Source: Planctomycetales bacterium
Lineage (GTDB): Bacteria > 4484-113 > JAFGCY01
Length of the DNA stretch: 64,000 nucleotides
Assembly: GCA_022646745.1 (NCBI GenBank)
Contig: CP060262.1
Coordinates: 1,751,149 to 1,815,148, forward strand
Direction of reading: 5' to 3'
Shown here one piece after another: positions 1 to 64,000 of the stretch; positions within the stretch are counted from its first letter, which is position 1, and the number at the start of each line of letters is the position of its first letter. Position numbers and translations under genes: made by a program. Under the pieces are notes generated by a model. The model made no database searches, was not told where the DNA came from, and worked only from the letters and a program-made list of their open reading frames with translations.

Positions 1-197
1 TCCAGCTTGTTCGTGATCTGGTCCTCCACCTCAAGCGCGGAGGCACCGGTGTAGCTGGTGCGCACGTTGTACTCGAGCGGGTCGACCTCGGGCTTGAGCT
101 GCACCGGGATCTGCATGTAGGCCAGCACGCTGAAGATCACGAGGATCATCACGCCGACGAACACGGCGTGCGGGTTGCCAATCGATGCGCGGATCAT
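1..197 (-). CDS. RND-family efflux permease (AcrB/CzcA-like), N-terminal fragment running off the window
   Basis: Reverse-strand translation from ATG 195-197 gives MIRASIGNPHAVFVGVMILVIFSVLAYMQIPVQLKPEVDPLEYNVRTSYTGASALEVEDQITNKL. This is the typical N-terminus and TM1 of HAE/HME RND pumps. The ATG overlaps the stop of the upstream adaptor gene (ATGA). Confidence 0.6.
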   Translation of the reverse strand, partial: MIRASIGNPHAVFVGVMILVIFSVLAYMQIPVQLKPEVDPLEYNVRTSYTGASALEVEDQITNKL

Positions 198-1537
198 TTC
201 GCCGCTTCACCGGAGCCAGGCGGGGACTGCTGCTGGATACGCAGCTTCGCGCCCTCGAACAGGCTCTCCTTGCCGCGGGTGACAAGCTGGTCACCGGCAC
301 TGAGATTGCCTTCCTCCAGCACCACCAGGCCGTCCACGCGCTCCCCGAGCACCACTGGAATGGTCTCGAAGCCCGGTGGATCCTCACCGCTGGACGGGGC
401 CACACGATAAACAACCTGGCCCATGCGGCTGTCGTAGGCGGCATCCTGGCTGAACAGCAGGCGCGGGGCCGGCTCGGTCAGCAGCAGGCGAGCGCGCACG
501 CTCATGCCGGGCAGCAGGCGCGCTTCGCTGGCAGTGACGCGCAGCGGGAACTGCCGGGTGCTGGGGTCAGCCGCGGCACTGATGCCGGCCACCGTGCCCA
601 GGAACACCTCATCCGGGATCGCATCGGCGCGCAGTTCGACCGCCGTGCCGTTGCCAATCACGTCGCGCTGCTGCTCCGGCAGGCTGAACCAGGCTTCCGC
701 CGGCTCACTGCTGACGAGCTCGGCAAGCGGGCTGCCGGCGTTGACATACTGGCCGACCTCCACCAGCAGCATTGTCACAGAGGCATCGAAATCGGCGGCG
801 ATGCTGCAGCGCTCAACATCAAGCGCGGCCAGCTCCTGCGCCCGGCGGGCGGATTCCACCCGGGCGGCTGCACTGTCAACCTGTTCCTGCCGCGTGCCGG
901 CCAGCAGGCGGTCCAGCACACGCTGTTCCTCTTCAAGCGCGGCCTGCGATTCACGCAGGGCATTGCGCGCCGTCACCAGCTCACTTTCGCTGACGACATT
1001 GCCGGCGCTGAGCTGCTCAAGGCGCGCCAGCCGGTCGGCGGCATCATCACGGCCGGCCTCGGCCTGCTGCACAGCGGCCTGCTGGGCGGCGATGTCCTCC
1101 GGGCGGGAGCCACTGCGGGCCTCAGCCAGCGCCAGCTCGGCCTCGTTCAGGTTTGCCTCCGCAATCGCCAGCCGGGCACGGTACTCACTGTCGTCAATCT
1201 GCACAAGCGCCCGGCCGGCGGACAGGTTGTCACCGACACGCGCGGTGATGCTGTCAATCCGGCCGCTCAGTTCGCTGGCGAGCGTCACCTTCTGCAGCGG
1301 GCGCATCTCGCCGATCAGTTCGATGGCGGGGGCGTAAGCCAGCTCCTGCACAGTCGTTGTCTTCACGTTGACAGGCGGAGGTCCGGATGATGCACCGCCA
1401 CCTCCTCCACCTGAAGAGGGTGCTGGATCCTCATTGCATGCAGTGGCCAGCAGGCAGGCAAGCATTGCCAGTACGGACAGGATTGGCAGCCGGGCATACC
1501 CGGGGGGGCATGCCGGCCGGATGCGTCGCATGCGCAT
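194..1537 (-). CDS. Efflux RND periplasmic adaptor subunit (HlyD/membrane-fusion protein family), probable lipoprotein
   Basis: 495-aa ORF in the track. The likely true start is MRMRRIRPAC... (ATG 1535-1537), followed by a hydrophobic signal (LAMLACLLATAC). Coiled-coil hairpin and beta-barrel/lipoyl-like segments are typical of membrane-fusion proteins. It lies immediately upstream of the RND pump. Confidence 0.75.
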   Translation of the reverse strand: MRMRRIRPACPPGYARLPILSVLAMLACLLATACNEDPAPSSGGGGGGASSGPPPVNVKTTTVQELAYAPAIELIGEMRPLQKVTLASELSGRIDSITARVGDNLSAGRALVQIDDSEYRARLAIAEANLNEAELALAEARSGSRPEDIAAQQAAVQQAEAGRDDAADRLARLEQLSAGNVVSESELVTARNALRESQAALEEEQRVLDRLLAGTRQEQVDSAAARVESARRAQELAALDVERCSIAADFDASVTMLLVEVGQYVNAGSPLAELVSSEPAEAWFSLPEQQRDVIGNGTAVELRADAIPDEVFLGTVAGISAAADPSTRQFPLRVTASEARLLPGMSVRARLLLTEPAPRLLFSQDAAYDSRMGQVVYRVAPSSGEDPPGFETIPVVLGERVDGLVVLEEGNLSAGDQLVTRGKESLFEGAKLRIQQQSPPGSGEAAK

Positions 1538-1733
1538 GGGCCTTCCTCGGGGCGGTGCGGGGAACTGCTGCACCGCGGACTCAACCAGTTGTATCAGCTG
1601 CATGTCCGGCCAGCAGCCAGGCAGCTGAGACTTGCCCGGGCTGGAATAGTCTGAGTATAGCCTGCTGTTGACTGGCGGCAATCACTGCGGCAGGGCGCAA
1701 ACTGTGTGATTTCTGTGGCGAAATGAGACTGGC

Positions 1734-2354
1734 TCAGCCCACCAGGCGCTGCCAGCAGGCCTGGTCCTGCGCGCCATACTCCCGCAGAAGTGCAATCACG
1801 TCATCGTCCGTTGCCAGCTGCAGTGGTGTGCGGCTGTGGTAAGCGCTGCCCTCCACCTGTGCACCATTGCGCAGCAGCAGTTCCACGATGCGGATGTCGC
1901 CATTGGCCGCCGAGACGGAAAGAGCGGTGTTGCCATCGTGGTCTGCGGTGTCAACCGGAGCTTCGTGCTCCAGCAGCAGTCGCACGATGGTTTCATTGCG
2001 CCGCATGGCCGCCAGCAGCAGCGGGCTGCGGCCCTCGCCGTCGCGTGATTCCACCATCCGCGGGCTGCGCACCAGCTGCCGCACCCGTGGCAGGTGCTCA
2101 ATCCAGACCATGATGTGCAGCACGCTGCCATCCTCATCCAGCACCTCGCCCAGTTCAGCGCCATGGTGCAAAAGGAAGCGGGCCGCCTTCGCGCAGTCGT
2201 GCAGCACGGCGGTCAGGAAGGGGGTCATGCCGGTGCGGTCCCGGCAATTGATGTCCACGCCGTTGCTGATCAGCTCGCGCAGCAGCGGCAGGTCGCCGGC
2301 AGCGCTGGCGGAGAACATGCGTTGTTGCAGGTCGAAATACAGCATATCCATCAC
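1734..2354 (-). CDS. Ankyrin-repeat protein (about 5 ANK repeats), no signal peptide
   Basis: Repeated G-TPLh-A...GH...V..LL..GA motifs (GMTPFLTAVLHDCAKAARFLLHHGA, GRSPLLLAAMRRNETIVRLLLEHEA, GNTALSVSAANGDIRIVELLLRNGA). Confidence 0.75.
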   Translation of the reverse strand: MMDMLYFDLQQRMFSASAAGDLPLLRELISNGVDINCRDRTGMTPFLTAVLHDCAKAARFLLHHGAELGEVLDEDGSVLHIMVWIEHLPRVRQLVRSPRMVESRDGEGRSPLLLAAMRRNETIVRLLLEHEAPVDTADHDGNTALSVSAANGDIRIVELLLRNGAQVEGSAYHSRTPLQLATDDDVIALLREYGAQDQACWQRLVG

Positions 2355-2714
2355 GGTCTCAACCCTCCGTTTGGAACTGCAGCCTGAGTTGAGTTGATTA
2401 TAACGTGATCAGTTTGATGAATCAGTGGGGATTCAGTTAAGGCCAGACCCTTCTGCATTCTCCGGAGTGCTGAATGTTTCCGCACCAATACATGCCGGGA
2501 TAGAGGTACATGTGCCTGCAGGATGGACACAGGCCCTGGAGTTCCTGCAGCTCATCCTGCATAGGAGTTGCAAATGTGAAGGCGGAAGCTCCGGTTGTAG
2601 TGAATGTAATCGGACTCATCAGGCCAAGCAGCAGGACCACAGTTGCTGTCCCCAGGCGCTGGCCGAGTCGACGATATGTCTGCATCAACTGGATTCTAAC
2701 ACTGCTGAGGTGGT

Positions 2715-3311
2715 TCAGCGTGGCGGGTAAGGCACATCCGGCCGGCTGCCGGCGCAGGCTGCACCCATTTTTGAGGGTGGATTGAGCTGCTCCAGTGGTT
2801 CATCGGGAGCTTTCGCGTCCAGCAGGCTGTCCGGGTCCAGCAGCGGCAGGCCCCCCGGTTCGATGCTCAGGCGCAATTGCCCTGTCAGCTCAACCCAGCG
2901 ATCCTGCTGCAGGCTGCCAGTGTCATCCGGCAAGGTTCCAAGGGCAATCACGGCCGGGACGCTGTGACCGGGGCAGCAGTCCACCACATAGCGGTACAGC
3001 ACGTAGTCGCCCGGCTGGGGTGCCCCGGCGGACTGGGGCAGCCATTGTTCGCTGCCGTCACAGCGGTGCAGGCGGCCGGTGATCCGTACATTGCGGGCCG
3101 GACCGACGGCAGACCAGGAGTAGACCGTTGCGAAACCGACATCGAGGTATTCAGCCTGCTGTCCCGAGTCAACAGCGGATACTGCATCGGTGGTATCCAC
3201 ACTTCCGTCAGCTTCCACGTTGTTGCGTGTACAGGCGGCACAAAGCAGGATGGCCAGTCCGACCAGGATGGCGGGTTTGATTCGATGCAGCAGGCTCGGT
3301 GACATATTCAT
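2715..3311 (-). CDS. Hypothetical lipoprotein (198 aa)
   Basis: Internal start MNMSPSLLHRIKPAILVGLAILLCAAC (ATG 3309-3311) with lipobox LLCAAC. The 405-aa track ORF 2715..3932 is an antisense 5' extension across the + strand gene at 3393. Confidence 0.55.
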   Translation of the reverse strand: MNMSPSLLHRIKPAILVGLAILLCAACTRNNVEADGSVDTTDAVSAVDSGQQAEYLDVGFATVYSWSAVGPARNVRITGRLHRCDGSEQWLPQSAGAPQPGDYVLYRYVVDCCPGHSVPAVIALGTLPDDTGSLQQDRWVELTGQLRLSIEPGGLPLLDPDSLLDAKAPDEPLEQLNPPSKMGAACAGSRPDVPYPPR

Positions 3312-3392
3312 TAATGTATCCGACCAGCCGCTGCACGCAGGCCACGGGGCAGGGCGGCGGTGATAAAATCGTGCCCTTAACGGAGGAAGGAA

Positions 3393-4061
3393 ATGCGTAT
3401 TCTCGCAAGCACACTGTTCATCCTGCTGCTGCTGGCCGGCAGCGCCATGGCCCAGATGTCCGACGACGACTATGTGGACCATTACTTCGGCACGCAGCTG
3501 CTGATCACCACCCAGGAGCGTCCCTACAACTATGACGCGGGAGAGTGGTGGGGCCAGTCCCTGCCCATGCAGCTGACTGACTACGACAACAGCTACCTGG
3601 CCGGCGTGGTGAATGCCGGCCGCATCGCCAAGGGCGACGAGAACCTGTTGAATGACCCAAACGGCGTCCTGTTGCTCGGCTACGAGATCGAGACGGAGGG
3701 CGGCTACCAGTACGACATCAGCTTCCGCGGCATCCGCCCGAGCGAGGTGAAGATCCTGCTCAAGGCGCTGTCCATGCCCGACAGCGTGCTGGCCGGAGCG
3801 CAGGTGGAGTACATGCCGCTGATGACCACCACCTTTGGCTACTACGGCAGCATGGAGGAGGAGCCGCAGATGATCACGATCGGTGACATGAGCTTCCCGC
3901 TTGAGCTGGACATGGCGGCCAGCGGCCTGCACGATACGTTCGTGGAGATGTTCAGGAAGAGCCTTGGCAAGGAAGTGATGATCGACATCTACTACGGCCA
4001 GAGCCTCGGACAGTATGGCAATTCCTGTGACCTGACCGTCACGGCGACCATTAACGAATAG
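3393..4061 (+). CDS. Secreted hypothetical protein (signal peptide MRILASTLFILLLLAGSAMA)
   Basis: RBS AGGAAG upstream, N-terminal signal peptide, protein-like composition. Tandem with the next gene (18-bp gap). Confidence 0.6.
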   Translation: MRILASTLFILLLLAGSAMAQMSDDDYVDHYFGTQLLITTQERPYNYDAGEWWGQSLPMQLTDYDNSYLAGVVNAGRIAKGDENLLNDPNGVLLLGYEIETEGGYQYDISFRGIRPSEVKILLKALSMPDSVLAGAQVEYMPLMTTTFGYYGSMEEEPQMITIGDMSFPLELDMAASGLHDTFVEMFRKSLGKEVMIDIYYGQSLGQYGNSCDLTVTATINE

Positions 4062-4079
4062 TCCCGGACTGGCTTCATT

Positions 4080-5291
4080 ATGAGCAAGAAGGAAAGCAAA
4101 GCGGCGCTGAAGCTCGCCCCGGAGGCCCTGTTCATCTTCGGGCTGGTGGCGGTCGTCGGCTGGTATGCGGCCTGGCGGATCTTCAACCCGCCCGTGAGCA
4201 CAGGTACCTCGCAGTCCGAGCAGCAGGCGGAGCAGGCGCTGAAGGACCTCGAGAAGCAGCTGGAGCAGAAGCCCGTGCTGGATTCCCCGGTGCGTGATGA
4301 ACTGGCTGAGTTCTACCAGCGCCTGGCTGAAGTCGCCCCGACCTATGTCACACGCGAGGCGCAGTGCCCGCTGGACAATTCACCGCTGGAGCTGCCGGTC
4401 TCGAAGATCAATGAGGCCGGCCAGCGGATGGACAACTCGGTCGGCGGCATCGCTTCGGACTTCATGAAGATCGCGGTCGGTCCGCCTGCAGGCAGCACTG
4501 CAATGCCGGATGTTCTGGTGCAGCAGTGGGAACAGCTGCCGGTGACCTGCCCGAGCTGCCTCAACACCTACCAGGAGCAGGACCTCAACAACCTGCGCTG
4601 GCCGGAACGCCTGGCGCAGCTGCGGGAGAACTGGGACCTTACGAAGCTCAGTCCTGCCCTCGCTGCCATTGACTCCACAGAGTGGACACCGGACCTGGTG
4701 CAGTTTGACCATTACCTCTCCACCAGTGCTGCAGGGACGGAGCATATCGAGCGCGGCTGGACCGCACTGAGCGGGGCCTACGCCTCGAACTTCTCCGTCT
4801 GGTCCGGTGAGCATGGCTATTACATCCCGGCGGCGGCCTTCTATGCGCTGGCTGCCTCGGAATTCCAGACAGCGATCGACCTTGACTGGGAGGGCCTGCC
4901 GGACAAGAGCAAGGCCGAGACCGTGATGGCGCTCCTGGTCTGCCAGCGCTTGCTGGGCCGCGCGGATGACGCCAGGGCAACGATCGAGCTGGCCCGGCAG
5001 GTGGTGCAGAACGAGCCTGCAATGCTGCCCGCGCTCGAGATGGAGGAGCAGTACCTGAACGAGGGCCGCTTCTCACTGGAGCGGGTCAACCTCGAGAACC
5101 GTCCGGCACCGCCGATCGGCTGGCAGCTCGACCTGATGCTGCCTGCGATGAACGGACATATCAGCGAGTTCCGCGAGCAGTGGGCCGTACTGCGCTCAAC
5201 TGACGAGATCGTGGCTGCAATCAACGAGCGGATTGCTGCGGTTGAGGCACAGAATTCAGGTTCCGGCGAGGACAAGGGCTGGAACCAGTAG
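4080..5291 (+). CDS. N-terminally membrane-anchored hypothetical protein (403 aa)
   Basis: N-terminal TM helix (ALFIFGLVAVVGWYAAW), then a coiled-coil segment and a large soluble domain. No recognised family. Confidence 0.6.
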   Translation: MSKKESKAALKLAPEALFIFGLVAVVGWYAAWRIFNPPVSTGTSQSEQQAEQALKDLEKQLEQKPVLDSPVRDELAEFYQRLAEVAPTYVTREAQCPLDNSPLELPVSKINEAGQRMDNSVGGIASDFMKIAVGPPAGSTAMPDVLVQQWEQLPVTCPSCLNTYQEQDLNNLRWPERLAQLRENWDLTKLSPALAAIDSTEWTPDLVQFDHYLSTSAAGTEHIERGWTALSGAYASNFSVWSGEHGYYIPAAAFYALAASEFQTAIDLDWEGLPDKSKAETVMALLVCQRLLGRADDARATIELARQVVQNEPAMLPALEMEEQYLNEGRFSLERVNLENRPAPPIGWQLDLMLPAMNGHISEFREQWAVLRSTDEIVAAINERIAAVEAQNSGSGEDKGWNQ

Positions 5292-5349
5292 GCACATGGC
5301 GGCCAGGCCGCTGGTGCTAGAATCGGATGTTCAGGAGGACTAGGAAGGC

Positions 5350-6396
5350 ATGAAATTTCTCAAGGCACTGTGCGAGACCCCCGGCATTCCCGGACGCGAG
5401 GAGCGCGTCCGCGAGCTGCTGCAGAAGCATACCGAGGGCTGGTGGGACAGCAGCGAGGTCGACCGCGTTGGCAACCTGTGGGGCCGCCTGAAGGCGTCCA
5501 CCCCCAACTGCGGTGACGAGAAGAGCGTCGTGATCGCCTGCCACATGGACCAGATCGGTTTCTATGTGCGCCACGTGGACGATGAGGGCTTCCTGCGCAT
5601 CCAGCAGGCCGGCGGTTTTGACACCCGCAACCTGTTCGCCCGCCGCGTGCTGGTGATGACCAGCAAGGGCGGTGACATCGTCGGCATCCTCAACCCGGCC
5701 ACCAAGCCGGTGCACGTCGCCTCTCCCGAGGAGCGCAAGAAGATCCCCGACGTTTCCGAGTTCGTGATCGACACCGGCCTCTCCAAGGAGAAGATAAAGG
5801 AAATCGTGCGCCCCGGTGACCCGGTGGTGCTGGAGCAGACCACGATCGAAATGGGCGACCACGTCTGCGGGCAGTGCATGGACAACCGCATCAGCCAGTG
5901 GGTCGCGCTCAACGCCATCGAGAAGGCGAAGGGCAAGACGGTGTATGACATCGACTGGGTGGGCACAGTGCAGGAGGAGGTCGGCCTGCGTGGCGCGACC
6001 GTCGCGGCCCAGACCAGCAAGGCCGATGTCGGCATCGCAATCGACGTCACGCTCGCCGTGGACACCCCCGGCATCAGCAAAGAGGAGGGCATCACCCGCC
6101 TCGGCAACGGCGTGGCCATCAAGGTGATGGACAGCTCGGCGATCAGCGACCGCTCACTGTTTGAAGAGTTCGTCGCACTTGCCGAAAGAAATAACATCAA
6201 GTACCAGTACGAGGTACTGCCGCTGGGTGGCACGGACGCCGCCGCCCTGCAGCGATTCGGACCGGGAAGGCGTGCGATATGCCTGTCAGTCCCCTGCCGC
6301 TACGTGCATACGGTGGTGGAAACCGTGCACAAGGATGACCTGAACGCGGCGGTGGACCTGCTGGCTGCATGGCTGACGACGGATTCCGGCCGCTGA
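5350..6396 (+). CDS. M42 family metallopeptidase (glutamyl aminopeptidase/FrvX/CelM-like)
   Basis: N-terminal MKFLKALCETPGIPGRE, a CHMDQIGF-type motif and GGTDA... metal-ligand segments characteristic of M42/M20 peptidases. Confidence 0.8.
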   Translation: MKFLKALCETPGIPGREERVRELLQKHTEGWWDSSEVDRVGNLWGRLKASTPNCGDEKSVVIACHMDQIGFYVRHVDDEGFLRIQQAGGFDTRNLFARRVLVMTSKGGDIVGILNPATKPVHVASPEERKKIPDVSEFVIDTGLSKEKIKEIVRPGDPVVLEQTTIEMGDHVCGQCMDNRISQWVALNAIEKAKGKTVYDIDWVGTVQEEVGLRGATVAAQTSKADVGIAIDVTLAVDTPGISKEEGITRLGNGVAIKVMDSSAISDRSLFEEFVALAERNNIKYQYEVLPLGGTDAAALQRFGPGRRAICLSVPCRYVHTVVETVHKDDLNAAVDLLAAWLTTDSGR

Positions 6397-6478
6397 TACT
6401 GAATGGAAACGGTGCGCGGCACCGTCTGGATTAGAGAGGAGGACCGCTGCCCACGGGTGGCGGAGCGAGGGCAACAAC

Positions 6479-8029
6479 ATGACAGGAAAGGAGCTGGCCT
6501 CCTATTACCGGGCTGCGGTAGAGTACATCGACCCGCGGCTGCGGGATGACTGTCCCGTCGAGGACATCTGTGCCGCCGCCAAGGCGCGCCAGCATGCGCT
6601 GCGCGCACATGACAGCGACACCGCCCGCCTGGAGCTCGAGAAGATTGAGGAGGCCCTGCAGTTCATCCAGCGTGTGCACCCGGATGTGGTCGATATCTGC
6701 CGGGAGCAGGTGACTGCGGAATATGCCGCAGAAGTTGAACCAGCGTTGGATCTTGCGCATATTGCCCAGTCTGAACCGGAAGTGCAGGATGCCAGCCAGC
6801 TGGTCGCGGATTTCCATGCGGAGGAAGCAATACAGCCTGCCGTGGAAACCGACGAGGCCTCCCTAGTTGACAACTCCGTTGCCGCGCCGGCTGAACGCGA
6901 TGACTACGCCGGTGTGCTGCTGAGCGGCACGACTGCGGATCCCGCGGAAGACGAAATGGTCGAGCTCGTGCTCGGTTCCGGCAGCCATTTCGAGGCGGCA
7001 GTGGAATCCGCAACTGAACTGGAGACAGCAACGGCGGATGAACCGGAACCGGAAGCCATCAGTATTGATTTCGCCGCTGAGCCGCAGGTCATCCAGCCGG
7101 AATCCGTGCTGGAAATTGACGACGCGATTGCTTCCAGTATTGACAACGAAGCTGAAGCAGAATCAGGCGATGCCGGCAGCGAGCTGGCCGCCGCCATGGC
7201 TGCCTCGCGTGAGCATGTGGAAGTGCCGAGCCGCCACCAGTTCATCGCTGAACTGCGAGAGCGCCGCCTCAGCAGCCAGCATGAACTGGCCGCAGAGGAA
7301 GCCGAGCAGGTCATTTCCGAACTGCGTGAGGAGCAGCACAGCGAGGAGCGCGTCAGCGAGCTGATCAGCCGCGTGCCTGATGTCAGTGAACGCATGGAAC
7401 AGGAGCTGCAGCAGGAAGAGCAGACCAGCCGCCCGCTGGACTTCCGCAGCCTGATGTCACGCGCCGGTGCCAACCCGTCGCTGAAGGTCCGCCCAGCCAG
7501 CCGTCCGCGCCTGAAGACCGAGGAAATCCTCGGGCGGGAGAGGCCGGCGCGCCGGATCCCGGAGGAACACGCTGCTCCGATCCTGCTTGGGATGCTCATG
7601 ATCCTGTGGCAATTCAGTGCTGCGCTGCTGGCCGGATTTGCGCTCAGCCGTGCACTGGTCTGGCATTTCGGCACAGCCTTCTCATCCATGACCCCAATCA
7701 AGGCATTATTCACCTGCCTGGTAGGCCTCGGTACGGCCGCCCTGATCGGCGCCGGATTCCGCTATTACCGCCTGCGCAGCCACCGGCTGTCCCTGCCGGT
7801 GCACGTCAGTGCGCTGTCCATCGTGATGCTGCTGCTGTCCTGGCAGTTCAGCGCGAATGCCAACGCCTATGCCAGCGGCCCGCCGTTATGGCTGTGGTGC
7901 ATGCTGTTCGCCGCCTGGCTGGTTGCCACAATCGCCGCCGGACTGCACGACCTGCGTGTGCCGCCTGTCTCTCGTGATCCGGAATCGGAAGTGGTAGCTG
8001 CCAAGCCTGCGGTACCGCTTGCCAACTGA
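6479..8029 (+). CDS. Acidic (E/A/D-rich) protein with C-terminal multi-TM anchor, hypothetical
   Basis: 516-aa ORF. The N-terminal ~350 aa are highly acidic and low-complexity. The C-terminal ~150 aa contain 3-4 hydrophobic helices (ILLGMLMILWQFSAALLAGFAL..., ALFTCLVGLGTAALIGAGF..., LSIVMLLLSWQF..., LWLWCMLFAAWLVATIAAGL). Confidence 0.6.
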   Translation: MTGKELASYYRAAVEYIDPRLRDDCPVEDICAAAKARQHALRAHDSDTARLELEKIEEALQFIQRVHPDVVDICREQVTAEYAAEVEPALDLAHIAQSEPEVQDASQLVADFHAEEAIQPAVETDEASLVDNSVAAPAERDDYAGVLLSGTTADPAEDEMVELVLGSGSHFEAAVESATELETATADEPEPEAISIDFAAEPQVIQPESVLEIDDAIASSIDNEAEAESGDAGSELAAAMAASREHVEVPSRHQFIAELRERRLSSQHELAAEEAEQVISELREEQHSEERVSELISRVPDVSERMEQELQQEEQTSRPLDFRSLMSRAGANPSLKVRPASRPRLKTEEILGRERPARRIPEEHAAPILLGMLMILWQFSAALLAGFALSRALVWHFGTAFSSMTPIKALFTCLVGLGTAALIGAGFRYYRLRSHRLSLPVHVSALSIVMLLLSWQFSANANAYASGPPLWLWCMLFAAWLVATIAAGLHDLRVPPVSRDPESEVVAAKPAVPLAN

Positions 8030-8526
8030 GATTTCCACCGATTCAACTGAGATATTCCGAAAATTCTCGAAATTTCTTTAGCCCTGTCCAGCACAGGGCT
8101 CAACGCATTCCGGTGCGGTGATTTTGCAGGATTTCGTTGCCATTTGGGGAACAAAGCAGCCAGGCTGCTCGTCTATCTGCCCGTGATGGGGTTCCTCCCC
8201 AGTCACGGAAAACAGAGTCGGATTGCCAAGTTATGCAACCGTATAGGAGGCAATGGATGACGGAGAAGGATGATAAGCCGCGAGAACCGCGCATGCTGCC
8301 AGGGAGCACTGGCAGCGACCGTGATCCGGGATGCGTCCCGTTGACACGGTACCCGGGCTGTACCAGCCAGGCCACACGCACCGACGGCCTGTAGCGACCA
8401 CGGACTGCAGCCCTGACCTGATTCACTGAACCACGGCCGTGCGTGCACGGCAAGCCACGGGCTCAGTGCATCCCATACCAAGCTTTGCAGCGGCGCTGCC
8501 GACTGTGGCCGCCGCGAGGAGGAAAC

Positions 8527-8610
8527 ATGCTGGTCATGCTCGCATTGATACTGACAACGCTCTGGGTCCTGGCAATGCTGCCTGGGACCGTGCCACAGAC
8601 ACGCTTCTGA
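8527..8610 (+). CDS. Candidate 27-aa hydrophobic micro-peptide (MLVMLALILTTLWVLAMLPGTVPQTRF)
   Basis: Near-consensus SD GAGGAGGAAAC sits immediately before the ATG. A single TM-like helix. Not in the ORF track because of its length. Confidence 0.25.
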   Translation: MLVMLALILTTLWVLAMLPGTVPQTRF

Positions 8611-8699
8611 TCCGGGACCACCGGGCAGGCACAGGAATCTCATTCATCCGGTGGCTGGATCACCGGAACAGGGACCGGTTTGGTCCACGGGAGGAAACA

Positions 8700-9116
8700 A
8701 TGTACTACCTTGACAACAACAACAATGACAACATCAACAGCTGGCAGAACCATGGCCTCGACAATGAGGACCGTGACGGCGCGCAGTTCGGAGAGGACGT
8801 GCGCTACAGCATTGACAACGGGCAGGAGAGCCTGGAGTCAGCCTGGAAGTCACGGATGGCCGAGATCGACGGCTACATCACCCAGTTCATGCATGAGGCC
8901 GATGAGCTCTCCGAGGAGATGATCGATGACCTCAGCCACAACTTCAGCGAGTGGTGGGAGAAGCAGCCGATGTCCGACAAGGTCCGTGCCGAGTGGCAGA
9001 AGGCCAGGGCAGACGGCAAGGTGGTGCGGGCCCGCATGGAGCAGCGCCTGACGCACCTGGTTGAGGATGGCAAGCTCAAGTGGAAGGAATGGACCCGCCG
9101 CAACGGCGCCGGATAG
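8700..9116 (+). CDS. Small soluble protein, paralog A of a 3-member family (138 aa)
   Basis: RBS GGGAGGAAACA before ATG 8700. The C-terminal region (RAEWQKARADGKVVRARMEQRLTHLVEDGKLKW) aligns with the proteins at 9763 and 10131. Confidence 0.6.
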   Translation: MYYLDNNNNDNINSWQNHGLDNEDRDGAQFGEDVRYSIDNGQESLESAWKSRMAEIDGYITQFMHEADELSEEMIDDLSHNFSEWWEKQPMSDKVRAEWQKARADGKVVRARMEQRLTHLVEDGKLKWKEWTRRNGAG

Positions 9117-9186
9117 GCGACCCCGCGCAGCATCCACTGACAAGCACTGACTGGGCGGCCGCCGTGCGACCGCCGGGAGAAATCCA

Positions 9187-9339
9187 ATGCTTTACACCAT
9201 CGCCGTAATCCTGATCATCCTCTGGCTGCTGGGACTCGTCGGGTTCCCGACCATCGGAGGCTTCATCCACATCCTGCTGGTGATCGCAATCATCATGATC
9301 CTCGTGAACATCATCAGTGGACGCCGCGCGATCCTCTAG
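9187..9339 (+). CDS. lmo0937-family micro-membrane protein (50 aa), copy 1
   Basis: MLYTIAVILIILWLLGLVGFPTIGGFIHILLVIAIIMILVNIISGRRAIL with RBS GGGAGA. Matches the widespread ~50-aa lmo0937-type two-helix peptide pattern (…ILWLLG…HILLVIAI…GRR). Confidence 0.7.
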   Translation: MLYTIAVILIILWLLGLVGFPTIGGFIHILLVIAIIMILVNIISGRRAIL

Positions 9340-9494
9340 GAACACCACTGCATTCCATCCTGTGCGGGAGGTGCCCACGGCCTGGTGGCCCCTCCCCCCA
9401 ATGATGCCAACGAACTACACCATCCGGTCCCGCTGCCCTGCAGCGGGGCCGGGAATAAACCAAACCAACCTGTCCGGTTGAAGTGAGGAGAACA

Positions 9495-9644
9495 ATGCTT
9501 TACACCATCGCCGTAATCCTGATCGTCCTGTGGCTGCTCGGATTCGTGGGATTCCACGTACTTGGCAACTTCATCCACATCCTGCTGGTGATTGCGATCA
9601 TCATGATCCTCGTGAACATCATCAGCGGCCGCAGGCCACTTTAG
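9495..9644 (+). CDS. lmo0937-family micro-membrane protein (49 aa), copy 2 (tandem duplicate)
   Basis: MLYTIAVILIVLWLLGFVGFHVLGNFIHILLVIAIIMILVNIISGRRPL with RBS GTGAGGAG. Identical to copy 1 except a 6-residue central loop and the last 2 aa. Confidence 0.7.
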   Translation: MLYTIAVILIVLWLLGFVGFHVLGNFIHILLVIAIIMILVNIISGRRPL

Positions 9645-9762
9645 GCAGTGGAATCGGGAACTTTTCCCGGCCTCCCTTCGTCTGTAAACTCGCAGGGGGC
9701 CGTGGGTGGACCCCTGCGAGTTGTCAGACTGCCACGGCACACTGCCGGATTCGGAGGCAAGT

Positions 9763-10083
9763 ATGACCATCAGAGAACAAAGCACCAGCGCCCAGGGCTG
9801 GCAGCGCGAATGGGAAGAGCGGACGGACCACATCGACACCCTTATCATGCGCTATACACGCCGCTGCGGTGAGCTGACATCCGACCGCGTGCAGCGCCTG
9901 ACCGACGAGCTCCGGCTCTGGTTTGACCAGGAAGTGCCCCACATCAACTACGACCCCGACTGGCAGCGCACGAAGTGCGATCCGCATTGCCTGCAGCAGC
10001 TGCTTGCCGGGCGCCTCAGCCACCTGCTGGCGGACAACCGCCTGTATATCTCGGTTGTCGAGGCCCCGGTTGTTGAGGAGTAG
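9763..10083 (+). CDS. Small soluble protein, paralog B (107 aa)
   Basis: RBS GGAGG 5 nt before ATG 9763. The W..W…ID and C-terminal RLSHLLADNRL motifs align with paralogs A and C. Confidence 0.6.
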   Translation: MTIREQSTSAQGWQREWEERTDHIDTLIMRYTRRCGELTSDRVQRLTDELRLWFDQEVPHINYDPDWQRTKCDPHCLQQLLAGRLSHLLADNRLYISVVEAPVVEE

Positions 10084-10130
10084 GCACAGGCTCCGGTTAT
10101 CCGTGCGGACACGCGGATGGGAGGCAAGCC

Positions 10131-10454
10131 ATGAATGTTGATTACCAGACTGAGACGGAGCAGTTCGGGGCCTGGGAGGCCGCCTGGAGCAAGCACTGTC
10201 CGGAGATCGACCGGCGCATCGTCCGCTTCATGGAGGACAGCCCAAGCTTCAGCCCCGAATCGCTGGCTATCCTGACCAGTGAGATCAGTGACTGGCTGGA
10301 TACGCGCCAGATCAACGGGGAAGCCTGGGTGGAGTGGCGCCGGATCAGGCTTGAGCCGGACTGGCTGCGGGCTCGCGTCGAGCAGCGCATTGCGCATCTC
10401 GTGGCGGACGGCAGCCTCAGGCTCAACATCTGGCGCGAGGGCTGGCACTACTAG
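10131..10454 (+). CDS. Small soluble protein, paralog C (107 aa)
   Basis: RBS GGGAGG before the ATG. The C-terminal RARVEQRIAHLVADGSLRL is nearly identical to the paralog A motif. Confidence 0.65.
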   Translation: MNVDYQTETEQFGAWEAAWSKHCPEIDRRIVRFMEDSPSFSPESLAILTSEISDWLDTRQINGEAWVEWRRIRLEPDWLRARVEQRIAHLVADGSLRLNIWREGWHY

Positions 10455-10515
10455 CCCTCTGTCCGCTGGGGTCCGCAGCAGCCGGATTTGAATTCAGCGC
10501 GCATTCTGGGCGATA

Positions 10516-11328
10516 ATGTTTCACGTGCTGAGGTTGAGATGTATCTACACAGGTATGCTGCTGGCGCTGCTGCAGCTTGGTGCTGCGCAGGCCCAGACGC
10601 ATGACCTGAATGAACTGTCCTGCAAGTCCTACCTGATCTTCGACCTGCAGAGTGAACGCATCGTGGCCCAGGGCAACCCGGACCGCAGCCAGCCGATTGC
10701 TTCCATCACGAAGCTGATGACGAGCATCCTGGCGGCCGAACGCCTGCGCTTCGATGGCCGCTACATCCTGACCGCGGAGGAACAGAAGACCTTCCACTGT
10801 GAGACGATGCGTGGGCAGAAGATGCTGGAGATGATGCTGATCCCGAGCAACAACAAGATGTGCAGCGTGGTGGCACGCATCATCAGCGGCTCCGACGACG
10901 CCTTCGTGAAGGAAATGAATGCCAAGGCGCAGCAGCTCGGGATGTACAACACACGTTTCGCGACCCCGAGCGGCCTGCCGCGGGACGGGCAGTACTCCAC
11001 GATGGAGGACGTGCTGCTGATGACCCGCGTGGCGCTGACCTACCCGCGAATCCGTGATGCGATGACCCGTGAAACGGTTGAACTCAACGGCGAGGTCTAC
11101 TCCGGTACCCTGCGCGACCTGTATGGCCGCCATCCGGGACTGATCGGTGGCAAGACCGGCTACACCAATGCGGCCGGGCGCTGCCTGACCCTGTGGTACC
11201 GCAGCGGCGGGCGCGACTACATCGTGATCACCCTGTGCAGCAAGGGCAGCAAGTCTAGCTTCCGCGACGCCGAGATCCTGCTGAGCAACTTCGGCCTGTG
11301 GGACGGCGAGGTCGGTGCCTGGGAATGA
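10516..11328 (+). CDS. D-alanyl-D-alanine carboxypeptidase (S11, low-molecular-weight PBP)
   Basis: Signal peptide, SxxK (SITKLMT), SxN (SNN) and KTG motifs in the canonical order and spacing. Confidence 0.8.
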   Translation: MFHVLRLRCIYTGMLLALLQLGAAQAQTHDLNELSCKSYLIFDLQSERIVAQGNPDRSQPIASITKLMTSILAAERLRFDGRYILTAEEQKTFHCETMRGQKMLEMMLIPSNNKMCSVVARIISGSDDAFVKEMNAKAQQLGMYNTRFATPSGLPRDGQYSTMEDVLLMTRVALTYPRIRDAMTRETVELNGEVYSGTLRDLYGRHPGLIGGKTGYTNAAGRCLTLWYRSGGRDYIVITLCSKGSKSSFRDAEILLSNFGLWDGEVGAWE

Positions 11329-12419
11329 CGCGCTGCCTGCCGCTCCTGCTGCTGGCGCTGGTGCTCTGTGCATCATGTGAACAGCTGCAGCGCGCGGCGA
11401 ACAAGCCCGGCGGCGTATTCGGGCCATCCGAGAAGGTGCTGCGGGAGTACCATGACTCGCGCTGGCAGGCCGTTGTCAATGCGGTGGCAGAGGGCAGTGA
11501 TGAAGTCGTGCTGCCGGATGAACCGGAAGTGCCGAAGGCACTGGAGAAGCTGAACCTCGAGCAGGGCTACCAGGCGCTGGCTGCCAACCGCACTTCCGAA
11601 GAGCTGAGCTGGCAGGCCCTGATAGAGCAGAGTGACCTCAGCATGCGCTTCTCGGCGGAGGTGCTGGACGTGCTGGAGCGCAATGACGCGGACAGCATCA
11701 GCCAGATCGTGCCGCAGATTGACGACTATGCCTCGCAGCAGGAGACGGCGATGTCCGACTGGCGCGCACTGCGCAGCCAGCTGCGCGGCAGCCTGGACTC
11801 CCTGCAGCAGGACTGGGACAGTGCCTGGCCGGACAACGAGTTCGACTTTGACCTGCTGGCCCAGGTGGAGCGCATCCAGGCGGACCAGCTCGGGCGGCTC
11901 AGCCCGGAACGGATCGCTGCGCTGACACACTACCATGACAACGAATTCTCACGGCTGGCAACGGACTACCTGGAGTATGAACCGGCGGAAGCTGAGGAGA
12001 TCAGCGCCGTGGCGCATGTGCCGGCGGACTGCGAGGGCATCAGTGATGCCACGCGCCGGCTGGAGGCCGCGCTGATCGTGCGCCATGCGCTGGACAGCGC
12101 GATCGTGCGTGACCGCGAGCTGGTGGAGAGCTACGTGCCGGGCGTGCTGGGCAAGGGCCCGATCAGCAATGTGAGCATCCCGGACACGCGCTACGGCAGC
12201 CACCGCGCGCGGCTGGCCGTTGCCAGGCTGGAGCTGTACAGCATGCTCGACGGGCTGGTGACGGATGTGCTGGACGTGATGATCTACGATGTCAACCGGG
12301 AGTGGACGCTGGCCTGGCCGGGCAATGAGCTGGAGAACAACATCTTCGCCTATGCCGGGGTGCAGCAGACGGTGCCGCGGCTGGAGGACCCCTACGAGGC
12401 CCCGGCGTCCAAGCCCTGA
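11325..12419 (+). CDS. Hypothetical lipoprotein (364 aa)
   Basis: MTRCLPLLLLALVLCASC lipobox start. The ATG overlaps the dac stop (ATGA). Acidic soluble domain. Confidence 0.6.
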   Translation: MTRCLPLLLLALVLCASCEQLQRAANKPGGVFGPSEKVLREYHDSRWQAVVNAVAEGSDEVVLPDEPEVPKALEKLNLEQGYQALAANRTSEELSWQALIEQSDLSMRFSAEVLDVLERNDADSISQIVPQIDDYASQQETAMSDWRALRSQLRGSLDSLQQDWDSAWPDNEFDFDLLAQVERIQADQLGRLSPERIAALTHYHDNEFSRLATDYLEYEPAEAEEISAVAHVPADCEGISDATRRLEAALIVRHALDSAIVRDRELVESYVPGVLGKGPISNVSIPDTRYGSHRARLAVARLELYSMLDGLVTDVLDVMIYDVNREWTLAWPGNELENNIFAYAGVQQTVPRLEDPYEAPASKP

Positions 12420-12679
12420 GCTGACAGTCGGTCCAATCCCGCTTAAGCCCCGGTGAACTCCCTGACAACCCACTTGGCCCCGGTGTTTCCATGCCTTAGG
12501 CTCTAGCCGTGGAAGACAAAGCAACAGTTGAGCAGCTGCAGCAGCGCGTCGAGCAGCTGGAGGCGCAGGTGGCGGGCCTGCTGGAATCAAACCGCAATAT
12601 CGTGGATGCCCTGCGCCAGATCGAGAGCTGGATCGTGAATGCCAGCAAGGTGCTGACAGCGCAGATCCAGCAGCAGGGT

Positions 12680-13516
12680 TCAGGCGAGCAGGGACAGTAG
12701 GTAGCGGCCCAGTTCCGCTTCGCCGTTGTCAGGCAGCACATGGCTTGCCAACGCCAGCGCCTGCGGATGGGAATGGCCCATTGCCACCGCCCTGCCGGCT
12801 GCTGCCAGCATCGGCAGGTCGTTGGCATCGTCGCCGACGGCCATGGTCTCACTTATGTCCAGCCCGAGCAGCTGCGCGAATCTCCCCAGCGCCCAGCCCT
12901 TGTTGCCATCGGGATGGAACACCTCCAGTGCGTGGCAGGGCATGCGCGGCCAGAGCACGCATTCGGCGAACACATCGTCGCCAAGCCCGGTTTCAAGGGT
13001 GCGCTTGCCTTCGAGCACGAGCTCCTCAGTGCCGGGCATGCTCAGCTGCAGCACCTGGCGCTCGGGCAGCTCTTCGAGTGATGCAATCGTGCCGCCGCGT
13101 GCGCCATACTCCGAGAAGTAACGTGTCTGCAGCACGGACTCGGCGCGCTTAAGCCAGGCGAAGTCCATCGGGTCCTCGTCATCCCATTCGAAGTAGAGGT
13201 TCAGCGAATGCGGCTCCAGCAGGGAGACGGCCTGCTCGACGAGGCGGTGCTCCAGCGGCTTGCTGGCCAGCCGGGTCCAGTCAGGCAGCTGCCAGAGCTG
13301 GGTGCCGGAGTTGCTGCTGGCGAGGATCGGCAGGCCGATCTGGTCCATGTAGGGTTCGAGGGTGGTGCGCCGCCGGCCGGTGATCACCGCCAGCGCCACG
13401 CCGGCTTCATGCAGCTCACGCAGGGCCCGCAGGTTGATCTCCGGGATGCGGTGGTCATCGACGGGCAGCAGCGTGCGGTCGAGGTCCAGGGCGATCAGCT
13501 TTGGCAGGGTGGGCAC
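12680..13516 (-). CDS. HAD-superfamily hydrolase, Cof-type (HAD-IIB)
   Basis: N-terminal LIALDLDRTLL (DxDxT motif I). Downstream GDDANDLPML motif IV. Confidence 0.8.
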   Translation of the reverse strand: MPTLPKLIALDLDRTLLPVDDHRIPEINLRALRELHEAGVALAVITGRRRTTLEPYMDQIGLPILASSNSGTQLWQLPDWTRLASKPLEHRLVEQAVSLLEPHSLNLYFEWDDEDPMDFAWLKRAESVLQTRYFSEYGARGGTIASLEELPERQVLQLSMPGTEELVLEGKRTLETGLGDDVFAECVLWPRMPCHALEVFHPDGNKGWALGRFAQLLGLDISETMAVGDDANDLPMLAAAGRAVAMGHSHPQALALASHVLPDNGEAELGRYLLSLLA

Positions 13517-13556
13517 GGAGGGATTATCGCAGGTGGGCGTGGAGGAAGTGTGGAGA

Positions 13557-13724
13557 AGAAGGGACCGGGGACCAGGGACCAGGGATCGGGTGGGAATGGT
13601 GATCAGGAATTAGCGGAAATACAAACAATGTACCGGTTATCCGTTTGATGCATAAACCCGATCCCTGCACCCTGAAACCGGATTCTGGTCCCCGGTCCCA
13701 GGTCCCCGGTCCCTGCTATATACT
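13557..13724. repeat. Long imperfect palindrome in divergent promoter region (GGGACCGGGGACCAGGGACCAGGGATCGGG … CCCGATCCCTG … CTGGTCCCCGGTCCCAGGTCCCCGGTCCC)
   Basis: Outer ~30-bp arms (13557-13589 and 13693-13724) plus a perfect 11-bp inner inverted repeat (13581-13591 / 13667-13677). Lies between the divergent HAD hydrolase and ABC exporter genes. TATATACT -10-like box at ~13726. Confidence 0.45.
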
Positions 13725-13797
13725 CAGCCCGTGGCACTTTACAGGTGTTGGGATGAAACTGCCAGTGCGTCCCGCAACGTAACTGTCACTGGAACAT

Positions 13798-15840
13798 ATG
13801 CCAACTGAGCAGAACAAGCCGGCCCCTCCAGCCGCGGAAAGCAGCCAGCAGAAGGCGCAGCGCACCAGCTTGCGCAACTCGCGGCGCTTCATCGCGCGCT
13901 GGATCATCATCTCGAGCGTGGTCTCGCTGCTGCTGGGTGGCCTGCTGCTCGTCTTCAATACAAAGATCAACACGCTGCTGGCGGACTTCGACTCGCTCGG
14001 CAGCATCGAGGGCGGCCCGCTGGCGGTATCCATCTTCATGCTGGCCGGCGGCTGCGGCCTGCTGCTCCTGCTGCCGGTGCTTGGCGGCGAGCGGCGCGAG
14101 TGGGAACGGATCATGCCGCTGATCTTCGAGCAGCGCGGCCACTTCTCGAAGATGCTGATGGGCAGCGCGATCTTCGTCGTGACCGAGATGTCATTGCCGG
14201 CCTTCATCGGCTACATGGTGAATGACATTGTCAACACACAGCGCAGCATGCCCGGGCTCTACATCGCGATCGGCGTGCTGCTGGCGGTGCTGGTGCTGCG
14301 CGCCGTCGGCGGCTACTTCCGCCAGAACCACGCACAGGCGCTGGCCTACAGCATCTCCGCCGACCTGCGCCAGAAGCTGTACTCGCACCTGCAGAAGATG
14401 AACTTCAGCTACTTTGACAAGGCCCGCCAGGGCGACCTGATGTCAACGCTGACGAACGACGTGGAGAAGCTGCAGTTCTTCCTGCTGAACTCCAGCGAGG
14501 ACTTCTTCGTGGCCCCGCTGAAGGTCTACATCGGCATCGCCTGCGTGATCTTCCTCAACTGGAAGCTGGCGGTGGTGATCATCCTGACGATGCCGCTGAT
14601 CTCGATCATGCTGAAGTTCGCCGGCGGGCGGCTCAGGCGCATCAACCGCGAGGCGCAGGACTGGGTGGCTAAACTGACGGCGGAGCTGGCGGAGGGCATC
14701 AACACCATCCGCCTGGCCCAGAGCTTCGGCCTCGAGCGCACCGAGCTGTCACGCTTCCAGCACACCAATGAGGAGACCCGGCGGCACCTGCTCGGGCATG
14801 CCCAGGTCAGCGCGGTGCTGCTGCCGATCGTCGAGGCGATCGGCTTCATCGGCCCGCTGGTGATCATCATCTCGCTGTGCTGGTGGGCGATCAGCGGCGG
14901 GGTGGACCTGAAGGCGGCGGAGATCCTCACACTGGCCGGCTACGGCGCGCTGATTGCCAACCCGCTTGGCAAGGTCAGCCGCCTGATGGTGACCCTGTCC
15001 CAGGGCGAGGCCGCCAGTTCCCGCATCAACGGCATCCTCGACACCGAGGCCGCGATCCACGACCTGCCGGATGCCAAGGAGATCGCCGAGGTGGACGGCC
15101 GGATCGAGTTTGACAACGTGACCCTGCAGTACGGCGCGAAGGATGCCTACGCCCTGCGCGAGGTCAACCTCGTGATCCAGCCCGGCACACTGACGGCATT
15201 CGTCGGCGAAAGCGGCAGCGGCAAGTCCAGCCTCGTGCACCTCGTGCCGCGCTTCTACGAGGTGAGCAGCGGGCGGGTGCTGCTGGACGGGCATGACGTG
15301 CGCGGCCTGAAGCTTGCCAACCTGCGCAGCCACATCGGGCTCGTCAGCCAGGACACGATCCTCGTGCATGGCACGATCGCCGAGAACATCGCCTACGGCA
15401 CGCCGGATGCGGACCATGTGGAGATCCTCGGCGCGGCCCAGAGTGCCAACGCCCACACCTTCATCATGGAGTTCCCGGATGGCTATGACACGGTGGTCGG
15501 CGAGAAGGGCGTGACCCTGTCCGGCGGCCAACGCCAGCGCATCGCGATTGCGCGCGCATTGCTGCGCGACCCGCGCATCCTGCTCTTGGATGAGGCCACG
15601 AGCGCACTCGACAGCGTGAGTGAGGCGATGGTGCAGGATGCGCTCAACAAGCTGATGTTCGGCCGCACCACGCTCCTCGTCGCACACCGCCTGTCAACGG
15701 TGCGCCATGCTGACAATATCGTGGTGCTGAAGGCCGGCCGCATCTTCGAACAGGGCAACCATGAGGCACTGATCGCGAAGGGTGGGGAGTACGCACGGCT
15801 CGTGAAGCTGCAGGGCATGGCGCGGGAAGAGTCCGGATAG
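13798..15840 (+). CDS. ABC transporter, fused permease/ATP-binding (MsbA/ABCB-type exporter)
   Basis: Six-TM domain followed by Walker A GESGSGKSS, signature LSGGQRQRIAIARAL and Walker B ILLLDEATSALD. Extra ~90-aa N-terminal extension. Confidence 0.85.
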   Translation: MPTEQNKPAPPAAESSQQKAQRTSLRNSRRFIARWIIISSVVSLLLGGLLLVFNTKINTLLADFDSLGSIEGGPLAVSIFMLAGGCGLLLLLPVLGGERREWERIMPLIFEQRGHFSKMLMGSAIFVVTEMSLPAFIGYMVNDIVNTQRSMPGLYIAIGVLLAVLVLRAVGGYFRQNHAQALAYSISADLRQKLYSHLQKMNFSYFDKARQGDLMSTLTNDVEKLQFFLLNSSEDFFVAPLKVYIGIACVIFLNWKLAVVIILTMPLISIMLKFAGGRLRRINREAQDWVAKLTAELAEGINTIRLAQSFGLERTELSRFQHTNEETRRHLLGHAQVSAVLLPIVEAIGFIGPLVIIISLCWWAISGGVDLKAAEILTLAGYGALIANPLGKVSRLMVTLSQGEAASSRINGILDTEAAIHDLPDAKEIAEVDGRIEFDNVTLQYGAKDAYALREVNLVIQPGTLTAFVGESGSGKSSLVHLVPRFYEVSSGRVLLDGHDVRGLKLANLRSHIGLVSQDTILVHGTIAENIAYGTPDADHVEILGAAQSANAHTFIMEFPDGYDTVVGEKGVTLSGGQRQRIAIARALLRDPRILLLDEATSALDSVSEAMVQDALNKLMFGRTTLLVAHRLSTVRHADNIVVLKAGRIFEQGNHEALIAKGGEYARLVKLQGMAREESG

Positions 15841-16250
15841 TGGAAGAAGTCTGAATAGTGGAAGAAGTGATTAGTGTTTAGTTCTTAGTAGCGGCGGCGC
15901 CCCCGCCGCTGGGGCAGGTTGGAGTGGGGAGTTTGGAGTTGGGAGGCGCGCAACTTGTTTGCGCGCAATTCGATGGTGAAGCAGTCCGAAGAGGGTAAGA
16001 AGTTGCTAGTGTTTAGTTCTGAGTAGCAGCGGCGCCCCCGCCGCTGAGGGATGTCAGACGAAAGTCTGGCAACAGTTAGCAAAGGGCAGTAGGCAGCGGG
16101 CAGTAGGCAGGATGAGAATGAGAAACAGAATGAGAAGCAGCAGATGCCTATGCTCCCCTACTTCTTTCACTTCCCCCACTATGCAGACTATCCAGACTAC
16201 CGCTGAAGCAGGTAGCTCCGCACATCCCTCATCCCGCATCCCCAGCCAGG
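15841..16250. repeat. Repeat-rich, low-GC intergenic region with two copies of a ~45-bp direct repeat, each carrying a GC hairpin
   Basis: GTGATTAGTGTTTAGTTCTTAGTAGCGGCGGCGCCCCCGCCGCTGG (15868-15913) recurs at 16003-16048. Hairpin AGCGGCGG-CGCC-CCGCCGCT and palindrome GCGCGCAA-CTTG-TTTGCGCGC. Direct repeats GGGCAGTAGGCAG x2 and GAATGAGAA x3. Convergent gene ends on both sides. Confidence 0.5.
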
Positions 16251-16251
16251 C

Positions 16252-16992
16252 TTACAGCCTGGCCTCCCGTTCCTCCCTGTCACGCAGCCGCACATGTTCG
16301 CGCAGCACACCCGTTCCGAGCGTGATCTCCAGCAGGTTGGCAAAGCCCCATTGCCAGAGTGGCGTGGAGAGGATGAGCATGCCCAGCGGTGTGAAGCTGG
16401 CGATGCTCTGCGCATCGTGCAGCAGCAGGTTGAGCGCGGAAAGGATCATCAGCGGGGCAAGGGCGATCGTGCTGATTGCAGTCGCTGCACCTGGCCTGCG
16501 ACGCAGCTCCAGCAGGTAGGGTAGCTGCATCCCCGCGGCCCGGGCCCGGCCGAAGCCCGTTGCCAGGTTGAGGTGGATATGGTCGAGCCGGGCAAGGTAT
16601 CCGCTAGCGTAGTCCTCCACCGGTGGGTAGTTGTCGTCGCTGAGCAGCCGCAGCAGCAGGTCAGAACCGGCAATGCGTCGGCGCAGCTCCACGAGTAGCA
16701 TCCCCAGCCGCAGCAGCTGGAACAGGCCGAAGCAGAATGAGAGGATGAAGCCCGCCATCAGCAGGCGGAAGGGTGGTGTCTGGCTCACGCTGCCAGCCAG
16801 CGGGTAGTCAGCCGCAAGTGAGTACACCACGCGCCAGCCGCAGATAAGGTAGAGCACTACGGGGATGATCACGAGGAACAGCCAGGCGGCAAGCATTGTC
16901 ATTTCCGGTCCCAGCACGCGGCCGGCCGGCAGCACGCGCTCTCCCTGCGGCGGGGTGAACAGGATGCGCTCGAAACTGTGCCGCTCAGGCAT
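16252..16992 (-). CDS. 4-TM membrane protein, member 1 of a tandem paralog triplet (operon-distal)
   Basis: Start MPERHSFERILF… (ATG 16990-16992) overlaps the upstream gene stop by 8 nt. Topology is TM-TM, ~70-aa loop, TM-TM. C-terminus LREHVRLRD. Confidence 0.6.
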   Translation of the reverse strand: MPERHSFERILFTPPQGERVLPAGRVLGPEMTMLAAWLFLVIIPVVLYLICGWRVVYSLAADYPLAGSVSQTPPFRLLMAGFILSFCFGLFQLLRLGMLLVELRRRIAGSDLLLRLLSDDNYPPVEDYASGYLARLDHIHLNLATGFGRARAAGMQLPYLLELRRRPGAATAISTIALAPLMILSALNLLLHDAQSIASFTPLGMLILSTPLWQWGFANLLEITLGTGVLREHVRLRDREEREARL

Positions 16993-17800
16993 CGGTTGTC
17001 TGTCCTGTGTCAGACGGCTGGTCGATGTGCAGTAGGCCGTTGTCAAGCTCGCGCAGGTGCTCACGCAGCAGGGATTGCTGTACAAGCTGGTACATCACCG
17101 GCAGGGCCAGCCAGGTGATGATTACGGCCAGCACAACCTGCGTGACAGCAATGATGAATGTCTCGTTACCGCTGCCGTTGGCCGGCGCATTGGACCGCAG
17201 ATGGCTCAGTGGAACCAGGACTGGAACTGAGAGGCACAACCAGATCAGCAGCAGGTTCACGATCAGGGGAGGCCAGGGGGATTTCCTCAGGCCAATGCAG
17301 TAATCAAGCTGGCGGAAAGCCTCGATGAAGTGGTTCATCATTGTCTCTTTGCGCAATGCCAGCAGTTCGAAGCTGCGCAGCCAGCCCGCCAGCGGGCCAT
17401 CGTGGTACTCCACCCGCCAGCCATGCATCAGCCGGACCGCGATGTCGGACTGCTTCAGCCGGCTGCGCACCCTGTCCAGATGCGCCCGGGCGCGGCTGGT
17501 GAGGAACAGTGTTGCCAGCACCGGGGCCAGTACCGCAAGCACAAGAGCTGCGATGGTGAGGCCGTCCAGCTGCGGGTTGCCCTGGCTCGAGCCCAGCGTT
17601 GCCATCATCATGTCCACTATCAGGGAGATTGCAACAAACAGCAGGCTGATCATTGGCGCAAGCGTCAGGCCCATTGCCATCACCATGTTGATGAAGGCAT
17701 CCGCAGAATCCATCCGGCTCAGGCCGAAGCTCCTGCGGTCCATCTCGCCGAACACCTGCTGCTCCAGGCTGGCCCTGGGAGTGTCGGACACATCAGCCAT
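16985..17800 (-). CDS. 4-TM membrane protein, member 2 of the triplet
   Basis: 271 aa with the same topology. Loop motif KQSDIAVRLMHGW. C-terminus LLREHLRELD. Start overlaps the upstream stop by 8 nt. Confidence 0.65.
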   Translation of the reverse strand: MADVSDTPRASLEQQVFGEMDRRSFGLSRMDSADAFINMVMAMGLTLAPMISLLFVAISLIVDMMMATLGSSQGNPQLDGLTIAALVLAVLAPVLATLFLTSRARAHLDRVRSRLKQSDIAVRLMHGWRVEYHDGPLAGWLRSFELLALRKETMMNHFIEAFRQLDYCIGLRKSPWPPLIVNLLLIWLCLSVPVLVPLSHLRSNAPANGSGNETFIIAVTQVVLAVIITWLALPVMYQLVQQSLLREHLRELDNGLLHIDQPSDTGQTTDA

Positions 17801-18542
17801 GCAACACCTCCACTGCCGCTGGCCGTTGGCTCACGCTGGATGCCTGCTTGTCAAGGTCGCGCAGGTGCTCGCGCAGCAGCAATGCTTCACAGCGCTGCGC
17901 AAGAAAGGCATGCAGGCAGACATGCGTTGCCAGCAGCAGGCATGCTTCAATGGCTGCATAATTCAGGAAACTGTAGAAGTTGACCGGGGCATTGAGCACA
18001 ATGGCAACCAGCAGGGCTGCAAGCATGGGCAGCATCAGGATTGAAGGCAGCCAGCGCTGTTTTTCTCGGCCCTGCATGAAGGACAGCTGCTGGAATACCA
18101 GCCGCAGCTGCAGCGCCAGATCCCTGCCGGAATCAGTTTGCATTCCCTGCTCAATCTCCCTCAGCAATGCCAGGAACGGTGCATCCGGGCTGTCGGGTTG
18201 CCAGCCGGTCATGACCCTCGCCACCAGGTCAGAACGTCTCAGCATGCGCCTGGCGACGGAGATCCTGCGTGCCAGCAGCAGCAGGTTCAGCAGGCTGAGC
18301 AGTACGGCACTGAGCGCGAGCGACCAGCCAATGGTCTCAATGTATTCGTAATCAAAGGCATGGCGCACACCGGGATTGATAGCCTTGATTGGAGCGAGCG
18401 TGTACTGTAACCATAGGAGCGGCGGCAGCAGCGAAGGCACGAGGATGGCCAGCGCAGGCCACAGGGGATAGAGGTAAGTGCTGCGTGGTTCGCGACTGGC
18501 GTGCTCGCCAAACACCCGGTTCTCAAAGCTGGCCGTCTGCAT
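17793..18542 (-). CDS. 4-TM membrane protein, member 3 of the triplet (operon-proximal)
   Basis: Start chosen at MQTASFENRVFGE (RBS AGAGGGGA). A TATAAT box sits ~35 nt upstream on the minus strand. Loop motif RRSDLVARVMTGW. C-terminus LLREHLRDLD. The track ORF extends to 18689 through the repeat element. Confidence 0.55.
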   Translation of the reverse strand: MQTASFENRVFGEHASREPRSTYLYPLWPALAILVPSLLPPLLWLQYTLAPIKAINPGVRHAFDYEYIETIGWSLALSAVLLSLLNLLLLARRISVARRMLRRSDLVARVMTGWQPDSPDAPFLALLREIEQGMQTDSGRDLALQLRLVFQQLSFMQGREKQRWLPSILMLPMLAALLVAIVLNAPVNFYSFLNYAAIEACLLLATHVCLHAFLAQRCEALLLREHLRDLDKQASSVSQRPAAVEVLHG

Positions 18543-18616
18543 CGTCCCCTCTGTATCAAGCATGTCCATTCCCATGGGGATTATACGCCTGCGGGCATGG
18601 CTGCGCCAGCCTTGAC

Positions 18617-18767
18617 AGCAATGAGCAATGAAGAGTGAGCAATGAGTAGGAAGCAATGAGTAGGGATCAATGAAGAATGATCCTATCAATGTTTAGCAGG
18701 ACTCGATGCAGGTTCAGTCTCATTGCTCACTCTTCAGTGCTCATTGCTCCCCACTCATTGCTCCCCC
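18617..18767. repeat. Palindromic GAGCAATGAG-repeat element, copy a
   Basis: Arm CAATGAGCAATGAAGAGTGAGCAATGAG (18619-18647) is an almost perfect inverted repeat of CTCATTGCTCACTCTTCAGTGCTCATTGC (18719-18747). Additional (A)GCAATGAG direct repeats flank it. Located in the divergent promoter region between triplet gene 3 and the lipoprotein gene at 18828. Confidence 0.55.
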
Positions 18768-18827
18768 GCTTGACCCGCAAGCCGCATCCGCGGATAATTG
18801 ACTGGTAGTCCATCCAAGGGGAATAGC

Positions 18828-19679
18828 ATGGGAACGCAGAAGGGTATCGGTTTCGCAGGCGTGCTCGCCATCAGCCTGGCCTCACTGGTCTTCGGGGCCT
18901 GCGGCGGCGGAGGGGGCAACATCACCGGCTACGTGGTGCCGGACAACCCCTATTACTACGGTGGCAACAACGGCCCCTACTACTCAGGTAACAGCGACTA
19001 CTACTACCAGAACGGCTACTACTACGACCAGTATGGCTACTATGACCAGTTCGGCTACTACGACGGTTATGGCAACCAGCTGTACAACTCGAATGACCCG
19101 GCCTACGTGAACATCGTCAACCGCAACGGACGTGGCAACGACCCCTTCATGCAGAACTATGCCAACATCAACGACCGCACGGTCTCGCAGTTCGTCAACT
19201 CAACCTACTCCGAGATGCTGGCGGACTTCGGCGGCAGCCTGCAGGACCTGCTGGTGCGCGTGGATGGCAACTCAGTTGACATCCCGCCCGGGGAGTACAC
19301 GCTGGCAAGCCGCAATGCGGTGCTCAGTGAGGACGGCGGCCTGGACAGCGCGATCACGCTCAACTCCAGCTATGACGGAGTCAGCCTCGTGACCTACACG
19401 CTCGAGGAGTTCTCCGGCTACGAGCAGCTGGCCAGCTTCGCCATCAACGGCACGGGCAGCTTCGGCAGTGGCGACCGCAACGGGGTGTACTTCGGCATCC
19501 GCCAGTACGGCGACCGTGACACCCGCTGGTACGGCCCCTACCGCAACGGGATGGAGTGGAAGGTGCGCCCGCTGCGCTGGGATGAGCGCTACCAGTCGCG
19601 CCACTGCTTCGTGACCGTGGCTGTGTTCGGTGGAGACAGCGTGACCGTGAACCACATGCGCGCTGAGGTCGTTTACTGA
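18828..19679 (+). CDS. Lipoprotein with Tyr/Gly-rich low-complexity segment and a C-terminal W-Y-G-P-Y domain
   Basis: MGTQKGIGFAGVLAISLASLVFGAC lipobox. YYYGGNNGPYYSGNSDYYYQNGYYYDQYGYYDQFGYYDGYGN low-complexity segment. C-terminal TRWYGPYRNGMEW…HCFVTVAVFGG resembles the domain in the 21312/22287 lipoproteins and the giant protein. Confidence 0.65.
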   Translation: MGTQKGIGFAGVLAISLASLVFGACGGGGGNITGYVVPDNPYYYGGNNGPYYSGNSDYYYQNGYYYDQYGYYDQFGYYDGYGNQLYNSNDPAYVNIVNRNGRGNDPFMQNYANINDRTVSQFVNSTYSEMLADFGGSLQDLLVRVDGNSVDIPPGEYTLASRNAVLSEDGGLDSAITLNSSYDGVSLVTYTLEEFSGYEQLASFAINGTGSFGSGDRNGVYFGIRQYGDRDTRWYGPYRNGMEWKVRPLRWDERYQSRHCFVTVAVFGGDSVTVNHMRAEVVY

Positions 19680-19723
19680 ATCGAGGACTGACGAGGCACT
19701 GAATCTCGTGCTGAGGGAATTCC

Positions 19724-20221
19724 ATGGAATCTCCACATTCCGGCATGCCTGCATTGCGCAGCCCGGGCTATAATCGCCCAGTGGCGAAAAGCTCAGTCTG
19801 GTTATGCATTGTATGCTTTGCACTGCTGCTGGCAGGTGCCTGCGGCAGTTCATCCACATATTCCTACCGCCTGCCGGCCGGCGTTGACAACAACCTGCGC
19901 ATCGTGCGCGCCGGTGACCCGAACTCGGTGCTGGCCGACACGCAGGACAAGGGGCGGATCACGATGCGGGTCGGCGAGACGCTGACGGTCTCGGCGATCT
20001 ACCGCTTCCGTTCTGCGATCTTCACCGGCACTGACGAAAAGGATGAATTCGTCACCGCGGACAGCAGCTGGCACTGGCTGGAGGCCGTGAATGACACACT
20101 CAGCTTTGACAACGGGGTGGTCACGGCACTCAAGCCAGGGGTGGACACGCTCAAGGCGGAGTACCGCGACAACGACATCTTCGAGGACTTCGACGCCAAG
20201 CTGGAAATCACCGTTGAATAG
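19724..20221 (+). CDS. Small lipoprotein, paralog 1 of a tandem pair (Ig-like/BIG-type fold suspected)
   Basis: LLLAGACGSS lipobox. Aligns along its length with the next gene (…LRIVRAGDPNSVLADTQDKGRITMRVGETLTVSAIYRFRSAI…). Confidence 0.65.
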   Translation: MESPHSGMPALRSPGYNRPVAKSSVWLCIVCFALLLAGACGSSSTYSYRLPAGVDNNLRIVRAGDPNSVLADTQDKGRITMRVGETLTVSAIYRFRSAIFTGTDEKDEFVTADSSWHWLEAVNDTLSFDNGVVTALKPGVDTLKAEYRDNDIFEDFDAKLEITVE

Positions 20222-20278
20222 GGGCACGGTACCGGGATGGGCAGACGGATCAGGAAACCACAGTTACAGGAGCTGGAA

Positions 20279-20713
20279 ATGACAATCAACAGGATGGCGG
20301 GGATCTTCCTCGCAATGGTGGCGATGCTGGCGCTGGCCGCCTGCGGCGGTGGCGGCAGCGAGTACATGCTGCCCACCGGCCAGGACTACAGCCTGCGCCT
20401 CGTGAAGGGCGGCGACCCGAATGACGTGCTGGCCTCCACCGAGCGCAAGGGCCACATCACGATGAATGTCGGCGAGACGCTGAATGTCACGACGATTTAC
20501 CGCTTCCGCTCGGCGATCGGCGACAAGGAGAAGGATGAGTTCGTCACGGCGACCTCGGCCTATGTCTGGCTGGAGGACGTGAATGACAAGCTGAGCTACA
20601 GCAACGGCAAGATCACCGCGGTCAAGGCCGGGCTGGACACCCTGCTCGTTAACTACGTTGACAACAATGCCAATGAGACCGTGTCCTGCCGGCTGGAGAT
20701 CACGGTCAACTGA
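20279..20713 (+). CDS. Small lipoprotein, paralog 2 of the tandem pair
   Basis: RBS AGGAG before MTINRMAGIFLAMVAMLALAAC. ~45% identical to the previous gene. Confidence 0.65.
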   Translation: MTINRMAGIFLAMVAMLALAACGGGGSEYMLPTGQDYSLRLVKGGDPNDVLASTERKGHITMNVGETLNVTTIYRFRSAIGDKEKDEFVTATSAYVWLEDVNDKLSYSNGKITAVKAGLDTLLVNYVDNNANETVSCRLEITVN

Positions 20714-20737
20714 TCTTCATCGGATTGATCCACAGTG

Positions 20738-20768
20738 GGCCCGCTTCGGCGGGCCCTTTCTGCTTTCT
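20738..20768 (+). terminator. Rho-independent terminator (GGGCCCGC-TTCG-GCGGGCCC + TTTCTGCTTTCT)
   Basis: Perfect 8-bp GC stem, UUCG tetraloop and T-rich tail directly after the 20713 stop. Confidence 0.55.
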
Positions 20769-20774
20769 GCTCCC

Positions 20775-20890
20775 TGGCTCCGCCTAACAATCTCCTTCTT
20801 CATTTACTTCTCCCACTTCTTCAACTATTCAGACTATCTACACTATTGCCAGACTCTCGTCTGGCCTCCTGCCCACTGCTTACTGATTAT
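20775..20890. repeat. Mosaic short-repeat segment related to 15841-16210
   Basis: CACTTCTTCAACTATTCAGACTATC is the reverse complement of AGTCTGAATAGTGGAAGAAGTG at 15849. TACTTCT..CACTTC..CAGACTATC.A.ACTA matches 16157-16200 in direct orientation. Hairpin GCCAGAC-TCTC-GTCTGGC (compare CAGAC-GAAA-GTCTG at 16058). CCTGCCCACTGCTTACTG is the reverse complement of the CAGTAGGCAGCGGGCAGG family. Confidence 0.45.
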
Positions 20891-20988
20891 TTAACTTTCA
20901 CTTAATCAAACTCCTGTTAGGGTTCCGCCCCCCTGCGGTAACACATCTGGTTTGTGAGAACCCCACCAAATTCCAAAGGAGGCAGACC

Positions 20989-21177
20989 ATGCGTTCAATG
21001 ATCTATGCAGTGGCGGCAGTGCTGCTGGTACTTGCAATGGCAGTGGTTCACATGCTGTCCTCTGCGGATGCCGCGGGCGGCAGCCGGGAGGGGCAGCGCA
21101 TCGGCATGGCCGTTGCAGGTGACCACACTGACGATGCTTATTGCCAGGTTTCTGACTGGCTGAGTGAACTGGACTGA
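20989..21177 (+). CDS. Small protein (62 aa) with N-terminal hydrophobic segment
   Basis: Consensus RBS AAAGGAGGCAGACC before the ATG. MRSMIYAVAAVLLVLAMAVVHMLSSADAAGG is signal- or TM-like. Confidence 0.45.
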   Translation: MRSMIYAVAAVLLVLAMAVVHMLSSADAAGGSREGQRIGMAVAGDHTDDAYCQVSDWLSELD

Positions 21178-21311
21178 TGCAGGTGTTGACTGCCTGATCG
21201 GTGGGGCCGGGAAACCGGCCCCTTTCCGTTTCTGTTTAGCGATTGCGCTGGGCGGGTAACGATAACGGTTCATCTGTGGAACCCCAAAATCCAAATCAGA
21301 GGCCCACAGAA

Positions 21312-22115
21312 ATGTATGGAAAGTCTTATACCGGGTTTGCCGGTATCATCGCAGGAAGCATCATGATCCTCGCAGCCAGCTGCTCCGGTGGCAACGGCAT
21401 GGCAGAGGTCCCCTCCCCGCAGGACAGCGCGCCTGTCATCGGGGAAGCGCTCACCATGGAAGGTGCCCCCAGCCTGGAGAAGATCTCCAGCGGCTGGCAG
21501 CAGTGGGGCGATTTCGAGCTCGGCTGGCTGGACCTGCACCAGAGCGTGCATGACGGCAGCAATGAGCTGGACGAGACCCGCATCTTCGCCAAGAGCGAGG
21601 GAGTCTACAACTTCGAGGACGGCGGCAAGGACTACATCAACTTCCCGGCCGCCGGAGTCGGCATGCACTACGCCGTGTTCGGCCTGAAGGACATCCCGGT
21701 CGGCTCGATCATCCGCGGCATCCGTTTCACCACGGACTTCAACAGCTCCGAGAGTGATGACGCCGAGTACTACGTTGCCTACAGCAACTACGAGACCGGT
21801 GTGTTCCAGTGGTACGGCCCCTACGCCGAGGGCGACATCGAGCTCTACAACCTGTTCACGAACAACGTCAGTGTCGGCCAGAAGGCCTACTTCACCATCG
21901 CGGTCACGGGGAACAACTACTACTCCGACGTGACGGACGTGGAAGTCAGCATCGGCAAGCCGCTGAAGGTTGATCTGCCGCTGCTCTACGAGCGCCAGCC
22001 GATCCCCAACGACTGGGTTCTCAATGAGTATGGCAAGGTGGACTGGGACCTGCTGTGGAAGCGTCCCGAGTTCCAGGAGATCATGATCATCGTCCGTCCG
22101 ATCCTGATCTTCTGA
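21312..22115 (+). CDS. Lipoprotein, tandem duplicate 1 (W-Y-G-P-Y domain family)
   Basis: MYGKSYTGFAGIIAGSIMILAASCSGG lipobox. ~60% identical to the next gene, including the upstream leader (GGTTCATCTGTGGAACCCCAAAATCCAAATC…CCCACAGAAATG). Confidence 0.7.
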   Translation: MYGKSYTGFAGIIAGSIMILAASCSGGNGMAEVPSPQDSAPVIGEALTMEGAPSLEKISSGWQQWGDFELGWLDLHQSVHDGSNELDETRIFAKSEGVYNFEDGGKDYINFPAAGVGMHYAVFGLKDIPVGSIIRGIRFTTDFNSSESDDAEYYVAYSNYETGVFQWYGPYAEGDIELYNLFTNNVSVGQKAYFTIAVTGNNYYSDVTDVEVSIGKPLKVDLPLLYERQPIPNDWVLNEYGKVDWDLLWKRPEFQEIMIIVRPILIF

Positions 22116-22129
22116 GCAGCAACAAGCTG

Positions 22130-22166
22130 TCCTGAACAGCGGGCCTGGCATCTGCCGGGCCCGTTT
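22130..22166 (+). terminator. Rho-independent terminator (CGGGCCTGGCA-TCT-GCCGGGCCCG + TTTTTGTTTTTCT)
   Basis: GC stem plus a long T-tract after the 22115 stop. Confidence 0.55.
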
Positions 22167-22286
22167 TTGTTTTTCTGCACGATCCTGTGCGCTTTCACTG
22201 CATTTGCTGTTTAGGTTTGGGAGGGGCCGGGTAACAAGAATGGTTCATCTGTGGAACCCCCAAATCCAAATCTAGGACCCACAGAA

Positions 22287-23129
22287 ATGTACGGAAAGTT
22301 CACTAACAGCATTGCAGGAATCATCATCAGCGGCGCCGCCATCATGGCAGCCAGCTGCTCCGGCGGAGCCGGGATGGATACAGCCAACCCGGGTAACACC
22401 GAAGTCGACCAGGCCGCCATCATTGAGCAGGCCATCACCACCGACGAGATGCCTTCCCTTGAGAAGCTCTCCAGCGGCTGGGAGCAGTGGACCGGCAGCG
22501 ACATCCTGATCGACTGGTACACCGTCTGGCTCAACAAGCACCAGAGCGTCGGCTACGGCGTGAACGACCTTGATGAGACAAAGCTGATCACCAAGAGTGA
22601 GGGCGTCTACAACTTCGAGGACGACGGCAAGGATTACCTCAACTTCCCGGCCACCGGCGGCGGCCTGAACTACGCCGTGTTCGGCGTCAAGGACGTTCCG
22701 CAGGGCGCGATCATGAAGGGCATCCGCTTCACCACGGACTTCAACTCCAGTGAGAGCCCGAACGCTGAGTACTACGTCTGCTACAGCAACTACGAAAGCG
22801 GTGTCTACCAGTGGTACGGCCCCTTCGCAGAGGGCGAGTACGAGGTCTACAACTTCTACACAAACAACATCAACGAGTACCAGCGTGGCTACTTCACCAT
22901 CGCCATCACCGGCAACAACTACTACAGCGATGTGACTGACGTGGAAGTGATCATCGGCGACCCGATCGACTTCAAGATCCCGGACCTCGTCGAGCACCAG
23001 CCGATCCCGAACTGGTGGCTGATGGACGACCTGGGCTTCGTGGACTGGGGCAAGCTGTTCGAGCTGCCCGCCGTCCAGCAGCTGAAGATCGCCCCGCAGT
23101 TCCAGTTCAGGACTGAGCTGGCCCGCTAG
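22287..23129 (+). CDS. Lipoprotein, tandem duplicate 2 (W-Y-G-P-Y domain family)
   Basis: MYGKFTNSIAGIIISGAAIMAASCSGG lipobox. Conserved blocks SEGVYNFED(D/G)GKDY(I/L)NFPA, IRFTTDFNSSES, QWYGP(Y/F)AEG, TGNNYYSDVTDVEV. Confidence 0.7.
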   Translation: MYGKFTNSIAGIIISGAAIMAASCSGGAGMDTANPGNTEVDQAAIIEQAITTDEMPSLEKLSSGWEQWTGSDILIDWYTVWLNKHQSVGYGVNDLDETKLITKSEGVYNFEDDGKDYLNFPATGGGLNYAVFGVKDVPQGAIMKGIRFTTDFNSSESPNAEYYVCYSNYESGVYQWYGPFAEGEYEVYNFYTNNINEYQRGYFTIAITGNNYYSDVTDVEVIIGDPIDFKIPDLVEHQPIPNWWLMDDLGFVDWGKLFELPAVQQLKIAPQFQFRTELAR

Positions 23130-23146
23130 GCAGACAGTCAGCAACA

Positions 23147-23180
23147 AGGAAACAGTGAGCCCCGCCACGGCGGGGCTCCT
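23147..23180 (+). terminator. Rho-independent terminator (GAGCCCCGCC-ACG-GCGGGGCTC + CTGCATTTTCT)
   Basis: Perfect 10-bp stem after the 23129 stop. Confidence 0.55.
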
Positions 23181-23245
23181 GCATTTTCTGTGGAGAAAGT
23201 ATCGCCATACGGGCAGCCCCGGAATCCCATAGTAGAATTCTGCCC

Positions 23246-23764
23246 GTGAGTGATATGCAGTTGCCCGATGGACTTGAAGTGATCGTGCTGCTTGGCAGCA
23301 TCAGCGACCGCGCGGTGGCGGAGGAGATGCTGCCCGTGTTCAGCGATTTCGGCGTCACCGCCCATGTGGCCGTGTGCAGCGCGCACCGCGACCATGAACG
23401 CCTCGCCCGGCTGATCCCCGAGGCTGAGTCGAAGGGCTGCGTGAGCGTGATTGCAGTGGCGGGCAAGAGCGCACACCTGCCGGGTGTCTGCGCCGCCCTG
23501 ACCACCATGCCGGTGATCGGCGTGCCCGCAGTCAACAGCGGGATCTGGCAGGATTCGCTGTACTCCATCGTGAACATGCCCCCGGGCATCCCGGTGGCCT
23601 GCGTCGGCATGGATGCGGGGCGCAACGCCGCCCTGCTGGCCGTGCAGCACGTTGCCATCGGCCGCAGTGAACTGCGTGGTAAGCTCAAGGACTTCAGGGA
23701 CAAGATGCGTGAAAGCAACCGGCGTGACAGTGCCAAACTGCAGCAGGAGCTGTCAGGAAAGTAG
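23246..23764 (+). CDS. purE: N5-carboxyaminoimidazole ribonucleotide mutase (AIR carboxylase catalytic subunit)
   Basis: VLLGSISD P-loop-like motif, …AHR…, AVAGKSAHLPGV and the overall 170-aa PurE layout. Confidence 0.9.
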   Translation: MSDMQLPDGLEVIVLLGSISDRAVAEEMLPVFSDFGVTAHVAVCSAHRDHERLARLIPEAESKGCVSVIAVAGKSAHLPGVCAALTTMPVIGVPAVNSGIWQDSLYSIVNMPPGIPVACVGMDAGRNAALLAVQHVAIGRSELRGKLKDFRDKMRESNRRDSAKLQQELSGK

Positions 23765-23858
23765 GCGCCACGCACTTCGCGTTCTGTTCCGCAATAAAAA
23801 ATAAAACTGTGCCGTGCGCGGCGGTGGGTGCCGTGCCCGGCTGCATCCGGAGCAATGG

Positions 23859-25703
23859 ATGATCGATCGCTACACGCGGCCGCCAATGGGCCGCCTGTTC
23901 ACGGCGAAGCATCGCTTTGACACCTGGCTGAAGGTTGAGCTGGCTGTCTGCGAGGCCTGGGCGGAGCGCGGGGAAATCCCGCAGGATGCCTGGAAGCGCA
24001 TCAGGAAGAATGCCAACTACAAGCTCAAGCGCATCAACGAGATTGAGGCGGCCGTGCACCATGACGTGATCGCCTTCAACACGGCGGTGGCGGACTACAT
24101 CGGCGAGGACAGCGCCTACTTCCACAAGGGGATGACCTCCAATGACGTGGTGGACACCGCGCAGTGCCTGATCCTCAAGGAGGCCGGGCAGCTGATCGAG
24201 GAGGGCCTGATCCGCCTGCGCAAGGCGCTCGGCGCCCGTGCGCTGGAGTACCGCCACACCCCGGTGATGGGCCGCACACACGGCGTGCATGCCGAGCCGA
24301 CCACCTTCGGGCTGAAGCTCCTGGTCTGGTATGACGAGCTCAACCGCCACGAGGAGCGGCTCGCGCTGGCGATTGACGGCCTGGCCGTCGGCAAGCTGTC
24401 CGGCGCCGTTGGCAACTTCGCGCACATCCCGCCGGACCTCGAGGAGCAGATCCTGCGAAAGCTCGGCCTGCAGAGTGCGCCGGTCTCCAACCAGGTGGTG
24501 CAGCGCGACCGGCATGCGCACTTCGTGATGGTGCTGGCCGGGCTGGCCTCCACGATGGAGAAGATCGCCGTCAACCTGCGCAGCTACCAGCGCACGGAGA
24601 TCGGCGAGGTGCAGGAACCCTTCGCCAAGGGCCAGAAGGGCTCCTCCGCGATGCCGCACAAGAAGAACCCGATCCTGCTCGAGCGCATCACCGGGCTGTC
24701 CCGTGTGATCCGCGGCTATGCCGTGACCGCGCTTGAGAACGTCGCGCTGTGGGACGAGCGTGACATTTCACACTCCGGCGCCGAGCGCGTGATCCTGCCG
24801 GACGCCTGCATCCTCGTTGACTACATGATGGACAAGCTGTCAACGGTGATCGGCGGGCTGGTCGTGCGCCCGGAGCAGATGAACCGCAACATCTACCTGA
24901 CGAAGGGCCTGATCTTCAGCCAGCGTGTGCTGCTGGCCCTGACCGAGGCCGGCGTCAGCCGCGAGGATGCCTACAGCATGGTGCAGCGCAATGCGATGCG
25001 CTGCTGGGAGGACCGCACCCCGCTGCTGGATGCTCTGCTCAATGACCGGGACGTGCGCAGCCACCTGGACACGGCGCAGATCTCCAGCCTGTTCACCATC
25101 GACCCGTTCCTGGAGCATGTCGACCGGCTGTTCGAGCGCGTCGGCCTCAGTGACGGCAAGAAGCACAGCTCAGACGACCCGAAGCCGGTGCAGGCCCCGC
25201 GCCGCGGCCGGGGACGCGGCCGGCGCAAGGATGACCGCATCATGCGCAGCGAACAGGGCAACATTGACAGCATTGCAGTGGACACCGGCGCGATCCAGAA
25301 CATCAGTGAGCGCGCCTCCGACTACTACGAGTCCGCCAGCGTGGTACTGAGCCGTACGAAGTCGGATGCACCGAAGGGTGATGACACGCTTGGCGAGGCG
25401 GAGCACCAGAAGAAGAAGGTGGCCAGTGAAGGTACCGGCAAGCCTGCCAGCGCCTCCCGCAGCCGCTCGCGCAGCAAGCCGCGCACTGACAAGGATAAGG
25501 ATAAAGTTGCCACTGAAGGCAAGGATAATGAGAAGCCTTCCGGGGTAGGAAGCAGCAAGCCCGCCCCTCCCGCCGACGCTTTGGCGTCCGCCGATGAGGA
25601 GAAGGCGGCGAAGCCACGCCGGCGCAGGCGTCGCAGCCCGTCGCGCAAGCCCGCAGAGGGTGGCACTGGTAATGGATCTGATACTAAGGAAAAGGGAGAA
25701 TAG
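23859..25703 (+). CDS. purB: Adenylosuccinate lyase with ~190-aa basic/Ser-rich low-complexity C-terminal extension
   Basis: N-terminus MIDRYTRPPMGRLF (compare B. subtilis-type PurB). Fumarate-lyase signature GSSAMPHKKNP. The catalytic core ends ~aa 440. The ORF continues uninterrupted through a K/R/S/D-rich tail (RRGRGRGRRKDD…RSRSRSKPRTDKDKDK…KPRRRRRRSPSRK) to 25703, 2 nt before purC. Confidence 0.85.
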   Translation: MIDRYTRPPMGRLFTAKHRFDTWLKVELAVCEAWAERGEIPQDAWKRIRKNANYKLKRINEIEAAVHHDVIAFNTAVADYIGEDSAYFHKGMTSNDVVDTAQCLILKEAGQLIEEGLIRLRKALGARALEYRHTPVMGRTHGVHAEPTTFGLKLLVWYDELNRHEERLALAIDGLAVGKLSGAVGNFAHIPPDLEEQILRKLGLQSAPVSNQVVQRDRHAHFVMVLAGLASTMEKIAVNLRSYQRTEIGEVQEPFAKGQKGSSAMPHKKNPILLERITGLSRVIRGYAVTALENVALWDERDISHSGAERVILPDACILVDYMMDKLSTVIGGLVVRPEQMNRNIYLTKGLIFSQRVLLALTEAGVSREDAYSMVQRNAMRCWEDRTPLLDALLNDRDVRSHLDTAQISSLFTIDPFLEHVDRLFERVGLSDGKKHSSDDPKPVQAPRRGRGRGRRKDDRIMRSEQGNIDSIAVDTGAIQNISERASDYYESASVVLSRTKSDAPKGDDTLGEAEHQKKKVASEGTGKPASASRSRSRSKPRTDKDKDKVATEGKDNEKPSGVGSSKPAPPADALASADEEKAAKPRRRRRRSPSRKPAEGGTGNGSDTKEKGE

Positions 25704-25705
25704 CC

Positions 25706-26443
25706 GTGAGTCACAGCAAGGGAGAGATGCTCTACGAAGGCAAGGCCAAGCGCCTGTACAGGACCGATGACCCGGACCTGCTGATCATGGAGTACAAGGA
25801 CGACCTGACCGCCTTCGACGCCACCAAGCGCGGCACCTCGCTTGGCAAGGGCGCGATCAACAATGCAGTCAGTGCGCTCCTGATGGGCCGCCTCAATGAC
25901 ATGCATGTCGAGACGAGCTTCCTGAACCTGATTGATGCCAACCACTCGCTGGTGCGCAACGTGAAGATCGTGCCGATCGAGGTGATCATCCGCTTCGAGG
26001 CGCACGGCAGCCTCTGCCGCCGCTATGGCATCGAGCCCGGCCTGGTCTGCGACCCGCCGCTGTACGAGATCTGCTACAAGAACGACGACCTGCATGACCC
26101 CTTCATCACCGACCAGATCGCGGTGCTGATGGGACTGGCGACATACGACGAGCTTGCCAAGATCAAGTACATGGCGCTCACCATCGGCCATACCCTGCGT
26201 GAGATCTACCTTGGCCAGGGCATCAAGCTGCTGGACTTCAAGCTTGAGTTCGGCCGCTACCAGCCGGCCGGCGAAAGCGAGGCGCGCATCATCCTTGCCG
26301 ACGAGATCACCCCCGATACCTGCCGCCTGGTGGATGCGCAGACCGGCGAGAAGCTGGACAAGGACCTGTTCCGCTTCGACATGGGCGACCTCGGCGAAGG
26401 CTACAGGAAGCTGCTCGACAAGCTGCAGGCCAGCGCCGGCTAG
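25706..26443 (+). CDS. purC: Phosphoribosylaminoimidazole-succinocarboxamide synthase (SAICAR synthetase)
   Basis: LYEGKAKRLY N-terminal motif, 245 aa short-form PurC, conserved LADEITPDTCRL region. Confidence 0.9.
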   Translation: MSHSKGEMLYEGKAKRLYRTDDPDLLIMEYKDDLTAFDATKRGTSLGKGAINNAVSALLMGRLNDMHVETSFLNLIDANHSLVRNVKIVPIEVIIRFEAHGSLCRRYGIEPGLVCDPPLYEICYKNDDLHDPFITDQIAVLMGLATYDELAKIKYMALTIGHTLREIYLGQGIKLLDFKLEFGRYQPAGESEARIILADEITPDTCRLVDAQTGEKLDKDLFRFDMGDLGEGYRKLLDKLQASAG

Positions 26444-26452
26444 GCCGGCTGG

Positions 26453-26911
26453 CTAGTCGGCCCAGACGATGTAGTCGGAATTGACGGCGGGACGGCCGCA
26501 GGCCTTCAGCGATGTGTTCACATACCCGCGGTGGAATGCCGAGTGCAGCACCATGTGCATCAGGATGTCATGCATGCTGCGCTCGCAGTTCTCCCCTTCA
26601 TGGCTTCGGTATCGCAGGCGCAGGCGCAGGTAGGTGTCGTCCATGTTTGAAAGGATGATCTGCAGGCGCAGCTGCGTTGCCAGGTCCATGTCGCGAATCT
26701 GGCGGATCAGCTTGTCCGGCCACATGTCCACGTGGTCCGAGTTGCCCTTGTCAATCCGCTCCAGCCAGCATGCCCGCCCGGCGATGATGTGCGCAGCCTG
26801 CCGCCGCGCCTCTTTCGCGTGTTCGCAGTCACCGGCACGTTCCACGGCGCCGATCACCTTTTCCGTCATTTCGAATTCGTAGGCGAACAGGCGCCTCAGT
26901 TGCGTGACCAT
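26453..26911 (-). CDS. DinB/YfiT-like (DinB_2 superfamily) metal-dependent protein
   Basis: Internal start MVTQLRRLFAYEFEMTEKV (ATG 26909-26911). C-terminal HSAFHRGY motif typical of the DinB four-helix-bundle family. The track ORF up to 27277 is a spurious 5' extension antisense to the next gene. Confidence 0.65.
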   Translation of the reverse strand: MVTQLRRLFAYEFEMTEKVIGAVERAGDCEHAKEARRQAAHIIAGRACWLERIDKGNSDHVDMWPDKLIRQIRDMDLATQLRLQIILSNMDDTYLRLRLRYRSHEGENCERSMHDILMHMVLHSAFHRGYVNTSLKACGRPAVNSDYIVWAD

Positions 26912-27043
26912 AGGAATAATGTAACAGAGCCGGGCATTGCTGGACAGCCCGCACAAAGGCCCGCAAGGTTTGTTTCCACCGCATTGACGGGGTACAATCA
27001 CAGCGGGAATCACCGGCTGAAACAGAATTCCCGGGAGTATGTT

Positions 27044-29026
27044 ATGAAGGGACGTAAGATCGCTTTTCTTCCCTGCGCCATCATCATCCTGCTGCTGCTT
27101 GGGGGCTGCGGTGGGAATGCCGGATCCGGCAATGGATCCACCGCACTGAATGATGCCGCCGGGAAAGACATGAAGCTCGAACAGCAGCTGCAGGCTGAGC
27201 TGCTTGGACTGCTGGCCGATCGGGGGATTGATGCGCAGCGCAGCGCCAGCCGCCCACCGCTCGGTGAAAGCAACCATGTGTTCTCCAGCCGGCTCACGGC
27301 GAATGAACCGGACGGGGCAGGTGATGACGGATCACTGCGCCTGCTGTTCGTGCCCCGGCTGGCCGGTGACTACGATGGCAACGGTGAGGTCGGACTGTCG
27401 GACGTCACACCGCTGGCCCAGAATTTCGGCAAGAGCGTGCTGTATGGCAAACCGGCGCTGCCCGGTGGCGCGGACAACCCGCCGGTTGGCGACCCCTACA
27501 GCGATGGGCATGCCAACTGGCTGCTGTCCCGCTGCGACGGGGATGGCAACGGGGTGATCAGCAGTGCCGACCTGACCGCGATCGCGCTGCACTTCGGCGA
27601 GCGCGCCGATGGCTGGCGCGTGGAATGGCGCAATGATGACTTCTCAGGATTCGCCCCGCTGGCGGACCCCAACGGGCTGCTCGATGGCTACAGCCTCGGC
27701 TGGCAGGACGGCCGGGTTTCCAACCTGGCCCAGGAGTTCATCCTGCCCTGGCCGCTGAGCGGACATGCCGAGGTGCGGCTGCGGGCCTGGGATGCCCGGA
27801 CCGGCAGCGGGGGCGAAGCCAGTGCCGTTCAGGTCTATGACGTGGCCTCCACTGACTGCGTCGCCGCCTTGCAGCTCATCGAGAATGAGCAGCCGGCCCC
27901 CTTCCTTGCACGCTTCACCGCGACCGGCAGCACGGTCGATGCGGACAGCTACGAGCTGGACTTCGGCGACGGCAGCAGCCAGCTGATTGCCAGCATCACT
28001 GAATTCCCGGTCGAGCATCTGTATGAAACCGGTGGCACTTCGCTTGCCACCCTGACCGTCAACTGCGGCCAGGACAGCGCACAGGCCGGCATCACAGCGG
28101 TTGCCACCCCGGTGCCGACAGCCAAGCAGGCCCACATCCTGGCCTTCAGCAATACGGGCTTCGCCCCGCAGACAGTGCATTTCTCCTACCAGTGGACTGA
28201 TGAGCCGGCGGTCAGCTACACGCTGGACTTCGGCGATGGCAGCGAGCCCATCAAGGTCGAGGAGTGGGCCACCCAGCTGCCGACGGAGCATGTCTACACC
28301 ACGGCCGGGGAATACACCGCCAGCCTGACGCTGGAGGCCCGTTACCTCGGGACTTCCGTTGCCAGCGTGCCGGTCACGATCCTGCAGGGTACGCCTGAGC
28401 TGAACCTGAGCATCGAGGCGGAGTACATTGACGCCGGCAATGACAGCATCATCTTCGACTTCAGTGGATCCTCCCCCGTCACCGCCGTGCTGTCACTTGG
28501 AGATGTATTTGCCCCGATAGAAATCGACCTCGGACTGGTCCAGCAGTACGCAATCACCAGCGAGCAGATCATGCAGCTGGACAAGGATGAGAAGGCTACG
28601 ATCAGCGTCGAGATTGCCGGTCAGACCTACAGCGATTCCGTGATGATCCCGCGAAAGAACATTGTCCTGACTCCCGGCGAGCTGGATGTGCTGCTGGTTT
28701 CCATGGACAATACTGGCAACATCCTCGAAACCTTCCCCGGAGTCGGATTCAGCCTGTTGCTCAGCCAGCATGCCAGCACCGGCTCACCGCTGGTCAACAA
28801 GTACACCACCGGCAGCGGCGGGTATTTCATGGTCAGAACCCAGCAGGACAAGCTCAGCAAACTGATCAATCCGGATGGGTCTGACCCGCTCGTACTGCTG
28901 CCGGACCCCGCTGACCGGGCCCTGCTGGAAGCGGACTACATCTGGCCTGAAGGGGACATCAGCCTTTCTCCGTTTGAACTTGTGTATGGAGGCACGCATT
29001 ACATCAGGCTGCGTCCGCGCAGCTGA
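27044..29026 (+). CDS. Surface lipoprotein with dockerin-like repeat pair and PKD-like domains, paralog 1 of 3
   Basis: MKGRKIAFLPCAIIILLLLGGCGG lipobox. Two dockerin type-I-like Ca-binding repeats (GDYDGNGEVGLSDVTPLAQNFG; CDGDGNGVISSADLTAIALHFG). PKD-type motifs YELDFGDGSS, YTLDFGDGSE. Confidence 0.75.
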   Translation: MKGRKIAFLPCAIIILLLLGGCGGNAGSGNGSTALNDAAGKDMKLEQQLQAELLGLLADRGIDAQRSASRPPLGESNHVFSSRLTANEPDGAGDDGSLRLLFVPRLAGDYDGNGEVGLSDVTPLAQNFGKSVLYGKPALPGGADNPPVGDPYSDGHANWLLSRCDGDGNGVISSADLTAIALHFGERADGWRVEWRNDDFSGFAPLADPNGLLDGYSLGWQDGRVSNLAQEFILPWPLSGHAEVRLRAWDARTGSGGEASAVQVYDVASTDCVAALQLIENEQPAPFLARFTATGSTVDADSYELDFGDGSSQLIASITEFPVEHLYETGGTSLATLTVNCGQDSAQAGITAVATPVPTAKQAHILAFSNTGFAPQTVHFSYQWTDEPAVSYTLDFGDGSEPIKVEEWATQLPTEHVYTTAGEYTASLTLEARYLGTSVASVPVTILQGTPELNLSIEAEYIDAGNDSIIFDFSGSSPVTAVLSLGDVFAPIEIDLGLVQQYAITSEQIMQLDKDEKATISVEIAGQTYSDSVMIPRKNIVLTPGELDVLLVSMDNTGNILETFPGVGFSLLLSQHASTGSPLVNKYTTGSGGYFMVRTQQDKLSKLINPDGSDPLVLLPDPADRALLEADYIWPEGDISLSPFELVYGGTHYIRLRPRS

Positions 29027-29134
29027 ACAGGCAGCGCAGCGGTCGGTCTCGCTTGCAAGCAGCTTGTGAGACACCGTATACTGCTAATGGCTGAATCATG
29101 AGCGGCGGGCCGTAACCGCTCCCAGGAGTAATGC

Positions 29135-31102
29135 ATGCGTCGACTGAGCGGATCATCCCGGTGGATACTGCTTGCCTGCCTGCTTTTGCTGACGGTGGGT
29201 TGTGCAGGCGGCGGAGGACAGAACACGGAGCAGCAGGCTGCCCTGCAGCAGCCTCCCGCAGCTGACCCGCAGCTGCTGGCTGAGCTGGAGGGCCTGCTGA
29301 TGGACGAGCTGGCCCGGCTGGGCAAGGACCCGCAGCGCACGACTTCAGCGCCACCCGCCGGGAATGGCAACGCCGTGTTCAACCTGCTGGTGGATGCCCG
29401 TCCGCCGGACGGCCTCGGCGGGCAGGGTGACTCGGAATTCCGCTTCTATCCCCGTATGGTCGGTGACTACGATGGCAATGGCGAGGTCGGCATCAGTGAC
29501 ATCACCCCGCTTGGGCAGTACTTCGGCGAGAGTGTGGTGTATGACGACCCGTTGGAGCACGGCGGGATCGCCTACTGGCCGAGCGGTGAACCGGACGGCG
29601 GCGGGCGCACCAACTGGCTGAAGGCCCGCGTCGACGGCGATGGCAACGGCGAGATCAACACGGCGGACATCACCCCGATCGCGATCCACTTCGGCGAGCA
29701 CTGCGATGGCTGGCGCATCGAGCGGCGCTTCGCTGCGGAGACCGGCTTCGAGATGCTGCCGCATGCTGACAATCCTGAGAGTGAGCTAAGCGTCGGCTGG
29801 AAGGAACTCGCCGAGAACAGCATCGGCTACCGCCTGCCCGGCGACTGGCCGGCCAGCGGTTACCTCGAGATGCGGGTGCAGGGCTGGGAATCGGCCAGTT
29901 CCAGTGGCGGTCCGATGAGCGACAGCAGTATCTATGAATTCACGGAAGGCAGTTGCGAGGCATTCCTGCAGGCCAGCCCAACGGTGGCTGACTTCCCCTT
30001 TGACGCGAGCTTCACGGCCGCGGGATCATCCGTGCTGGCCGACTCATACGTGATTGACTTTGGCGACGGCACGGATGCCACTCTGGGCAGCCTGGCCGAA
30101 TTCCCGCTGAGCCACCCGTACAACGAAGCGGGGATCTATGACGTGGTGTTCACGGTCAGCTGTGGCACGGATGTCGCCACGGACAGCTTCCAGATCATCG
30201 CCACCCCGCTGCCCTGTGAGCTGGAGGCGGTGCTTGGTGTCAACCCGATGGATGGCTTCGCCCCGCTCAAGGTGCTGTTCAGCCCGCTCGGCACCAGTCC
30301 CGGTGCGGCCGGCTATGAGCTGGACTTCGGCGATGGCAGCGAGGTCGCCAGCGGGGCCACGCCCTCTGAACTGGCAATCACCCATGAGTATACTGAGACC
30401 GGCAGCTACACCGCCACCCTGCGGGTGGTCTGCGAGAATGGTGGCAACGTCGAGACGACGGTCACGATAACCGTCGGCAACCCTGATGACGAGTGTGGCG
30501 TCAACCTGTCAGTCGATGACGACAGCCCGATCATCGGCACACCGACGGCATTCTTCTTCGGCGGCACCAGCGGTTCTGCTGCCCTGCTGGACCCCGGCGA
30601 CGGCAGTGACGTGCAGTTCATCAACCTGCAGGGGCCGGAGCCGGTGTTCTACACCTACCCGGAGATCGGCACCTACACCGCGGTGCTGTCCATCCTCTGC
30701 AATGACAGCATGCACAGCGACTCGGTGCTGGTGTTCGTACTGCCTGAACCGATCAACACTTTCGATGCGGCGGGCAAGGTCTACCAGTACGAGTCCAACC
30801 CGCCGATCGGCGGACCGGAGCCGGACAAGTTCGCGATGGTTGGCGCGGAGATGGAGATCTACAACTCGACTGACGACGTAGTGATGGGCACGACCACCAC
30901 GGATGCGTCAGGTGCATACTTCTTCGATGGTGACAGCCTGGGCCTTGATGTCAACAAGATCTACTTCGTGCGGCCGACTGATGCGGAACGGGCCAAGCAT
31001 GTCCCGCTGGACTGGTTCCCGGGCCAGGCCACGATCGCCGCACCGCCGGCTGACATGGTTTACACATGCACTGACATCAACCTGCTGGCAACGGAGGTCT
31101 GA
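29135..31102 (+). CDS. Surface lipoprotein with dockerin-like repeats, PKD-like domains and C-terminal Cna-B/CarboxypepD_reg-like domain, paralog 2 of 3
   Basis: Lipobox LLLTVGCAGG. GDYDGNGEVGISDITPLGQYFG and VDGDGNGEINTADITPIAIHFG. YVIDFGDGTD, YELDFGDGSE. C-terminal TTTDASGAYFFDGDS. Confidence 0.75.
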   Translation: MRRLSGSSRWILLACLLLLTVGCAGGGGQNTEQQAALQQPPAADPQLLAELEGLLMDELARLGKDPQRTTSAPPAGNGNAVFNLLVDARPPDGLGGQGDSEFRFYPRMVGDYDGNGEVGISDITPLGQYFGESVVYDDPLEHGGIAYWPSGEPDGGGRTNWLKARVDGDGNGEINTADITPIAIHFGEHCDGWRIERRFAAETGFEMLPHADNPESELSVGWKELAENSIGYRLPGDWPASGYLEMRVQGWESASSSGGPMSDSSIYEFTEGSCEAFLQASPTVADFPFDASFTAAGSSVLADSYVIDFGDGTDATLGSLAEFPLSHPYNEAGIYDVVFTVSCGTDVATDSFQIIATPLPCELEAVLGVNPMDGFAPLKVLFSPLGTSPGAAGYELDFGDGSEVASGATPSELAITHEYTETGSYTATLRVVCENGGNVETTVTITVGNPDDECGVNLSVDDDSPIIGTPTAFFFGGTSGSAALLDPGDGSDVQFINLQGPEPVFYTYPEIGTYTAVLSILCNDSMHSDSVLVFVLPEPINTFDAAGKVYQYESNPPIGGPEPDKFAMVGAEMEIYNSTDDVVMGTTTTDASGAYFFDGDSLGLDVNKIYFVRPTDAERAKHVPLDWFPGQATIAAPPADMVYTCTDINLLATEV

Positions 31103-31386
31103 CGGCAGGTGCAAAATGGACTCCCTGAAAACGGCATGAATTGAACCTTTTGCCACTATGCCTGTTCTGGCATAATCCGCATAGATGCAGGTCCCTGCAT
31201 GCCAGTCAGCTACTGCCGGCTGGAAAATGTGGATATGGACACGGTTACCATGTAACCAGGCTGTGTGCAAACCGGTGTGCAGGGCCTGCATTCCATTGAA
31301 GGTGCGTGCTGCTCTGCGGTTGATGGCAACGCAGTTTAGTGCCCCTGCGCTTGAAGCGCTCCCTCTTTGCGGTATACAGATATTGT

Positions 31387-32838
31387 ATGAACACCGCCAA
31401 GCGCAGATCCTCCGGCTGGATCACCCTGTTCTCCCTCCTGCTGGCAATCGCATTGCTGCCGTCCTGCTCGGCTGGCCTTGATGGCCGTCCAGTGCAGTCC
31501 GGGGCGGATCTCCAACGGGAGCTGGAAGGCCGCCTGCTTTCGGAACTGGCCCGCCTGGGCAAGGACCCCGATCGTGCGGTGGCCAGTGCACCGCAGGGTA
31601 GTGGCAACGCCGTATTCAACCTCACGGCGGAGCCCAATGACCCGGACGGGCCGGGCGGCCAGCCGCCACTGTCCGTTGAGCTGAGCTGGACGGCGCGCAT
31701 CGTGGGCGACTACGACCAGAACGGCGAGGTAGGGATTGCCGACATCACGCCGCTCGGGCAGTTCTTCAAGCAGTCCGTTGCCTATGACGACCCGCTGGAC
31801 CACGACGGCATCAGCTTCTGGCCGGCCGGCGACCCACTCGCGGATGGCAAGGCCAACTGGCGCAGCGCCGCCGTGGACGGCGATGCCAACGGTGAGATCA
31901 ACGCGGCCGACATCACCCCGATCGCGATCCACTTCGGTGAGCGGATTGATGGCTTCAATATCTACCTGAAGCAGACCGGCGAGACGGAGTTCAGCATCCT
32001 GCCGAACCTGCTCGACCCATTCGTCTCGGTCAGTGTTTCGCTGAAGGCCGCCGGAAACGGCCCGGCGAATTACACAGCGAGCATCCCCTGGCCATCCTCC
32101 GGGATGGCGGAGATCGCCGTGGCAGGGTACGACAGCCAGAGCAGCTCGGCCGCGCAGCTTTCCAACATAGTCAGCGTCAGCGGTGATCCCGGATCTCCGC
32201 CGGGCAGCTGTGTGGCGGAGCTGACGGTTGATGTCCCCTCTGGGCAGGCTCCACTTGGCGTGATGTTCGGGCTGGGCGGTTCCAGCACGGGTGATCCAGG
32301 CGACTACCGCTACGTGCTCGACAGCGGTGAGGGCGGGGCACGCTTCAGCTTTGAGGACAGTGCTTCCTTCCCGCTGGCCTATACATTCCTCAGCGGCGGG
32401 ACCTTCAATGCCGTGCTGGCCGTGGTCTGCCTGGCGGATGGCCAGGTGGCCTTCTCCGACCCGGTGAGTGTCACGGTCACGGATCCGGCTGGGCCCGGCC
32501 TCAACCTGAACGGCTTCGTCTGGCAGTACGAGAGCAACCCGGAACTGGGCGGGCAGGATGAACCTCCCAAGAACCCGCTGGAGGGTATCGAGGTCGAGGT
32601 TTACATCCTTGGCGAATCCACGCCGCTGGCCGTGACCACCACCGCGGCGAACGGCGAATATGTCTTCCCCAACCTGCAGATTGACGAGTCGGTGGAACTG
32701 CTGAACGTGAAGGTCAGCGATGCGCAGAAGGCCGAGCTGCTGCCGCTGACCTGGCTGCCCGGGGAGCGGATCCTGCTGCTGGACAGCCATGAGCAGTTCA
32801 CGGCAGCCGACATGAACCTGCTGGCCACCGCCGTCTAG
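31387..32838 (+). CDS. Surface lipoprotein with dockerin-like repeats and Cna-B-like C-terminus, paralog 3 of 3
   Basis: MNTAKRRSSGWITLFSLLLAIALLPSCSAG. GDYDQNGEVGIADITPLGQFF and VDGDANGEINAADITPIAIHFG. TTTAANGEYVFPNLQ. Confidence 0.75.
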   Translation: MNTAKRRSSGWITLFSLLLAIALLPSCSAGLDGRPVQSGADLQRELEGRLLSELARLGKDPDRAVASAPQGSGNAVFNLTAEPNDPDGPGGQPPLSVELSWTARIVGDYDQNGEVGIADITPLGQFFKQSVAYDDPLDHDGISFWPAGDPLADGKANWRSAAVDGDANGEINAADITPIAIHFGERIDGFNIYLKQTGETEFSILPNLLDPFVSVSVSLKAAGNGPANYTASIPWPSSGMAEIAVAGYDSQSSSAAQLSNIVSVSGDPGSPPGSCVAELTVDVPSGQAPLGVMFGLGGSSTGDPGDYRYVLDSGEGGARFSFEDSASFPLAYTFLSGGTFNAVLAVVCLADGQVAFSDPVSVTVTDPAGPGLNLNGFVWQYESNPELGGQDEPPKNPLEGIEVEVYILGESTPLAVTTTAANGEYVFPNLQIDESVELLNVKVSDAQKAELLPLTWLPGERILLLDSHEQFTAADMNLLATAV

Positions 32839-33119
32839 CCCAGGGACTGCGAATTCCTCATATGTGAACTCGCGCTTAAGCGCTGCAGTCGCGTGCGCGC
32901 GGGCCGATGAATAGCCTGCAGGGTGGATGGGCCCTGTTACCGGCAAACCTACATTGATATAGCCATTCCCCCCCCATTGCGGGAGGAGCCTCCGGGCTTC
33001 TCCCGTGCCTTTTTCCACAGCCAGCCAGTCCCGGACCGGGAATATCAACGAAAGCAAATCCCGGTTGATGGATTGTTGGCCTCCATCGGCCGATATACCT
33101 TATTAATGAACAGAGAATG

Positions 33120-33148
33120 TTTGACAAATTTTCTCTGGATAGGGTAGT
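33120..33148 (+). promoter_or_regulatory. Sigma70-like promoter TTGACA-N18-TAGTAT upstream of the OMP-like gene
   Basis: TGTTTGACAAATTTTCTCTGGATAGGGTAGTAT, ~55 nt upstream of ATG 33207. Confidence 0.4.
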
Positions 33149-33206
33149 ATCTTCGATCAGCAGGTGTCGTAAGATGCCAGCTAATGGAATATTCCGGGAG
33201 GAAGCG

Positions 33207-33740
33207 ATGAAAAAGCTGACGGCAATCCTTTGCTTTGTGGTTACCGTAATGTGGGCCAGCAGTGCATTCGCTCAGTACTCAGCTCTTGATGACCAGAACG
33301 AATTCGGTCCGGCAATCGGTATCGGTGGCCTGCTGCTCAGTGGTGACGACTCAGCTGGTAACAGCCAGAATGACTTCGTCCCGACCCTGAACCTCAGTGG
33401 CCTGTCCGACGTGCTTGCCTACCAGCTGTATTTCGGCCTGGACAGCGATGTTGACGTCTGGGGTCTCGACCTCGACTACGTCGTGGCGGACAACTTCGAC
33501 GAGTGCGCCCCCTGCGCCGGCGAGGGTGGTTCCTGGTGGTTCGGCGTTGGTGCCAGCTACATGGACTACAGCGACCTGTTCAACGACAGCGGTGCCGGTG
33601 TGAGTGGTGACGACTTCGGTCCGAACCTGGCCTTCGGTTACATCTGGGACGAGTGGAGCTTCAACCTCTACGCCCGCTACTTCATGGATGCTGAGGCCTT
33701 CAGCGTGATGGGCAGCATCAACTACTCCTTCGACAGCTAA
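33207..33740 (+). CDS. Small outer-membrane beta-barrel-like protein (177 aa) with signal peptide
   Basis: RBS GGGAGGAAGCG. MKKLTAILCFVVTVMWASSAFA signal. Alternating hydrophobic beta-strand pattern, aromatic-rich, ends …SINYSFDS. Confidence 0.55.
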   Translation: MKKLTAILCFVVTVMWASSAFAQYSALDDQNEFGPAIGIGGLLLSGDDSAGNSQNDFVPTLNLSGLSDVLAYQLYFGLDSDVDVWGLDLDYVVADNFDECAPCAGEGGSWWFGVGASYMDYSDLFNDSGAGVSGDDFGPNLAFGYIWDEWSFNLYARYFMDAEAFSVMGSINYSFDS

Positions 33741-33766
33741 GTCGGATCAGTCAGACCAAAGCCAGT

Positions 33767-33794
33767 CCCCGGGGCATGCCCCGGGGATTTTTTT
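33767..33794 (+). terminator. Rho-independent terminator (CCCCGGGG-CATG-CCCCGGGG + ATTTTTTT)
   Basis: Perfect 8-bp stem plus T7 tract, 27 nt after the stop. Confidence 0.65.
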
Positions 33795-33861
33795 GCGCAA
33801 TTTCCCAGGAAACACTTGGAACTTCCTGAATTTCTGCTAGTCTATATATTGCGTGTCCGCT

Positions 33862-33897
33862 CCGGCGGTCGAAAGACCGCCGGTTCTTTTATTTTCT
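33862..33897 (+). terminator. Second rho-independent terminator (CCGGCGGTC-GAAA-GACCGCCGG + TTCTTTTATTTTCT)
   Basis: Perfect 9-bp stem, GNRA loop and T-rich tail ~70 nt after the first terminator. May end a short independent transcript. Confidence 0.55.
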
Positions 33898-33961
33898 ATG
33901 CAGGTTTTTCGCCGAATCCCCACCAACACTGCCCTTAGCCCTGTTTTTGCGCGCTGTGGCT

Positions 33962-33990
33962 TTGACTGTGCCCCGGTAATACCTTAAAAT
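33962..33990 (+). promoter_or_regulatory. Sigma70-like promoter TTGACT-N17-TAAAAT
   Basis: Consensus-like hexamers with 17-bp spacing, ending 14 nt before ATG 34004 (short or leaderless mRNA). Confidence 0.4.
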
Positions 33991-34003
33991 ATCCAGTTCT
34001 GTA

Positions 34004-34756
34004 ATGCAGCTAGCATTGTTCACACCCGGGGCCTGCATCTGGCCAGTCCACAGGAACTTCGAAGCCTTCGTGGCCGAGCTCGGCGGCGCGGGCACCGATT
34101 CGGTGGACCTGCTGGATAGTGGCTGCTACCCGGTGCATGCCCGCAGTGAATCAGGCGTGCAGCAGCTCAGCGAGAGAATGGACTACCGCCTGTTCAAGCT
34201 GCACCAGGACCTATACAACTCGCTCCTGCGTCCCTCGGAATTCTTCCACGGCGAATCCCGCAGTTTCGCTGACCGCTTCTGGCCGGACCTGATTGGCACG
34301 CCGCCGGCTGACCTGCTCAGCGCGCTGGTGTTCCACTTCATCGAGCGACCCGCGGAGGACTGCTCCGTCAATGCAGGCCTGCGCGTGCTGCGCAGCATTT
34401 TCTTCCAGCATGAGATGGCGGACCCGAACCTCTGGGTCTGGAGTGCGCGCGAGAACCTCTCCAGCCTGCGTGGCGATTGGAGCTGGATTCCGCTGAGATT
34501 CAACGCCCCGGCCGCCAGCCGGCTGCACGACATCGAATTCACTGTACACGGCATGCGTGAGCGTCCGGCGGACAGCAGTGGCTGGTTCAGCGGGCAGATC
34601 CGCCGCAACGACCGGGGCGAATGCCGGGTCGCATTGCGCTGTGGCGCTGACCGCGGCATGCGCGAGCATGATCCGGCCCGCCTCAGCGAGGCCAGCCTGC
34701 AGGACTGCAAGCGCTATATGTCCGCGATCTTCGGCTGGCAGGGGGTGGCGGCGTGA
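34004..34756 (+). CDS. Hypothetical protein (250 aa) upstream of gmk
   Basis: Stop overlaps the gmk GTG (GTGA). Occupies the position usually held by yicC-type genes but lacks the YicC N-terminal motif. Confidence 0.55.
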   Translation: MQLALFTPGACIWPVHRNFEAFVAELGGAGTDSVDLLDSGCYPVHARSESGVQQLSERMDYRLFKLHQDLYNSLLRPSEFFHGESRSFADRFWPDLIGTPPADLLSALVFHFIERPAEDCSVNAGLRVLRSIFFQHEMADPNLWVWSARENLSSLRGDWSWIPLRFNAPAASRLHDIEFTVHGMRERPADSSGWFSGQIRRNDRGECRVALRCGADRGMREHDPARLSEASLQDCKRYMSAIFGWQGVAA

Positions 34757-35376
34757 GTTTCACCCCATCCTGCATCGTGGTGGCCGGTCCCAGCGGGGTC
34801 GGCAAGTCAACGCTGATTGCCAGGGCACTGGCCAAACTGCCGGAATGGATGCTTTCCGTTTCCGCCACAACGCGCGCGAAACGTGACGGTGAAGTGGACG
34901 GCGTGAACTATCATTACCACTCCCGCGAGCAGTTCGAGTCGCAGGTGGTGGCCGGCGGATTCCTGGAGTTCGCCCAGGTTTACGGCAATTACTACGGCAG
35001 CCCGGTATCCGAGATTGAGCGAGCAGCTCAGGCTGGCCGGAACCTCGTGTTCGAGGTGGACACGGTGGGCTGCCTGAGCATTCGGTCCCTGCGTCCGCAG
35101 TGGCCGCTGGTGGCGATCGTGCCCCCTGAACTGGCGGAGCTCAGGCGCCGTCTGGAGGGCCGCGGGACGGAGAGTGCGGAAAGCCTCGCGCTGCGCCTGG
35201 CCAACAGTGTGGCGGAACTGCAGCGGATGCGCGGTTTTGATTTCGTGATCGTGAATGATGACCTGGAGCGGGCCAGTGGCCAGCTCACTGAACTGATGTC
35301 CCTGGTAGGGGCGGGGCTGACGAGTGTCAGCCCGACTGTCGACAGTCTGCTTGAGAAAGCCGGAGGAACAAACTGA
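34753..35376 (+). CDS. gmk: Guanylate kinase
   Basis: P-loop VAGPSGVGKST, SATTRAKR(D)GE(V)DG(V)NYHY, Y.NYYG motifs. GTG start overlapping the upstream stop. Confidence 0.85.
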   Translation: MSFTPSCIVVAGPSGVGKSTLIARALAKLPEWMLSVSATTRAKRDGEVDGVNYHYHSREQFESQVVAGGFLEFAQVYGNYYGSPVSEIERAAQAGRNLVFEVDTVGCLSIRSLRPQWPLVAIVPPELAELRRRLEGRGTESAESLALRLANSVAELQRMRGFDFVIVNDDLERASGQLTELMSLVGAGLTSVSPTVDSLLEKAGGTN

Positions 35377-35819
35377 TGAAGTACAAGGAAGACTCCCTGA
35401 TCCAGCCCTCGCTAGAGGCGCTGCAGGAGCGGATTCCCAAGAAGTATGAGCTGGTGCTGACCGCCACCCGGCGCGCCAAGCAGATCATCCGCGACATGCG
35501 CCTGAACACCGTGGGCTACAGCGAGGATGACCTGCGCCGCAAGCCGCTCTCGATCGCGCTCAACGACATCGTCGAGGGCCGTGTCGACTCCACCACGCTG
35601 TCCACTCCGGACATCAACTTCACCGACTACGAAGAGGGCACCAGCGACCTGTTCACCGACATTGACAGCCTCGGGCCCCCCGAGGAGGGCGAGGCCGGGG
35701 ACGACTTCCCCGAGGCCAGCTTCCCCTCGATCCCGGACGATGCGGACCAGGAGGAGGAGGAGCCGGATTACATCGATGATGATGAGTTCGGCCTGTCCAT
35801 CGGCGAGGAAGACGACTAA
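35376..35819 (+). CDS. rpoZ: DNA-directed RNA polymerase omega subunit with ~70-aa acidic C-terminal extension
   Basis: Core KYELVLTATRRAKQI. Tail is D/E-rich (DADQEEEEPDYIDDDEF…EEDD). Conserved gmk-rpoZ-coaBC order. Confidence 0.8.
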   Translation: MKYKEDSLIQPSLEALQERIPKKYELVLTATRRAKQIIRDMRLNTVGYSEDDLRRKPLSIALNDIVEGRVDSTTLSTPDINFTDYEEGTSDLFTDIDSLGPPEEGEAGDDFPEASFPSIPDDADQEEEEPDYIDDDEFGLSIGEEDD

Positions 35820-35834
35820 CAGTCGCCTGATCGC

Positions 35835-37076
35835 ATGTCCGCCGGTAAACGCATCCTGCTGGGAGTCAGCGGCGGCATCGCCGCATATCGCGCCTGCGAG
35901 CTGACGCGCCTGTTCGTGCACAGCGGCTGCGAGGTGCAGGTCGTCCTCACTCCGGCAGCGGAGCAGTTCGTCTCCGCGATGACCTTCACCGCACTCAGCG
36001 GCCGCCGCGCACTTGTCACCGACGATTACGACGGTGGCAGCGAGGAGCTGTACGCGCATCTCAACCTGACCCGTGGGATTGATTGCATGGTGGTGGCCCC
36101 GGCCACCGCGGACTGCATCGCTGACATGGCCCATGGCCGCGCCGACCGCCTGCTGACCGCCTGCCATCTGAGCAACACCGCCCCGCTGGTCGTCGCCCCC
36201 GCGATGAACGTACGGATGTGGGAGCATCCCGCCGTGCAGGCCAATGTGCGCCTGCTGCGTGAGCGCCGTGCTCATGTGATCGGCCCCGCCAGCGGCAGCC
36301 TGGCCTGTGGCGACGTCGGCAGCGGCCGGATGTCCGAGCCGGAGGAGATCCACGACTTTGTATTCGACGTGATCGCCTCCACTCCCTCTGACTTCAGCAG
36401 CGGCGAGCTGGCTGGCCGGCACATCATCGTCACCGCCGGCGGCACCCGAGAATACATTGACCCCGTACGCTACATCACGAACGCCAGCACCGGCACCCTC
36501 GGCCTCGAAATTGCCGCTGCCCTGCTTGATGCGGGGGCCACGGTGGAACTGCTGGAAACCGGCATTGAGCTGCGTCCTGAGATGCTTGAACGGCTCAGCG
36601 AGGTGACCCGAGTGCGCACGGCCTACGACCTGCAGGGAGAGCTGGCGCGCAGGCTACCGGATGCCGACGGCCTGGTTATGCTGGCCGCGGTGGCTGACTA
36701 CGGCCCGGCGCAGTACATCTCCTCCAAGCGCAAGAAGGACGGCGACAGCTGGATGCTTGCGCTGTCAGAGACCCCGGACGTGCTGGCCTCGATGCAGCAG
36801 CTGCGCCGCCCGGACCAGGTGATCTGTGGCGTTTCGCTGGAGGACAGCGACTGGCTTGAACGGGCCAAGGACAAGGCCCGTCGCAAGGGTGCGGACATGC
36901 TGCTTGCCGTCGAGCTCGGTGGCGACCTGCCATTCGGGCGCTCCAAGTTAAACTGCGCGATGGTCACCGGCGATAGTGTTATTGCCGAACCGGGCTGGAG
37001 GGAGAAGCATGAGCTGGCGGCGCTGACCGCCCAGTGGATTGCCGGACGACTCGGTGAGGCAGGCGCCGGGCACTGA
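35835..37076 (+). CDS. coaBC: Bifunctional phosphopantothenoylcysteine decarboxylase / phosphopantothenate-cysteine ligase
   Basis: N-terminal flavoprotein motif LLGVSGGIAAYRA, PAMN…MW. C-terminal CoaB ligase domain. Confidence 0.9.
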   Translation: MSAGKRILLGVSGGIAAYRACELTRLFVHSGCEVQVVLTPAAEQFVSAMTFTALSGRRALVTDDYDGGSEELYAHLNLTRGIDCMVVAPATADCIADMAHGRADRLLTACHLSNTAPLVVAPAMNVRMWEHPAVQANVRLLRERRAHVIGPASGSLACGDVGSGRMSEPEEIHDFVFDVIASTPSDFSSGELAGRHIIVTAGGTREYIDPVRYITNASTGTLGLEIAAALLDAGATVELLETGIELRPEMLERLSEVTRVRTAYDLQGELARRLPDADGLVMLAAVADYGPAQYISSKRKKDGDSWMLALSETPDVLASMQQLRRPDQVICGVSLEDSDWLERAKDKARRKGADMLLAVELGGDLPFGRSKLNCAMVTGDSVIAEPGWREKHELAALTAQWIAGRLGEAGAGH

Positions 37077-37113
37077 CCGGTTCCATTCCAGTAATTAGCC
37101 TCAGGAGACCCAG

Positions 37114-38010
37114 GTGAGAACAACCGCCACCGCCATCTTGCTTTCAATGCTCGTGCTGCTCTGTGCGGCACCGGCCAGCGCTGCGGGCAACAGCCCGGTT
37201 GCCAGCAAGGACGGCGTTACCTTCACGCTTGACGACCTCAACATCTACTGGCTGCGTAACCTCGGCAAGGATGGCCTGCTGGATTTCTTCCAGACGATGG
37301 TCGTCTACCAGGAGGGCCTCAAGCAGGGCCTGCGCCCGACCCAGCAGGAGATGACGGACTTCGTGGACAACACGATGGGCCGCGATGTCTACAACCAGTT
37401 CAAGCTGCTGTACAGCGAGAAGAACGTCAACCAGCTGATCGAGTACACCATCGTCACCGCCAAGTACGAGACCTGGCTGCGTGACAAGATCAGCCGTGAG
37501 AAGAACATCAAGGTCACCGAGGATGAGGCCAACAAGTTCTTCCTCGAGAACATCGAGCAGTTCCACCTGCCGGAGGGTGCGCACCTGTCGATCATCTCCG
37601 TCGACAACGAGGCCGCCGCCAACACGGTGCTCTCGCGGCTTGGCAAGGGCGAGAACTTCGGGGACATCGCCGCCGAGGTGAACATGGACCCGGAGATGCG
37701 CGCGGTGCGCGGCGAGCTGGGCTCCTACCGCCGCGGCGAGGGCCTGCCAAAGCCGCTGGAGGATGCGGCGTTCTCCCTGCAGGAAGGCCAGTACAGCGGC
37801 ATCATCAAGGGCAGCAATTACCACATCGTGTACTGCCACCGGCGCTACCCGGAGGTCAGCCCGACCTTCGAGCAGATCAAGGAGCAGCTGATGGTCGACC
37901 TGCGCGAGGCCAAGATCGACCCCTATTACCTTGATGCGCTGAACGACCTGATGAGCGACCAGCTGCCCAAGTTCAACATCGACGCGGAGCTCTTCCGACC
38001 GGAGGAGTGA
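37114..38010 (+). CDS. Periplasmic peptidyl-prolyl isomerase, SurA/PrsA-like (parvulin domain)
   Basis: Signal peptide MRTTATAILLSMLVLLCAAPASA. Chaperone-like N-terminal domain. Parvulin core HLSIISVDNE…GELGSYRRGEGLPKPLEDAAFSLQEGQYSG…HIVY. Confidence 0.75.
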   Translation: MRTTATAILLSMLVLLCAAPASAAGNSPVASKDGVTFTLDDLNIYWLRNLGKDGLLDFFQTMVVYQEGLKQGLRPTQQEMTDFVDNTMGRDVYNQFKLLYSEKNVNQLIEYTIVTAKYETWLRDKISREKNIKVTEDEANKFFLENIEQFHLPEGAHLSIISVDNEAAANTVLSRLGKGENFGDIAAEVNMDPEMRAVRGELGSYRRGEGLPKPLEDAAFSLQEGQYSGIIKGSNYHIVYCHRRYPEVSPTFEQIKEQLMVDLREAKIDPYYLDALNDLMSDQLPKFNIDAELFRPEE

Positions 38011-38030
38011 GCCAAAAGGCAACGCAAAAC

Positions 38031-38060
38031 GGGGCGTGGCAGGGATGCCGCGCCCTTTTC
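38031..38060 (+). terminator. Probable rho-independent terminator after the PPIase gene
   Basis: GGGCG-(13-nt loop)-CGCCC followed by TTTTC. Confidence 0.4.
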
Positions 38061-38304
38061 ACTTTCTGCTGCCAGCCGGACTGTCTGTCAATGCCAGAAT
38101 CTCCGCGAGCCTCCCGGCTGGCAGCGCGGGATGGCAGCCCGGGGGGCCAGGATGTCGGTCCAAACAGTGGCTGGCGATCCAAGTCCGAGCCAAGGCTGAG
38201 CTGCAATCGTGCCAATCCCGTGGGCAGTGCCCGGGGAGCCGGTTTGAAAACGCTTCTGCGTTGCCTGCCGGACGGCCTGCCAACAGTTAACCGTTTCCAG
38301 CGCC

Positions 38305-38470
38305 TGAACCTGCCAATTCTTCGGGGGGCCGGGTGCCAACGATTCCGGCAACGCCGGAAAATGCCAACAATTGGCCGGATTTCACCGGAAATTCGCCAAA
38401 AACGCCCCATTTCTGGCAATATTCCGGGCAAAAGGGCTTGACTTGCGCTAATATTGCCAATAGTACTTCT
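38305..38470 (+). promoter_or_regulatory. Array of ~6 TGCCAA-N2-4-ATTCCGG-like direct repeats plus a TTGACT..TAGTAC promoter upstream of the SRPBCC-H1 gene
   Basis: TGCCAATTCTTCGGGG, TGCCAACGATTCCGGC, TGCCAACAATTGGCCGG, CGCCAAAAACGCC, TGGCAATATTCCGGG, TTGCCAATAGTAC spaced ~20-30 bp apart. CTTGACTTGCGCTAATATTGCCAATAGTACT contains -35/-10-like boxes. Confidence 0.35.
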
Positions 38471-38486
38471 CTAAGGAGTAGACAAA

Positions 38487-39074
38487 ATGGCAAGGAAAAC
38501 CACTTACAGAAGTCGCATTCAGCGCACCATCGATGCTCCCGCCGCCAAGGCGTTCGATGCGTGGGTTGATGCGAAGACGAATGCCAAATGGTATGCGTCC
38601 AGTGCAAACCACGACGCCAAGGTCGGTGGTGCATACAGCAACAGCAACGGTGACAAGGGCCAGTTCCTTGAGGTCTCCAAGGGCAAGAAGCTCCGCTACA
38701 CCTGGGAGAACCCGAAGAACGCCCCCGGCACCGTCGTCACCGTCAACTTCCGTCCCTTCGGCCGCAACAAGTGCAAGGTCCAGGTGACCCACTCCAAGCT
38801 GCCCAAGAAGACCGACATCGACAAGTTCCAGGAGTACTGGAACTGGGCGACTGACAGCCTCAAGAGCTTCATTGACAGCGGGCGCCGCATGACCATGGAT
38901 GCATGGAAGAAGGCCCAGGCTGCCGAAGCGAAGGCCGCTGCCGCTGCCAAGGCCGCCCCGAAGAAGGCTGCCGCCAAGAAGGCCGCTCCGGCCAAGAAGG
39001 CCGCCCCGGCCAAGAAGGCTGCCCCGGCCCGCAAGCCGGCTGCCAAGAAGGCCGCTCCGGCACGCAAGAAGTAG
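38487..39074 (+). CDS. SRPBCC (AHSA1/Aha1-like START-fold) domain fused to a histone-H1-like AKKAAP repeat tail
   Basis: RBS AAGGAG. N-terminal ~150 aa match the activator-of-Hsp90-ATPase-homolog/SRPBCC pattern (…RTIDAPAAKAFDAWVD…KW…). C-terminal ~45 aa are AAKAAPKKAAAKKAAPAKKAAPAKKAAPARKPAAKKAAPARKK. Confidence 0.7.
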   Translation: MARKTTYRSRIQRTIDAPAAKAFDAWVDAKTNAKWYASSANHDAKVGGAYSNSNGDKGQFLEVSKGKKLRYTWENPKNAPGTVVTVNFRPFGRNKCKVQVTHSKLPKKTDIDKFQEYWNWATDSLKSFIDSGRRMTMDAWKKAQAAEAKAAAAAKAAPKKAAAKKAAPAKKAAPAKKAAPARKPAAKKAAPARKK

Positions 39075-39146
39075 TCAATCCGGCAAGCCGGATTCACCGG
39101 GGCAGGGCCATTGCGGTCCTGCCCCGCTCTTTTTTCTTGACAGCCC

Positions 39147-39758
39147 ATGGCCGTTGACGACAGTTTCGCCGAGTTCTGGGACAGGATGTACCGCAACGGC
39201 AGTTACCTCGAACTGTGGGAAGAGCAGGAGCCTGACCCGCAGGTTGGCAGGATGCTGGCTAGCCTTGTGCTGCCGGCCGGCAGCCGGGTGCTGGACCTGG
39301 GCTGCGGCACCGGGCTGGAAGCATGCGCGATGGCCGCGCTGGGCTGGAGTGCCAGTGGGATAGACATCAGCCCGGCAGCAGTCAGCATGGCCCGGGAGCG
39401 CAGCGCAGTGCTCGGCCTCGGGATTGACTGGCGCGTTGGCAGCGTACTTGAACTCCCCTGGGATGACGACTCCTTCGAGCTGCTCACCGACCGCGGCTGC
39501 CTGCACCTGCTTCCACACTCCAAGTGGCCGCTGTATGCCGCCGAGGCCCGCCGCGTACTGCGCCCGGCTGGCCGGCTGCTTGTGCGGGGCTGCAGCGACT
39601 GTGGCAACCCGGACTTCAGCTGCCTGTCACTGGCAATGCTGGAGGAATTGCTGCTGCCAGCCGGCTTCAGGCTGCTCGAATGCGCCCCCCTGCAGCTTGC
39701 CAACAGCCGCGGCGGCCTGCCGGCCCTGTTGTGTCTGCTAGAATCCGCCCATGCCTGA
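39147..39758 (+). CDS. Class I SAM-dependent methyltransferase
   Basis: Motif I VLDLGCGTG. Acidic motif II (…SASGIDIS), …WDDDSFELL…. Confidence 0.75.
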   Translation: MAVDDSFAEFWDRMYRNGSYLELWEEQEPDPQVGRMLASLVLPAGSRVLDLGCGTGLEACAMAALGWSASGIDISPAAVSMARERSAVLGLGIDWRVGSVLELPWDDDSFELLTDRGCLHLLPHSKWPLYAAEARRVLRPAGRLLVRGCSDCGNPDFSCLSLAMLEELLLPAGFRLLECAPLQLANSRGGLPALLCLLESAHA

Positions 39759-40134
39759 GGGCGAAGACAGCTGGGCCGGACAGGATCCGCAGGTGCACTC
39801 CAGTGGACATGCCCGTCGCATGCGCGAACTGGAGGAGGAGCTAGAGGTGGCGCGCCGCCAGGCTGAGATCGAAAAGGCCCGCGCCGAAGCCGTCGTCAGC
39901 CACCTCGTGGTCGAGAACCATGAGCTGCGCCGCCAGGGCACAGCCATCCCCTCGCAGCAGCCACAGCAGAAGCCACGTCGCAACACCGGCTGGATGCTTG
40001 CCGGCAGGCTGGCAGCCAGTGTCAGCTCAATGCTGCTGGGGCTGCTGAGCTGTGTGACCTTTCTCCTGTTCGCAGTGCTGGTCTGGGCTTACTGGCCGGA
40101 AATCTCCGGCCTCATCTTCCCGCCGGGCCAGTAA
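39751..40134 (+). CDS. Small coiled-coil protein with C-terminal TM anchor (127 aa)
   Basis: ELEEELEVARRQAEIEKARAEA heptad segment. C-terminal WMLAGRLAASVSSMLLGLLSCVTFLLFAVLVWAY. Overlaps the previous gene by 8 nt. Confidence 0.5.
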   Translation: MPEGEDSWAGQDPQVHSSGHARRMRELEEELEVARRQAEIEKARAEAVVSHLVVENHELRRQGTAIPSQQPQQKPRRNTGWMLAGRLAASVSSMLLGLLSCVTFLLFAVLVWAYWPEISGLIFPPGQ

Positions 40135-40319
40135 CCGCTTGCTGCCTTAAGCCTGCAAGGTTGTTTGCTTTAATTGACTGGACATCAGCAGGCTCTGCAA
40201 TTCTCACCGGTCGGATCCGGGATCATCAAATCATTTGCCAATATCCCGCGTCCTGTATCAGTGCGGATTTACATGTACGGACGGTACTCCGAATATTCTA
40301 TGTACGCATTGGTGCTTTC

Positions 40320-41468
40320 GTGAGCAGGCATTACGACAGAGTGGATCCCGGGCCGCACAGTCCGGAGGCTGAACGCAGGCGCAACCTGCAGTTCCTGCTC
40401 GCCTCGATCCTGCTCAACGTGCTCGTGATCCTGCTGCTGCCGGCGCTGAGCCGCCAGGTGGACCTGCCGCTGGTGTTCCAGGTTGAGCTGATTGACCCGG
40501 CGGACCCGCCCAGGCCGAAGCCGCAGGTGCCGCTGATCGTGCCGACGGAGGAAGGGCTGACCGCCCAGGCCGCCGGGGCACAGTCCAATGCCGCCGCCCT
40601 GCAGAACATGCAGCAGGCCCCCAGCAACAGCAGTGCGCCGACCCAGGCATCCAGCCCCTCGAACCTCAAGCCCTCCACCGATCCGCGCGATGCAGGGGCA
40701 ACACCGCAGCCGGGCCAGGCCAGCAACAGCTCGAGCATGACCCAGGTGCCGCAGACCAATGCCGACAACCCGAACAGCTCGACGGTGGTTGACACCAAGC
40801 GGCCGGTCAAGACCCAGCAGTCACCGGAGAAGGTCAAGCCCTCCGGCGAGAGCAGCCCGAGCAACAAGGACGCCAAGCCCTCGCAGCAGCAGGACAAGCC
40901 CGCCACCAACGAACCCGCTGTCAACGTCAACTCCAATGCGCCGGCCAGGCCCGTGCAGGATGCGACCCAACCCGCCACCAAACCAGCTGAGGAGCAGCAC
41001 AGCCCGGACGTGAAGGTGCCGGACAAGCCGGCCGAGAAGCAGAATGAACCCTCGGTGACGGTATCCCCAGAGAACAACCCGCAGGTGAATGTCAGCGCTG
41101 ACAAGCCTGACAGCAACACCACCGGCTCCGTGGACCCGGGACCGCCCGCGGCCCCGCCGGGCCCGAGCCAGGCCGAGCTGAACATCCTCGGTGACTACGG
41201 CGATGCGGCACGCAAGAAGATCCGCCGACTGGTGCGCACCCCGGAACGTGCGCGCGAGCGTGACATCAAGGGCCCCGTGACCTTCGAGTTCGAGCTTGAC
41301 CGCAATGGCAACCTGCTTAGCGTGAAGGCCATCGAGAGCCCGCACAAGATCCTCGAGCAGGAATGCTTCGAGGCCACACGTGTCGCGGCACCCTTCGGCA
41401 AGTTCCCGCCGGAGATCACTGTCAAGAGCTGGAAGTTCCGCATGAAGCTCGAATTCCCGATCGTCTGA
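40320..41468 (+). CDS. tonB: TonB-family energy transducer (start uncertain: GTG 40320 or ATG 40161)
   Basis: Single N-terminal TM (LLASILLNVLVILLLPAL). Pro/Gln/Ala-rich spacer. C-terminal TonB domain (…IKGPVTFEFELDRNGNLLSVKAIESP…). Lower-GC sequence 40140-40320 looks non-coding and contains a weak Fur-box-like GATCATCAAATCATTTGCC. Confidence 0.6.
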   Translation: MSRHYDRVDPGPHSPEAERRRNLQFLLASILLNVLVILLLPALSRQVDLPLVFQVELIDPADPPRPKPQVPLIVPTEEGLTAQAAGAQSNAAALQNMQQAPSNSSAPTQASSPSNLKPSTDPRDAGATPQPGQASNSSSMTQVPQTNADNPNSSTVVDTKRPVKTQQSPEKVKPSGESSPSNKDAKPSQQQDKPATNEPAVNVNSNAPARPVQDATQPATKPAEEQHSPDVKVPDKPAEKQNEPSVTVSPENNPQVNVSADKPDSNTTGSVDPGPPAAPPGPSQAELNILGDYGDAARKKIRRLVRTPERARERDIKGPVTFEFELDRNGNLLSVKAIESPHKILEQECFEATRVAAPFGKFPPEITVKSWKFRMKLEFPIV

Positions 41469-41492
41469 GGCCCCGTTGGGCAAGGAGCGTCT

Positions 41493-42116
41493 GTGATCCT
41501 GGTGATTAACGGTCTTGAATGGTTCAGCAAGGGTGGCTGGGCGATGTACCCGCTCGCGGTCATATCGCTGTACACCGTGTTCGTGATCCTCAACCGGCTG
41601 TATTTCTTCACGCGGTTCATCCCGGAAACCGACACTGAACTGGAGAACGTGCTGCGCGGCACGGCCCTGTTGCCGGAGCGCCTGAATGGCGAACTGGCAC
41701 CGTTGCTGGCCCGTGGCATGCAGGATGGACGGATTGACCGCCGCCGGGCGGAACTGGCCGTCGAGCAGGAGCTGCTGGAGGGAATGCAGTTCCTCAACTC
41801 ACTGGACACCGTCACCCAGGTGGCGCCGATGTTCGGCCTGATCGGCACCGTGACCGGCATGGTGCAGACCTTCCGTACCGTGGCTGAACTGCAGGGCCAG
41901 GTCAACCCCTCGGTGCTGGCCGGCGGCATCTGGGAGGCACTGTTGACAACGGTGGCCGGCCTGATGATCGCCATCCCGGCCGTGATTGCGTTCCGCTACT
42001 TCCGCAGCCGGCTGCTGCGCTGGCAGAACCACCTGAACACGATTGTTGACGACTGCGTGAAGATCACCGCCGAGCGTGGCCCGGTGCGTGTTGCCGTGGA
42101 AGGCGGTGAAGGCTGA
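41493..42116 (+). CDS. exbB: MotA/TolQ/ExbB proton-channel protein
   Basis: GTG start with RBS AAGGAG. Three TMs. Conserved PMFGLIGTVTGM and …GGIWEALLTTVAGL… motifs. Adjacent to tonB. Confidence 0.8.
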   Translation: MILVINGLEWFSKGGWAMYPLAVISLYTVFVILNRLYFFTRFIPETDTELENVLRGTALLPERLNGELAPLLARGMQDGRIDRRRAELAVEQELLEGMQFLNSLDTVTQVAPMFGLIGTVTGMVQTFRTVAELQGQVNPSVLAGGIWEALLTTVAGLMIAIPAVIAFRYFRSRLLRWQNHLNTIVDDCVKITAERGPVRVAVEGGEG

Positions 42117-42523
42117 TGAAGGTCAGCCAGATGCTGGAAAGCGGGGGAGGGCTACCGTTTGCGCCGATGCTGGACGTGATCTTCCTGCTCTTGATCTTCT
42201 TCATGCTGATCACGCGCTACCTGCCGCCCTCGCTGTCCGTCACCCTGCCGGAGGCGGACTCTGCGGCGGTTGACGACAAGCCCTCCGTGATGATATCGAT
42301 AGACGAGGCCGGACTGCTGGCGGTGGATGGCGTGGAGTACCAGTGGGAGGCCCTGCCACGCCTGTTCGAGGGCAGCGACCCGGAGACCAGCGTGCGCATT
42401 GCGGCTGACCGCGGCACGGACTACGAGCTGGTGGTGCGTGCGATGGATGCCGCCGGGCAGGCCGGGCTGACGCATATCGCGCTGGAGACCGCGCCAGGTG
42501 CGCTGTCCGGTGCAACGAACTGA
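42116..42523 (+). CDS. exbD: ExbD/TolR biopolymer transport protein
   Basis: 1-nt overlap with exbB. N-terminal PMLDVIFLLLIFFM TM. Periplasmic domain …ISIDEAGLLAVDG…. Confidence 0.8.
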   Translation: MKVSQMLESGGGLPFAPMLDVIFLLLIFFMLITRYLPPSLSVTLPEADSAAVDDKPSVMISIDEAGLLAVDGVEYQWEALPRLFEGSDPETSVRIAADRGTDYELVVRAMDAAGQAGLTHIALETAPGALSGATN

Positions 42524-42576
42524 CAACACAAACCTAACAGGCCCGTGGATGACGCGGGCGAGATGGAGGATGCAAG

Positions 42577-44055
42577 GTGGGATACGGTCCCGGCTCCTAC
42601 AACGGGAAACAGGACTTGCTGGAACAGCTCAGGGCCAAGCGCCGCAAGCGCCAGGCCCGGCTGCTGGCATTCTCGATCCTGGCTACCGCCGGCTTGCTGG
42701 TGCTTGTCGTGCTGGTCATCGGCCTGAAGAGCTGCATCTCCGGCCCGGGGGCCGGTCCGCAGCAGCTGGACCAGGCGCAGCTGCCACCGGAAGTGCAGAC
42801 CACGGCTGCCAGCGAGGCCGGCCAGATCGACTTCCGCCCGGAGCCGCTGTTCACGGCGCTCGGCAGCGATCTGCTGCTAAGTGCCAACGCCGGCATGGTG
42901 GACGGCCAGCCCTCCTCCGGCCTGGTGGAGAAGCTGGTGGCGCATTCGATCAGTGATGGCAAGCTGGCCTGGGAACGGCCCGTCAATGACATCCTGTCCG
43001 GCATGCTGGTCAGCGGTGGCAACCTGGTGGTGCACCGCGAGGACGACCACGGCTTCAGTGCGCAGGCATTCAGCCTGGCGGATGGCAGCCCGGTGTGGGA
43101 CTTCAGTATCGACGGCGCGCAGAACATCAGCATCGCGAATGACAACGCCCGGCTGGCAGTGGCCTACAACCTGGCTGACGGCTACCGCGTGGCGATCTAC
43201 GACACGGTGAAGGGCGTGAAGGGCAGCGGCAGGATGCTGCAGGGTGCCAACAGCACGATGCTGGATGTCAGCCGGATGAACATGCGCTTCATCGGAACCC
43301 AGCTGCTGTACACGGTCGACCGCACGGTCGGCATGATTGACTTCGAACAGGGCAGTGCCTGGGCCGAGACCGGCAGCACCCAGGTGATCATCGCCAGCCC
43401 GGACCCGGCCAACCGGCAGGTCTATGTGCTGAGCTGGGGGAACGGTGCCGACAGCCTTGTGCTCTATGTGCGCGGATTCGGGGATGGCAAGGGCAAGGAA
43501 CTGGACCGCTTCGAGACCACCGCTGAATGGCCCGTGATGGTGGCTGACGACGGCTACCTGCTGCTGGCCTGCTCGGACCGGCGCGCTGACGGGAAGTTCG
43601 ACACGACCGTGCGCCTGTTCCGCAAAGACTCGCGCGACACCTATGTGCGCGAGACGCTGGAGGGCGTGGTCGTCGAGGACGCGATGCCACTGGCCAGCGG
43701 GCTGTTCGTGCTGGGCACCAACCGCAGCACCGGCAATCCTGACAACCCGGCCAGCGGCGGGCAGCTGCACCTTGTCAATGCCGAGGACGGCAGTGTGACC
43801 GAGTTCGAGGGCATGCGCGAGAACGTGGAGTACACCATCCGCTTCGGTGAGGACCGGCTGGTGCTGCTTGACAACGGCGACATCCGCCGCATCGAACTCG
43901 GGGACTCCCGTGCGGTAAAAGTGCGCCGCGCCGCCTACCCGATGCTCAGGCCGCTGTTCAGCCCTGACATGGACGTGCTCGGCGTGCTCAGCACCCAGCC
44001 GGAGTCAGTGCCGGGCAGTGCCGGCAGCCGCATGCAGGCCGTGATCTTCCGCTAG
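42577..44055 (+). CDS. Membrane-anchored PQQ-like beta-propeller repeat protein
   Basis: GTG start with RBS GGAGGA. N-terminal TM (LLAFSILATAGLLVLVVLVIGL). Repeated …G.L.W…(D/N)G.(V/L)W… blades similar to BamB/PQQ repeats. Directly follows exbD. Confidence 0.6.
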   Translation: MGYGPGSYNGKQDLLEQLRAKRRKRQARLLAFSILATAGLLVLVVLVIGLKSCISGPGAGPQQLDQAQLPPEVQTTAASEAGQIDFRPEPLFTALGSDLLLSANAGMVDGQPSSGLVEKLVAHSISDGKLAWERPVNDILSGMLVSGGNLVVHREDDHGFSAQAFSLADGSPVWDFSIDGAQNISIANDNARLAVAYNLADGYRVAIYDTVKGVKGSGRMLQGANSTMLDVSRMNMRFIGTQLLYTVDRTVGMIDFEQGSAWAETGSTQVIIASPDPANRQVYVLSWGNGADSLVLYVRGFGDGKGKELDRFETTAEWPVMVADDGYLLLACSDRRADGKFDTTVRLFRKDSRDTYVRETLEGVVVEDAMPLASGLFVLGTNRSTGNPDNPASGGQLHLVNAEDGSVTEFEGMRENVEYTIRFGEDRLVLLDNGDIRRIELGDSRAVKVRRAAYPMLRPLFSPDMDVLGVLSTQPESVPGSAGSRMQAVIFR

Positions 44056-44057
44056 GC

Positions 44058-45302
44058 TCAGGCGCGGCGGAACAGAAGCACGGCATTCTGGCCACCGAAG
44101 CCGAAGGTGTTGCACATCGTGTAGTCGCCATGGAAGGGCACTGCCTCGTTCGGCACGTAGTCCAGGTCGCAGTCCGGGTCCGCTTCCTCGTAGTTGATCG
44201 TCGGCGGCAGCTCATTGCGCTCGAAGGCCTTGATGCTGAGGATGCCCTCGATTGCGGCCGCGGCGCCGAGCAGGTGGCCGTGCATGGACTTCGTTGACGA
44301 CACCTTCAGCTTGTAGGCCAGGTCGCCGAACACGGCCTTGATCGCGGCGGTCTCCGCGCGGTCGTTCAGGGGAGTGCTGGTGCCATGCGCGTTGACGTAG
44401 GTCACTTCCTCGCGCTTGACGCCGGCATCCTCCATCGCCCACTTCATCGCCAGCTGTGCACCGGCGCCGTCATCCGGCGGGGCCGTGACGTGGTAGGCAT
44501 CCGCACTGGCGCCATAGCCGACGACCTCGGCGTAGATCTTCGCATTGCGGGCCACGGCGTGCTCCCATTCCTCGAGGATCATCACGCCGCTGCCCTCGCC
44601 CATCACGAAGCCGCTGCGGCGCTTCTCGAACGGGCGGCTGCCCTTCTCGGGCTCGTCATTGAAGTCGAATGTCAGCGCCTTCAGGGTGGAGAAGCCGCCG
44701 ATGCCGACCTGGTTCAGTGCACTCTCGGTACCGCCCGCGATCATCACGTCCGTGCGGCCGTGGCGGATCGCCAGCGCGGCCTCGCCGATGCTGTGGCCAC
44801 TGGTGGCGCAAGCGCTGGTCACGCAGAAGCAGGGGCCATGCACGCCCCATTCCTTGGCGACGACGCCAGCCGGCATATTGGCAATCGCGTTGATGATGAA
44901 GAACGGCGAGATGCGCTCAGCGCCCTTCTCGGCGGAGCGCATGATCTGCTCCTCGAGGGTGCGCAGGCCGCCGATGCCGCTGCCGATGAACACGCCGGTG
45001 CGGGTCTTTAAGTCACCCTCGAAGCTGATGCCGCTGTCCAGCACGGCCATCTTCGCCGCCGCCGTGGCCTGCAGGATGCTCTGCTCCAGCCGGCGCGCGT
45101 CACGCGGCTCGACGAAGTAGGACGGGGCGTCGAAGTCCGGGCATTCCGCGCCGATCTGGCAGGGGAAGTTGGCCGGGTCGAAGCCGCTGATCCGGCGCAC
45201 GCAGCTCTTCCCGGCGAACACGCTGTCGGTGAGCACGTCCACGCCGGCGCCGAATCCGCTGACGGCACCCATTCCGGTAACTGCAACTCTGCGTCGTTCC
45301 AT
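44058..45302 (-). CDS. fabF: 3-oxoacyl-ACP synthase II
   Basis: Active-site Cys region CVTSACATSGHSIG. His-His motifs (YVNAHGTST…, HGHLLGAAAAIE). C-terminal NTFGFGGQNAVL. Confidence 0.9.
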   Translation of the reverse strand: MERRRVAVTGMGAVSGFGAGVDVLTDSVFAGKSCVRRISGFDPANFPCQIGAECPDFDAPSYFVEPRDARRLEQSILQATAAAKMAVLDSGISFEGDLKTRTGVFIGSGIGGLRTLEEQIMRSAEKGAERISPFFIINAIANMPAGVVAKEWGVHGPCFCVTSACATSGHSIGEAALAIRHGRTDVMIAGGTESALNQVGIGGFSTLKALTFDFNDEPEKGSRPFEKRRSGFVMGEGSGVMILEEWEHAVARNAKIYAEVVGYGASADAYHVTAPPDDGAGAQLAMKWAMEDAGVKREEVTYVNAHGTSTPLNDRAETAAIKAVFGDLAYKLKVSSTKSMHGHLLGAAAAIEGILSIKAFERNELPPTINYEEADPDCDLDYVPNEAVPFHGDYTMCNTFGFGGQNAVLLFRRA

Positions 45303-45319
45303 GTGTTTCTCCTCTCCTC

Positions 45320-46072
45320 TCAGGCCGGGTAGCCGCCGCCATTCACGTGCAGGCAGGCCCCGGATACATATGACGCCGCCGGTCCCGCGAGGAACAGCAC
45401 CGCTGCCGCGATCTCCTCCGGTGTGCCGAAGCGGGCCAGCGGGATGCGGCTGACGAAGTCAGCGCGCAGCTCATCGCTGAGGTTCTCGGTCATGCCTGTG
45501 TCCACCAGGCCGGGCACGATGCAGTTCACGCGGATGGCCTTCGGGCCGTACTCCAGCGCGAGGCTGCGGGTCAGGCTGACGACGCCGCCCTTGGCAGCGC
45601 TGTAGTTCGCCTGTCCGGCGCTGCCCGCGAAGGCGGCAACGCTTGCGATGTTCACGATCGACCCGCCGCCCTTGCGCATCATTGCGATCGCGGAGCGGCA
45701 GCAGTAGAACACGCCGTCCAGGTTGACGGCAAGCGAGTCACGCCACTGCTCGTCCTTCATCAGCAGCGCCAGGCCGTCCAGCCTCGCGCCGGCATTGTTG
45801 ACGAGGATGTCCAGCCGGCCGCAGCGCTGCTTGACCTCGGCGAAGCCGGCGTTCACGGCCGCGCTGTCGCTCACGTCGAACTGCAGCGTCCAGGCCGTGC
45901 CTCCCGCTGCCACGATCTCTGCTGCGACGGCCTCGGCGGCCTCGGCGCTGTCCAGGTAGTTGACAACCACCTGGGCACCCTGCGCCGCCAGGGCACGGGC
46001 GCAGGCGGCACCGATTCCGGTGCCTCCGCCGGTCACCAGCGCGACCATTCCTTCAAGCGGGCGGCTGCTCAT
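45320..46072 (-). CDS. fabG: 3-oxoacyl-ACP reductase (SDR)
   Basis: TGGGTGIG Rossmann motif, NNAG, catalytic YSAAK. Located between fabD and fabF. Confidence 0.85.
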   Translation of the reverse strand: MSSRPLEGMVALVTGGGTGIGAACARALAAQGAQVVVNYLDSAEAAEAVAAEIVAAGGTAWTLQFDVSDSAAVNAGFAEVKQRCGRLDILVNNAGARLDGLALLMKDEQWRDSLAVNLDGVFYCCRSAIAMMRKGGGSIVNIASVAAFAGSAGQANYSAAKGGVVSLTRSLALEYGPKAIRVNCIVPGLVDTGMTENLSDELRADFVSRIPLARFGTPEEIAAAVLFLAGPAASYVSGACLHVNGGGYPA

Positions 46073-47016
46073 GACAGCTCCTCCAGCCAGGCCGCCAGGC
46101 CTTCGGCATCACTGCGGGCATCCACGTTGTAGGTGCGGATGTCACGGTTGGTCTTCACGGTCAGCATCCGCAGCACCTTGCCCGGGCCGATTTCCAGCAG
46201 GTCCGTCACGCCACTGGCGGCAAACCACGCGATGGTGTCGGTCCAGCGCACGGGGTTGAAGATCTGCGCATGCAGGTGCATCGCATACTGCATCGGGTCC
46301 GTCGGGTAGGGCTGCACGGTCAGGTTGGCAACCACCGGCAGCTCTGTCGTGGCGAAGGCCGTGCCGTCAAGCATCGGCTTCAGGGCATCCGCCGCGGGGG
46401 TCATCAGTTCACAGTGGAAGGGTGCGCTGACCGGCAGCTCGACCACGCGCTTGGCACCGGCACTGGAGTACTGCTCCATCGCCGCGTGCACCGCATCGGC
46501 ATGGCCGCTGACAACGGTCTGCTCCGGGCTGTTGAAGTTGGCCTCGGCCAGCACCCGTCCGGGCAGTGACTTGCGCACTTCCGCATCGATGCTGCGGATC
46601 TGCTCCGCCTCCATCCCGATCACGGCGGCCATCGCGCCCGTGCCCTGCGGCACCGCTTCCTGCATCAGCTCACCACGCCGGTTGACGATGCGTACCGCGT
46701 CGGCAAAGTCGAGCGCGCCACTGGCAACCAGTCCGCTGTACTCGCCGAGGCTGTGCCCGGCCATGCAGGCCACCTCCGGCAGCTGGCCCTGCAGGGCGCG
46801 CCAGATCGCGATCGAAGCCGTCAGGATGGCGGGCTGCTGGTTGCTGGTCAGGCGCAGCTGCTCCTCCGGGCCGTTGAAGCACAGCTCCGAAAGGGGGAAG
46901 CCCAGCGCTGCATCAGCCTCGGCAAAGGTCTGCGCCACCGCGGGGACGTCCATCCAGTCCTGGCACATCCCGACGCGCTGGCTGCCCTGTCCCGGGAATA
47001 CCACTGCCAGACTCAT
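46069..47016 (-). CDS. fabD: Malonyl-CoA:ACP transacylase
   Basis: VFPGQGSQ and GHSLGEY active-site motifs. Confidence 0.9.
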   Translation of the reverse strand: MSLAVVFPGQGSQRVGMCQDWMDVPAVAQTFAEADAALGFPLSELCFNGPEEQLRLTSNQQPAILTASIAIWRALQGQLPEVACMAGHSLGEYSGLVASGALDFADAVRIVNRRGELMQEAVPQGTGAMAAVIGMEAEQIRSIDAEVRKSLPGRVLAEANFNSPEQTVVSGHADAVHAAMEQYSSAGAKRVVELPVSAPFHCELMTPAADALKPMLDGTAFATTELPVVANLTVQPYPTDPMQYAMHLHAQIFNPVRWTDTIAWFAASGVTDLLEIGPGKVLRMLTVKTNRDIRTYNVDARSDAEGLAAWLEELS

Positions 47017-47073
47017 CCGCCGACTCCTGAGATTGATTGCATCACCTGTGCGTATATCATCCTTCCCACCGGA

Positions 47074-48093
47074 TTATCCATTCCCTGCCAGCGGGTCGCC
47101 CCATACGAGGTAGGTCGCACCCCAGGTGAAGCCCGCGCCGAAGGTCATCAGCACGACCTTCTGGCCCACCGCCAGCTTGTTGTCAGTGTACAGTTCATCG
47201 ATCCCGATCGGGATCGTGCCGGAGGTGGTGTTGCCATAACGGTCAATGTTGACCACAAAGCGCTCTTCCGGCATCTTCAGGCGCTCGCGCACGCTGTCAA
47301 TGATGCGCTTGTTGGCCTGGTGCGGCACGAACCAGTCGATCTGGTCCGGCGTCAACCCGGCCTTGGCGATCACTTCCTCGACGATCGCGTTCATCGTGCG
47401 CACCGCATTCGTGTAGACCTCGCGGCCGGACATGTGGATGTAGTGCCCATGGCGCGCCAGGCTGTCCGGGTTCGGCGGGTTGACGCTGCCGCCGTCCGGC
47501 TGCCAGAGCTTGTAGGCCAGCGAGCCATCCGAGCCCAGCACGAACTCGCGCAGGCCGAAGCCCTGCGGGTTGTCCGCCGGGTCGACGGCCTCCAGCAGCA
47601 GCGCCCCGGCACCGTCGCCGAACAGCACGCAGGTGGCGCGGTCGGTGAAGTCGAGGATCGAGGTCATCTTTTCGCTGCCGATCACCAGCGCACGCTTGTT
47701 CACACCGCTTGCCAGCATGCCGTAGGCCAGGCTGAGCGCATAGACAAAGCCGCCGCAGGCCGCATTCACATCGAACGACCAGGCGGTGCGGTTGCCGAGG
47801 TTCTCCTGGATGAAGTTCGCCGTGGCTGGGAAAATCCGGTCACCTGTCACGGTGGCGCAGATGATCAGGTCCACTTCAGAGGTATCGACACCGGCGCGCT
47901 CAAGGCACTGCTGGGCAGCCTTGGTGCCCATGTCGGAGTTGCGCTCATCCGGGGCCGCAAAGCGGCGCTCACGGATGCCCGTGCGATCGCGGATCCACTC
48001 GTCACTGGTGTCGAGGATCGTGGCGAAATGGTCATTTGTAATGACCTTCTCAGGCAGGTAGCGGCCTGAGCTGCGTATGACCACATCTTTCAT
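47074..48093 (-). CDS. fabH: 3-oxoacyl-ACP synthase III
   Basis: Start MKDVVIRSSGRYLPEKVITNDHF (ATG 48091-48093). Active site FDVNAACGGFVYAL. C-terminal …GFTWGATYLVW. The 555-aa track ORF is a spurious 5' extension across plsX. Confidence 0.85.
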   Translation of the reverse strand: MKDVVIRSSGRYLPEKVITNDHFATILDTSDEWIRDRTGIRERRFAAPDERNSDMGTKAAQQCLERAGVDTSEVDLIICATVTGDRIFPATANFIQENLGNRTAWSFDVNAACGGFVYALSLAYGMLASGVNKRALVIGSEKMTSILDFTDRATCVLFGDGAGALLLEAVDPADNPQGFGLREFVLGSDGSLAYKLWQPDGGSVNPPNPDSLARHGHYIHMSGREVYTNAVRTMNAIVEEVIAKAGLTPDQIDWFVPHQANKRIIDSVRERLKMPEERFVVNIDRYGNTTSGTIPIGIDELYTDNKLAVGQKVVLMTFGAGFTWGATYLVWGDPLAGNG

Positions 48094-48134
48094 AACGTGG
48101 GGAACATTATGACACCAGTGTGCTGCCGGCAGCG

Positions 48135-49190
48135 CTATTCGGCCGCGCTGGGGGCGTAGCCCTCCATCACTTCCTCGACGCGGTGCACGAGGTCCTTGCT
48201 GCTCAGTTCGTAACCGACCTTGAGTGCATTGCGGATCGCCAGCGCATTGCTGCGCCCGTGGCAGATGATCACGTTCCCCTTCAGACCGAGCAGCGGCGCT
48301 CCACCCCACTGGGCGTAGTCCGTGCGGTTGCGGATCTCTTTCAGGGCCGGGCCGAGGAACAGCTTGGCCACCAGCGCATTGAACATGTTGCGCTTCAGCG
48401 CAGAGCGCATGGTGTCGGCCATGAATGTGCCGACGCCTTCCGCCAGCTTGAGCGTGATGTTGCCGAGGAAGCCGTCGCAGACCATGATGTCCACATTGCC
48501 GTCGAACAGGGAATGCCCCTCCACGTAACCGACGCAGTTCAGATTCGGGTCCGCCTCGATCAGGGCACGGGCTTCCTTCACTAGGGTGTTGCCCTTGTAA
48601 TCCTCGGTGCCGTTGCTCAAGAGCGCGATGCGCGGGCTCTGCTTGTTGTAGAGCGTGCGCACGAACTGGTTGGCTAGCACGGCGAACTGGTGCAGGTGCA
48701 CCGGCTTGCAGTCGACGTTGCTGCCGCCGTCCACGAACCACATGTCGCCTTTGTGGGTGGGCAGCGGGGTGCCGATCGGCGGGCGGTCGATGCCCTTCTC
48801 GCGGCCCAGCGTGAACAGTCCGGCGGTCATCACGAGCCCGGTCGTGCCGGGGCTGATCACCGCGCTCTGCGGATGCTGCTTCGCAATCTCCATCGAGCGG
48901 CGGATGCTGCTGTCCGGGTACTTCTTGTAGGCATCCACCGGGCTGGTGAATTCCTTGGGCAGCACATCCTTCGCATGCTCGAAGCGCACGCTGAAGTCCG
49001 GGCTGTTGCTGCTGTCCAGCGCGATCTGCCGCCGCAGGTCCTCGATCTCGTCCGGTGCGCTGTGCACCACCACGATATCGAACTCGCGGCCGCGCATCAC
49101 GTCACAGAAATCAGCCACGCCGCGCAGCATCTCAGCGACACCCTGGTCACTGCCCATCACGTCCATGATCAGTGTCGGCCGTTTTGCCAT
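48135..49190 (-). CDS. plsX: Phosphate:acyl-ACP acyltransferase
   Basis: 351 aa with PlsX-type layout (…ALLSNGTEDYKG…, …GFLGNITLKLAEG…). Heads the plsX-fabHDGF operon. Confidence 0.85.
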   Translation of the reverse strand: MAKRPTLIMDVMGSDQGVAEMLRGVADFCDVMRGREFDIVVVHSAPDEIEDLRRQIALDSSNSPDFSVRFEHAKDVLPKEFTSPVDAYKKYPDSSIRRSMEIAKQHPQSAVISPGTTGLVMTAGLFTLGREKGIDRPPIGTPLPTHKGDMWFVDGGSNVDCKPVHLHQFAVLANQFVRTLYNKQSPRIALLSNGTEDYKGNTLVKEARALIEADPNLNCVGYVEGHSLFDGNVDIMVCDGFLGNITLKLAEGVGTFMADTMRSALKRNMFNALVAKLFLGPALKEIRNRTDYAQWGGAPLLGLKGNVIICHGRSNALAIRNALKVGYELSSKDLVHRVEEVMEGYAPSAAE

Positions 49191-49214
49191 CAGGCACCTA
49201 TTATATAAACCGTA

Positions 49215-50162
49215 ATGCTCAGATTGATATACAGCCTGCTGGCCCTGCTGCTGCTGTTCCCCACCACTGCATGGTGCCAGGAGGAACAGCTGCTCAGCCG
49301 CGAGCAGTTGCTGGAGCTATACGGTGACTCAACTGACGAGCTTAATGAGACTGAAGCGAATGCCCTGCTGCTGGACCTCGTGAACCACGAGCGTGAGCAG
49401 GCCGGCCTGCCCAAGCTGGCCCCACTGGACCTGGCGGCCTTCATGGCCCGTCGACACGCTTCAGACATGGCGCGCGATGGATACAGCGCTCACTACGATA
49501 CGGACGGACGCAACCCGGTGGAACGCTACAACCGGCTCGGTGGCACGGACTATGTGCAGGAGAACCTGATCCTGCTGGAGATTGACTGGCCGCTACTGCT
49601 GACCGAGCGGCTCGTACGCTCATTCCACCGCGAGTGGATGGCCAGTCCGGAGCACCGGCGCACCCTGCTCAGTCCTCAGGCCACGCACTACGGCAGTTCC
49701 TTCGAGCTGTTCCGGGTGGGAGGCCTGTACCGCATGGGAGCGGTGCAGGAATTCGTCTGCGAGCGCGGGGACTACAGCCGCCTGCCGCAGCTGATGTCCG
49801 TCGGTGAGCGCCTGCAGCTGGGCGGACAGTTCCAGCAGGGCGTGGAGCCGGGCTACATCGGCATCGGGCTGCAGCCGACAGCCGCAGGCCTCAGTCCGGC
49901 ACAGCTCAATGCCATGCCGAAGTACTACACCCTGCCTGAGGAGAGTTTCCAGCTGCCGCTTGACCCGCAGCTGATCGAACAGGCGATGCAACTGCCCTCG
50001 GCACGCGCATCCTACGATGCCCAGGCCAGCAGCTTCAGCCTTGAACTGGAAATCCCTGCGGACTGGGCGGGCCGGACCGCCTACTTCTACATCTTCGCCC
50101 AGCCACCGGGAGACACTGAACTGCGCTGCATTTCCTGCCAGACCGTATCAATCGAAAGTTAA
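49215..50162 (+). CDS. Secreted CAP/SCP/PR-1-like (YkwD-type) domain protein
   Basis: Signal peptide MLRLIYSLLALLLLFPTTAWC. CAP signature region LVNHEREQAGLPKL…HYDTDGRNPVERYN…HREWMASPEHRRTLLSPQATHYG. Confidence 0.7.
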   Translation: MLRLIYSLLALLLLFPTTAWCQEEQLLSREQLLELYGDSTDELNETEANALLLDLVNHEREQAGLPKLAPLDLAAFMARRHASDMARDGYSAHYDTDGRNPVERYNRLGGTDYVQENLILLEIDWPLLLTERLVRSFHREWMASPEHRRTLLSPQATHYGSSFELFRVGGLYRMGAVQEFVCERGDYSRLPQLMSVGERLQLGGQFQQGVEPGYIGIGLQPTAAGLSPAQLNAMPKYYTLPEESFQLPLDPQLIEQAMQLPSARASYDAQASSFSLELEIPADWAGRTAYFYIFAQPPGDTELRCISCQTVSIES

Positions 50163-50217
50163 ATCCCGGTTAAGTGGACAAGTCCTGTGCAAGCATGAGA
50201 ATGCAGTGGGCAAGTAA

Positions 50218-51102
50218 ATGCCATATAATCCTCATGTGGAACACGCATTGGACTGGAGCAAACTGGCTGAGTTGCTCCCACAGCTCGGCAGGGAGTATGC
50301 CCGACTGGCGGCCCGCTACCGCATCGTCCTGACCGTGCTTGCCATGCTTCCGCCACTCCTTATCCCGCTGGAAGCTGCCAAGTGGTTCTCAAGGAACCCC
50401 GCCGTCATCACGACTTTCGTCTGCATCTACCTGCTGATTGCCGCCGCGATTTTCGTCTACACCACACGCTGGGTGGAGAACGTGCGCAGCTTCGGCCAGC
50501 GGCGGATCATGGAGGACCGGCTCTGTTCCCGTACACTGGACCGCATCGAGCGCGACCATGGCAAGAGCGGCGAAATGAGCTTCGAGGAGATCTACCTGAC
50601 GGATGGCAGCGGGCTTGAGCGCCGCACCCGCAAGCAGATCATCTACTCCGAGAACGACATTGAAGTCAACATGGACCGCGGCCAGAAGCTGTTTGCCAAC
50701 AACAATGTCCCGCTGATGATCAACACCGCGATCGTGGCGGCCTACTGCCTGTTCACGATCATCGGCGGCTTCGTGCTGCCCTATGACGCGATCCAGGGGC
50801 AGGGCAAGCTGATGGTCGTGCAGGGCGTGATGCTGGTCTGTGTGCCGGCAGCAATCTTCGTGATCCAGGGCAGTTACCGCCAGCACCTGCTGAACCTCGT
50901 GATTGCGGAGCAGCTGCTGGAATACATCACGGATGACGACGCACGCGAGGCGATGGATTCATTCGTGCCCCAGCTTCCCGCGGAGGAAGCTGGCAACGAA
51001 GAGTACGCTGAAGAGAGCACCGGCGTGGAAAGCCTGCAGGCGGCCACCGGCGGGGATTCCTCCGAAGACCCGGGTGACGAGGGCGTGCAGGCCCAGGCCT
51101 AG
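50218..51102 (+). CDS. 4-TM membrane protein, possibly a distant member of the triplet family
   Basis: Topology TM-TM, ~85-aa loop, TM-TM. C-terminal amphipathic RQHLLNLVIAEQLLEYI followed by an acidic tail. Confidence 0.55.
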   Translation: MPYNPHVEHALDWSKLAELLPQLGREYARLAARYRIVLTVLAMLPPLLIPLEAAKWFSRNPAVITTFVCIYLLIAAAIFVYTTRWVENVRSFGQRRIMEDRLCSRTLDRIERDHGKSGEMSFEEIYLTDGSGLERRTRKQIIYSENDIEVNMDRGQKLFANNNVPLMINTAIVAAYCLFTIIGGFVLPYDAIQGQGKLMVVQGVMLVCVPAAIFVIQGSYRQHLLNLVIAEQLLEYITDDDAREAMDSFVPQLPAEEAGNEEYAEESTGVESLQAATGGDSSEDPGDEGVQAQA

Positions 51103-52316
51103 GCCGCGTCCGGCGGGAACTGCAGCAGGATCTCCTCGTCCAGCTGCGGCAGTGAATCCCAGTACAGCTCGGTGATCTCGCCGGGCCGGATCTCCACCAT
51201 CGTCTGGCGGTTGTCAACCGCCGCATCCGTGCTGACGACGAATGTGCCGAGCCCGAGGGTGATGCGTGCCTTGCCCTGGCTGTCCAGCTTGACCCGTGCG
51301 ATCTGGCGCAGGGCACCGAAGTTGAACACATGCACCGTCACATGCGCCTCCTCACTGCCGGCTGCCGTCGGCACCTCGACCGTCAGCAGGCCGGTGTCAC
51401 GGTAGAAGGCGGTGGAGTTGAAGCGGGTGTAGCGCGCGCCGACGGTCTCCTCAACCTCCAGCACCGTCTCGTCACGCGTGTCGGGGATGCCGAATGCCAT
51501 CGAGCAGACCAGCGGGGCGTTCTTCACCGCACCGTTGAACCAGGCGTCGTCAAGCTGGTCCTGCGGCTCGCAGCCGCCGGTGTAGTGCCACAGCCCGTCG
51601 CTGCCGAACACCTCCACCCAGGCATGGTTGTTGTCAGACACCGCCCAGTAGGGGCAGTAGGCCATCCGCGCCGGGATGCCGACCGCGCGGCAGGCATCGA
51701 CGTAGAAGATCACCATCTCCTCGCAGCGCCCGTAGCCGCTGGCCAGCGTTGCCAGCGGGCCCTGGTCGCGGCGCTGGGTCTGCCTGAAACCCACGCGCTG
51801 CCCGCACCACTTGTTGACGAGCACGGCCGCTTCCTCCAGCGTGGTGGCACCATCAAGCTCATTGCCAAGCTCGGCAAGGAAGAAGCGCCGCCAGTCCGAC
51901 AGCGGTTCCTGGCTGACGCGCGGCGGCAGCACGAAGTGCGCCCAGGTCGCCAAATCGCAGTCATCACCCCAGGCAAAGTCATTGCGGGCTGCCAGCGCCA
52001 TGTCCAGGTTTCCTGTCAGTTCCGCGCTGGAAATGCTGCCAAGGTCGCAGGTCGGCAGGCTGGCCACGGTGAAGCGCATCGCATTGCGGCGCAGCATGTC
52101 GCCATCCGACTGCGCAAGCGCATCCTCGAGCTGGGCCCGGTTGCTGCCGGACAGCGCCAGCGCCTGCTCGATGTCGGCATCACTCACAGCGGGGATTCCG
52201 GCAGCGGATGCCATGGCAGGGATTGCCAGGATGGCGGCGGCCAGCAGGCAGCAGCACAAAAGGGTCGGGGTCAGTAGCCTTCTCACGGCACGATTATACT
52301 TGTGCACCATGCCCAC
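51099..52316 (-). CDS. Secreted transglutaminase-like (papain-fold Cys-His-Asp) domain protein
   Basis: Signal peptide. GYGRCEEMVIFYVDACRAVGIPARMAY…NHAWVEVF…DGLW core typical of the transglutaminase-like superfamily. Confidence 0.7.
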   Translation of the reverse strand: MGMVHKYNRAVRRLLTPTLLCCCLLAAAILAIPAMASAAGIPAVSDADIEQALALSGSNRAQLEDALAQSDGDMLRRNAMRFTVASLPTCDLGSISSAELTGNLDMALAARNDFAWGDDCDLATWAHFVLPPRVSQEPLSDWRRFFLAELGNELDGATTLEEAAVLVNKWCGQRVGFRQTQRRDQGPLATLASGYGRCEEMVIFYVDACRAVGIPARMAYCPYWAVSDNNHAWVEVFGSDGLWHYTGGCEPQDQLDDAWFNGAVKNAPLVCSMAFGIPDTRDETVLEVEETVGARYTRFNSTAFYRDTGLLTVEVPTAAGSEEAHVTVHVFNFGALRQIARVKLDSQGKARITLGLGTFVVSTDAAVDNRQTMVEIRPGEITELYWDSLPQLDEEILLQFPPDAA

Positions 52317-52947
52317 CGGCGCTGAAACCTACGCATCCCTGCTGCAGTCTATGGACAGCCCACTCGATGCCGCCCAGTGTGGCCAGCTCGGCAAGTGGCT
52401 GATGCTCGTCGAACAGGCCGGCAAGGTGATGAACCTGACCGGTCTGCGTGAGCCGCATGAGATGGCCGCGGAGCTCGTGCTGGAATCACTGCGACTGCTC
52501 GGTGACAGCACATTCGTGGAAGGCAGCCGTGTGCTGGACATCGGCAGCGGCAATGGCGCACCGGTGGTCCCGCTGGCCGTGGCCTGCCCGCAGGCCAGCT
52601 TCACCGCTGTCGAGGCCCGCAGCCGGCGAACGGACTTCCTGCAGTTCGCCATGCGCCAGATGAAGCTCACGAACCTGCAGGTGATCTGCAGCCGGGTCGA
52701 GGAACTGCCAGCCGTGCAGCGCGGGCCATACGACTGCATCATAAGCCGCGCCTTCGCCTCGCCACAACTGTTCATCAGTATCTCCAGCGGACTGCTGGCT
52801 GAATCAGGCGGGATCCGCGGCATCTGTGGGGACAGCGAGGAAGAAGTCCGGCAGGCGGCGCTGGAACATGGAATGAACGTTGAAGCGCTGGAGCGCTATG
52901 AGCATGGCGGTCGGATGCGCATCTCATACCGGCTCAGCAGGTCCTGA
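52309..52947 (+). CDS. rsmG: 16S rRNA (guanine527-N7)-methyltransferase
   Basis: Start MPTGAETY (ATG 52309). …MNLTGLREP… and VLDIGSGNGAPVVPLAV SAM motif. 212 aa. Confidence 0.8.
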   Translation: MPTGAETYASLLQSMDSPLDAAQCGQLGKWLMLVEQAGKVMNLTGLREPHEMAAELVLESLRLLGDSTFVEGSRVLDIGSGNGAPVVPLAVACPQASFTAVEARSRRTDFLQFAMRQMKLTNLQVICSRVEELPAVQRGPYDCIISRAFASPQLFISISSGLLAESGGIRGICGDSEEEVRQAALEHGMNVEALERYEHGGRMRISYRLSRS

Positions 52948-52959
52948 TGGTCCAGCGGA

Positions 52960-53072
52960 TTCCTCTTACCTTAAGATAATTAATTACTTGATTAAGATAA
53001 TTGAATTACTTGCAGGTAATTCGTTCAATCATTCACAAAAGCCTTGACATATCGAAAAGGAATTGATAATAT
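52960..53072 (+). promoter_or_regulatory. AT-rich UP-like element with direct repeats followed by a consensus sigma70 promoter TTGACA-N17-TAATAT
   Basis: CTTAAGATAATTAATTACTTG / ATTAAGATAATTGAATTACTTG direct repeats (52962-53006). -35 TTGACA 53044-53049, -10 TAATAT 53067-53072. Confidence 0.5.
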
Positions 53073-53213
53073 CTTCCTGTAAGTGAATGGACGTGGATAG
53101 GAGATCCACGCAATATCCGAGGGCGTCTGGGCATCGGACCGAAGTGCCAGGGGGCACTGAACGCTAGGGAGCACTTCCACTGGAAGGGTCTCCCGAGACG
53201 ATGGGACGATGCA

Positions 53214-53729
53214 ATGGACGGACTCGGTTTCTTCTACGGTTCGAGGATACTCGGACGCTCCCCGGCCTTCTGGCCGCTGGTGCTGATCACCCTGGTGCTG
53301 ACCTTCAGCACCTACGACTCAGGCAAGGGCCTGCGCAGCATCTTCCTCGGGACCTGGCACGGCATCCCGGTGATCCTGCTGATCTTGCTGGCAATGGGAC
53401 TGACATTCTGGCTGGATCACTACCTGGAGAAGAGCACCCGCGAGGAGCTGGGCCAGGAGATCGAGAAGAACGAAGCCGCATTCACGGCAGCGCACCGCCC
53501 GGGTGGCTGGAAGCAGTACTACGGCATCGAGGAGCAGCAGCAGCCTGAAGTGCTGCTGGTACCGGACAGGCTGCGCCGGCAGGGCTGGCGGGCCAGCTAC
53601 GGTGAGGCTGGTGACCGGCTGGCGGATATGGCCCAGCGGTACCGCGAGGAGCAGGAGAAGCTGCGCCGCCAGGCTGACAACCTGGACTGGGTGCGAGGGC
53701 GCAGCGGAGACGGGAACGGATCACTCTGA
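53214..53729 (+). CDS. Small membrane protein (171 aa, 2 TM)
   Basis: PAFWPLVLITLVLTFSTY and IPVILLILLAMGLTFWL helices, then a charged coiled-coil-like tail. Preceded by a ~130-nt structured leader. Confidence 0.5.
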   Translation: MDGLGFFYGSRILGRSPAFWPLVLITLVLTFSTYDSGKGLRSIFLGTWHGIPVILLILLAMGLTFWLDHYLEKSTREELGQEIEKNEAAFTAAHRPGGWKQYYGIEEQQQPEVLLVPDRLRRQGWRASYGEAGDRLADMAQRYREEQEKLRRQADNLDWVRGRSGDGNGSL

Positions 53730-53881
53730 CACAAGCACAGCATCCACGGCCATCCGGGTGGACGGCCGGCGGGCCGGACAGTCCCGCCGGGGGGACAGGT
53801 GGGGACCGATGGATGCACAGGGACAGTAGGGGCCACGGGAGGCGTTGGATACAACCGCGCCTCCCTTGGGCGTTTCTGTCC

Positions 53882-56800
53882 CTACTCGATGCAGATCGCG
53901 AGACCCATTCCTCCAGTGGTGGTTGTTCCTGCAACATCATTTCCGATCATCATCGCGTTTGGTTTGCGGGAGATGGTCGGCCCGCTAGTGACAGGTAGCC
54001 AGCTGCTGCCGTTGACATCCAGCCCACGCTGCAGGCTTGTGGTGAAGGGGCATTCATATATCCTGGGCAGGCCACTGCGATCCAGCAGTTGCGGGTAGTT
54101 GCCATAGGTGTTGGCTGTTGCGCCCAGTAGGTACTCGGTGCCGGACCAGCTGCTGCCATCCGCATTGTCAGACCGGATGTAGTAGAGCTGGTTCCAATTG
54201 AACAGCGCCATTGCCGGATAGCCGTCGATGATGGCCAGGTCGGGCCTGGAACGGAACTGCGCTACTGCAATCGGGGCGTTCCATGAACTGCCATCCGCAC
54301 TGCTGGCACGCAGGTACCAGATATAGCCCACTGACTCATCTGCATATGTGATGGCCGGATTGCCGTTCACGATGATCATGTCAGTGTCATGACCCGTGTC
54401 AGCCGTGCTGTCCAGCACCTGCACGCTGCCCCAGCTCGTGCCCTGTGCATCAAGCGCCCGGATGAAACACAGTCTGTTGGCAAGGTCATCCTGGAAGGAG
54501 AGGGCCGGATAACCGTCAACGATTGCCCCGCTGGAAAACACCACGCCGAGCCCGGTTGGGATGTCCACCGGTGCACTGGTCCAGCTGCTGCCGGAGGCAT
54601 CGTCAGCCCGGATGATCCTGAGCGTGTCAACCACATTGCGGCTGTAGATCACGGCCGGGTGTCCGTCCGCCTCAATCAGCTGCAGGCTGAGAATCGTGCC
54701 GCTGCCCACGATCTGGACCGGTGTGCTCCAGGCCCGGCCATCCGCCTGGCTGGCAATCGCAAAGCGGATTCCGGAACCGGATGGAGCAGTCGAGTAAGCC
54801 ACGGCGGGCATGCCGCCGATCAGCTCCAGGTCCTGGTAGTCCCCGACATTCACGCTGCTGTCAATTGGCACCAGCAGCGGGTTGCAGTCGATCGTCAGGC
54901 TGTCCGTGTGCACATGACCATCGTTGTCAGTCACCTGCATCACCACTGTGTAGTCACCGATGCCGAAGTCATGGGAGACGGTCGGGTCCGTGCCGCTTGC
55001 CTCGTCATAGCTTCCATCGCCGTCCCAGTCCCAGGAGTAGTCGACAATGCTGCCATCCACATCGAATGACTGGCTGGCATCGAAGTTCACCGTCAGGATG
55101 CATTCACCTGCTGTCACGTCGCTGGTGAGGATGGCGTAGGGCCAGTATTCACCATCCCCTCCCAGGGCAAGTAACTGGCCATCCACGGGTAGATAGGTAG
55201 TCCCGTCAGTGCCGATCACGGGCTGGTAGGTTGCGGGGGCATCGTCCTGCAGGGCATAAACCCAGTCTGACAGCCCGGTGGAACTGGCAATCCCACGAGC
55301 GTCGTCATTGGTGCCGCAGATTATTGAATCGGAGGCATCCACTGTCGGATTGTGAAAGATGCTGAACGAATTCAGGAAGTTCCAGTTCTGGTTGCCGGCC
55401 GGGTCATATGAACGAATGCTGCTGTTCTTGTAGGCAATGATGTTGCCGGCATTGTCTACCCCGAAATGGCCGACTCCCCCGAAGAACAGATCCTGCCAGT
55501 CAAGAGTTCCGTCAGGCAGGTAGCTGTACACATGTGTGAATCCCACGATGATGTTCCCTGTGGGGGTGACCAATGGTGCCACATCGGGAGAGGAGGGCAC
55601 CTTCCACTGGAAATTGCCGTCAGGATCCACACAGTAGACAAAGTCATTAGTCGGGAAGATGATGTTGCCGGACAGGTCAAAGCAGCTGGCCTGGCTGACA
55701 TCGTAGTTCTTTCCTGTGCTGTATTCCCAGAGGAAATTGCCGTCTGGATCATGGCACACAAGACGGGCGGGGGATTCGGTGGAATAGTAGATATTGCCGT
55801 TCGGTCCGATGCTGGCCGTGGTGTACATCTCCGCAGTGTGGCCCGATTTCCAAAGGAAGTTGCCATTGAAGTCGATCTTCTCCAGCTGGGCATCGCTCGC
55901 ACTCGACGTGAGGATGCCGTCCACCGCCAGACACGGGCCGATTACCGGCCCCCAGGTCGGGTAGGTCCACAGCTCCTGGCTGTCCTGGCTGATCGCGCGC
56001 AGAAGCGCTCCATCATTCAGCAGCACAACATCATCGGGTGTGATTACCAGGTTACGTGGAGAGTTGCTGAAGTGCAGGTACCATCGCCTGTCCGGATCCG
56101 GGTCTGCAATGTTCATTGACTGACCGTTGCCCCTGGAATTTCCATTGGCCGTCCACCACACATCATCGCCGGGCGGGCTGGGGGCGGTGCAGATCTCCAT
56201 CGTGCGCGTACTGAAGACACCTGAGTCGTCATAGGCATAACAGACAACCACATGCCGCAGGGTACCGGACAGGGTCGTCCCCGTTGTCGGCGAACTGCCC
56301 GTCTCATCCATCACACCGTCGCCATCGAAGTCCCAGCGGTATTCCACGATGGAGCCGTCGGGGTCGTAGGAAGCCGAGGCGTCGAAGCTGACCGACAGGG
56401 GGCTGGCCCCGCTGTAGGCACTGGCGGTGCACAGCACCACCGGCAACTGGTTTGCAGCGCTGACGGTCACCTGCAGGCTGTCGTTGTCCTGCAGCCCGTC
56501 GTTGTCAGTCACGCGCAGGGTGACGGTGAATTCACCGGCGTCATTGAAGGTCCAGTCAACGGTATCGCCGGCATCGGTCAGGTCCCAGACACCGTCCGTG
56601 TTGAAGTCGTAGTCGTAGCTGACGATGCTGCCGTCCGGGTCGCTGGAGCCTGTGGCGTCGAAGTTCACCTGCAGCGGGGCTTCGCCGGAATTCAAATCAG
56701 AAGCCAGCACGGCAATCGGTGGCGTACCTTCAATGGGCGGGTTGCCGATGCAGCTCAGCATGCCGTTTGGCATCACGATCAGCACCCTGCCGTCAGCCCC

Positions 56801-59494
56801 GATCACCGGGCCGTGGAAGGTGCCAGTGCCCATGTCCTGGTCAAAGAACAGATTGCCATTGGCATCGAATGCCATCACCCAGCCGCTTGAGTCATTGAAG
56901 TAAGTGTTGTCCTGTGAGTCGATTGCCACACCACGGATGCCGTAGATATGTGGCTTGACATGCCAGTCAACCGAGCCATCGGAGGGATCAACCTGGTAGA
57001 TGTCACCGGAGCTGGTTCCGATGCGCAGCTTGCCATCGCGGGACTCAGCGCTGATCACGTGGTTGTCCGCCAGCGGAACTGACCACTGCTCCTGCAGCTG
57101 GCTGTCATAGGCGACGAGATTCGCATCGGTGTCGCCGACCATCAGCAAACCATCCCGGTTCAGCATCGCGATGCCCCGTGCACCGAGCATATCCTCAGTC
57201 AGTGCTGCATCAATTGAGGTCCAGCTGTACCAGCCGATGCCACTGCCGTAGACGACGCCCCGTGCCCCGTCAATCATCGGCATTGTCAGGCCGCCCTGCG
57301 TCGGCAGGTCCAGCTGCCAGAAGGTATTCCCGCTGCCGTCGATCAGTGCGACCTTGTCCGTGCCGACCAGCAGCGCGCGGTCCAGGGCATGGCTGTAGGT
57401 GGCACTGAGCACTGGGTCCGTCAGTCCGCTGGTCTGCCAGACCTGCGCTCCGCTGGCATCCAGGCAGACCGCGCCGCCGGCCGTGGATGGCACCAGCAGG
57501 TGGTCATCGTCAATCACGCTGATCTCGGGGGCACCGCTGATCGGCTTGTCCCAGTTCAGCCCGCCGTCCTTGTCCAGGCTGAACATCACGTTGTCAGTGG
57601 TGGCGAAGTAGATGTTGCCGGCGCTGTCAACCACGGGAATATGGTGGATCGTGCCCGGTGCCGGTGCATCGTAGGTCCACAGCACTTCCGCTCCGGCAGT
57701 GAATCCGGGCGAGGGACTGCGCCGCGTGTTCCAGGCGGTTGCCCCCGGCACGGGCCAGCTCGAGTGGAAGATGTGCACCGCCGCACTTGTGCTGTCCTGG
57801 AATCCGTTGTTGTCAGTCACCCGCAGCCTGACGCGGTAGCTGCCGGGGCTGTTGAACTGGTGCGTCAGCGTATCCTCGCTGCCCTGCTGGTCATAGCTGC
57901 CGTCACCGTCAAAGTCCCATTCATACAGTTCGATTGTGCCGTCAGGGTCCATGCTGGCACTGCCGTCAAGCTGGACCAGGGCGCCGGCAAAGCCGTCGCT
58001 CTCGGGATACGCAAGGACCGCAACCGGTGGTTCTCCGGATGCCGCAACACTGATCTGCAGCTCATCGGTGTCAACTGCCCCGTTGTCATCAATCACCCGG
58101 AAACGGGCGGTGAACTCCCCGGGCTGCATGTAGACATGCACATACGGCGTGATCGGGTCGGGGCCGGAGATGTCGTAGAAGCCGTCACCGTCATAGTCAA
58201 GCGCATAATCCACGATGTAGCCGTCAGGGTCCGAAGCCGTGCTGCTGAAGCCGACGGACAGCGGCGCATCACCGGAAAGCACATCTGCCGCGGCTGCGAC
58301 CTGTGGCGGCTGGTTGTCAGTTACCAGCACGCAGCAGGCTGCCAGCCGAACCGCCTGCTGGTCCGCCGTACGCGAGAGGATGCCGGGACGCATGAAGCCT
58401 GCTGGCTGAGCCACGGTCGTGAAGCTGCCCAGCACCTGTCCGGTCTGCTCGAAGCTGCCGTCACCGTTGCCATCGAGGTCATAGCTCTCCGCTCCGACCA
58501 CATCAACATCCAGTAGCGTATCGGTCTTTGGCTCATTTGAGTCCGGCAGCAGCAGTGGAATGGAGGCGGTACCGATGCCGGGCTCAAACTGCAGCACATC
58601 ACTAAGCAGGCCCTGATTGCCAGCGAAGTCGACGGCTGTCAGGGCAGCCCAGCCACCGCCGGGCATTTCCAGCTGGCAGAGCGGGCCGGCAAACAGGAAC
58701 TCGTGCAGGGTCACACCCGGGTCCCCCGTCCCGCTGAACTGGCTGGACGATGTATAGAGCCGGTAACCGGCGATCGAGGGATCCGCAAGCCTTGTCCAGC
58801 CTGCCAGGATGCCGCCGGCAGCCGGCTGCACGAAGAAGTCCTCCACCGCATCGGGCGAAGTGAAGTCCTCAGTATCAAGCATGTTGACGGAACAGTTGAC
58901 CACATCCAGCCGAGCGCCCTGGCTGGCAACCACGGCGACGAATGTGTTGCCAAGCGAACTCGTGTAGTCTGTGGCATTGTCGAACAGCGGAATGCGCAGC
59001 TGGCTGTCGTGGATCGGGCCGAACCAGTCCCAGCGGCCTGTGGTGTAGTTCGCCAGCCCGACCGAATAGCTGCTGGCCTTGCCTTTCGAGTCCTCCAGCG
59101 GATTGATGTCAAGGCTCACTACCGCCGGGCTGCCACCATGGTTGTCAATCCGGTAGATGCACGATGCACTGGAATCTGCGGATGCGCCGCCGGTAAGCCT
59201 GGCTGCAATGCCCATCCGTATCACATCACCACTGCGCCGGAACCAGTCAAATCCAAGTACGACTTCAGACTGGTCATTGATTGCCAACGGACTGCGCTGG
59301 TTGAACTGTGATTGCGGATCCAGTTCCCAGGCATGCGGCCTGTCCTGCGGAATCACGGTAAACGGGTCAGGGCTTGCGGCTAATGTTCCAGCCGGCTCAA
59401 GGCCGGATTGCTGGCCGAACTGTCCGCCCCCACAGGATATGCAAATCATTGCAAGCAAGACGGTTGAGCTGAGCAATGAAAGTAGAGATTTCAT
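53882..59494 (-). CDS. Giant (1870 aa) cell-surface lipoprotein: W-G-P domain + multiple PKD domains + PQQ-like beta-propeller + C-terminal BNR/Asp-box propeller
   Basis: Start MKSLLSLLSSTVLLAMICISCGG (ATG 59492-59494). N-terminal domain …NYTTGRWDWFGPIHD… homologous to the 21312/22287 lipoproteins. At least 5 PKD motifs (YALDYDGDGFYD, YEWDFDGDGSYD, YDYDFNTDGVWD, YRWDFDGDGVMD, YSWDWDGDGSYD). PQQ-like repeats (…GNIYFATTDNVMFSLDKDGGLNW…). Six C-terminal SxDxGxxW Asp-box repeats (SADGSSW, NADGSSW, DASGSSW, DAQGTSW, QADGRAW, DVNGSSW). Confidence 0.8.
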   Translation of the reverse strand: MKSLLSLLSSTVLLAMICISCGGGQFGQQSGLEPAGTLAASPDPFTVIPQDRPHAWELDPQSQFNQRSPLAINDQSEVVLGFDWFRRSGDVIRMGIAARLTGGASADSSASCIYRIDNHGGSPAVVSLDINPLEDSKGKASSYSVGLANYTTGRWDWFGPIHDSQLRIPLFDNATDYTSSLGNTFVAVVASQGARLDVVNCSVNMLDTEDFTSPDAVEDFFVQPAAGGILAGWTRLADPSIAGYRLYTSSSQFSGTGDPGVTLHEFLFAGPLCQLEMPGGGWAALTAVDFAGNQGLLSDVLQFEPGIGTASIPLLLPDSNEPKTDTLLDVDVVGAESYDLDGNGDGSFEQTGQVLGSFTTVAQPAGFMRPGILSRTADQQAVRLAACCVLVTDNQPPQVAAAADVLSGDAPLSVGFSSTASDPDGYIVDYALDYDGDGFYDISGPDPITPYVHVYMQPGEFTARFRVIDDNGAVDTDELQISVAASGEPPVAVLAYPESDGFAGALVQLDGSASMDPDGTIELYEWDFDGDGSYDQQGSEDTLTHQFNSPGSYRVRLRVTDNNGFQDSTSAAVHIFHSSWPVPGATAWNTRRSPSPGFTAGAEVLWTYDAPAPGTIHHIPVVDSAGNIYFATTDNVMFSLDKDGGLNWDKPISGAPEISVIDDDHLLVPSTAGGAVCLDASGAQVWQTSGLTDPVLSATYSHALDRALLVGTDKVALIDGSGNTFWQLDLPTQGGLTMPMIDGARGVVYGSGIGWYSWTSIDAALTEDMLGARGIAMLNRDGLLMVGDTDANLVAYDSQLQEQWSVPLADNHVISAESRDGKLRIGTSSGDIYQVDPSDGSVDWHVKPHIYGIRGVAIDSQDNTYFNDSSGWVMAFDANGNLFFDQDMGTGTFHGPVIGADGRVLIVMPNGMLSCIGNPPIEGTPPIAVLASDLNSGEAPLQVNFDATGSSDPDGSIVSYDYDFNTDGVWDLTDAGDTVDWTFNDAGEFTVTLRVTDNDGLQDNDSLQVTVSAANQLPVVLCTASAYSGASPLSVSFDASASYDPDGSIVEYRWDFDGDGVMDETGSSPTTGTTLSGTLRHVVVCYAYDDSGVFSTRTMEICTAPSPPGDDVWWTANGNSRGNGQSMNIADPDPDRRWYLHFSNSPRNLVITPDDVVLLNDGALLRAISQDSQELWTYPTWGPVIGPCLAVDGILTSSASDAQLEKIDFNGNFLWKSGHTAEMYTTASIGPNGNIYYSTESPARLVCHDPDGNFLWEYSTGKNYDVSQASCFDLSGNIIFPTNDFVYCVDPDGNFQWKVPSSPDVAPLVTPTGNIIVGFTHVYSYLPDGTLDWQDLFFGGVGHFGVDNAGNIIAYKNSSIRSYDPAGNQNWNFLNSFSIFHNPTVDASDSIICGTNDDARGIASSTGLSDWVYALQDDAPATYQPVIGTDGTTYLPVDGQLLALGGDGEYWPYAILTSDVTAGECILTVNFDASQSFDVDGSIVDYSWDWDGDGSYDEASGTDPTVSHDFGIGDYTVVMQVTDNDGHVHTDSLTIDCNPLLVPIDSSVNVGDYQDLELIGGMPAVAYSTAPSGSGIRFAIASQADGRAWSTPVQIVGSGTILSLQLIEADGHPAVIYSRNVVDTLRIIRADDASGSSWTSAPVDIPTGLGVVFSSGAIVDGYPALSFQDDLANRLCFIRALDAQGTSWGSVQVLDSTADTGHDTDMIIVNGNPAITYADESVGYIWYLRASSADGSSWNAPIAVAQFRSRPDLAIIDGYPAMALFNWNQLYYIRSDNADGSSWSGTEYLLGATANTYGNYPQLLDRSGLPRIYECPFTTSLQRGLDVNGSSWLPVTSGPTISRKPNAMMIGNDVAGTTTTGGMGLAICIE

Positions 59495-59578
59495 GAACTG
59501 TCCGCCATATCGGAATAAGCAAGACTGTATCAAAATCTCCTATGCACATGCAATATGCAGCCAAATCAGTCGCCGGGT

Positions 59579-59604
59579 AACAAAAAGGCCCGCCGGAGCG
59601 GGCC
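59579..59604 (-). terminator. Rho-independent terminator for the Cys-rich lipoprotein gene (GGCCCGC-TCCG-GCGGGCC + TTTTTGT on minus strand)
   Basis: Perfect 7-bp GC stem with a T5 tail when read on the minus strand, ~70 nt after the 59672 stop. Confidence 0.6.
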
Positions 59605-59671
59605 TCTAAGTTGTTCAGGTTCCAGCCTGCAGCCGGCTCTCACCGCCTGCATTGCCCGAATGGCGAAGGGC

Positions 59672-60196
59672 TTAACCCTTGGTGCCGGTCTCGGTGCTGG
59701 CAGTGTCGTCCTTCTCCGTGGACTTCTCCTTGCCTTCGCAGTCACCGCAGTCCTTGCCATCGCAGTCGCCGCAGTCCTTGCCTTCCTTGCCCTCGCAGCC
59801 TTCCTTGCCCTCACAGCCTTCCTTACCGCAGCAGTCCTTCTCGCCTTCGCCGCCCATGCTGGCGTCGGTGGTCACGATGCCTTCCTTGGCCTCGGCGGCG
59901 CAATGCTCACAGGTGCCACCCTCGGCAGCAGCGCACTCAGCGCAGGCTTCCTTGGAAGCAGCCTCGGTCGCCTTGTCACCGGCACAACCGGCGCAGCTGC
60001 TGCAGCCGCCTTCAGCGGCCTCAGCGCCACAGGGGTTGGCAGCCGGGGGAGCCACACCGGTGTCGGTGCTGGCGTTGACGGTCTCGACGGCCTTGCCGTT
60101 GTCGGCGGCATCCGCGCTGTAGTTGCTGTCATTACAGCCGGCTGCCACCAGGATGGCCGCCAGCGCAAGAAGAAGCATTGCAATTCTGAATTTCAT
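59672..60196 (-). CDS. Cys-rich repetitive lipoprotein (174 aa), metal-binding-like C(G/E)(K/D)(E/D)GC repeats
   Basis: RBS AAGGAGAT. MKFRIAMLLLALAAILVAAGCNDS lipobox. C-terminal CCGKEGCEGKEGCEGKEGKDCGDCDGKDCGDCEGKE. Many CxxC and CAEC pairs. Confidence 0.65.
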   Translation of the reverse strand: MKFRIAMLLLALAAILVAAGCNDSNYSADAADNGKAVETVNASTDTGVAPPAANPCGAEAAEGGCSSCAGCAGDKATEAASKEACAECAAAEGGTCEHCAAEAKEGIVTTDASMGGEGEKDCCGKEGCEGKEGCEGKEGKDCGDCDGKDCGDCEGKEKSTEKDDTASTETGTKG

Positions 60197-60340
60197 CGTT
60201 TGATCTCCTTGGTACTGTGCTCGCCGGCCATCAGACGGACCGGCTGCTACCGCAGCTTGAACGTGCAGACTATATAACATGGCTGCACGACCCTTGCGCA
60301 AATGATCGCAAGACACTGCTCTGACGCAAAACGGCGCGGA

Positions 60341-61069
60341 TTATTCGATTCCGGCATTTGATTCACCTGCTTCATCCTCTGGATCTTCCCTGCTGAAGCG
60401 TGATTCCAGTTCCTCGAGGATCAGCAAAAGCTCGATCCGGCGCCTGAGCATCTCCGGCAGCATGCTGATGAACACCATTCCCATCAGGATCCCGAAGCTC
60501 GGCACATAGGCAAGCTGCGGCAGCTCCAGCAGCTGCCCGATGATCACGATCCCGAGCAGCCCGTACACCGTCCAGCAGGCATATGCGTACCTGCGCAGCG
60601 GGTCACTCTTCCGCGGTGGATGGGTCAGCACGAAGCGGTTTGCGATCAGGTGCTTTGAGGCATAGTGCAGCCAGCCGCGCAGGTCCTGGCCCTGCTGCAC
60701 CCAGGCCTCAAGGGAATTGTCGCGCAGGATGAGCGTGCCGTGCGGCACCTCGCGCTGGTCCATGTGGATGATCATGCGGGTGGCGAACTGCTGCACGGCC
60801 TGGCTGTCCTGCAGCAGCGGCCGGAAACTGTCCATCAGCATCCGGCTCAGGCGGCAGGCCAGCAGGTAGCACAGCCCCCAGCCGGGCAGCAGCATGGCGA
60901 GGCCGAGCAGGATTGGGTTGGGCAACCAGTCCGGTGCGGTCAGGTAGAAATCCAGCGCCAGCATCAGGTTGAAGTACAGCGCGGGCAGCAGCGAGAAGAA
61001 GAACAGCGTATAACCCAGCATCTCATGCTGCACCCGGGCCCGCTCCTTCAGTTCGTGGCCGATGTCCAT
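60341..61069 (-). CDS. 4-TM membrane protein, second triplet, member 1 (operon-distal)
   Basis: 242 aa. TM-TM, loop, TM-TM. C-terminal EMLRRRIELLLILEELE amphipathic helix and an acidic tail. Confidence 0.6.
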   Translation of the reverse strand: MDIGHELKERARVQHEMLGYTLFFFSLLPALYFNLMLALDFYLTAPDWLPNPILLGLAMLLPGWGLCYLLACRLSRMLMDSFRPLLQDSQAVQQFATRMIIHMDQREVPHGTLILRDNSLEAWVQQGQDLRGWLHYASKHLIANRFVLTHPPRKSDPLRRYAYACWTVYGLLGIVIIGQLLELPQLAYVPSFGILMGMVFISMLPEMLRRRIELLLILEELESRFSREDPEDEAGESNAGIE

Positions 61070-61120
61070 CGCGCGCTGATTATAGGGGGATGCCGAAATC
61101 TAGTGGCGTCGCCCCGTCGC

Positions 61121-61864
61121 CTAGGCCCTCAGCCTCCTGATCACTTCCTCGGGCAGCAGGTAGCGCCAGACATTGTTGCGGATAAAGTTTCCACTCAAGA
61201 AAATCAGCAACACAATTTGCATCAGGAACGGATGAGTCAGTTTCACAATATCCAAAACGACGAAAACCATGACAAATGCAACGATTGGAATCATGAAGGA
61301 TGTGATTTTCGCTCCCCTTTTGGAGTCATTGTCCACAGTAAGCGATTCCAGGAATTGCATCCTGTGTCCTAACCAGTTTATCCAGTCCGCTGTTTCCATT
61401 TCAGTGCGAGCTGACTCGCTGAATTTAGTCCCGCCGAAGGTCAGGCAGCCCAGTGCCGGCATTTTCTGCAATTTCTCTTCAGGAATCTGATGTGTCATGA
61501 TCTGCCAGACAGCATCGCCATCCTGAATCCGGGACTTTCCGCTGTTCTCATATTTGGCAACCTGACCGTGAATCCATTTGTCCACCACATATCTTGCAAG
61601 GATTGCCAGACCCAGAGCGACGCAAAACAGGCCCACCTGCCATTTCCATCCGGGGGGAAGTAGTGAATAAACAGGCGGAACCAGCAGATATGGAATGGAC
61701 AGTACCGCGAAAGCGGTTAACCATGTAAAGCCAAAAATCCAGGATGCGAGCATCCGGCGTGCATAATCCGCCTGTCGTTTGAGTTGGATCAACAGGCGTT
61801 CGTGCTCTATCTGGCGAGTCGCCGTTTCCGGTACTGCGTTGCCAGAAGAATCATGTGCACTCAA
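61121..61864 (-). CDS. 4-TM membrane protein, second triplet, member 2
   Basis: C-terminus RYLLPEEVIRRLRA. Start overlaps the upstream stop (ATGA). Confidence 0.6.
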   Translation of the reverse strand: MSAHDSSGNAVPETATRQIEHERLLIQLKRQADYARRMLASWIFGFTWLTAFAVLSIPYLLVPPVYSLLPPGWKWQVGLFCVALGLAILARYVVDKWIHGQVAKYENSGKSRIQDGDAVWQIMTHQIPEEKLQKMPALGCLTFGGTKFSESARTEMETADWINWLGHRMQFLESLTVDNDSKRGAKITSFMIPIVAFVMVFVVLDIVKLTHPFLMQIVLLIFLSGNFIRNNVWRYLLPEEVIRRLRA

Positions 61865-62550
61865 GCCCTCAGTCTCCTCAGCACTTCCTCTGGCAGCAGA
61901 TAGCGCAGCATCTGGGTCCGCATTTGCCCGTCAACCGAGCCGAAGGGTACTAGCATGAAAACCAGTAGCAGTGAAAAGGGTTGCAGCTCCAGGGCAATGC
62001 CACGGGCTTGCAATAGATAAAGTGATATGGATGCAGCCAGCAGAAGTATCATTGCAACGAAGCCTCCATATGGCTGCAACCGCAGATTGGGAAGTTCCTT
62101 TTCAACACGGTGCAACTGGCCCAGCAACCACGTACTCAAATCTTGCCCGTCCTTCAGTTCCACGAACCTGTTCTTCTCCAGCGACGGTTCGCCCTGGAGA
62201 TTGTCAAGGTTGATCCTCCATTCACCTGTCGTACCGGTCATGATGTTGCGCACAGCATCGCTGCCGGCAAGATGCCTGGCCGTTTTGATTCCGATTATCC
62301 GCAGCCGATGATTCAGATACATCCAATAAACTGCTCCAGAAACAATGCCGGCCATGCAACCGGTTTCCCAGGGAATATTGGGGTCATAGGTGATGCCTGG
62401 CAGCTGCTCCTGGATATCTCCGGCAATGGAACCGGCGATCAATCCGCAGAACACGGCCAGTCCGGCGGCCAGGGCGAATATATAAAAGGTCATGCAGCGC
62501 CGCTCGAAGCTGATCGTCTTCTCAAGCCTGTCCGTATAGCTCCCCGTCAC
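61861..62550 (-). CDS. 4-TM membrane protein, second triplet, member 3 (operon-proximal)
   Basis: N-terminal TISFERR motif and loop motif AGSDAVRNIMTGTTGEW, as in triplet 1. C-terminus RYLLPEEVLRRLRA. Confidence 0.6.
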   Translation of the reverse strand: MTGSYTDRLEKTISFERRCMTFYIFALAAGLAVFCGLIAGSIAGDIQEQLPGITYDPNIPWETGCMAGIVSGAVYWMYLNHRLRIIGIKTARHLAGSDAVRNIMTGTTGEWRINLDNLQGEPSLEKNRFVELKDGQDLSTWLLGQLHRVEKELPNLRLQPYGGFVAMILLLAASISLYLLQARGIALELQPFSLLLVFMLVPFGSVDGQMRTQMLRYLLPEEVLRRLRA

Positions 62551-62629
62551 ATCCCAGATTCTACATTGACTTCCATTGCAGCTTACATGGACATCCCGTA
62601 TCTATAATGGATGCGAGGAGCAATGCACC

Positions 62630-63655
62630 ATGCACACCCGTTTATTCCTGCCTGCCATCGCGGCCCTGCTGGCCGCCCAAGCCATGACTAGCCCCGCGCG
62701 CGCTGATCAGCCGGCGGGTGATGACCCGCTGCGCATCTATGCGCTGGATGAGGAACGCAGCCTGTTCGACAGCGGCATCGTGAGCTGGGAGAGATTCATC
62801 TCCGACCTTGCCGCTGCTGACGTCGTGTTCCTCGGCGAGTACCACGACGATGACGCCAGCCACCGCGTGCAGCTCAGGGTGCTTGACGAACTGGCCTGGC
62901 GCCACGACATGCAGCTCAGCCTGGCGATGGAACAGTTCGAGCGCGATGTGCAGCAGGTGCTTGACGCCTACCTCAGGGGCGAGATTGACGAGGAGGCCTT
63001 CCTCGCGGACAGCCGCCCCTGGCCGAACTACCCGGAGCATTACCGGCCGCTGATCGAATACTGCCGCGAGTACGGCATCCCGGTGCGCGCCGGCAACATC
63101 CCGCGGCGCTTCGCGAGCAAGGTTGCCAAGAGCAGCCTGCCGGAGATGTACGGGGAACTGACGGAGGAGGAGCGGCCCTGGGTCGCGGGGGCCACCGTCA
63201 ATGAGCACAATGCCTACTATGACAACTTCGTGAACGCGATGGGCGGGCACGGCAGCGGCATGAGCGACGAGACCTTCGCGAAGTTCTATGAGGCGCAGTG
63301 CATCAAGGATGACACGATGGCCGAGAGCATCGCCATGATCCGCGATGCCGGGCCGGACAGGCCGGTGCTGCACGTGAACGGCAGCTTCCACAGCGACTAC
63401 GGGCTGGGCACGGTGGAGCGCCTCATTCAGCGCCGCCCGGCTGACAATGTGGTGGTGGTCGCGCTGCGCCCCGTCGACAGTTTCACGGGACTGATGCCCT
63501 TTGAGGACCGCGAGCTGGCGGACTACATCGTCTATGTGCCGGGCCCGCAGTGGGGAATGTGGAAGAAGGAAACGATGGCCCGCGAGGCGGCAGCCGCAGA
63601 AGCCGCGGCAGCGGAAGAAGCAGCCGCTGAAGAAGCAATGAGCAATGAAGAATGA
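62630..63655 (+). CDS. ChaN-family (haem-binding uptake, Tiki/TraB superfamily) periplasmic protein
   Basis: Signal peptide MHTRLFLPAIAALLAAQAMTSPARA. DVVFLGEYHDD… and …HVNGSFHSDYG motifs typical of ChaN/PF04187. The C-terminal A/E-rich tail is encoded by the repeat element. Confidence 0.6.
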   Translation: MHTRLFLPAIAALLAAQAMTSPARADQPAGDDPLRIYALDEERSLFDSGIVSWERFISDLAAADVVFLGEYHDDDASHRVQLRVLDELAWRHDMQLSLAMEQFERDVQQVLDAYLRGEIDEEAFLADSRPWPNYPEHYRPLIEYCREYGIPVRAGNIPRRFASKVAKSSLPEMYGELTEEERPWVAGATVNEHNAYYDNFVNAMGGHGSGMSDETFAKFYEAQCIKDDTMAESIAMIRDAGPDRPVLHVNGSFHSDYGLGTVERLIQRRPADNVVVVALRPVDSFTGLMPFEDRELADYIVYVPGPQWGMWKKETMAREAAAAEAAAAEEAAAEEAMSNEE

Positions 63656-63770
63656 GCAATGATTTTTGAGTGATGAGAAGTGAGTAATGAGCAATGAGTT
63701 CAACTCACTGTGACGTCACCTCGTTGCCTGTCAGGCTCATTGCTCACTCTTCATCACTCATTGCTCCTCA
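63636..63770. repeat. Palindromic GAGCAATGAG-repeat element, copy b
   Basis: GCAATGAGCAATGAAGAATGAGCAATGA … GTGATGAGAAGTGAGTAATGAGCAATGAG, then a spacer containing the perfect palindrome GTGACGTCAC, then the inverse arm GCTCATTGCTCACTCTTCATCACTCATTGCTCC. Shares the exact 17-mer TCATTGCTCACTCTTCA with copy a. Confidence 0.55.
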
Positions 63771-64000
63771 AACCTCCTCACTCCAAACTCCCCCTGATTT
63801 TTCAGCCATTTTGTGAACAATGACCGATCCGGGCGGTCTATGTAGGCGGGGAAGCACAGCGCTTGGGGAAGCGCGGACGCCGAAAAACACGTCAGCGTGA
63901 CAGGGGATGGAACCACATGCAAGTCCTGTGCAATTCTGCGCGCAAATCAATATCTGCAAGTCCCTTTTCAGGATTGTCAATCAATTGCGCTTGCCAATTT

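Follow-up and report, generated by a model that had tools for sequence, protein, structure and literature searches.

A 64,000-nucleotide stretch of the genome of a Planctomycetales bacterium (contig CP060262.1; the whole of this stretch is referred to below as the window) contains two palindromic elements built from tandem heptamers. What kind of element are they, and what accounts for their presence? The first-pass annotation of the window offered three answers: a MITE- or REP-like mobile repeat, a binding array for a direct-repeat-binding regulator, and a structured RNA. The repeat unit of both copies, denoted a and b, is 7 nt long and ends in TGA, and the parts of the two copies, together with the promoter next to copy a, are as follows.

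18617-18765: copy a, whole element
18617-18646, + strand: copy a left arm, AGCAATGAGCAATGAAGAGTGAGCAATGAG, four xxxxTGA heptamers with TGA four times at 7-nt spacing; arm HMM E = 2.6e-11
18647-18718, + strand: copy a interior, degenerate heptamers TAGGAAG CAATGAG TAGGGAT CAATGAA GAATGA, then a unique loop
18719-18748, + strand: copy a right arm, CTCATTGCTCACTCTTCAGTGCTCATTGCT, then the extra units CCCCACT CATTGCT to 18765
18770-18798, + strand: sigma70-like promoter TTGACC-17-GATAAT, 10 of 12 consensus positions; context, outside the element
63631-63768: copy b, whole element
63631-63662, + strand: copy b outer left arm, a 32-nt inverted repeat, 88% complementary, overlapping the end of chaN
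63667-63698, + strand: copy b inner left arm, GAGTGATGAGAAGTGAGTAATGAGCAATGAG, a 26-nt inverted repeat, 88% complementary
63699-63735, + strand: copy b centre, family-conserved core, approximately CAGGCnGAGGTCACCTCGCTGCCTG, ending in GTCAGG, which lengthens the inverted repeat
63736 to 63766/63768, + strand: copy b right arm, CTCATTGCTCACTCTTCATCACTCATTGCTCCT; arm HMM E = 9.8e-11

The arms of copy a are 30 nt each and 97% complementary; degenerate heptamers extend to 18687 on the left side and to 18765 on the right, and the interior contains a direct repeat family at 14-nt spacing along with sub-hairpins that emerge on folding. The outer and inner left arms of copy b together carry nine TGA triplets in exact 7-nt register, and the variant unit GTGATGA of the inner arm is mirrored by TCATCAC in the right arm. 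The perfect 10-bp palindrome previously noticed in the loop of copy b is indeed present (GTGACGTCAC, 63710-63719) and is a variant of the core that is conserved across the family described below.

Both palindromes are real and far beyond chance expectation. The 18-mer CTCATTGCTCACTCTTCA occurs exactly three times in the 64-kb window and six times when up to three mismatches are allowed, compared to 0.07 expected, and GCAATGAG occurs 15 times compared to 3.9 expected. Runs of at least three TGA or TCA triplets at 7-nt spacing are found in the 64 kb only at copies a and b (~0.05 expected), and an HMM made from the arms matched only the four arms across the window. When folded, both copies form, on both strands, hairpins of -63 to -69 kcal/mol with a stem of ~30 bp and z-scores of about -5.9 to -9.9, in agreement with the initial description of two ~30-bp hairpins; their arms are 88-97% complementary. 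The peptide HCSLFIAHC, which had been attributed to an artefactual open reading frame on the opposite strand, is likewise encoded there, in a spurious ORF that derives from the element. A search of the window against Rfam 15 at gathering thresholds, rRNA included, produced no match, and the window contains neither tRNAs nor a homologue of the PF05635 family discussed below.

The relationships of the two copies with the adjacent genes differ from the initial account. Copy b starts at the expected position of the chaN stop codon and contributes the last six codons of the gene, AMSNEE, and the stop itself, TGA at 63653-63655, which is supplied by the outer left arm. The alanine- and glutamate-rich tail of ChaN, which had been thought to be encoded by the element, is native, because orthologues that lack the element keep such ends: the proteins encoded in three orthologous loci (L125, which is HKST-UBA03, L126 and L128; 83%, 74% and 69% identity) end in ...AAEE, ...ATEE and ...VAEE, each followed by its own TAG, and no CAATGAG hairpin is present downstream of chaN in any of the three. 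Copy a is located between divergent protein-coding genes. Its assignment to a promoter region is correct insofar as it ends 4 nt from the sigma70-like promoter and abuts the -35 box; this promoter serves a downstream lipoprotein gene with the ATG at 18828 and is conserved in the closely related contig L001. Because copy a ends 4 nt before the promoter, it lies upstream of it and outside its transcript.

The repeat is by no means confined to these two positions, so that the restriction to two copies, named as a refuting outcome in the first-pass annotation, does not apply. An exact scan for the 18-mer across one genome per species (185,579 species, 596 Gb) yielded 33 loci, 21 of which (24 matches) come from three MAGs labelled as candidate phylum UBP7, namely HKST-UBA01 (18 matches on 15 contigs), HKST-UBA03 (3) and AC1.30 (3), where ~1e-4 exact matches per genome are expected. 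One of these loci, L001 from HKST-UBA01, is 95-97.6% identical to positions 17272-25367 of the window; the window and HKST-UBA01 thus represent one species or two sister species. For the remaining 12 loci, chance alone would predict a similar number (~17 for an 18-mer in 596 Gb); among them, nevertheless, four or five are genuine hairpins of CAATGAG heptamers, located in two contigs of Bacteroidales (L002, L005) and in Hymenobacter (L018, L019). Viral contigs contain no match to the 18-mer, and carriage by phages was rejected on this ground.

With one mismatch allowed in the 10-nt core, about 30 arm clusters were counted in the 21 UBP7 loci, almost all of them intergenic. The neighbours of the copies are unrelated genes in tandem, convergent or divergent arrangement, according to gene calls and a context table that rely on a crude ORF and GC3 filter and are usable qualitatively only. 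Several copies are found at contig ends, as expected of repeats that break assemblies. Alignment of 11 full copies (A1) gives a left arm GCAATGAnnAATGAGnAAGGAGCAATGAGCC, a core of ~35 nt and a right arm (G)ACTCATTGCTCACTCTTCATTGCTCATTGCT; the arms are made of four to five tandem heptamers and continue into CCTGAC, which on the right side reads GTCAGG. The irregular order of units, CTCATTG CTCACTC TTCATTG CTCATTG, is conserved over dozens of copies, even across phyla, and identical arms enclose very different loops. Covariation within this alignment is uninformative, because the copies were collected through an exact 18-mer, a choice that fixes the sequence of one arm. Many copies have other small, GC-rich hairpin repeats next to them, forming a BIME-like mosaic.

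One member of the family encloses a gene. In another HKST-UBA01 contig (L010), a gene of 123 aa lies between a left arm (7259-7290) and a right arm (7808-7840); its product belongs to PF05635, the family of 23S rRNA intervening-sequence proteins (E = 3.7e-39), and also matches TIGR02436, a family of four-helix-bundle proteins. The arms, AGCAATGAGCAATGAAGAGTGAGCAATGAG(T/C)CTGAC on the left and GTCAGGCTCATTGCTCAtTCTTCATTGCTCATTGCT on the right, are those of the gene-less copies. The same locus was recovered from other samples (L034), and two relatives (L038, L040) encode proteins with 82% and 75% identity. The order of parts in L034, L038 and L040 is the same: a left arm ending in CCTGAC, ~100 nt with TTGACAT-N17-TACAAT, the ORF, ~60 nt, and GTCAGG followed by the right arm. 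The promoter of the cassette is inside the loop and, therefore, the cassette's own mRNA would carry one arm only. The candidacy of L040 as a second, independent insertion site was withdrawn when tblastx showed flanks colinear with those of L034 in reverse, with the gene orientation kept; this is the same locus, in which the interior of the cassette is inverted between its arms. Thus, UBP7 has one known gene-bearing locus and a few dozen gene-less copies. The Rfam search of L034 produced no match at E <= 1, and no reverse transcriptase and no template or variable repeats adjoin the UBP7 cassettes (L034, L038, L040).

PF05635 is the only gene found between such arms, and the association extends beyond UBP7. 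The Bacteroidales contig L005, which was found through the 18-mer alone, encodes a PF05635 protein (6594-6956, E = 3e-24) between two CAATGAG hairpins. The Bacteroidales and UBP7 proteins have CAATGAG arms in common and are merely 26-30% identical, which argues against a strict match between protein and heptamer. Gene-less copies and the cassette share the arms and ~6-10 adjacent nucleotides. The possibility that the former are internal-deletion derivatives of the latter was rejected: a global alignment with cheap gaps aligned the arms only, with fragmentary matches in the loops. The PF05635 proteins have no match in PADLOC, and annotation as a defence system was rejected accordingly. In both the gene-less copies and the cassette, then, the same arms recreate the architecture of the rRNA intervening sequences (IVSs) outside rRNA.

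Comparison of related genomes shows that these elements are gained, lost and altered by whole units. Copy b is missing at the three orthologous chaN sites. Copy a is kept in L001 with nine substitutions and one 14-nt, that is, two-unit, indel, and the 65-nt downstream flank is identical; the indel corresponds to the right-arm units CCCCACT CATTGCT, which are absent from L001. The hexamer CTTGAC is found on both sides of copy a, with CCCCCG between CTTGAC and the arm, and no target-site duplication is detectable at copy b or at the cassettes in L034, L038 and L040. No known transposition or mobility enzyme was found with the elements.

To assess how general the bracketing of PF05635 genes is, we used an alignment of 31 PF05635 proteins (A2), with which 80 metagenomic loci were fetched, and compared, by alignment, the 300-nt upstream flank of each gene with the reverse complement of its 300-nt downstream flank. 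The inverted-repeat score reached the threshold of at least 30 in 52 of 69 loci, with a median of 39, compared to 6 of 69 in direct orientation and 3 of 69 for the best of ten shuffles. Under stricter flank requirements, 51 of 64 loci were bracketed, whereas none of 95 intervals of the same length shifted by ~1 kb were. The arms are almost always tandem heptamers, with a separate unit for each locus (AGTGAAC, GGGACTG, GAGTTGT, GATATCA, CGGGTTT, AGTGACG, GGCATTA and others). Self-matching was strongest at a lag of 7 nt in 52 of 73 flanks upstream of the gene and in 52 of 74 downstream of it, compared to 3 of 110 control segments 700-900 nt away; a lag of 8 nt came first in 10 flanks per side and a lag of 14 nt in 6-7. 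The density of strict period-7 arrays is 14-fold higher in DNA up to 200 nt from the gene than in the rest of the loci. The median arm length is 32 nt, or 4.6 units, with four or five units in 42 of 61 arms, and most arms contain no stop codon (for example, GGGACTG, AGTGGCT, GAGTTGT and CGGGTTT). Arrays of the same heptamer recur at other positions within the 1.5-kb flanks in five segments compared to none in shuffles, and close relatives usually have arms in common (four of five protein pairs with at least 70% identity). Heptamer-armed brackets around PF05635 genes are, thus, a general phenomenon.

At the level of the family, the arms co-vary, because the unit differs by locus while both arms stay complementary. 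The co-variation that had been proposed as a check is therefore borne out by the PF05635 cassettes, in which locus-specific heptamers change together. It does not translate into a signature of structured RNA. Among the arm mismatches, most of which are transversions, G.U pairs number 49 on the sense strand versus 61 on the antisense strand, and neither strand of the PF05635 arms displays a bias of G.U over A.C mismatches. Given this lack of a strand-specific signal and of any Rfam match, strand-specific RNA structure was rejected as an explanation; copying between arms at the DNA level is an equally possible cause of their complementarity as selection for RNA pairing.

The closest counterparts of the window copies are the 23S rRNA IVSs. 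The 428-nt IVS of Coxiella combines an S23p (PF05635) ORF with a 28-bp terminal stem that contains two or three GACAGAT heptamers, in numbers that vary between strains; RNase III cuts this stem at the start of the first heptamer repeat, and a mobile nature of the IVS, long suspected, has been put forward as a hypothesis (PMC4990558). The window copies resemble IVSs in the ~28-30 bp stem formed by long terminal inverted repeats and in the tandem heptamers of variable copy number within it (4-9 units in the window copies, plus the 14-nt indel). IVSs exist in forms with an ORF (Coxiella, Leptospira) and without one (Salmonella, Yersinia, Campylobacter); similarly, the PF05635 ORF of the IVS loop is not in the window copies but is present in sister copies with the same arms (L010/L034, L038, L040). 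IVSs are inserted in helix 25 or 45 of 23S rRNA, whereas the window copies lie outside rRNA, in a divergent promoter region (a) and at the 3' end of chaN (b), and, unlike IVSs, form part of a family that numbers dozens of copies per genome.

A second counterpart is found in Xanthomonas, where ~186 GGGAATC arrays per genome, which include 70-75 inverted pairs and of which 83% are conserved in position between species, remain without a functional explanation (Rehm et al. 2015, PMC4692102). These arrays share with the CAATGAG hairpins the intergenic location, a lineage-specific heptamer, the frequent inverted pairing and a length that varies between relatives. They differ in that the Xanthomonas heptamer is G-rich and was studied as a G-quadruplex former (PMC4692102), and in that a core outside the heptamer pattern, located between the arms, is conserved in the UBP7 copies. 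The PF05635 gene of Xanthomonas, a member of the same family as the PDB 2gsc protein, is located in the accB-accC interval, with GGGAATC GGGAGTG GAGAATC GGGAATC on its left side and the reverse complement CCCATTCCCCATTCTCGACTCCCTATTCCC on its right side. Hence, as in UBP7, a single PF05635 gene is bracketed by the heptamer of the genome's orphan arrays. The Xanthomonas study draws no connection between the arrays and PF05635 (PMC4692102).

The cyanobacterial STRR heptamers and the TAACTGA repeats of Beggiatoaceae, Cyanobacteria and Bacteroidetes (MacGregor 2015, PMC4679880) are also intergenic, consist of 7-nt units, change in 7-nt steps and, like the CAATGAG hairpins, have a patchy distribution across phyla. 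TAACTGA arrays differ in being mostly single direct arrays just upstream of start codons, not inverted pairs. The window copies have the hallmarks of STRR-like repeats, with at least three tandem 7-nt units in non-coding DNA and changes by whole units, and one metagenomic PF05635 cassette (L056) has STRR1-like GGGGACT/CCCCAGT arms; no link of STRR or TAACTGA repeats to PF05635 has been reported. More broadly, a survey of 7,006 genomes found tandem heptamers to be the most abundant intergenic repeats, with "no clear clue" on function (10.1101/309039), and a 2024 preprint called the PF05635 domain (23S_rRNA_IVP) functionally uncharacterised. No paper linking heptamer arrays to PF05635 was found in the library searched.

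PF05635 proteins belong to the same fold family as Avd, the accessory protein of diversity-generating retroelements, a pentameric four-helix bundle. Avd binds RNA and a reverse transcriptase. One of the PF05635 proteins (P0005) weakly matches the Avd equivalog model NF033474, far under its cut-off, and precomputed domains include PF22296 (bAvd). The PDB entries 2gsc and 2rld contain five chains each, that is, are pentameric crystal forms.

From these observations, we consider it probable that both loci are gene-less, IVS-like heptamer hairpins of a dispersed family, that they would be RNase III substrates if transcribed, and that PF05635 is the candidate partner acting in trans. Several observations speak against this reading: a single orthologous locus is all that is known of the CAATGAG-armed cassette in UBP7, the window has no PF05635 gene, the loops of the gene-less copies are not recognisable derivatives of the cassette interior, the cassette mRNA would carry one arm only, the arm mismatches lack a G.U bias, and neither a consistent target-site duplication nor a known transposition enzyme was found. 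By analogy with the Coxiella IVS, host transcription through a copy would allow the arms to pair into an interrupted dsRNA stem of ~30 bp that RNase III would be expected to cleave, as in the heptamer stem of that IVS. The element would then represent an RNA processing or insulating site, making insertions tolerable; copy b, in the 3' end of chaN, would be subject to such cleavage, and copy a, upstream of the promoter-like site, may be silent on that strand. More speculatively, a pentameric PF05635 protein could bind or propagate arrays of four to five cognate heptamers in trans, while the arrays would grow and shrink by 7-nt slippage and the arms might recombine with each other. A broader version of this proposal, in which PF05635 pentamers are the missing trans partners of prokaryotic heptamers, the protein of each lineage acting on arrays of four to five cognate units, and in which IVS-like cassettes and the gene-less copies descended from them account for most of the intergenic excess of 7-nt repeats (STRRs, GGGAATC, CAATGAG), is offered tentatively and, as it stands, is more doubtful than not.

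The hairpins could, instead, be functionless heptanucleotide repeats made by slippage and inverted by chance, with PF05635 genes inserting or surviving preferentially in the loops of pre-existing hairpins. In many bacteria, heptamers outnumber all other long simple-sequence repeats, and a slippage origin has been suggested for them (Mrazek 2007, as cited in PMC4679880; see also 10.1101/309039). The indels of 7 and 14 nt and the very different loops between identical arms fit this explanation. It does not account for the conservation of an arm of 28-30 nt, with its irregular unit order, across dozens of copies in more than one phylum, for the conserved CCTGAC/GTCAGG extension and central core, or for the bracketing of 51 of 64 PF05635 genes compared to none of the 95 control intervals, and the specific link between PF05635 and heptamer hairpins would still need a mechanism. 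We regard this alternative as unlikely.

Somewhat less credible still is a host regulatory or structural regulon, in which a PF05635 nucleic-acid-binding protein would act on hairpins serving as operators or RNA-stability elements, perhaps with REP-like protection of 3' ends, instead of on selfish DNA, and would regulate its own gene through such sites in its flanks. Such a regulon would be compatible with the presence of one gene and many sites per lineage in UBP7 and Xanthomonas, with the fit between arms of four to five units and the pentameric crystal forms, with the location of copy b at the 3' end of a gene and of copy a against a -35 box, and with the positional conservation of 83% of the Xanthomonas arrays (PMC4692102). 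In Nostoc, moreover, heptamer arrays are reported in a preprint to affect expression, and a binding protein yet to be identified is postulated there (10.1101/2022.06.06.494920). However, three orthologous chaN loci lack copy b, the genes next to the copies are unrelated and take every orientation, and PF05635 cassettes also interrupt rRNA genes and the accBC operon, a pattern suggestive of selfish insertion. The same placement beside unrelated genes makes an array dedicated to a regulator of the nearby triplet operons unlikely.

A classical MITE or a REP/BIME element moved by a conventional transposase or RAYT encoded elsewhere in the genome is very unlikely, although the mobile repeat comes nearest among the three original options. 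The elements are small (~100-150 bp), dispersed, multi-copy, intergenic and hairpin-forming, they are polymorphic in presence and absence, GC-rich hairpin repeats beside many copies recall BIMEs, and a gene-bearing counterpart has the same ends; terminal inverted repeats, a length below ~600 bp and many copies are all features of MITEs. Nevertheless, the elements are not classical MITEs, because there is no consistent target-site duplication (the CTTGAC pair is found at copy a only) and the gene is PF05635, not a known transposase. Where an autonomous MITE would encode a transposase, the partner with the same ends encodes a PF05635/TIGR02436 protein, the sole gene found between such arms, and the arms are tandem heptamers instead of unique inverted repeats bound by a transposase. 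Nor are they REPs: the 5' GT(A/G)G head (GTAG) is absent from the arm sequence, and there is no RAYT gene in the loci examined. The 18-mer, as noted, lacks a viral match. Gene-less, IVS-like heptamer hairpin is, therefore, the better description.

Finally, it is extremely improbable that the element is a transcription terminator that works in both directions and closes all six reading frames, with TGA repeated at 7-nt intervals along the leading arm of either strand: TGA at 7-nt spacing does cover three frames per strand and copy b does end the chaN reading frame, but copy a is placed upstream of a promoter and between genes that diverge, neither copy has a U-tract or a predicted terminator-like site, so that an intrinsic terminator was rejected, and most PF05635 heptamer arms carry no stop, which eliminates a six-frame stop cassette as a general rule.

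A quantitative and general association of PF05635 cassettes with inverted heptamer arrays appears to be new, and the window copies are new members, from a candidate phylum, of a kind already seen in the IVSs and in Xanthomonas. In practical terms, the elements add codons and stops to genes, as in chaN, create spurious ORFs and break assemblies. No mechanism emerged from the detailed studies of heptamers in Xanthomonas, Nostoc and Beggiatoaceae. The PF05635 family is very large, and its link to these repeats suggests an origin for the abundant, unexplained heptamer repeats of bacteria. The present findings reduce to a checkable rule, namely that PF05635 genes are bracketed by lineage-specific inverted heptamers and that the same heptamer recurs in gene-less hairpins at other places in that genome. 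If this rule holds in complete genomes, it would tie together two orphan phenomena and extend the 23S rRNA IVS to a class of dispersed elements.

The window contains, at 13556-13716, a further hairpin element that shares the architecture of the two gene-less CAATGAG-type hairpins (copies a and b) and is built from a different heptamer. Its arms lie approximately 100 nt apart, its fold z-score is -3.8, and its neighbours are divergent genes at 12680-13516 (minus strand) and 13798-15840 (plus strand). The arms of this hairpin and further heptamer arrays of the window are as follows:

13560-13585, left arm of the hairpin, (A/G)GGGACC in four units
13687-13713, right arm of the hairpin, GGTCCC(C/A) in four units
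15910-15946, heptamer array GGAGTTG/GGGGAGG
16084-16110, heptamer array GGCAGTA
16223-16242, heptamer array CATCCCG
63767-63792, CCTCAAACCTCCTCACTCCAAACTCC, adjoining copy b and related to the arrays of 15838-16250

The intergenic region 15838-16250 is dense in small repeats; a unit present twice there consists of a stop-codon-rich module (TAGTGGAAGAAGTCTGAATAG...) and, after it, the GC hairpin AGCGGCGGCGCCCCCGCCGCT. Many CAATGAG elements are directly adjoined by other small GC-rich hairpin families, exemplified by CCAGGCTGTnAGCCTGG and GGCGGCTTCCAGCCGCC, as seen in the flanks of four loci from the 18-mer genome scan (L014, L025, L029 and L033) and at 16243-16262 of the window. Together with these adjoining families, the CAATGAG elements form a BIME-like mosaic.

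Around chaN, the GC-rich repeats at 63587-63634, with periods of 9 and 18 nt (GCGGCAGCCGCAGAAGCC...), encode the Ala/Glu-rich C-terminal tail of ChaN, which is native to the protein and differs in length and sequence between orthologues. Downstream of chaN, the stretch that separates its stop codon from a conserved block (TGTGAAC...GGTCTATGTAGGCGGGGAAGCAC) is filled by small repeat modules that differ wholly from one species to another; in a comparison of 63656-63815 of the window with 2497-2660 of the HKST-UBA03 orthologue locus (L125), the latter carries two copies of a AGTAGCCGGCCGTTCACGCCCGG-like motif. Elsewhere in the window, a very long open reading frame (1,883 aa) occupies 53882-59533 on the minus strand.

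The repeat GTTACCTATGTnyTGArCC of HKST-UBA01, whose period is about 22 nt, adjoins or interrupts CAATGAG arms (L003 100-170 and L024 1-85). Because the two meet exactly at contig ends, these junctions suggest that the assembly was broken by nested repeats.

Heptamer arms also flank PF05635 genes, which encode the 23S rRNA intervening-sequence/four-helix-bundle protein. Such a gene lies between GGGAATC-type arrays within the accB-accC operon of two Xanthomonas species, the right arm directly preceding the accC start codon:

L135 1120-1575, PF05635 gene locus of X. campestris
L139 1120-1575, PF05635 gene locus of X. citri

Not all flanks of the metagenomic PF05635 loci (L045-L124) favour a 7-nt period: to either side of the genes, about 10 of 73 have their strongest periodicity at 8 nt. 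One of these loci, L087, carries a gene-less hairpin (2032-2150; AGTGCAG in four units paired with CTGCAyT in four) approximately 1.2 kb from its PF05635 cassette, the arms of which consist of another heptamer, GAGTTGT.

Between two related lineages, the interior of the CAATGAG-armed PF05635 cassette, comprising promoter and gene, is flipped relative to the flanking genes (L034 2860-3460 versus L040 400-950), and despite this inversion the heptamer arms have not moved. This arrangement is consistent with recombination between the inverted arms, under which the cassette would be an invertible segment.

Follow-up and report, generated by a model that had tools for sequence, protein, structure and literature searches.

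An old tandem array of lipoproteins in candidate phylum UBP7, with a putative sigma-B-like promoter at each unit and a predicted CBM-like domain

In the 64,000-nucleotide stretch of DNA analysed here (the window), two neighbouring genes encode related lipoproteins that belong to a tandem array that occupies a conserved genomic site and comprises 2-4 copies, each transcribed separately. The array represents well-behaved paralogue biology, being both old and variable in copy number. The explanation that best joins the observations, and which we regard as rather probable, is that of an old UBP7 array in which every unit has its own sigma-B-like promoter and in which CBM-like surface lipoproteins are switched on by an alternative sigma factor. 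Sequence searches show a small family of lipoproteins of ~210-300 aa that is confined to candidate phylum UBP7 and to uncultured lineages related to it. The features of the locus are collected in Table 1.

Table 1. Positions within the window of the array units, their putative regulatory elements and the other proteins that share the domain.
Position	Strand	Feature	Detail
18770-18798		Sigma-70-like promoter of the Y/G-rich lipoprotein gene	TTGACC-N17-GATAAT (promoter scan)
18828..19679	+	Y/G-rich lipoprotein	C-terminal ~135 aa (~nt 19266-19670) are the same beta-sandwich domain
20916..20962	+	Promoter/leader module of the 62-aa ORF	GTTAGG-N14-CGGTAA-N7-GGTTT-GTGA-GAACC (sequence, motif searches)
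20989..21177	+	62-aa single-pass membrane protein	Conserved C-terminus (Q/E)V(S/T)DWLSELD
21203..21222	+	Terminator-like hairpin	3' of the 62-aa ORF, 5' of copy 1
21234..21259	+	Copy 1, sigma-B/SigF-type promoter-like element	-35 GTTTAG (21234-21239), N14, -10 GGGTAA (21254-21259)
21267..21311	+	Copy 1, predicted 5' UTR	H1 GGTTC (21267-21271)/GAACC (21279-21283), then CCCCAAAAT
21274-21279/21304-21309		Copy 1, alternative helix H2	CTGTGG/CCACAG, ending 2 nt 5' of the ATG
21312..22115	+	Lipoprotein copy 1 (W_a)	267 aa
22138..22165	+	Copy 1, intrinsic terminator	12-bp stem, then T-run TTTTTGTTTTT
22209..22234	+	Copy 2, sigma-B/SigF-type promoter-like element	GTTTAG (22209-22214), N14, GGGTAA (22229-22234)
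22242..22286	+	Copy 2, predicted 5' UTR	H1 GGTTC (22242-22246)/GAACC (22254-22258)
22249-22254/22279-22284		Copy 2, helix H2	CTGTGG/CCACAG
22287..23129	+	Lipoprotein copy 2 (W_b)	280 aa; beta-sandwich ~residues 85-225
23157..23178	+	Copy 2, terminator-like hairpin	9-bp stem, weak T-run
53882..59494	-	1870-aa lipoprotein	Rest of protein: 5 PKD domains and PQQ-like beta-propellers
58841..59089	-	1870-aa lipoprotein, N-terminal region	Matches C-terminal half of the domain (..YSVGLANYTTGRWDWFGP..TFVAVVAS..)

The array lies 3' of the Y/G-rich lipoprotein gene, one or two genes for small Ig-like lipoproteins and the gene for the 62-aa membrane protein, and 5' of purE-purB-purC. In related UBP7-type MAGs (loci L001-L008) either 2, 3 or 4 copies adjoin purE, so that copy number, which the initial annotation had singled out for comparison among strains, does vary. 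A member that is only ~25% identical (P0018) is also found two genes 5' of purE, and in locus L014 a second unit lies 3' of the first. In most genomes the array opens with the 62-aa ORF, which has orthologues in L001, L004, L005 and L006 and deleted remnants in L002, L003 and L004; its leader continues 3' of GAACC with CC..AAAT and then a canonical AGGAGG Shine-Dalgarno, and gives a weak covariance-model match at 20937-21003. Both lipoprotein copies begin with a hydrophobic segment followed by a lipobox (MYGK..IMILAAS-C-SGG and MYGK..AIMAAS-C-SGG) and, read by eye, contain the positively charged n-region, h-region and lipobox cysteine of a PROSITE PS51257-type signal ([LIVMFWSTAG](2)-[LIVMFYSTAGCQ]-[AGS]-C). 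Among 33-35 sequences of the family, at least 90% have this cysteine.

Fundamental to the proposed control of the array is a module of ~75 nt that is conserved 5' of both copies and can be aligned from ~-80 to the ATG, in agreement with the conserved leader that the initial annotation described. Within the 64 kb, GGTTCATCTGTGGAACCCC is found exactly in both copies and nowhere else even when 3 mismatches are allowed (0 expected), and AAATCCAAATC...CCCACAGAAATG is likewise confined to the two copies. The module is kept in every copy of the array, down to the ~25% identical members and those of distant lineages, and the unrelated 62-aa ORF (20989) has it upstream as well. A covariance model of it finds matches only directly 5' of family genes or the 62-aa ORF (~150 kb, both strands). 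The module had previously been treated as a duplicated leader, and its reach beyond the duplication, its copy at the 62-aa ORF and its promoter match had all been missed.

What kind of element is it? Promoters of the SigB type follow the consensus GTTTAA-N12-15-GGG(A/T)A(A/T), with 14 nt as the optimal spacer, and the -10 associated with SigB homologues has three invariant G's and an A at position 5 (PMC8346170, PMC9847131). Judged by consensus matching, the upstream half of the module fits a stress-type promoter of the sigma-B/SigF (group 3 alternative sigma) class. A regular expression for this promoter gives 33 matches, 32 of which are at array units, the other (window 32583) being a chance match; the looser pattern GTTT-N15-18-GGGWAW has 4 occurrences in the window, where 0.30 would be expected. 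Among the 32 array units the spacer is 14 nt in 25, 13 nt in 6 and 15 nt in 1, and the -10 is GGGTAA or GGGTAT in 29 and CGGTAA in 3, the latter being the small-ORF units of the window, L001 and L006. The distance from the -10 to GGTT is exactly 7 nt at all 32, which is suggestive of a transcription start at GGTT, and the element is present in the most distant members of the family (L009-L012 and L014). The adjacent Y/G-rich lipoprotein gene has a canonical TTGACC-N17-GATAAT promoter instead. The -35 hexamer agrees with GTTTAA at 5 of 6 positions in both window copies (GTTTAG) and at 3-5 of 6 across the 32 units; the variants GTTTTG, GATTGA and GCATAG count against the sigma-B assignment, as does a -10 with A-C or A-T at its end in place of the canonical A-T. 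No sigma-B/SigF-like sigma gene, with RsbW/RsbV-type partner switching, is found among the 10 window ORFs that were scanned against Pfam.

Like the sigma-B/SigF promoters of Bacillus, Listeria, Staphylococcus, Streptomyces and Mycobacterium, the putative element combines a -35 of GTTT(A/T)N, a 13-15-nt spacer and a -10 of GGGTA(A/T), and it heads a set of separately transcribed genes. It differs in being found in an uncultured phylum that is neither Firmicute nor Actinobacterial, and in that a conserved GGTT(T)C hairpin and a CCCCAAAT box, neither of which belongs to the known sigma-B/SigF consensus, follow at an unvarying distance of 7 nt. Other promoter classes were rejected by eye on grounds of hexamer mismatch or spacing (11 or 22 nt), namely an ECF-type promoter with GGGTAAC as -35, an RpoH-type promoter with CCCCAAAT as -10, and the sigma-54 and housekeeping sigma-70 readings. 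A coding or uORF role for the leader was also considered and rejected: the frame of the extensions upstream of the CDS is not preserved from copy to copy, and the ATG in 'aATGGTT' varies (C in W_a, L1_b and L2_c; TTG in L1_d).

The downstream half of the module consists of a short hairpin and CCCCAAAT at the predicted mRNA 5' end, and this raises the question of whether the module instead acts chiefly as a cis-regulatory RNA whose promoter would be located further 5'. Such an RNA would switch between the hairpin H1 (GGTTyC/GRRRCC) and the helix H2 (CTGTGAAGCC/GGTTCACAG), the latter masking the translation-initiation region, and we consider this unlikely, although it is the best placed of the alternatives. 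The two helices exclude each other, and across copies each is 96-100% base-paired, with H1 paired in 142 of 142 cells across 25 distinct sequences whose loops differ in sequence and in length, from 4 to 7 nt, and H2 paired in 96%; substitutions are G-U-compatible on the + strand only. In the UBP7 clade, and only there, GGTTCACAG abuts the ATG, is complementary to the hairpin loop and 3' arm, and replaces the normal Shine-Dalgarno, which is missing from the UBP7-clade copies yet present in the 62-aa ORF and in distant members. However, the covariation is not significant (69-181 of 500 shuffled controls reach the same score), the leaders have no thermodynamic excess (folding-energy z of -1.2 to +0.3 against shuffled controls), and the Rfam 15 covariance models give 0 matches at the gathering threshold across the whole window. 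The hairpin is compatible with the data at a level of covariation that shuffled sequences also attain, and RNA structure as a proven feature was rejected since the covariation and energy controls were not passed. Moreover, H2 is absent outside the UBP7 clade, and because distant lineages lose H2 and CCCCAAAT but keep GTTTAG-N14-GGGTAW-N7-GGTT, the most conserved part of the module is the promoter-like one. The promoter and RNA readings are nonetheless compatible, as an RNA element could sit 3' of the promoter.

The protein family is very small. An exhaustive profile search of 1.84 billion (1.84e9) proteins returned 27 cluster representatives, each of 153-296 aa except for one 82-aa fragment, and a family search gave 10 matches in 5.8e9 proteins. 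No Pfam family is matched by the 33 members at E<=0.1, bar one irrelevant match, no match to the family is found in NCBIfam, and a PDB sequence search gives nothing below E 0.5; the lineage-specific domain proposed in the initial annotation is thus upheld. So too is its W-Y-G-P block, the W and G of which are invariant across 33-35 sequences and which recurs in the Y/G-rich lipoprotein and in the 1870-aa protein. The beta-sandwich that had been raised as a question is what AlphaFold predicts: model m612470460c05, built on a 35-sequence alignment that replaced an earlier run on 10 close sequences (pLDDT 50), is an 11-strand, two-sheet jelly-roll beta-sandwich with a pLDDT of 84 and a core above 90. 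Foldseek against the PDB matches it to Cry domain III and CBM11/16/29/61/15 (E 5e-5 to 3e-3, probability 0.98-1.0) at TM-scores of only 0.3-0.5 and identities of 10-15%, and for this reason CBM-like denotes a fold class and not a demonstrated sugar-binding function; viral structural matches are to tail-fibre and CBM-like proteins.

How far the domain extends into other surface proteins differs between the two candidates. Its presence at the C-terminus of the Y/G-rich lipoprotein is strongly supported by sequence comparison, with an HMM of 43 family sequences matching ORF residues 157-291 (E 1.1e-22, 76 bits) and hhalign of the family against the Y/G orthologues giving a probability of 99.6% (E 5.8e-25, 169 columns). 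For the N-terminus of the 1870-aa lipoprotein, where the domain would be more divergent, the same conclusion is moderately supported (BLASTP E 8e-8, HMM E 7.5e-8, and hhalign 92%, E 6e-7, over 72 columns, with half of the domain aligned). The sharing of the domain with two other surface proteins, as originally claimed, hence stands firmly for the first at the profile-profile level (E 6e-25) and moderately for the second (E 6e-7). That the likeness of the 1870-aa protein reflects convergence or chance on a short W-x-G-P beta-hairpin motif, and not homology, is a doubtful but arguable reading: the match spans only ~72-85 residues at 22-27% identity, the exhaustive search at E<=1e-3 includes no long protein among its 27 matches, and a homologue search with the N-terminus returned none, so that there was no profile for the 1870-aa side. 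Against this, three methods each give E of ~1e-7, the match takes in the flanking strands (YSVGLANY..., TFVAVVAS), whose order is that of the family, and it sits in a lipoprotein of the same genome. A further protein, P0042, in which an HlyD-like N-terminus is fused to the exact Y/G-lipoprotein C-terminus, is probably a chimeric assembly and was left aside.

With CBM11/16/29/61/15, CBM6-like modules and domain III of the Bacillus thuringiensis Cry toxins the family has in common the predicted 11-strand two-sheet sandwich, but it has no Pfam CBM profile match, the window domain is attached to a lipoprotein signal and not to an enzyme or toxin, and ligand binding is, on the basis of the model, conjectural. 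A further parallel may be drawn with the SusE/SusF-like SGBPs, the surface glycan-binding lipoproteins of the polysaccharide-utilisation loci (PULs) of Bacteroidota, which are likewise lipid-anchored, paralogous and clustered and carry CBM-like beta-sandwiches. The UBP7 locus is unlike these in having neither a SusC/SusD pair nor a glycoside hydrolase, there is no sequence relationship, and its genes are monocistronic with an alternative-sigma-type promoter.

Within a genome the module is more uniform than the genes that it precedes. The leaders of copies 1 and 2 are mutual best matches at 89%, whereas the best matches of their proteins are in other genomes, and the leaders of L4_c and L4_d are 100% identical with proteins that are 58% identical. 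Such homogenisation could reflect co-evolution with a regulator, which would suit the idea that a dimeric repressor or activator binds the palindrome GGTTTC-N5-7-GAAACC as a DNA operator that overlaps the transcription start, as would the fixed distance of 7 nt between the inverted repeat and the -10-like hexamer in every copy. This idea we rate as improbable, given that the half-site spacer varies between 4, 5, 6 and 7 nt, that the commonest variant, GGTTTC/GAAGCC, is an imperfect palindrome as DNA but a perfect helix with a G-U pair as RNA, and that no regulator gene was identified nearby.

Another proposal, made in the initial annotation, is that the duplication is recent and that the leaders are alike since there has been too little time for divergence. 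The leader segment 21280-21324 is indeed 87% identical against a CDS average of ~70%, and the two leaders are each other's closest match. The genes themselves, ~60% identical lipoproteins as described, share 58% identity over 269 aa (BLASTP E 1e-112; ORFs from the ATGs at 21312 and 22287), with a dS of 0.57 and a dN of 0.34, and their dN/dS of 0.59 compares with 0.13-0.29 between orthologues. In a neighbour-joining tree and in the identity matrix, the closest relatives of both copies belong to other genomes: copy 2 is 82% identical to L1_a and groups with L1_a/L1_c, and copy 1 has as its nearest relatives L4_c (64%) and L1_b (58%), both also from other genomes. Together with the 2-4 copies in related MAGs, this leaves a recent origin highly improbable, and the split between the two copies, as read from their sequences, is old. 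As the module is also kept 5' of ~25% identical copies, of the unrelated 62-aa ORF and in distant lineages, its conservation requires selection and/or gene conversion rather than recency. The further claim that the whole transcription unit was duplicated holds for the promoter/leader and the CDS, and each gene does have its own terminator; homology of the two window terminators, however, is unsupported because they cannot be aligned. Sliding identity between the units drops to ~40% past ~22060, with unalignable C-terminal tails and downstream terminators, while most copies in other genomes have a common terminator type (GGAAAC..AACCCCGCyrCGGCGGGGTT).

A phase- or antigen-variable system of the type of the Mycoplasma vsp/vlp/vsa loci, or of Borrelia Vsp/Vlp, would share with this array the tandem lipoprotein paralogues, a mature part far less conserved than the 5' non-coding region and signal peptide, which are homogenised within genomes, and the raised dN/dS between paralogues, but it is very improbable here, with no switching device in 20900-23200 (no invertible element, recombinase gene, flanking inverted repeats, intragenic or tandem repeats, and no homopolymer or short tandem tracts in promoters), no repetitive mature regions, a complete promoter and terminator in every copy, and copies that are stable orthologues across genomes.

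The favoured explanation, an old array under alternative-sigma control, would work as follows. Each unit is organised in the order of a promoter-like GTTTAG-N14-GGGTA(A/T), a 5' hairpin with CCCCAAAT, the UBP7-only GGTTCACAG, the CDS and an intrinsic terminator. Since GGTT(T)C-loop-GAA(G)CC and CCCCAAAT follow exactly 7 nt 3' of the -10, the mRNA would begin with the hairpin. An alternative sigma factor would switch on the whole array, the small membrane protein included, and after lipid anchoring each protein may display the predicted 11-strand jelly-roll sandwich of the CBM/Cry-domain-III type. We infer that the products function as surface ligand-binding lipoproteins under this control, their cell-surface modules probably binding glycans and having been diversified by duplication, while gene conversion or co-evolution with a trans-acting factor may keep the promoter/5' UTR module uniform within a genome.

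A more ambitious combination, in which the module defines a UBP7 alternative-sigma regulon, the 5' hairpin is a new switching cis-regulatory RNA and the linkage to purE is functional, strikes us as possible but not probable. If it were true, the UBP7 RNA would switch between the 5' hairpin and a helix against the initiation region and so control translation or stability, and the long-standing linkage of a CBM-like lipoprotein family to purE would gain a functional reason. General principles are unchanged by the array, as tandem lipoprotein paralogues, CBM-like sandwiches and sigma-B-type promoters are already familiar. What it adds is an undescribed beta-sandwich domain family in three protein architectures, a clean example of a cis-element that is uniform within genomes while the coding regions diverge, and a recognisable signature of alternative-sigma promoters by which a regulon could be defined across the genome. 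Together these would open a first way into the gene regulation and cell-surface biology of a phylum represented only by metagenomes.

Two paralogous lipoprotein genes stand in tandem in the window: W_a, which from ATG 21312 encodes 267 aa, and W_b, which from ATG 22287 encodes 280 aa. Their products are 58% identical across 269 residues (E 1e-112), both open with a lipoprotein-type signal ending AAS-C-SGG, and the alignment extends over ~80 nt 5' of each ATG, which bears out the tandem pair and the conserved leader of the initial annotation. Within the window, at up to three mismatches, the 19-mer GGTTCATCTGTGGAACCCC is found at the W_a and W_b leaders only, as is the block AAATCCAAATC...CCCACAGAAATG, with none expected in either case. 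A sliding comparison places the duplicated unit at ~21233 to ~22060. The duplication had been taken to include the terminators; a terminator-like hairpin does follow each gene, but in the sliding comparison neither the terminators nor the C-terminal tails of the two copies align with each other (~40% identity), and the terminators are therefore analogous rather than demonstrably homologous.

Positions of the array and of neighbouring features in the window
Feature	Position	Strand
Three consecutive, slightly overlapping ORFs	16252-18689	minus
AGCAATG x4	18617-18680	
CTCATTG x4	18719-18766	
Y/G-rich lipoprotein gene	18828..19679	
Small lipoproteins, tandem pair	19724-20221, 20237-20713	
62-aa ORF	20989	
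Terminator-like hairpin before W_a	21203-21222	
W_a	21312..22115	+
Terminator-like hairpin after W_a	22138-22165	
W_b	22287..23129	+
Terminator-like hairpin after W_b	23157-23178	
Region 5' of purE (GTG 23246)	23225-23250	
purB ORF	23814-25703	
Three successive paralogous lipoproteins	26732-29026, 29135-31102, 31339-32838	
Giant protein gene (1870 aa)	53882..59494	minus

How old is this duplication? The initial annotation described a real feature and read most of it correctly, except in calling it recent. Homologues number ten among 5.8 billion clustered proteins, every one from unclassified MAGs, whose contigs are syntenic with the window in the order Y/G-rich lipoprotein, small Ig-like lipoprotein, 62-aa ORF, family copies and purE-purB-purC. 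Copy number along these loci varies from two to four, with two in HKST-UBA01, which shares 98% identity with the window, and four each in HKST-UBA03 and AC1.30; the HKST MAGs originate from a study of saline activated sludge (PMC8495973). The related MAGs belong to candidate phylum UBP7, and others carry the label 4484-113. In a distance tree W_b clusters with L1_a and L1_c (82%) and W_a is closest to L4_c (64%) and L1_b (58%), all four being copies in other genomes. Since W_a and W_b are also separated by a dS of 0.57 (dN 0.34; dN/dS 0.59, against 0.13-0.29 for orthologous pairs), their duplication is older than the split between these genomes. More recent duplications do occur elsewhere, for instance L1_a/L1_c at 90%. 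What the window holds is thus not a pair but part of an old array of monocistronic units of variable copy number. Linkage to purE is not universal, as in a distant lineage (L012 1429-4850) the family member P0016 lies just 3' of a cohesin-like protein and a 937-aa Peptidase_M6/TIG protein, away from purE.

Several further features were observed around the array. The small lipoproteins (~144-165 aa) form a second tandem pair, 58% identical (E 5e-48), and since related genomes have a single copy at this position that duplication appears younger or lineage-specific. The three minus-strand ORFs encode hydrophobic proteins of 271-298 aa with similar C-terminal motifs (..REHLRELD.., ..REHLRDLDK.., ..REHVRLRDRE..); a matching triplet occurs in L001 (248, 257 and 304 aa), and they are probably a further set of tandem paralogues, the third, to which no Pfam family is assigned. 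Between the minus-strand membrane-protein gene (ORF end 18689) and the Y/G-rich lipoprotein gene, the intergenic stretch 18617-18766 carries a 7-nt unit in two opposed arrays. Complementarity of the arms reaches 97% over 30 nt, and the arrays may be repeated sites for a regulator to bind or may form a large cruciform. Upstream of purE, the window and L001-L004 share a CATAGTA(A/G)AAT box, 6-7 nt ahead of the GTG; the start has no Shine-Dalgarno, a combination that suggests a leaderless mRNA. The adjacent purB (adenylosuccinate lyase, 629 aa) has a C-terminal extension of ~180 aa rich in K, R, S, E and D (..RRGRGRGRRKDD.., ..SRSRSRSKPRTDKDKDK..), unusual for this enzyme, and its length is kept in L002 and L003 (624 and 634 aa). 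Finally, the three successive lipoproteins beyond it share a dockerin-like segment, GDYDGNGEVG.SDITP, with PKD-like repeats after it (PKD matches on the orthologue) and are another expanded surface-protein family within the window.

The most interesting part of the finding is the leader. This module precedes all 17 family copies of the window and L001-L004, including those with 25-30% protein identity, and is also found 5' of L008, of the unrelated 62-aa ORF and of remote family members recovered from other metagenomes (L009-L011, L012, L014); a covariance model matches at these sites only in ~150 kb searched on both strands. Across 32 array-unit instances its upstream half comprises a -35 hexamer that reads GTTTAG or a variant of it (GTTTTG, GTTTGA, GTTTAC and others), a spacer of 14 nt in 25, 13 nt in six and 15 nt in one, a -10 of GGGTAA or GGGTAT, and always exactly 7 nt to a GGTT. 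The published sigma-B-type consensus is GTTTAA-N12-15-GGG(A/T)A(A/T), with an optimal spacer of 14 nt and GGG and the A at position 5 nearly invariant (PMC8346170, PMC9847131), and the promoter-like element fits it. The window contains four matches to GTTT-N15-18-GGGWAW (0.30 expected), two of these at the paralogues. Judged by these motifs, each array unit, conserved at its 5' end, would carry a sigma-B-like promoter. The adjoining Y/G gene has an ordinary TTGACC-N17-GATAAT promoter, and the array is therefore under other regulation than its neighbour. ECF, RpoH, sigma-54 and sigma-70 readings were rejected for mismatched hexamers or for their spacing. A scan of 10 window ORFs detected no cognate sigma factor. 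The leader is non-coding, because neither frame nor upstream ATG is conserved across copies. P0014 (L004 3122-3856) is annotated from an ATG within the promoter/leader (..GGGTAACAGGTATGGTTTCGAC..); given the conserved module there, its true start is the downstream ATG (MYGLSARTISS..), and the database protein has a spurious 16-aa N-terminal extension. At L002 2915-3110, L003 5745-5940 and L004 4905-5100 the 62-aa ORF is missing. What is left is a short unit with a sigma-B-like promoter, an GGTTTGCGC..GCGC hairpin, ~30 nt from the end of the small ORF (..GGCTGACTCAGTGAACTGG..) and the terminators; it is the remnant of a deletion or else a small non-coding RNA that arose from the gene.

Leaders resemble each other within one genome more than orthology predicts. 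Those of W_a and W_b are mutual best matches (89%), with the best protein matches lying in other genomes; L4_c and L4_d have identical leaders (100%) and 58% identical proteins, L4_a and L4_b 82% and 26%. The signal-peptide codons show the same likeness. This uniformity would be accounted for if the 5' ends undergo gene conversion or if they co-evolve with a trans-acting factor. Phase variation is rejected, as its machinery is absent: inverted repeats around the promoters, slippage tracts and intragenic repeats are all lacking.

Beginning at the predicted +1, the second half of the module has the potential to fold into a hairpin, H1 (GGTT(T)C-loop-GAA(G)CC). Its pairing is kept in 100% of 142 cells (25 distinct sequences), with substitutions that are G-U-compatible on the + strand and four different loop lengths, and CCCCAAAT follows. 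In the UBP7 clade GGTTCACAG (CCCACAG in the window) replaces the usual Shine-Dalgarno and pairs with the H1 loop and 3' arm to give an alternative helix, H2 (96% paired); a normal GGAGG is still present there in front of the 62-aa ORF and in distant members. Covariation of H1/H2 is indistinguishable from shuffled controls, folding energies are unremarkable, and distant lineages retain promoter and GGTT having lost H2 and CCCCAAAT, so an RNA element is plausible but unproven.

The proposal of a surface domain used in several architectures was pursued with a family HMM (43 sequences), which among all 713 stop-to-stop ORFs of the window matches only four: W_b, W_a, the Y/G-rich lipoprotein (at residues 157-291, with E 1.1e-22) and the giant protein (at residues 151-233, with E 7.5e-8). 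With Y/G sequences left out of the family alignment, profile-profile comparison with the Y/G orthologues gives 99.6% probability (E 5.8e-25, 169 columns), so that a common domain is strongly supported. For the giant N-terminus the values are 92%, E 6e-7 and 72 columns (pairwise BLASTP, E 8e-8), and the homologue search retrieved no orthologues for a profile. This match is limited to half of the domain, and the claimed sharing is here moderately supported; the remainder of the giant protein consists of five PKD domains and PQQ-like beta-propellers. Reuse in two other lipoproteins of the genome thus stands, at these different strengths. P0042 (231 aa, ENA contig of 1165 nt), in which the final ~80 aa of the window's Y/G lipoprotein recur unchanged as the C-terminus behind an HlyD-like N-terminus, is rejected as a fourth architecture, being most likely a chimeric metagenome assembly.

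Among 1.84 billion cluster representatives an exhaustive profile search recovers 27 proteins at E<=1e-3, of 153-296 aa bar one 82-aa fragment, with a lipobox in those of full length; sequence searches of Pfam, NCBIfam and PDB found nothing for the family. The AlphaFold model from a 35-sequence alignment (pLDDT 84, core above 90) opens with a short helix, after which come 11 strands, in keeping with the beta-sandwich first guessed. Foldseek matches it in the PDB to Cry-toxin domain III and the jelly-roll carbohydrate-binding modules CBM11, 16, 29, 61 and 15 (E 5e-5 to 3e-3, TM 0.3-0.5), and in a viral library to tail-fibre and CBM-like domains. The domain is thereby predicted to be of the CBM-like jelly-roll fold class, is assigned to no described family and presumably binds a ligand. 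What is new is a family, within known kinds: a lineage-restricted set of CBM-like, putatively ligand-binding surface lipoproteins.

Follow-up and report, generated by a model that had tools for sequence, protein, structure and literature searches.

Tandem putative lipoproteins of a UBP7 bacterium share an N-terminal module with a dockerin-like insert nested in a predicted Fn3-like domain

Three tandem genes of an uncultured bacterium of candidate phylum UBP7 encode proteins that begin with a shared module, placed immediately behind the lipobox, in which, according to the predicted structure, a dockerin separates strands B and C of an Fn3-like sandwich. By profile search, this module (a helix followed by the Fn3-like domain with its dockerin) forms the usual N-terminus in a very large family specific to the lineage. 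The best explanation, held as a whole with moderate confidence, is that the three genes are paralogs of ancient origin whose products are non-enzymatic envelope proteins, anchored by an N-terminal lipid and probably located at the cell surface. UBP7 is a phylum separate from Planctomycetota, NCBI labels notwithstanding.

The three paralogs and their genomic setting

The window, meaning here the whole 64 kb stretch of DNA that was analysed, carries the genes on its + strand. The open reading frames and translations of g1 (27044..29026, 660 aa), g2 (29135..31102, 655 aa) and g3 (31387..32838, 483 aa) lie exactly where the first-pass annotation had placed three tandem paralogs, and the other two paralogs (g2, g3) share 37% and 32% identity with g1. 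The g2 ATG is preceded by AGGAG 8 nt upstream, and g3 has an alternative start at GTG 31339. The products are identical to NCBI entries UNM09818.1 (g1), UNM09819.1 (g2) and UNM09820.1 (g3), all three named "PKD domain-containing protein". A consensus scan, in which the number of sites was not above the shuffled background, gave no terminator-like site on the + strand between the genes and one terminator-like hairpin of 13 pairs with a T run 3' of g3 (32978..33007, +). One-to-one orthologs of g1, g2 and g3 occur in two related MAGs within the same purE-purB-purC ... gmk-rpoZ-coaBC synteny, which indicates that the triplication is old.

The anatomy described from the sequence at the outset, with a signal, two Ca-loop repeats and PKD-like units in each gene, was confirmed in outline. 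A lipobox had been claimed for all three; g1 (LLGGC, Cys22) and g2 (LTVGC, Cys23) fit the strict PROSITE-type pattern, whereas g3 (LLPSC, Cys27) departs from it at position -2, where its orthologs read LLSAC or LLAAC over the same motif. The mature proteins begin with a conserved amphipathic helix, which opens the N-terminal module of g1 (residues 39-289, 27158..27910, +), g2 (residues 41-291, 29255..30007, +) and g3 (residues 38-288, 31498..32250, +, the segment modelled with AF2). In g1, the order is helix, Fn3 strands A-B, dockerin and Fn3 strands C-G; module bounds were taken from alignment A2 for g1 and g2, and for g1 also from the family profile search. Downstream, g1 continues with two PKD units and a distinct C-terminal region (residues 447-660), g2 with two PKD units, one degenerate unit and a prealbumin/CarboxypepD_reg-like C-terminal domain, and g3 with one divergent PKD-like unit and a C-terminal domain of the g2 type. 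The quoted G(S/N)GNAVFNL block and second-loop string NGEI are present, except that g1 has a degenerate GESNHVFSS for the former and NGVI for the latter.

The dockerin-like insert

The insert is 87 aa long in each protein (g1, 27353..27613; g2, 29450..29710; g3, 31693..31953; all +) and runs, as delimited in g1, from a first loop-helix through a long linker to a helix-loop-helix. Across the six reading frames of the 64 kb window, the Ca-loop motif D-x-[DN]-x-[DNS]-G-x-[ILV]-x-x-x-D is found at six places, all of them in g1-g3, two per gene and always 56 residues apart. In each loop, positions 1, 3 and 12 are Asp and position 5 is Asn; a helix with D-[IL]-T-P-[IL] comes next. Alignment A2 shows no variation at the ligand positions, which are also conserved in 148 family members; Asp rather than Glu at position 12 is invariant in A2 and in all of these 148 members, which were selected by regular expression. 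Compared with family members of normal dockerin spacing, the linker between the repeats has about 21 additional residues, a clade-specific segment that is conserved within the clade. Loop spacing is 56 residues here, 69 in a sister clade and 33-38 in normal-spacing members.

The first-pass annotation had called these repeats dockerin-like and proposed a Pfam scan. In the window proteins themselves, Dockerin_1 stays below its gathering score: g2 matches profile positions 2-50 of 57 at E 0.073 with 13.7 bits against 22.9, and neither g1 nor g3 is matched. Homologs found with the module profile do exceed that score (27-54 bits against 22.9), and Dockerin_1 is the recurrent best Pfam match across the family. 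When the insert profile was aligned by hhalign with a Pfam-passing dockerin, a probability of 95.9% and an E-value of 6e-9 were obtained, the extra segment being bridged by a gap of 21 residues. The g3 insert modelled alone with AF2 (87 residues) reached a pLDDT of 92.3, and ranks 1-19 of its Foldseek search against the PDB were all dockerins or X-module-dockerin pairs, the best being 2y3n_B (TM 0.82 on the target, rmsd 1.7 A). That the repeats of the window proteins are dockerins is thus supported, indirectly, by homologs and predicted structure.

The competing view, that they are generic EF-hand or thrombospondin-type-3-like Ca motifs with a superficial likeness to dockerins, is largely refuted and very improbable. 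It draws on segment profiles that matched calmodulin (summed E about 3e-4) about as well as the best dockerin (7e-4) among PDB sequences, both weakly, as well as on weaker EF-hand Pfam matches in relatives and on the helix that precedes the second loop. However, Dockerin_1 scores above every EF-hand family wherever both match and is the sole family to reach threshold for the region, while TSP_3 was unmatched in Pfam. The Asp at loop position 12 and the entry into loop 1 from a beta-strand in the model also speak for a dockerin, as does the hhalign result. In the Foldseek search of the insert, EF-hand proteins appeared only at E about 9 with probabilities of at most 0.02, against up to 1.00 for dockerins.

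Predicted nesting in an Fn3-like domain

The model of the whole g3 module (AF2; pLDDT 84.6, pTM 0.75) shows a helix, strands E38-47 and E59-67, four helices, strand E152-159 and four further strands. Foldseek ranks FnIII domains of the PDB highest for this model; the alignment spans about 223 columns on a 122-residue target, with a large gap, at E-values of only about 4e-3. After the insert was spliced out, the best sequence match was the FN3 consensus at E 0.02, and Pfam fn3 was not matched. The Fn3 assignment is therefore taken from the AlphaFold model and Foldseek, since the module without its insert finds no significant sequence support. The strand-dockerin-strand unit also occurs in tandem in P0031, P0044 and P0051.

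PKD units and C-terminal domains

PKD modules had been proposed for all three proteins. Two stretches each pass the Pfam cut-offs in g1 (units 1 and 2, residues 271-352 and 361-446, 27854..28381, +; PKD_4 56.7 bits, PKD 55.1 bits) and in g2 (units 1 and 2, residues 273-354 and 362-447; PKD_4 69.6 bits), and g2 has a degenerate third unit (residues 477-524; E 0.0011 against a local PKD profile), the g2 units together spanning 29951..30706 (+). The g3 unit (residues 274-362, 32206..32472, +), which contains YVLDSGEGG, has no Pfam match, but the local profile of g1 and g2 units recognises it, with E about 7e-9 in g3 and in the orthologs alike. The PKD assignment thus did not fail, nor were the repeats classified as generic EF-hand or thrombospondin type-3 motifs, the outcomes named beforehand as contrary to the original description. 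With two units each above the PKD and PKD_4 thresholds, g1 and g2 resemble known PKD surface proteins (PF00801/PF18911); they differ in that their conserved, distinctive part is the N-terminal module and PKD is only the middle part.

A C-terminal sandwich-like domain is present, as originally described, in g2 (residues 531-655, 30725..31099, +) and g3 (residues 360-483, 32464..32835, +) and absent from g1. The two domains are homologous, and the CarboxypepD_reg/Cna-B-like assignment proved weaker than originally claimed, such families appearing below threshold (E 0.003-0.02): g2 has sub-threshold SdrD_B and SpaA matches, and g3 matches SdrD_B at E 0.0026, CarboxypepD_reg at E 0.0065 and a NOMO1-like family at E 0.049, all below the cut-off. 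The A4 profile gave weak matches to NOMO, Lap and SdrD among PDB sequences, whose repeats align with the G-x-E-V-x-(I/V)-Y ... T-T-T-x-x-x-G-x-Y-x-F pattern of g2 and g3, as do the prealbumin-like, CarboxypepD_reg and SdrD-B families. A putative beta-sandwich of this type is suggested by the sequence, with a conserved C-terminal extension, D-[IM]-N-L-L-A, that is absent from those families.

The first-pass annotation had also considered that the proteins might be enzymes. No catalytic Pfam or NCBIfam family was found in g1-g3 or in 58 family representatives, and binding-type sandwich domains account for all residues. Cellulosome-like subunits, in which dockerin-borne hydrolases are recruited to a scaffoldin for polymer degradation, are disfavoured as the least probable reading, even though the dockerin is found together with PKD domains, frequent companions of secreted glycosidases and peptidases, and the "planctosome" proposed for Planctomycetes offers a precedent (PMC6461901). 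The dockerin is here N-terminal and membrane-proximal and not a C-terminal appendage of an enzyme.

The module family

A profile search of cluster representatives returned 2,311 members at E<=1e-3 and 377 at E<=1e-30. In 12 MAGs, 160 stretches were confirmed, and each UBP7 genome has at least 15 loci. PKD is found in 40 of the 58 family representatives. Among the 150 best representatives, almost all have the start of the module at residue 40-70, a strict lipobox is present in 74 of 92 with complete N-termini (about 80%), and the domains downstream are highly variable. Nesting within Fn3, the linker longer by about 21 residues and the very large lineage-specific family were overlooked by the first-pass annotation.

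These three regularities of position, lipobox and variable sequel could also indicate that the helix and Fn3/dockerin module is a sorting tag, recognised by lineage-specific machinery that exports or positions surface lipoproteins, which would explain its fixed place directly after the lipobox. This appears improbable: known lipoprotein export signals are short peptides, unlike a folded domain of about 250 residues, and the unit also occurs internally in the tandem arrangements noted above, or after another domain (P0026, P0027, P0129). Candidate machinery was not identified.

Candidate cohesin-like partners and proposed function

The first-pass annotation had remarked that no cohesin was in sight. 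This holds for the 64 kb window, in which none was found, but related genomes encode candidate cohesin-like domains within the same family. One family member (P0052) combines the module with a Pfam-passing Cohesin, another ORF (at L070) combines it with a cohesin domain of the P0052 type, and at L082 a Cohesin gene, its Pfam match being flagged as weak, lies immediately behind an unannotated gene of 297 aa and overlaps it. About 20 ORFs, including one of the closest relative HKST-UBA01, carry an additional N-terminal domain for which Cohesin is the only Pfam match that recurs. This domain is weakly suggested by sequence comparison to be cohesin-like and is not significantly a cohesin (best Pfam E 9e-4, sub-threshold; PDB E 0.27; hhalign probability of 1% against the Pfam-passing cohesin type).

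The Fn3-like domain and dockerin may form one rigid, Ca2+-stabilised pedestal beside the membrane. Fn3 domains of standard topology have their BC loop at the N-terminal pole, presumably the lipid-anchored end in the present proteins. The dockerin would act as a protein-protein docking site through which the lipoproteins are tied to an envelope partner that they have in common, the cohesin-like domains on other family members being the most plausible candidates, and the PKD units and C-terminal sandwiches would point outward as binding or spacer modules. The proteins would then be surface binding proteins that dock through their dockerin, and the adhesin or anchoring role put forward in the first-pass annotation is likewise putative. 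It counts against this explanation that the need for a dockerin in an already lipid-anchored protein is not obvious.

A structural role could also be envisaged, in which an orphan dockerin without cohesin or other partner binds Ca2+ and does no more than stiffen or stabilise the Fn3 pedestal near the membrane, while the proteins work solely by way of their PKD and C-terminal sandwiches. This is unlikely, if less so than the sorting role. The modelled dockerin and Fn3 form one confident unit (pTM 0.75), as would be expected of a subdomain packed on its host, and the residues conserved best in the helix (D-[IL]-T-P-[IL], positions 12-16) might simply belong to the core. The lack of a cohesin in the window and the weak link of the extra N-terminal domain to cohesins point the same way, and cohesin-less dockerins are common outside cellulosomal organisms according to Peer et al. 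2009 as cited in PMC6461901. However, module and Pfam-passing cohesin co-occur in the same proteins (P0052 and the L070 ORF), and a full two-repeat dockerin kept in more than 2,000 representatives would be a costly loop stabiliser.

Comparison with known systems

Cellulosomal type I/II dockerins (PF00404; 2y3n_B, 1ohz_B, 2ccl_B) share with the insert a duplicated segment of about 22 residues, the 12-residue Ca loop D-x-D/N-x-N/D-G-x-V/I-x-x-x-D with Asp at position 12 and a following helix, and a predicted fold that superposes on 2y3n_B; relatives in the family pass the Pfam threshold. The window proteins differ in being sub-threshold, in having a conserved Pro at helix position 15 and loops 56 residues apart, and in carrying the insert N-terminally and nested, whereas cellulosomal dockerins are free-standing C-terminal modules. 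The carriers are putative lipoproteins lacking catalytic domains from an uncultured, non-cellulolytic lineage, with only a candidate partner.

The XDoc of Clostridium thermocellum CipA/ScaA, chains of which (2b59_B, 5m0y_B, 4u3s_B) are among the best structural matches of the insert model, likewise joins an Ig-like sandwich and a dockerin in a rigid unit. XDoc serves to fasten a complex to anchoring proteins of the cell surface, a parallel to the membrane-proximal position of the module. In XDoc, the sandwich precedes the dockerin in tandem at the C-terminus of a secreted Gram-positive scaffoldin, whereas here the unit is N-terminal in putative lipoproteins and the sandwich, which is Fn3-like, is split by the dockerin between strands B and C.

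Non-cellulosomal dockerins, sometimes with cohesins, have been described from organisms with no sign of cellulose degradation and proposed to form surface complexes (Andrei et al. 2019, PMC6461901). The hypothetical "planctosome" of freshwater Planctomycetes is likewise based on dockerins in an organism without cellulose degradation; it is modelled with free-standing dockerins on peptidases and an adaptor, whereas the present carriers lack catalytic domains, and their dockerin is Fn3-nested and lipobox-linked and found at 15 or more loci per genome in UBP7.

Significance

Current annotation, which names the proteins after the PKD units of their middle part, omits their distinctive conserved part, the N-terminal module. 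Thousands of proteins of the lineage share this module and, as a family, are so far undescribed.

Organization of the lipoprotein trio

The three tandem genes, referred to as g1 (27044-29026, 660 aa), g2 (29135-31102, 655 aa) and g3 (31387-32838, 483 aa), all lie on the forward strand and correspond to UNM09818.1, UNM09819.1 and UNM09820.1, each named "PKD domain-containing protein" by NCBI; the contig that carries them is 4.11 Mb long and has the label Planctomycetales bacterium. AGGAG-like sites stand about 8 nt 5' of the ATG of g1 and g2. In a MAFFT alignment the other two paralogs share 37% and 32% identity with g1, end-to-end and most strongly within the first ~290 residues. The strict lipobox pattern [LVI][ASTVI][GAS]C is satisfied by g1 (LLGGC) and g2 (LTVGC); g3 (LLPSC) departs from it at position -2, and the g3 orthologs carry LLSAC or LLAAC. 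The three products are paralogous lipobox proteins and are predicted to be lipidated.

The calcium-loop pattern D-x-[DN]-x-[DNS]-G-x-[ILV]-x-x-x-D has six matches in all six frames of the window, and all of them fall in the trio, two in each gene at a spacing of 56 residues. The ORFs and this six-frame regex scan bear out the first-pass annotation of three genes with paired repeats and characteristic motif strings, with small exceptions only: in g1 the GNAVFNL block is degenerate (GESNHVFSS) and the second loop reads NGVI. Sequence evidence and predicted models together give the order of elements in these proteins, namely a helix, an Fn3-like sandwich in which a dockerin is nested, and then PKD units; g2 and g3 end in a further, putative sandwich. 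The N-terminal head formed by the helix and the dockerin-bearing sandwich is called the module here, and its 87-residue dockerin-like segment the insert.

Dockerin identity of the insert

Each insert contains two tandem repeats of about 22 residues, each with a 12-residue EF-hand-like calcium loop (Asp/Asn at positions 1, 3 and 5, Asp at 12) that leads into a helix in the predicted models. The ligand positions are invariant in the module alignment and conserved in 148 family members. In both repeats these 148 members also show strong conservation of the D-[IL]-T-P-[IL] sequence that opens the helix. Repeat positions 10, 11, 18 and 22 are variable; in cellulosomal dockerins these positions govern specificity.

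The Dockerin_1 (PF00404) gathering score of 22.9 bits is not reached by the window proteins in a Pfam scan, where g2 scores 13.7 bits (E 0.073) and g1 and g3 have no match. Dockerin_1 is the recurrent best Pfam match for the insert region in distant relatives, and six homologs recovered with the module profile at E 1e-27 to 1e-48 pass the cut-off with 27-54 bits (P0031 44.3, P0036 36.3, P0038 27.1, P0039 29.5, P0044 38.8 and P0051 54.5). Alignment of the insert profile with the Pfam-passing dockerin of P0051 by hhalign gave 95.9% probability (E 6e-9), and the sole large gap was one of 21 residues in the inter-repeat linker. An AlphaFold2 model of the insert (pLDDT 92.3) retrieved dockerins or X-module-dockerin chains at Foldseek PDB ranks 1-19, the best E being only 6e-3; the top match, 2y3n_B, had probability 1.00, a TM of 0.82 on the target and an rmsd of 1.7 A. 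On these three lines of evidence the insert is predicted to adopt a dockerin fold, and the earlier dockerin call for the repeats is supported.

A calmodulin-like EF-hand or thrombospondin type 3 reading of the repeats has to be weighed against this. Searches of PDB sequences with the module and insert profiles did not discriminate, as is to be expected where calmodulin and dockerins have their loop chemistry in common; both matched weakly, as did a spurious occludin. The EF-hand reading was rejected on several grounds: loop position 12 is Asp and not Glu (invariant in the module alignment and in all 148 regex-selected members), loop 1 is entered in the model from a beta-strand and not from a helix, no EF-hand family matches g1-g3 at E<=1, and EF-hand proteins match the insert model in Foldseek only at E ~9 and probability <=0.02. 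The thrombospondin reading was rejected as well, with no TSP_3 match at E<=1 in g1-g3 or nine relatives. Given Asp12, the strand entry into loop 1 and the missing TSP_3 match, both readings are disfavoured, and the repeats are not the generic motifs that the first-pass annotation had named as grounds for abandoning its dockerin call.

Predicted nesting of the dockerin in an Fn3-like domain

The AlphaFold2 model of g3 residues 38-288 (pLDDT 84.6, pTM 0.75) begins with a helix (2-19, model numbering) and strands 38-47 (AVFNLTAEPN) and 59-67 (SVELSWTAR), continues with four helices that make up the dockerin segment, and then returns to strands 152-159 (GFNIYLKQ), 166-168, 190-197, 203-212 and 225-228. 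As modelled, the dockerin is nested between strands B and C of an Fn3-like sandwich with the order A-B, dockerin, C-C'-E-F-G. The best PDB matches of the whole module in Foldseek are FnIII domains (1va9, 2doc, 1uen and cytokine-receptor modules) at probability 0.96-1.00, with E no better than 4e-3 to 3e-2 and a target TM of 0.57 or less. These alignments run over ~223 columns against targets of ~120 residues, i.e. across a large gap. Pfam fn3 (PF00041) was matched at E<=1 by none of 17 members from which the insert had been removed in silico. When the insert-spliced sequences were compared with PDB sequences the best match was an FN3 consensus, at a non-significant E of 0.021, and this alignment crosses the splice junction without a break ("LsW..RGYrV").

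The strand-dockerin-strand unit is tandemly repeated in the metagenomic relatives P0031, P0044 and P0051 and therefore behaves as one unit. Two consecutive Fn3/dockerin units make up almost the whole of these three proteins, and their second dockerin is far more canonical (Pfam 36-54 bits). They are a bridge from the divergent module of the window to ordinary dockerins.

The linker between the two loops has also been enlarged. The two loops are 56 residues apart in g1-g3 and the rest of their clade, 69 in a sister clade, and 33-38 only in distant members. The extra ~21 residues in the window clade follow the consensus V-x-Y-D-x(4)-H-x-G-x(3)-W-P-x-G-D-P, which is kept within the clade. Neither the nesting nor the linker expansion was part of the first-pass annotation.

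PKD and C-terminal domains

PKD was the only direct Pfam assignment above threshold in the trio, and an NCBIfam scan of g1-g3 added nothing useful. Scores for PKD_4 and PKD are 56.7 and 55.1 bits in g1 and 69.6 and 51.0 bits in g2 (cut-offs 27 and 23.5), which upholds the earlier PKD call for these two proteins. A profile of the four clear g1/g2 units located a third, degenerate unit in g2 (residues 477-524) and a single divergent unit in g3 (residues 274-362, E ~7e-9) that is likewise found in the g3 orthologs; g3 has no Pfam PKD match, and its unit is recognized by the g1/g2 profile only.

The C-terminal ~125 residues are homologous between g2 and g3 and missing from g1. For g3, the best matches are SdrD_B (18.4 bits, cut-off 29.7) and CarboxypepD_reg (17.2 bits, cut-off 32.3), along with a sub-threshold NOMO1-like match, and for g2 they are SdrD_B (15.7 bits) and SpaA (12.3 bits), again sub-threshold. 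A profile of this domain matched NOMO2 (E 1.6e-4, summed score), Lap (0.028) and SdrD (0.054) among PDB sequences, all below threshold. The best matches are in line with the Cna-B/CarboxypepD_reg assignment made earlier, and every one of them is below threshold; a Cna-B/prealbumin-like sandwich is plausible. An invariant D-[IM]-N-L-L-A motif lies a few residues before the stop in g2 (31066-31099), g3 (32802-32835) and all of their orthologs, and is missing from g1. The motif may form the last beta-strand or act as a recognition signal at the C-terminus.

Genomic setting and age of the trio

The order purE-purB-purC-[g1]-[g2]-[g3]-orf-orf-gmk-rpoZ-coaBC is found in two related MAGs, with a DinB-family gene before or after the g1 ortholog depending on the MAG (the loci L001 and L002 differ). 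Genes at the same position are the closest relatives, with identities of 42-59% for g1, 57-59% for g2 and 65-74% for g3, whereas paralogs share only 35-44% with one another. The triplication is therefore older than these genomes, and the retention of all three copies argues for distinct, selected roles of g1, g2 and g3. A terminator-like hairpin lies 3' of g3 (32978-33007) and none lies between the three genes; as the promoter/terminator scan did not rise above shuffled background, no operon is claimed.

Judged from its predicted products, the 18.8-33 kb region is an island rich in lipoproteins, with purE, purB and purC lying among them. On the forward strand it includes a Tyr/Gly/Asn-rich lipobox protein of 293 aa (18798-19679), a tandem lipobox pair of 165 and 158 aa (19724-20221 and 20237-20713) and a second pair of 290 and 292 aa (21243-22115 and 22251-23129), all lacking a Pfam match. 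In L001 and L002, the place of this 18798-23129 run is taken by gene sets of similar size. Outside the island, on the reverse strand, three tandem paralogous membrane proteins of ~270-300 aa (16252-18689) have multiple predicted transmembrane segments and a C-terminal LLREHLRxLD motif. The purB (adenylosuccinate lyase) ORF (23814-25703, forward strand) has, unusually for PurB, a ~170-residue C-terminal tail rich in Lys, Arg, Ser and Asp; its L001 ortholog is also long at 624 aa. Taken at its longest, the ORF of the DinB-family gene (26453-27277, reverse strand, 274 aa) would extend over the start of g1. Since this gene is only 152 aa long in relatives, its true start is probably internal, with no overlap.

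Directly 3' of g3, a 207-aa protein (33117-33740, forward strand) that is syntenic in relatives has a signal peptide (...SSAFA/QY) and ends in ...SINYSFDS. With Gly/Asp-rich loops, alternating aromatics and no Pfam match at E<=0.01, it looks like a small outer-membrane beta-barrel, and a sigma-70-like site (10/12 matches) overlaps the start of its gene. A second large PKD protein, unrelated to g1-g3, is encoded at 53882-59533 on the reverse strand (1,883 aa). Its five PKD domains are accompanied by PQQ_2/BamB-like beta-propeller repeats, and a domain scan of it found PKD and PQQ-propeller domains only, with no dockerin loops and no cohesin.

The family and its lineage

The trio is part of a large family specific to its lineage. 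Searched in full with HMMER, the module profile returned 2,311 cluster representatives at E<=1e-3, 377 of them at <=1e-30. The module nearly always starts at residue 40-70 of proteins that are 250-1,700 aa long. A strict lipobox is present in 74 of 92 representatives with complete N-termini and PKD in 40 of 58 full-length representatives, and from inspection of P0016 many family proteins look as though they end in a repeat beta-propeller. A scan of species-representative genomes found relatives in MAGs named UBP7 (HKST-UBA01, HKST-UBA03), AC1.30, Ww346 and others. In all, 12 MAGs contain 160 confirmed stretches, and every well-assembled genome has at least 15 loci. The HKST MAGs, recovered from saline activated sludge, have been assigned to candidate phylum UBP7 (PMC8495973).

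Pfam and NCBIfam hold no model for the module, and database records say only "PKD domain-containing" or "hypothetical". In the literature searched, no publication on an Fn3-nested dockerin or on this family was found. What is new is the module architecture; the genes themselves are not, having been deposited already under generic names.

Candidate cohesin partners

The remark in the first-pass annotation that no cohesin partner is in sight holds true within the 64-kb window, where an HMM built from relatives of the P0052 cohesin matched nothing and Pfam showed no cohesin in the trio or in the other large PKD protein. P0052 is a family protein that combines the module with a Cohesin domain passing the Pfam threshold (26.2 vs 24.1 bits). 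A search with its cohesin returned only 7 close relatives, and the HMM built from these identified a single ORF among 81 loci (in L070), which again combines the module with a P0052-type cohesin domain. In another locus (L082), a Cohesin gene with a weak Pfam match directly follows and overlaps an unannotated gene of 297 aa.

A further lead comes from an extra ~120-residue domain located between lipobox and module in P0026, P0027, P0045, P0129, P0182 and P0187. Its profile detects ~20 ORFs in the UBP7 loci examined, often as tandem pairs. Six of these ORFs, in four loci, belong to HKST-UBA01, which has a g3 module with 96% identity to the one in the window. In Pfam the sole recurrent match of the extra domain is Cohesin, in 6 of 18 members and with a best E of 9e-4. 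Among PDB sequences, two of its top three matches are cohesins (4uyp_A and 5g5d_A, E ~0.3); hhalign against the Pfam-passing cohesin type gave 1% probability. Despite its look by eye, identification as a cohesin was rejected at a Pfam E of 9e-4 or worse, a PDB E of 0.27 and this hhalign value. The domain is best described as a cohesin-like candidate, a lead and not a finding. Genes that join it to the Fn3/dockerin module are often adjacent tandem pairs (L058, L065, L069 and L072, from HKST-UBA01, HKST-UBA03 and Ww346), such as 2449-4479 and 4510-6222 in L072, which mirrors the tandem paralogy in the window.

Proposed function and comparison with known systems

The first-pass annotation proposed surface adhesins or enzymes. 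The enzyme option is disfavoured, since Pfam and NCBIfam searches of g1-g3 and a Pfam search of the 58 full-length representatives found no catalytic domain; a cellulosome-type system was rejected on this ground together with the lack of a cohesin in the window. Cellulosomal dockerins share the fold, known here from a predicted model, and the loop chemistry, but the insert of g1-g3 differs in placement, spacing and carriers. In the X-module-dockerin of C. thermocellum a sandwich and a dockerin likewise form one unit; they stand in tandem there and are nested here. Non-cellulosomal cohesin/dockerin systems, among them the proposed "planctosome" (PMC6461901), are also among the closest known counterparts.

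The Fn3-like domain and the dockerin may form one rigid pedestal stabilised by Ca2+. Standard Fn3 topology places the BC loop at the N-terminal pole, and a dockerin in this loop should therefore face the lipid-anchored, membrane-proximal side, while the chain would exit toward the PKD domains at the opposite pole. Most plausibly, the dockerin would tie these lipoproteins to a common envelope partner, for which the cohesin-like family members are the first candidates, and the PKD and C-terminal sandwiches would point outward as binding modules or spacers. The chief alternative is a dockerin without a partner whose role is structural alone, a reading in keeping with the cohesin-free window and less so with the module-cohesin fusion of P0052. 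Use of the module as a sorting tag is a further possibility. Extending the envelope-partner reading, dozens of UBP7 lipoproteins might form a membrane-tethered surface network with g1-g2-g3 at its core, the Fn3-nested dockerin serving as universal plug and divergent cohesin-like domains, N-terminal or rarely C-terminal, of family members as sockets; this is a speculative and rather unlikely proposal. If true, an entire candidate phylum would organise its envelope through a cohesin-dockerin system that is neither cellulosomal nor enzymatic.

Non-cellulosomal dockerins are widespread; to our knowledge, a partner or a role is known for hardly any of them. The presence of cohesin and cohesin-like domains within the same family makes the binding question for such dockerins directly testable. 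If the pairing holds, cohesin-dockerin assembly would no longer be confined to enzyme complexes and would take in the general organisation of the envelope in a lineage of Gram-negative type, and the module could serve protein engineering as a new, structurally constrained dockerin scaffold. A dockerin placed in the B-C connection of an Fn3-like domain and fixed directly behind a lipoprotein anchor is an undescribed architecture which, together with the scale of the family, should be somewhat surprising to a dockerin specialist. With at least 2,300 representatives and at least 15 loci per UBP7 genome, this almost unstudied family suggests that the module is central to how the lineage builds its surface.
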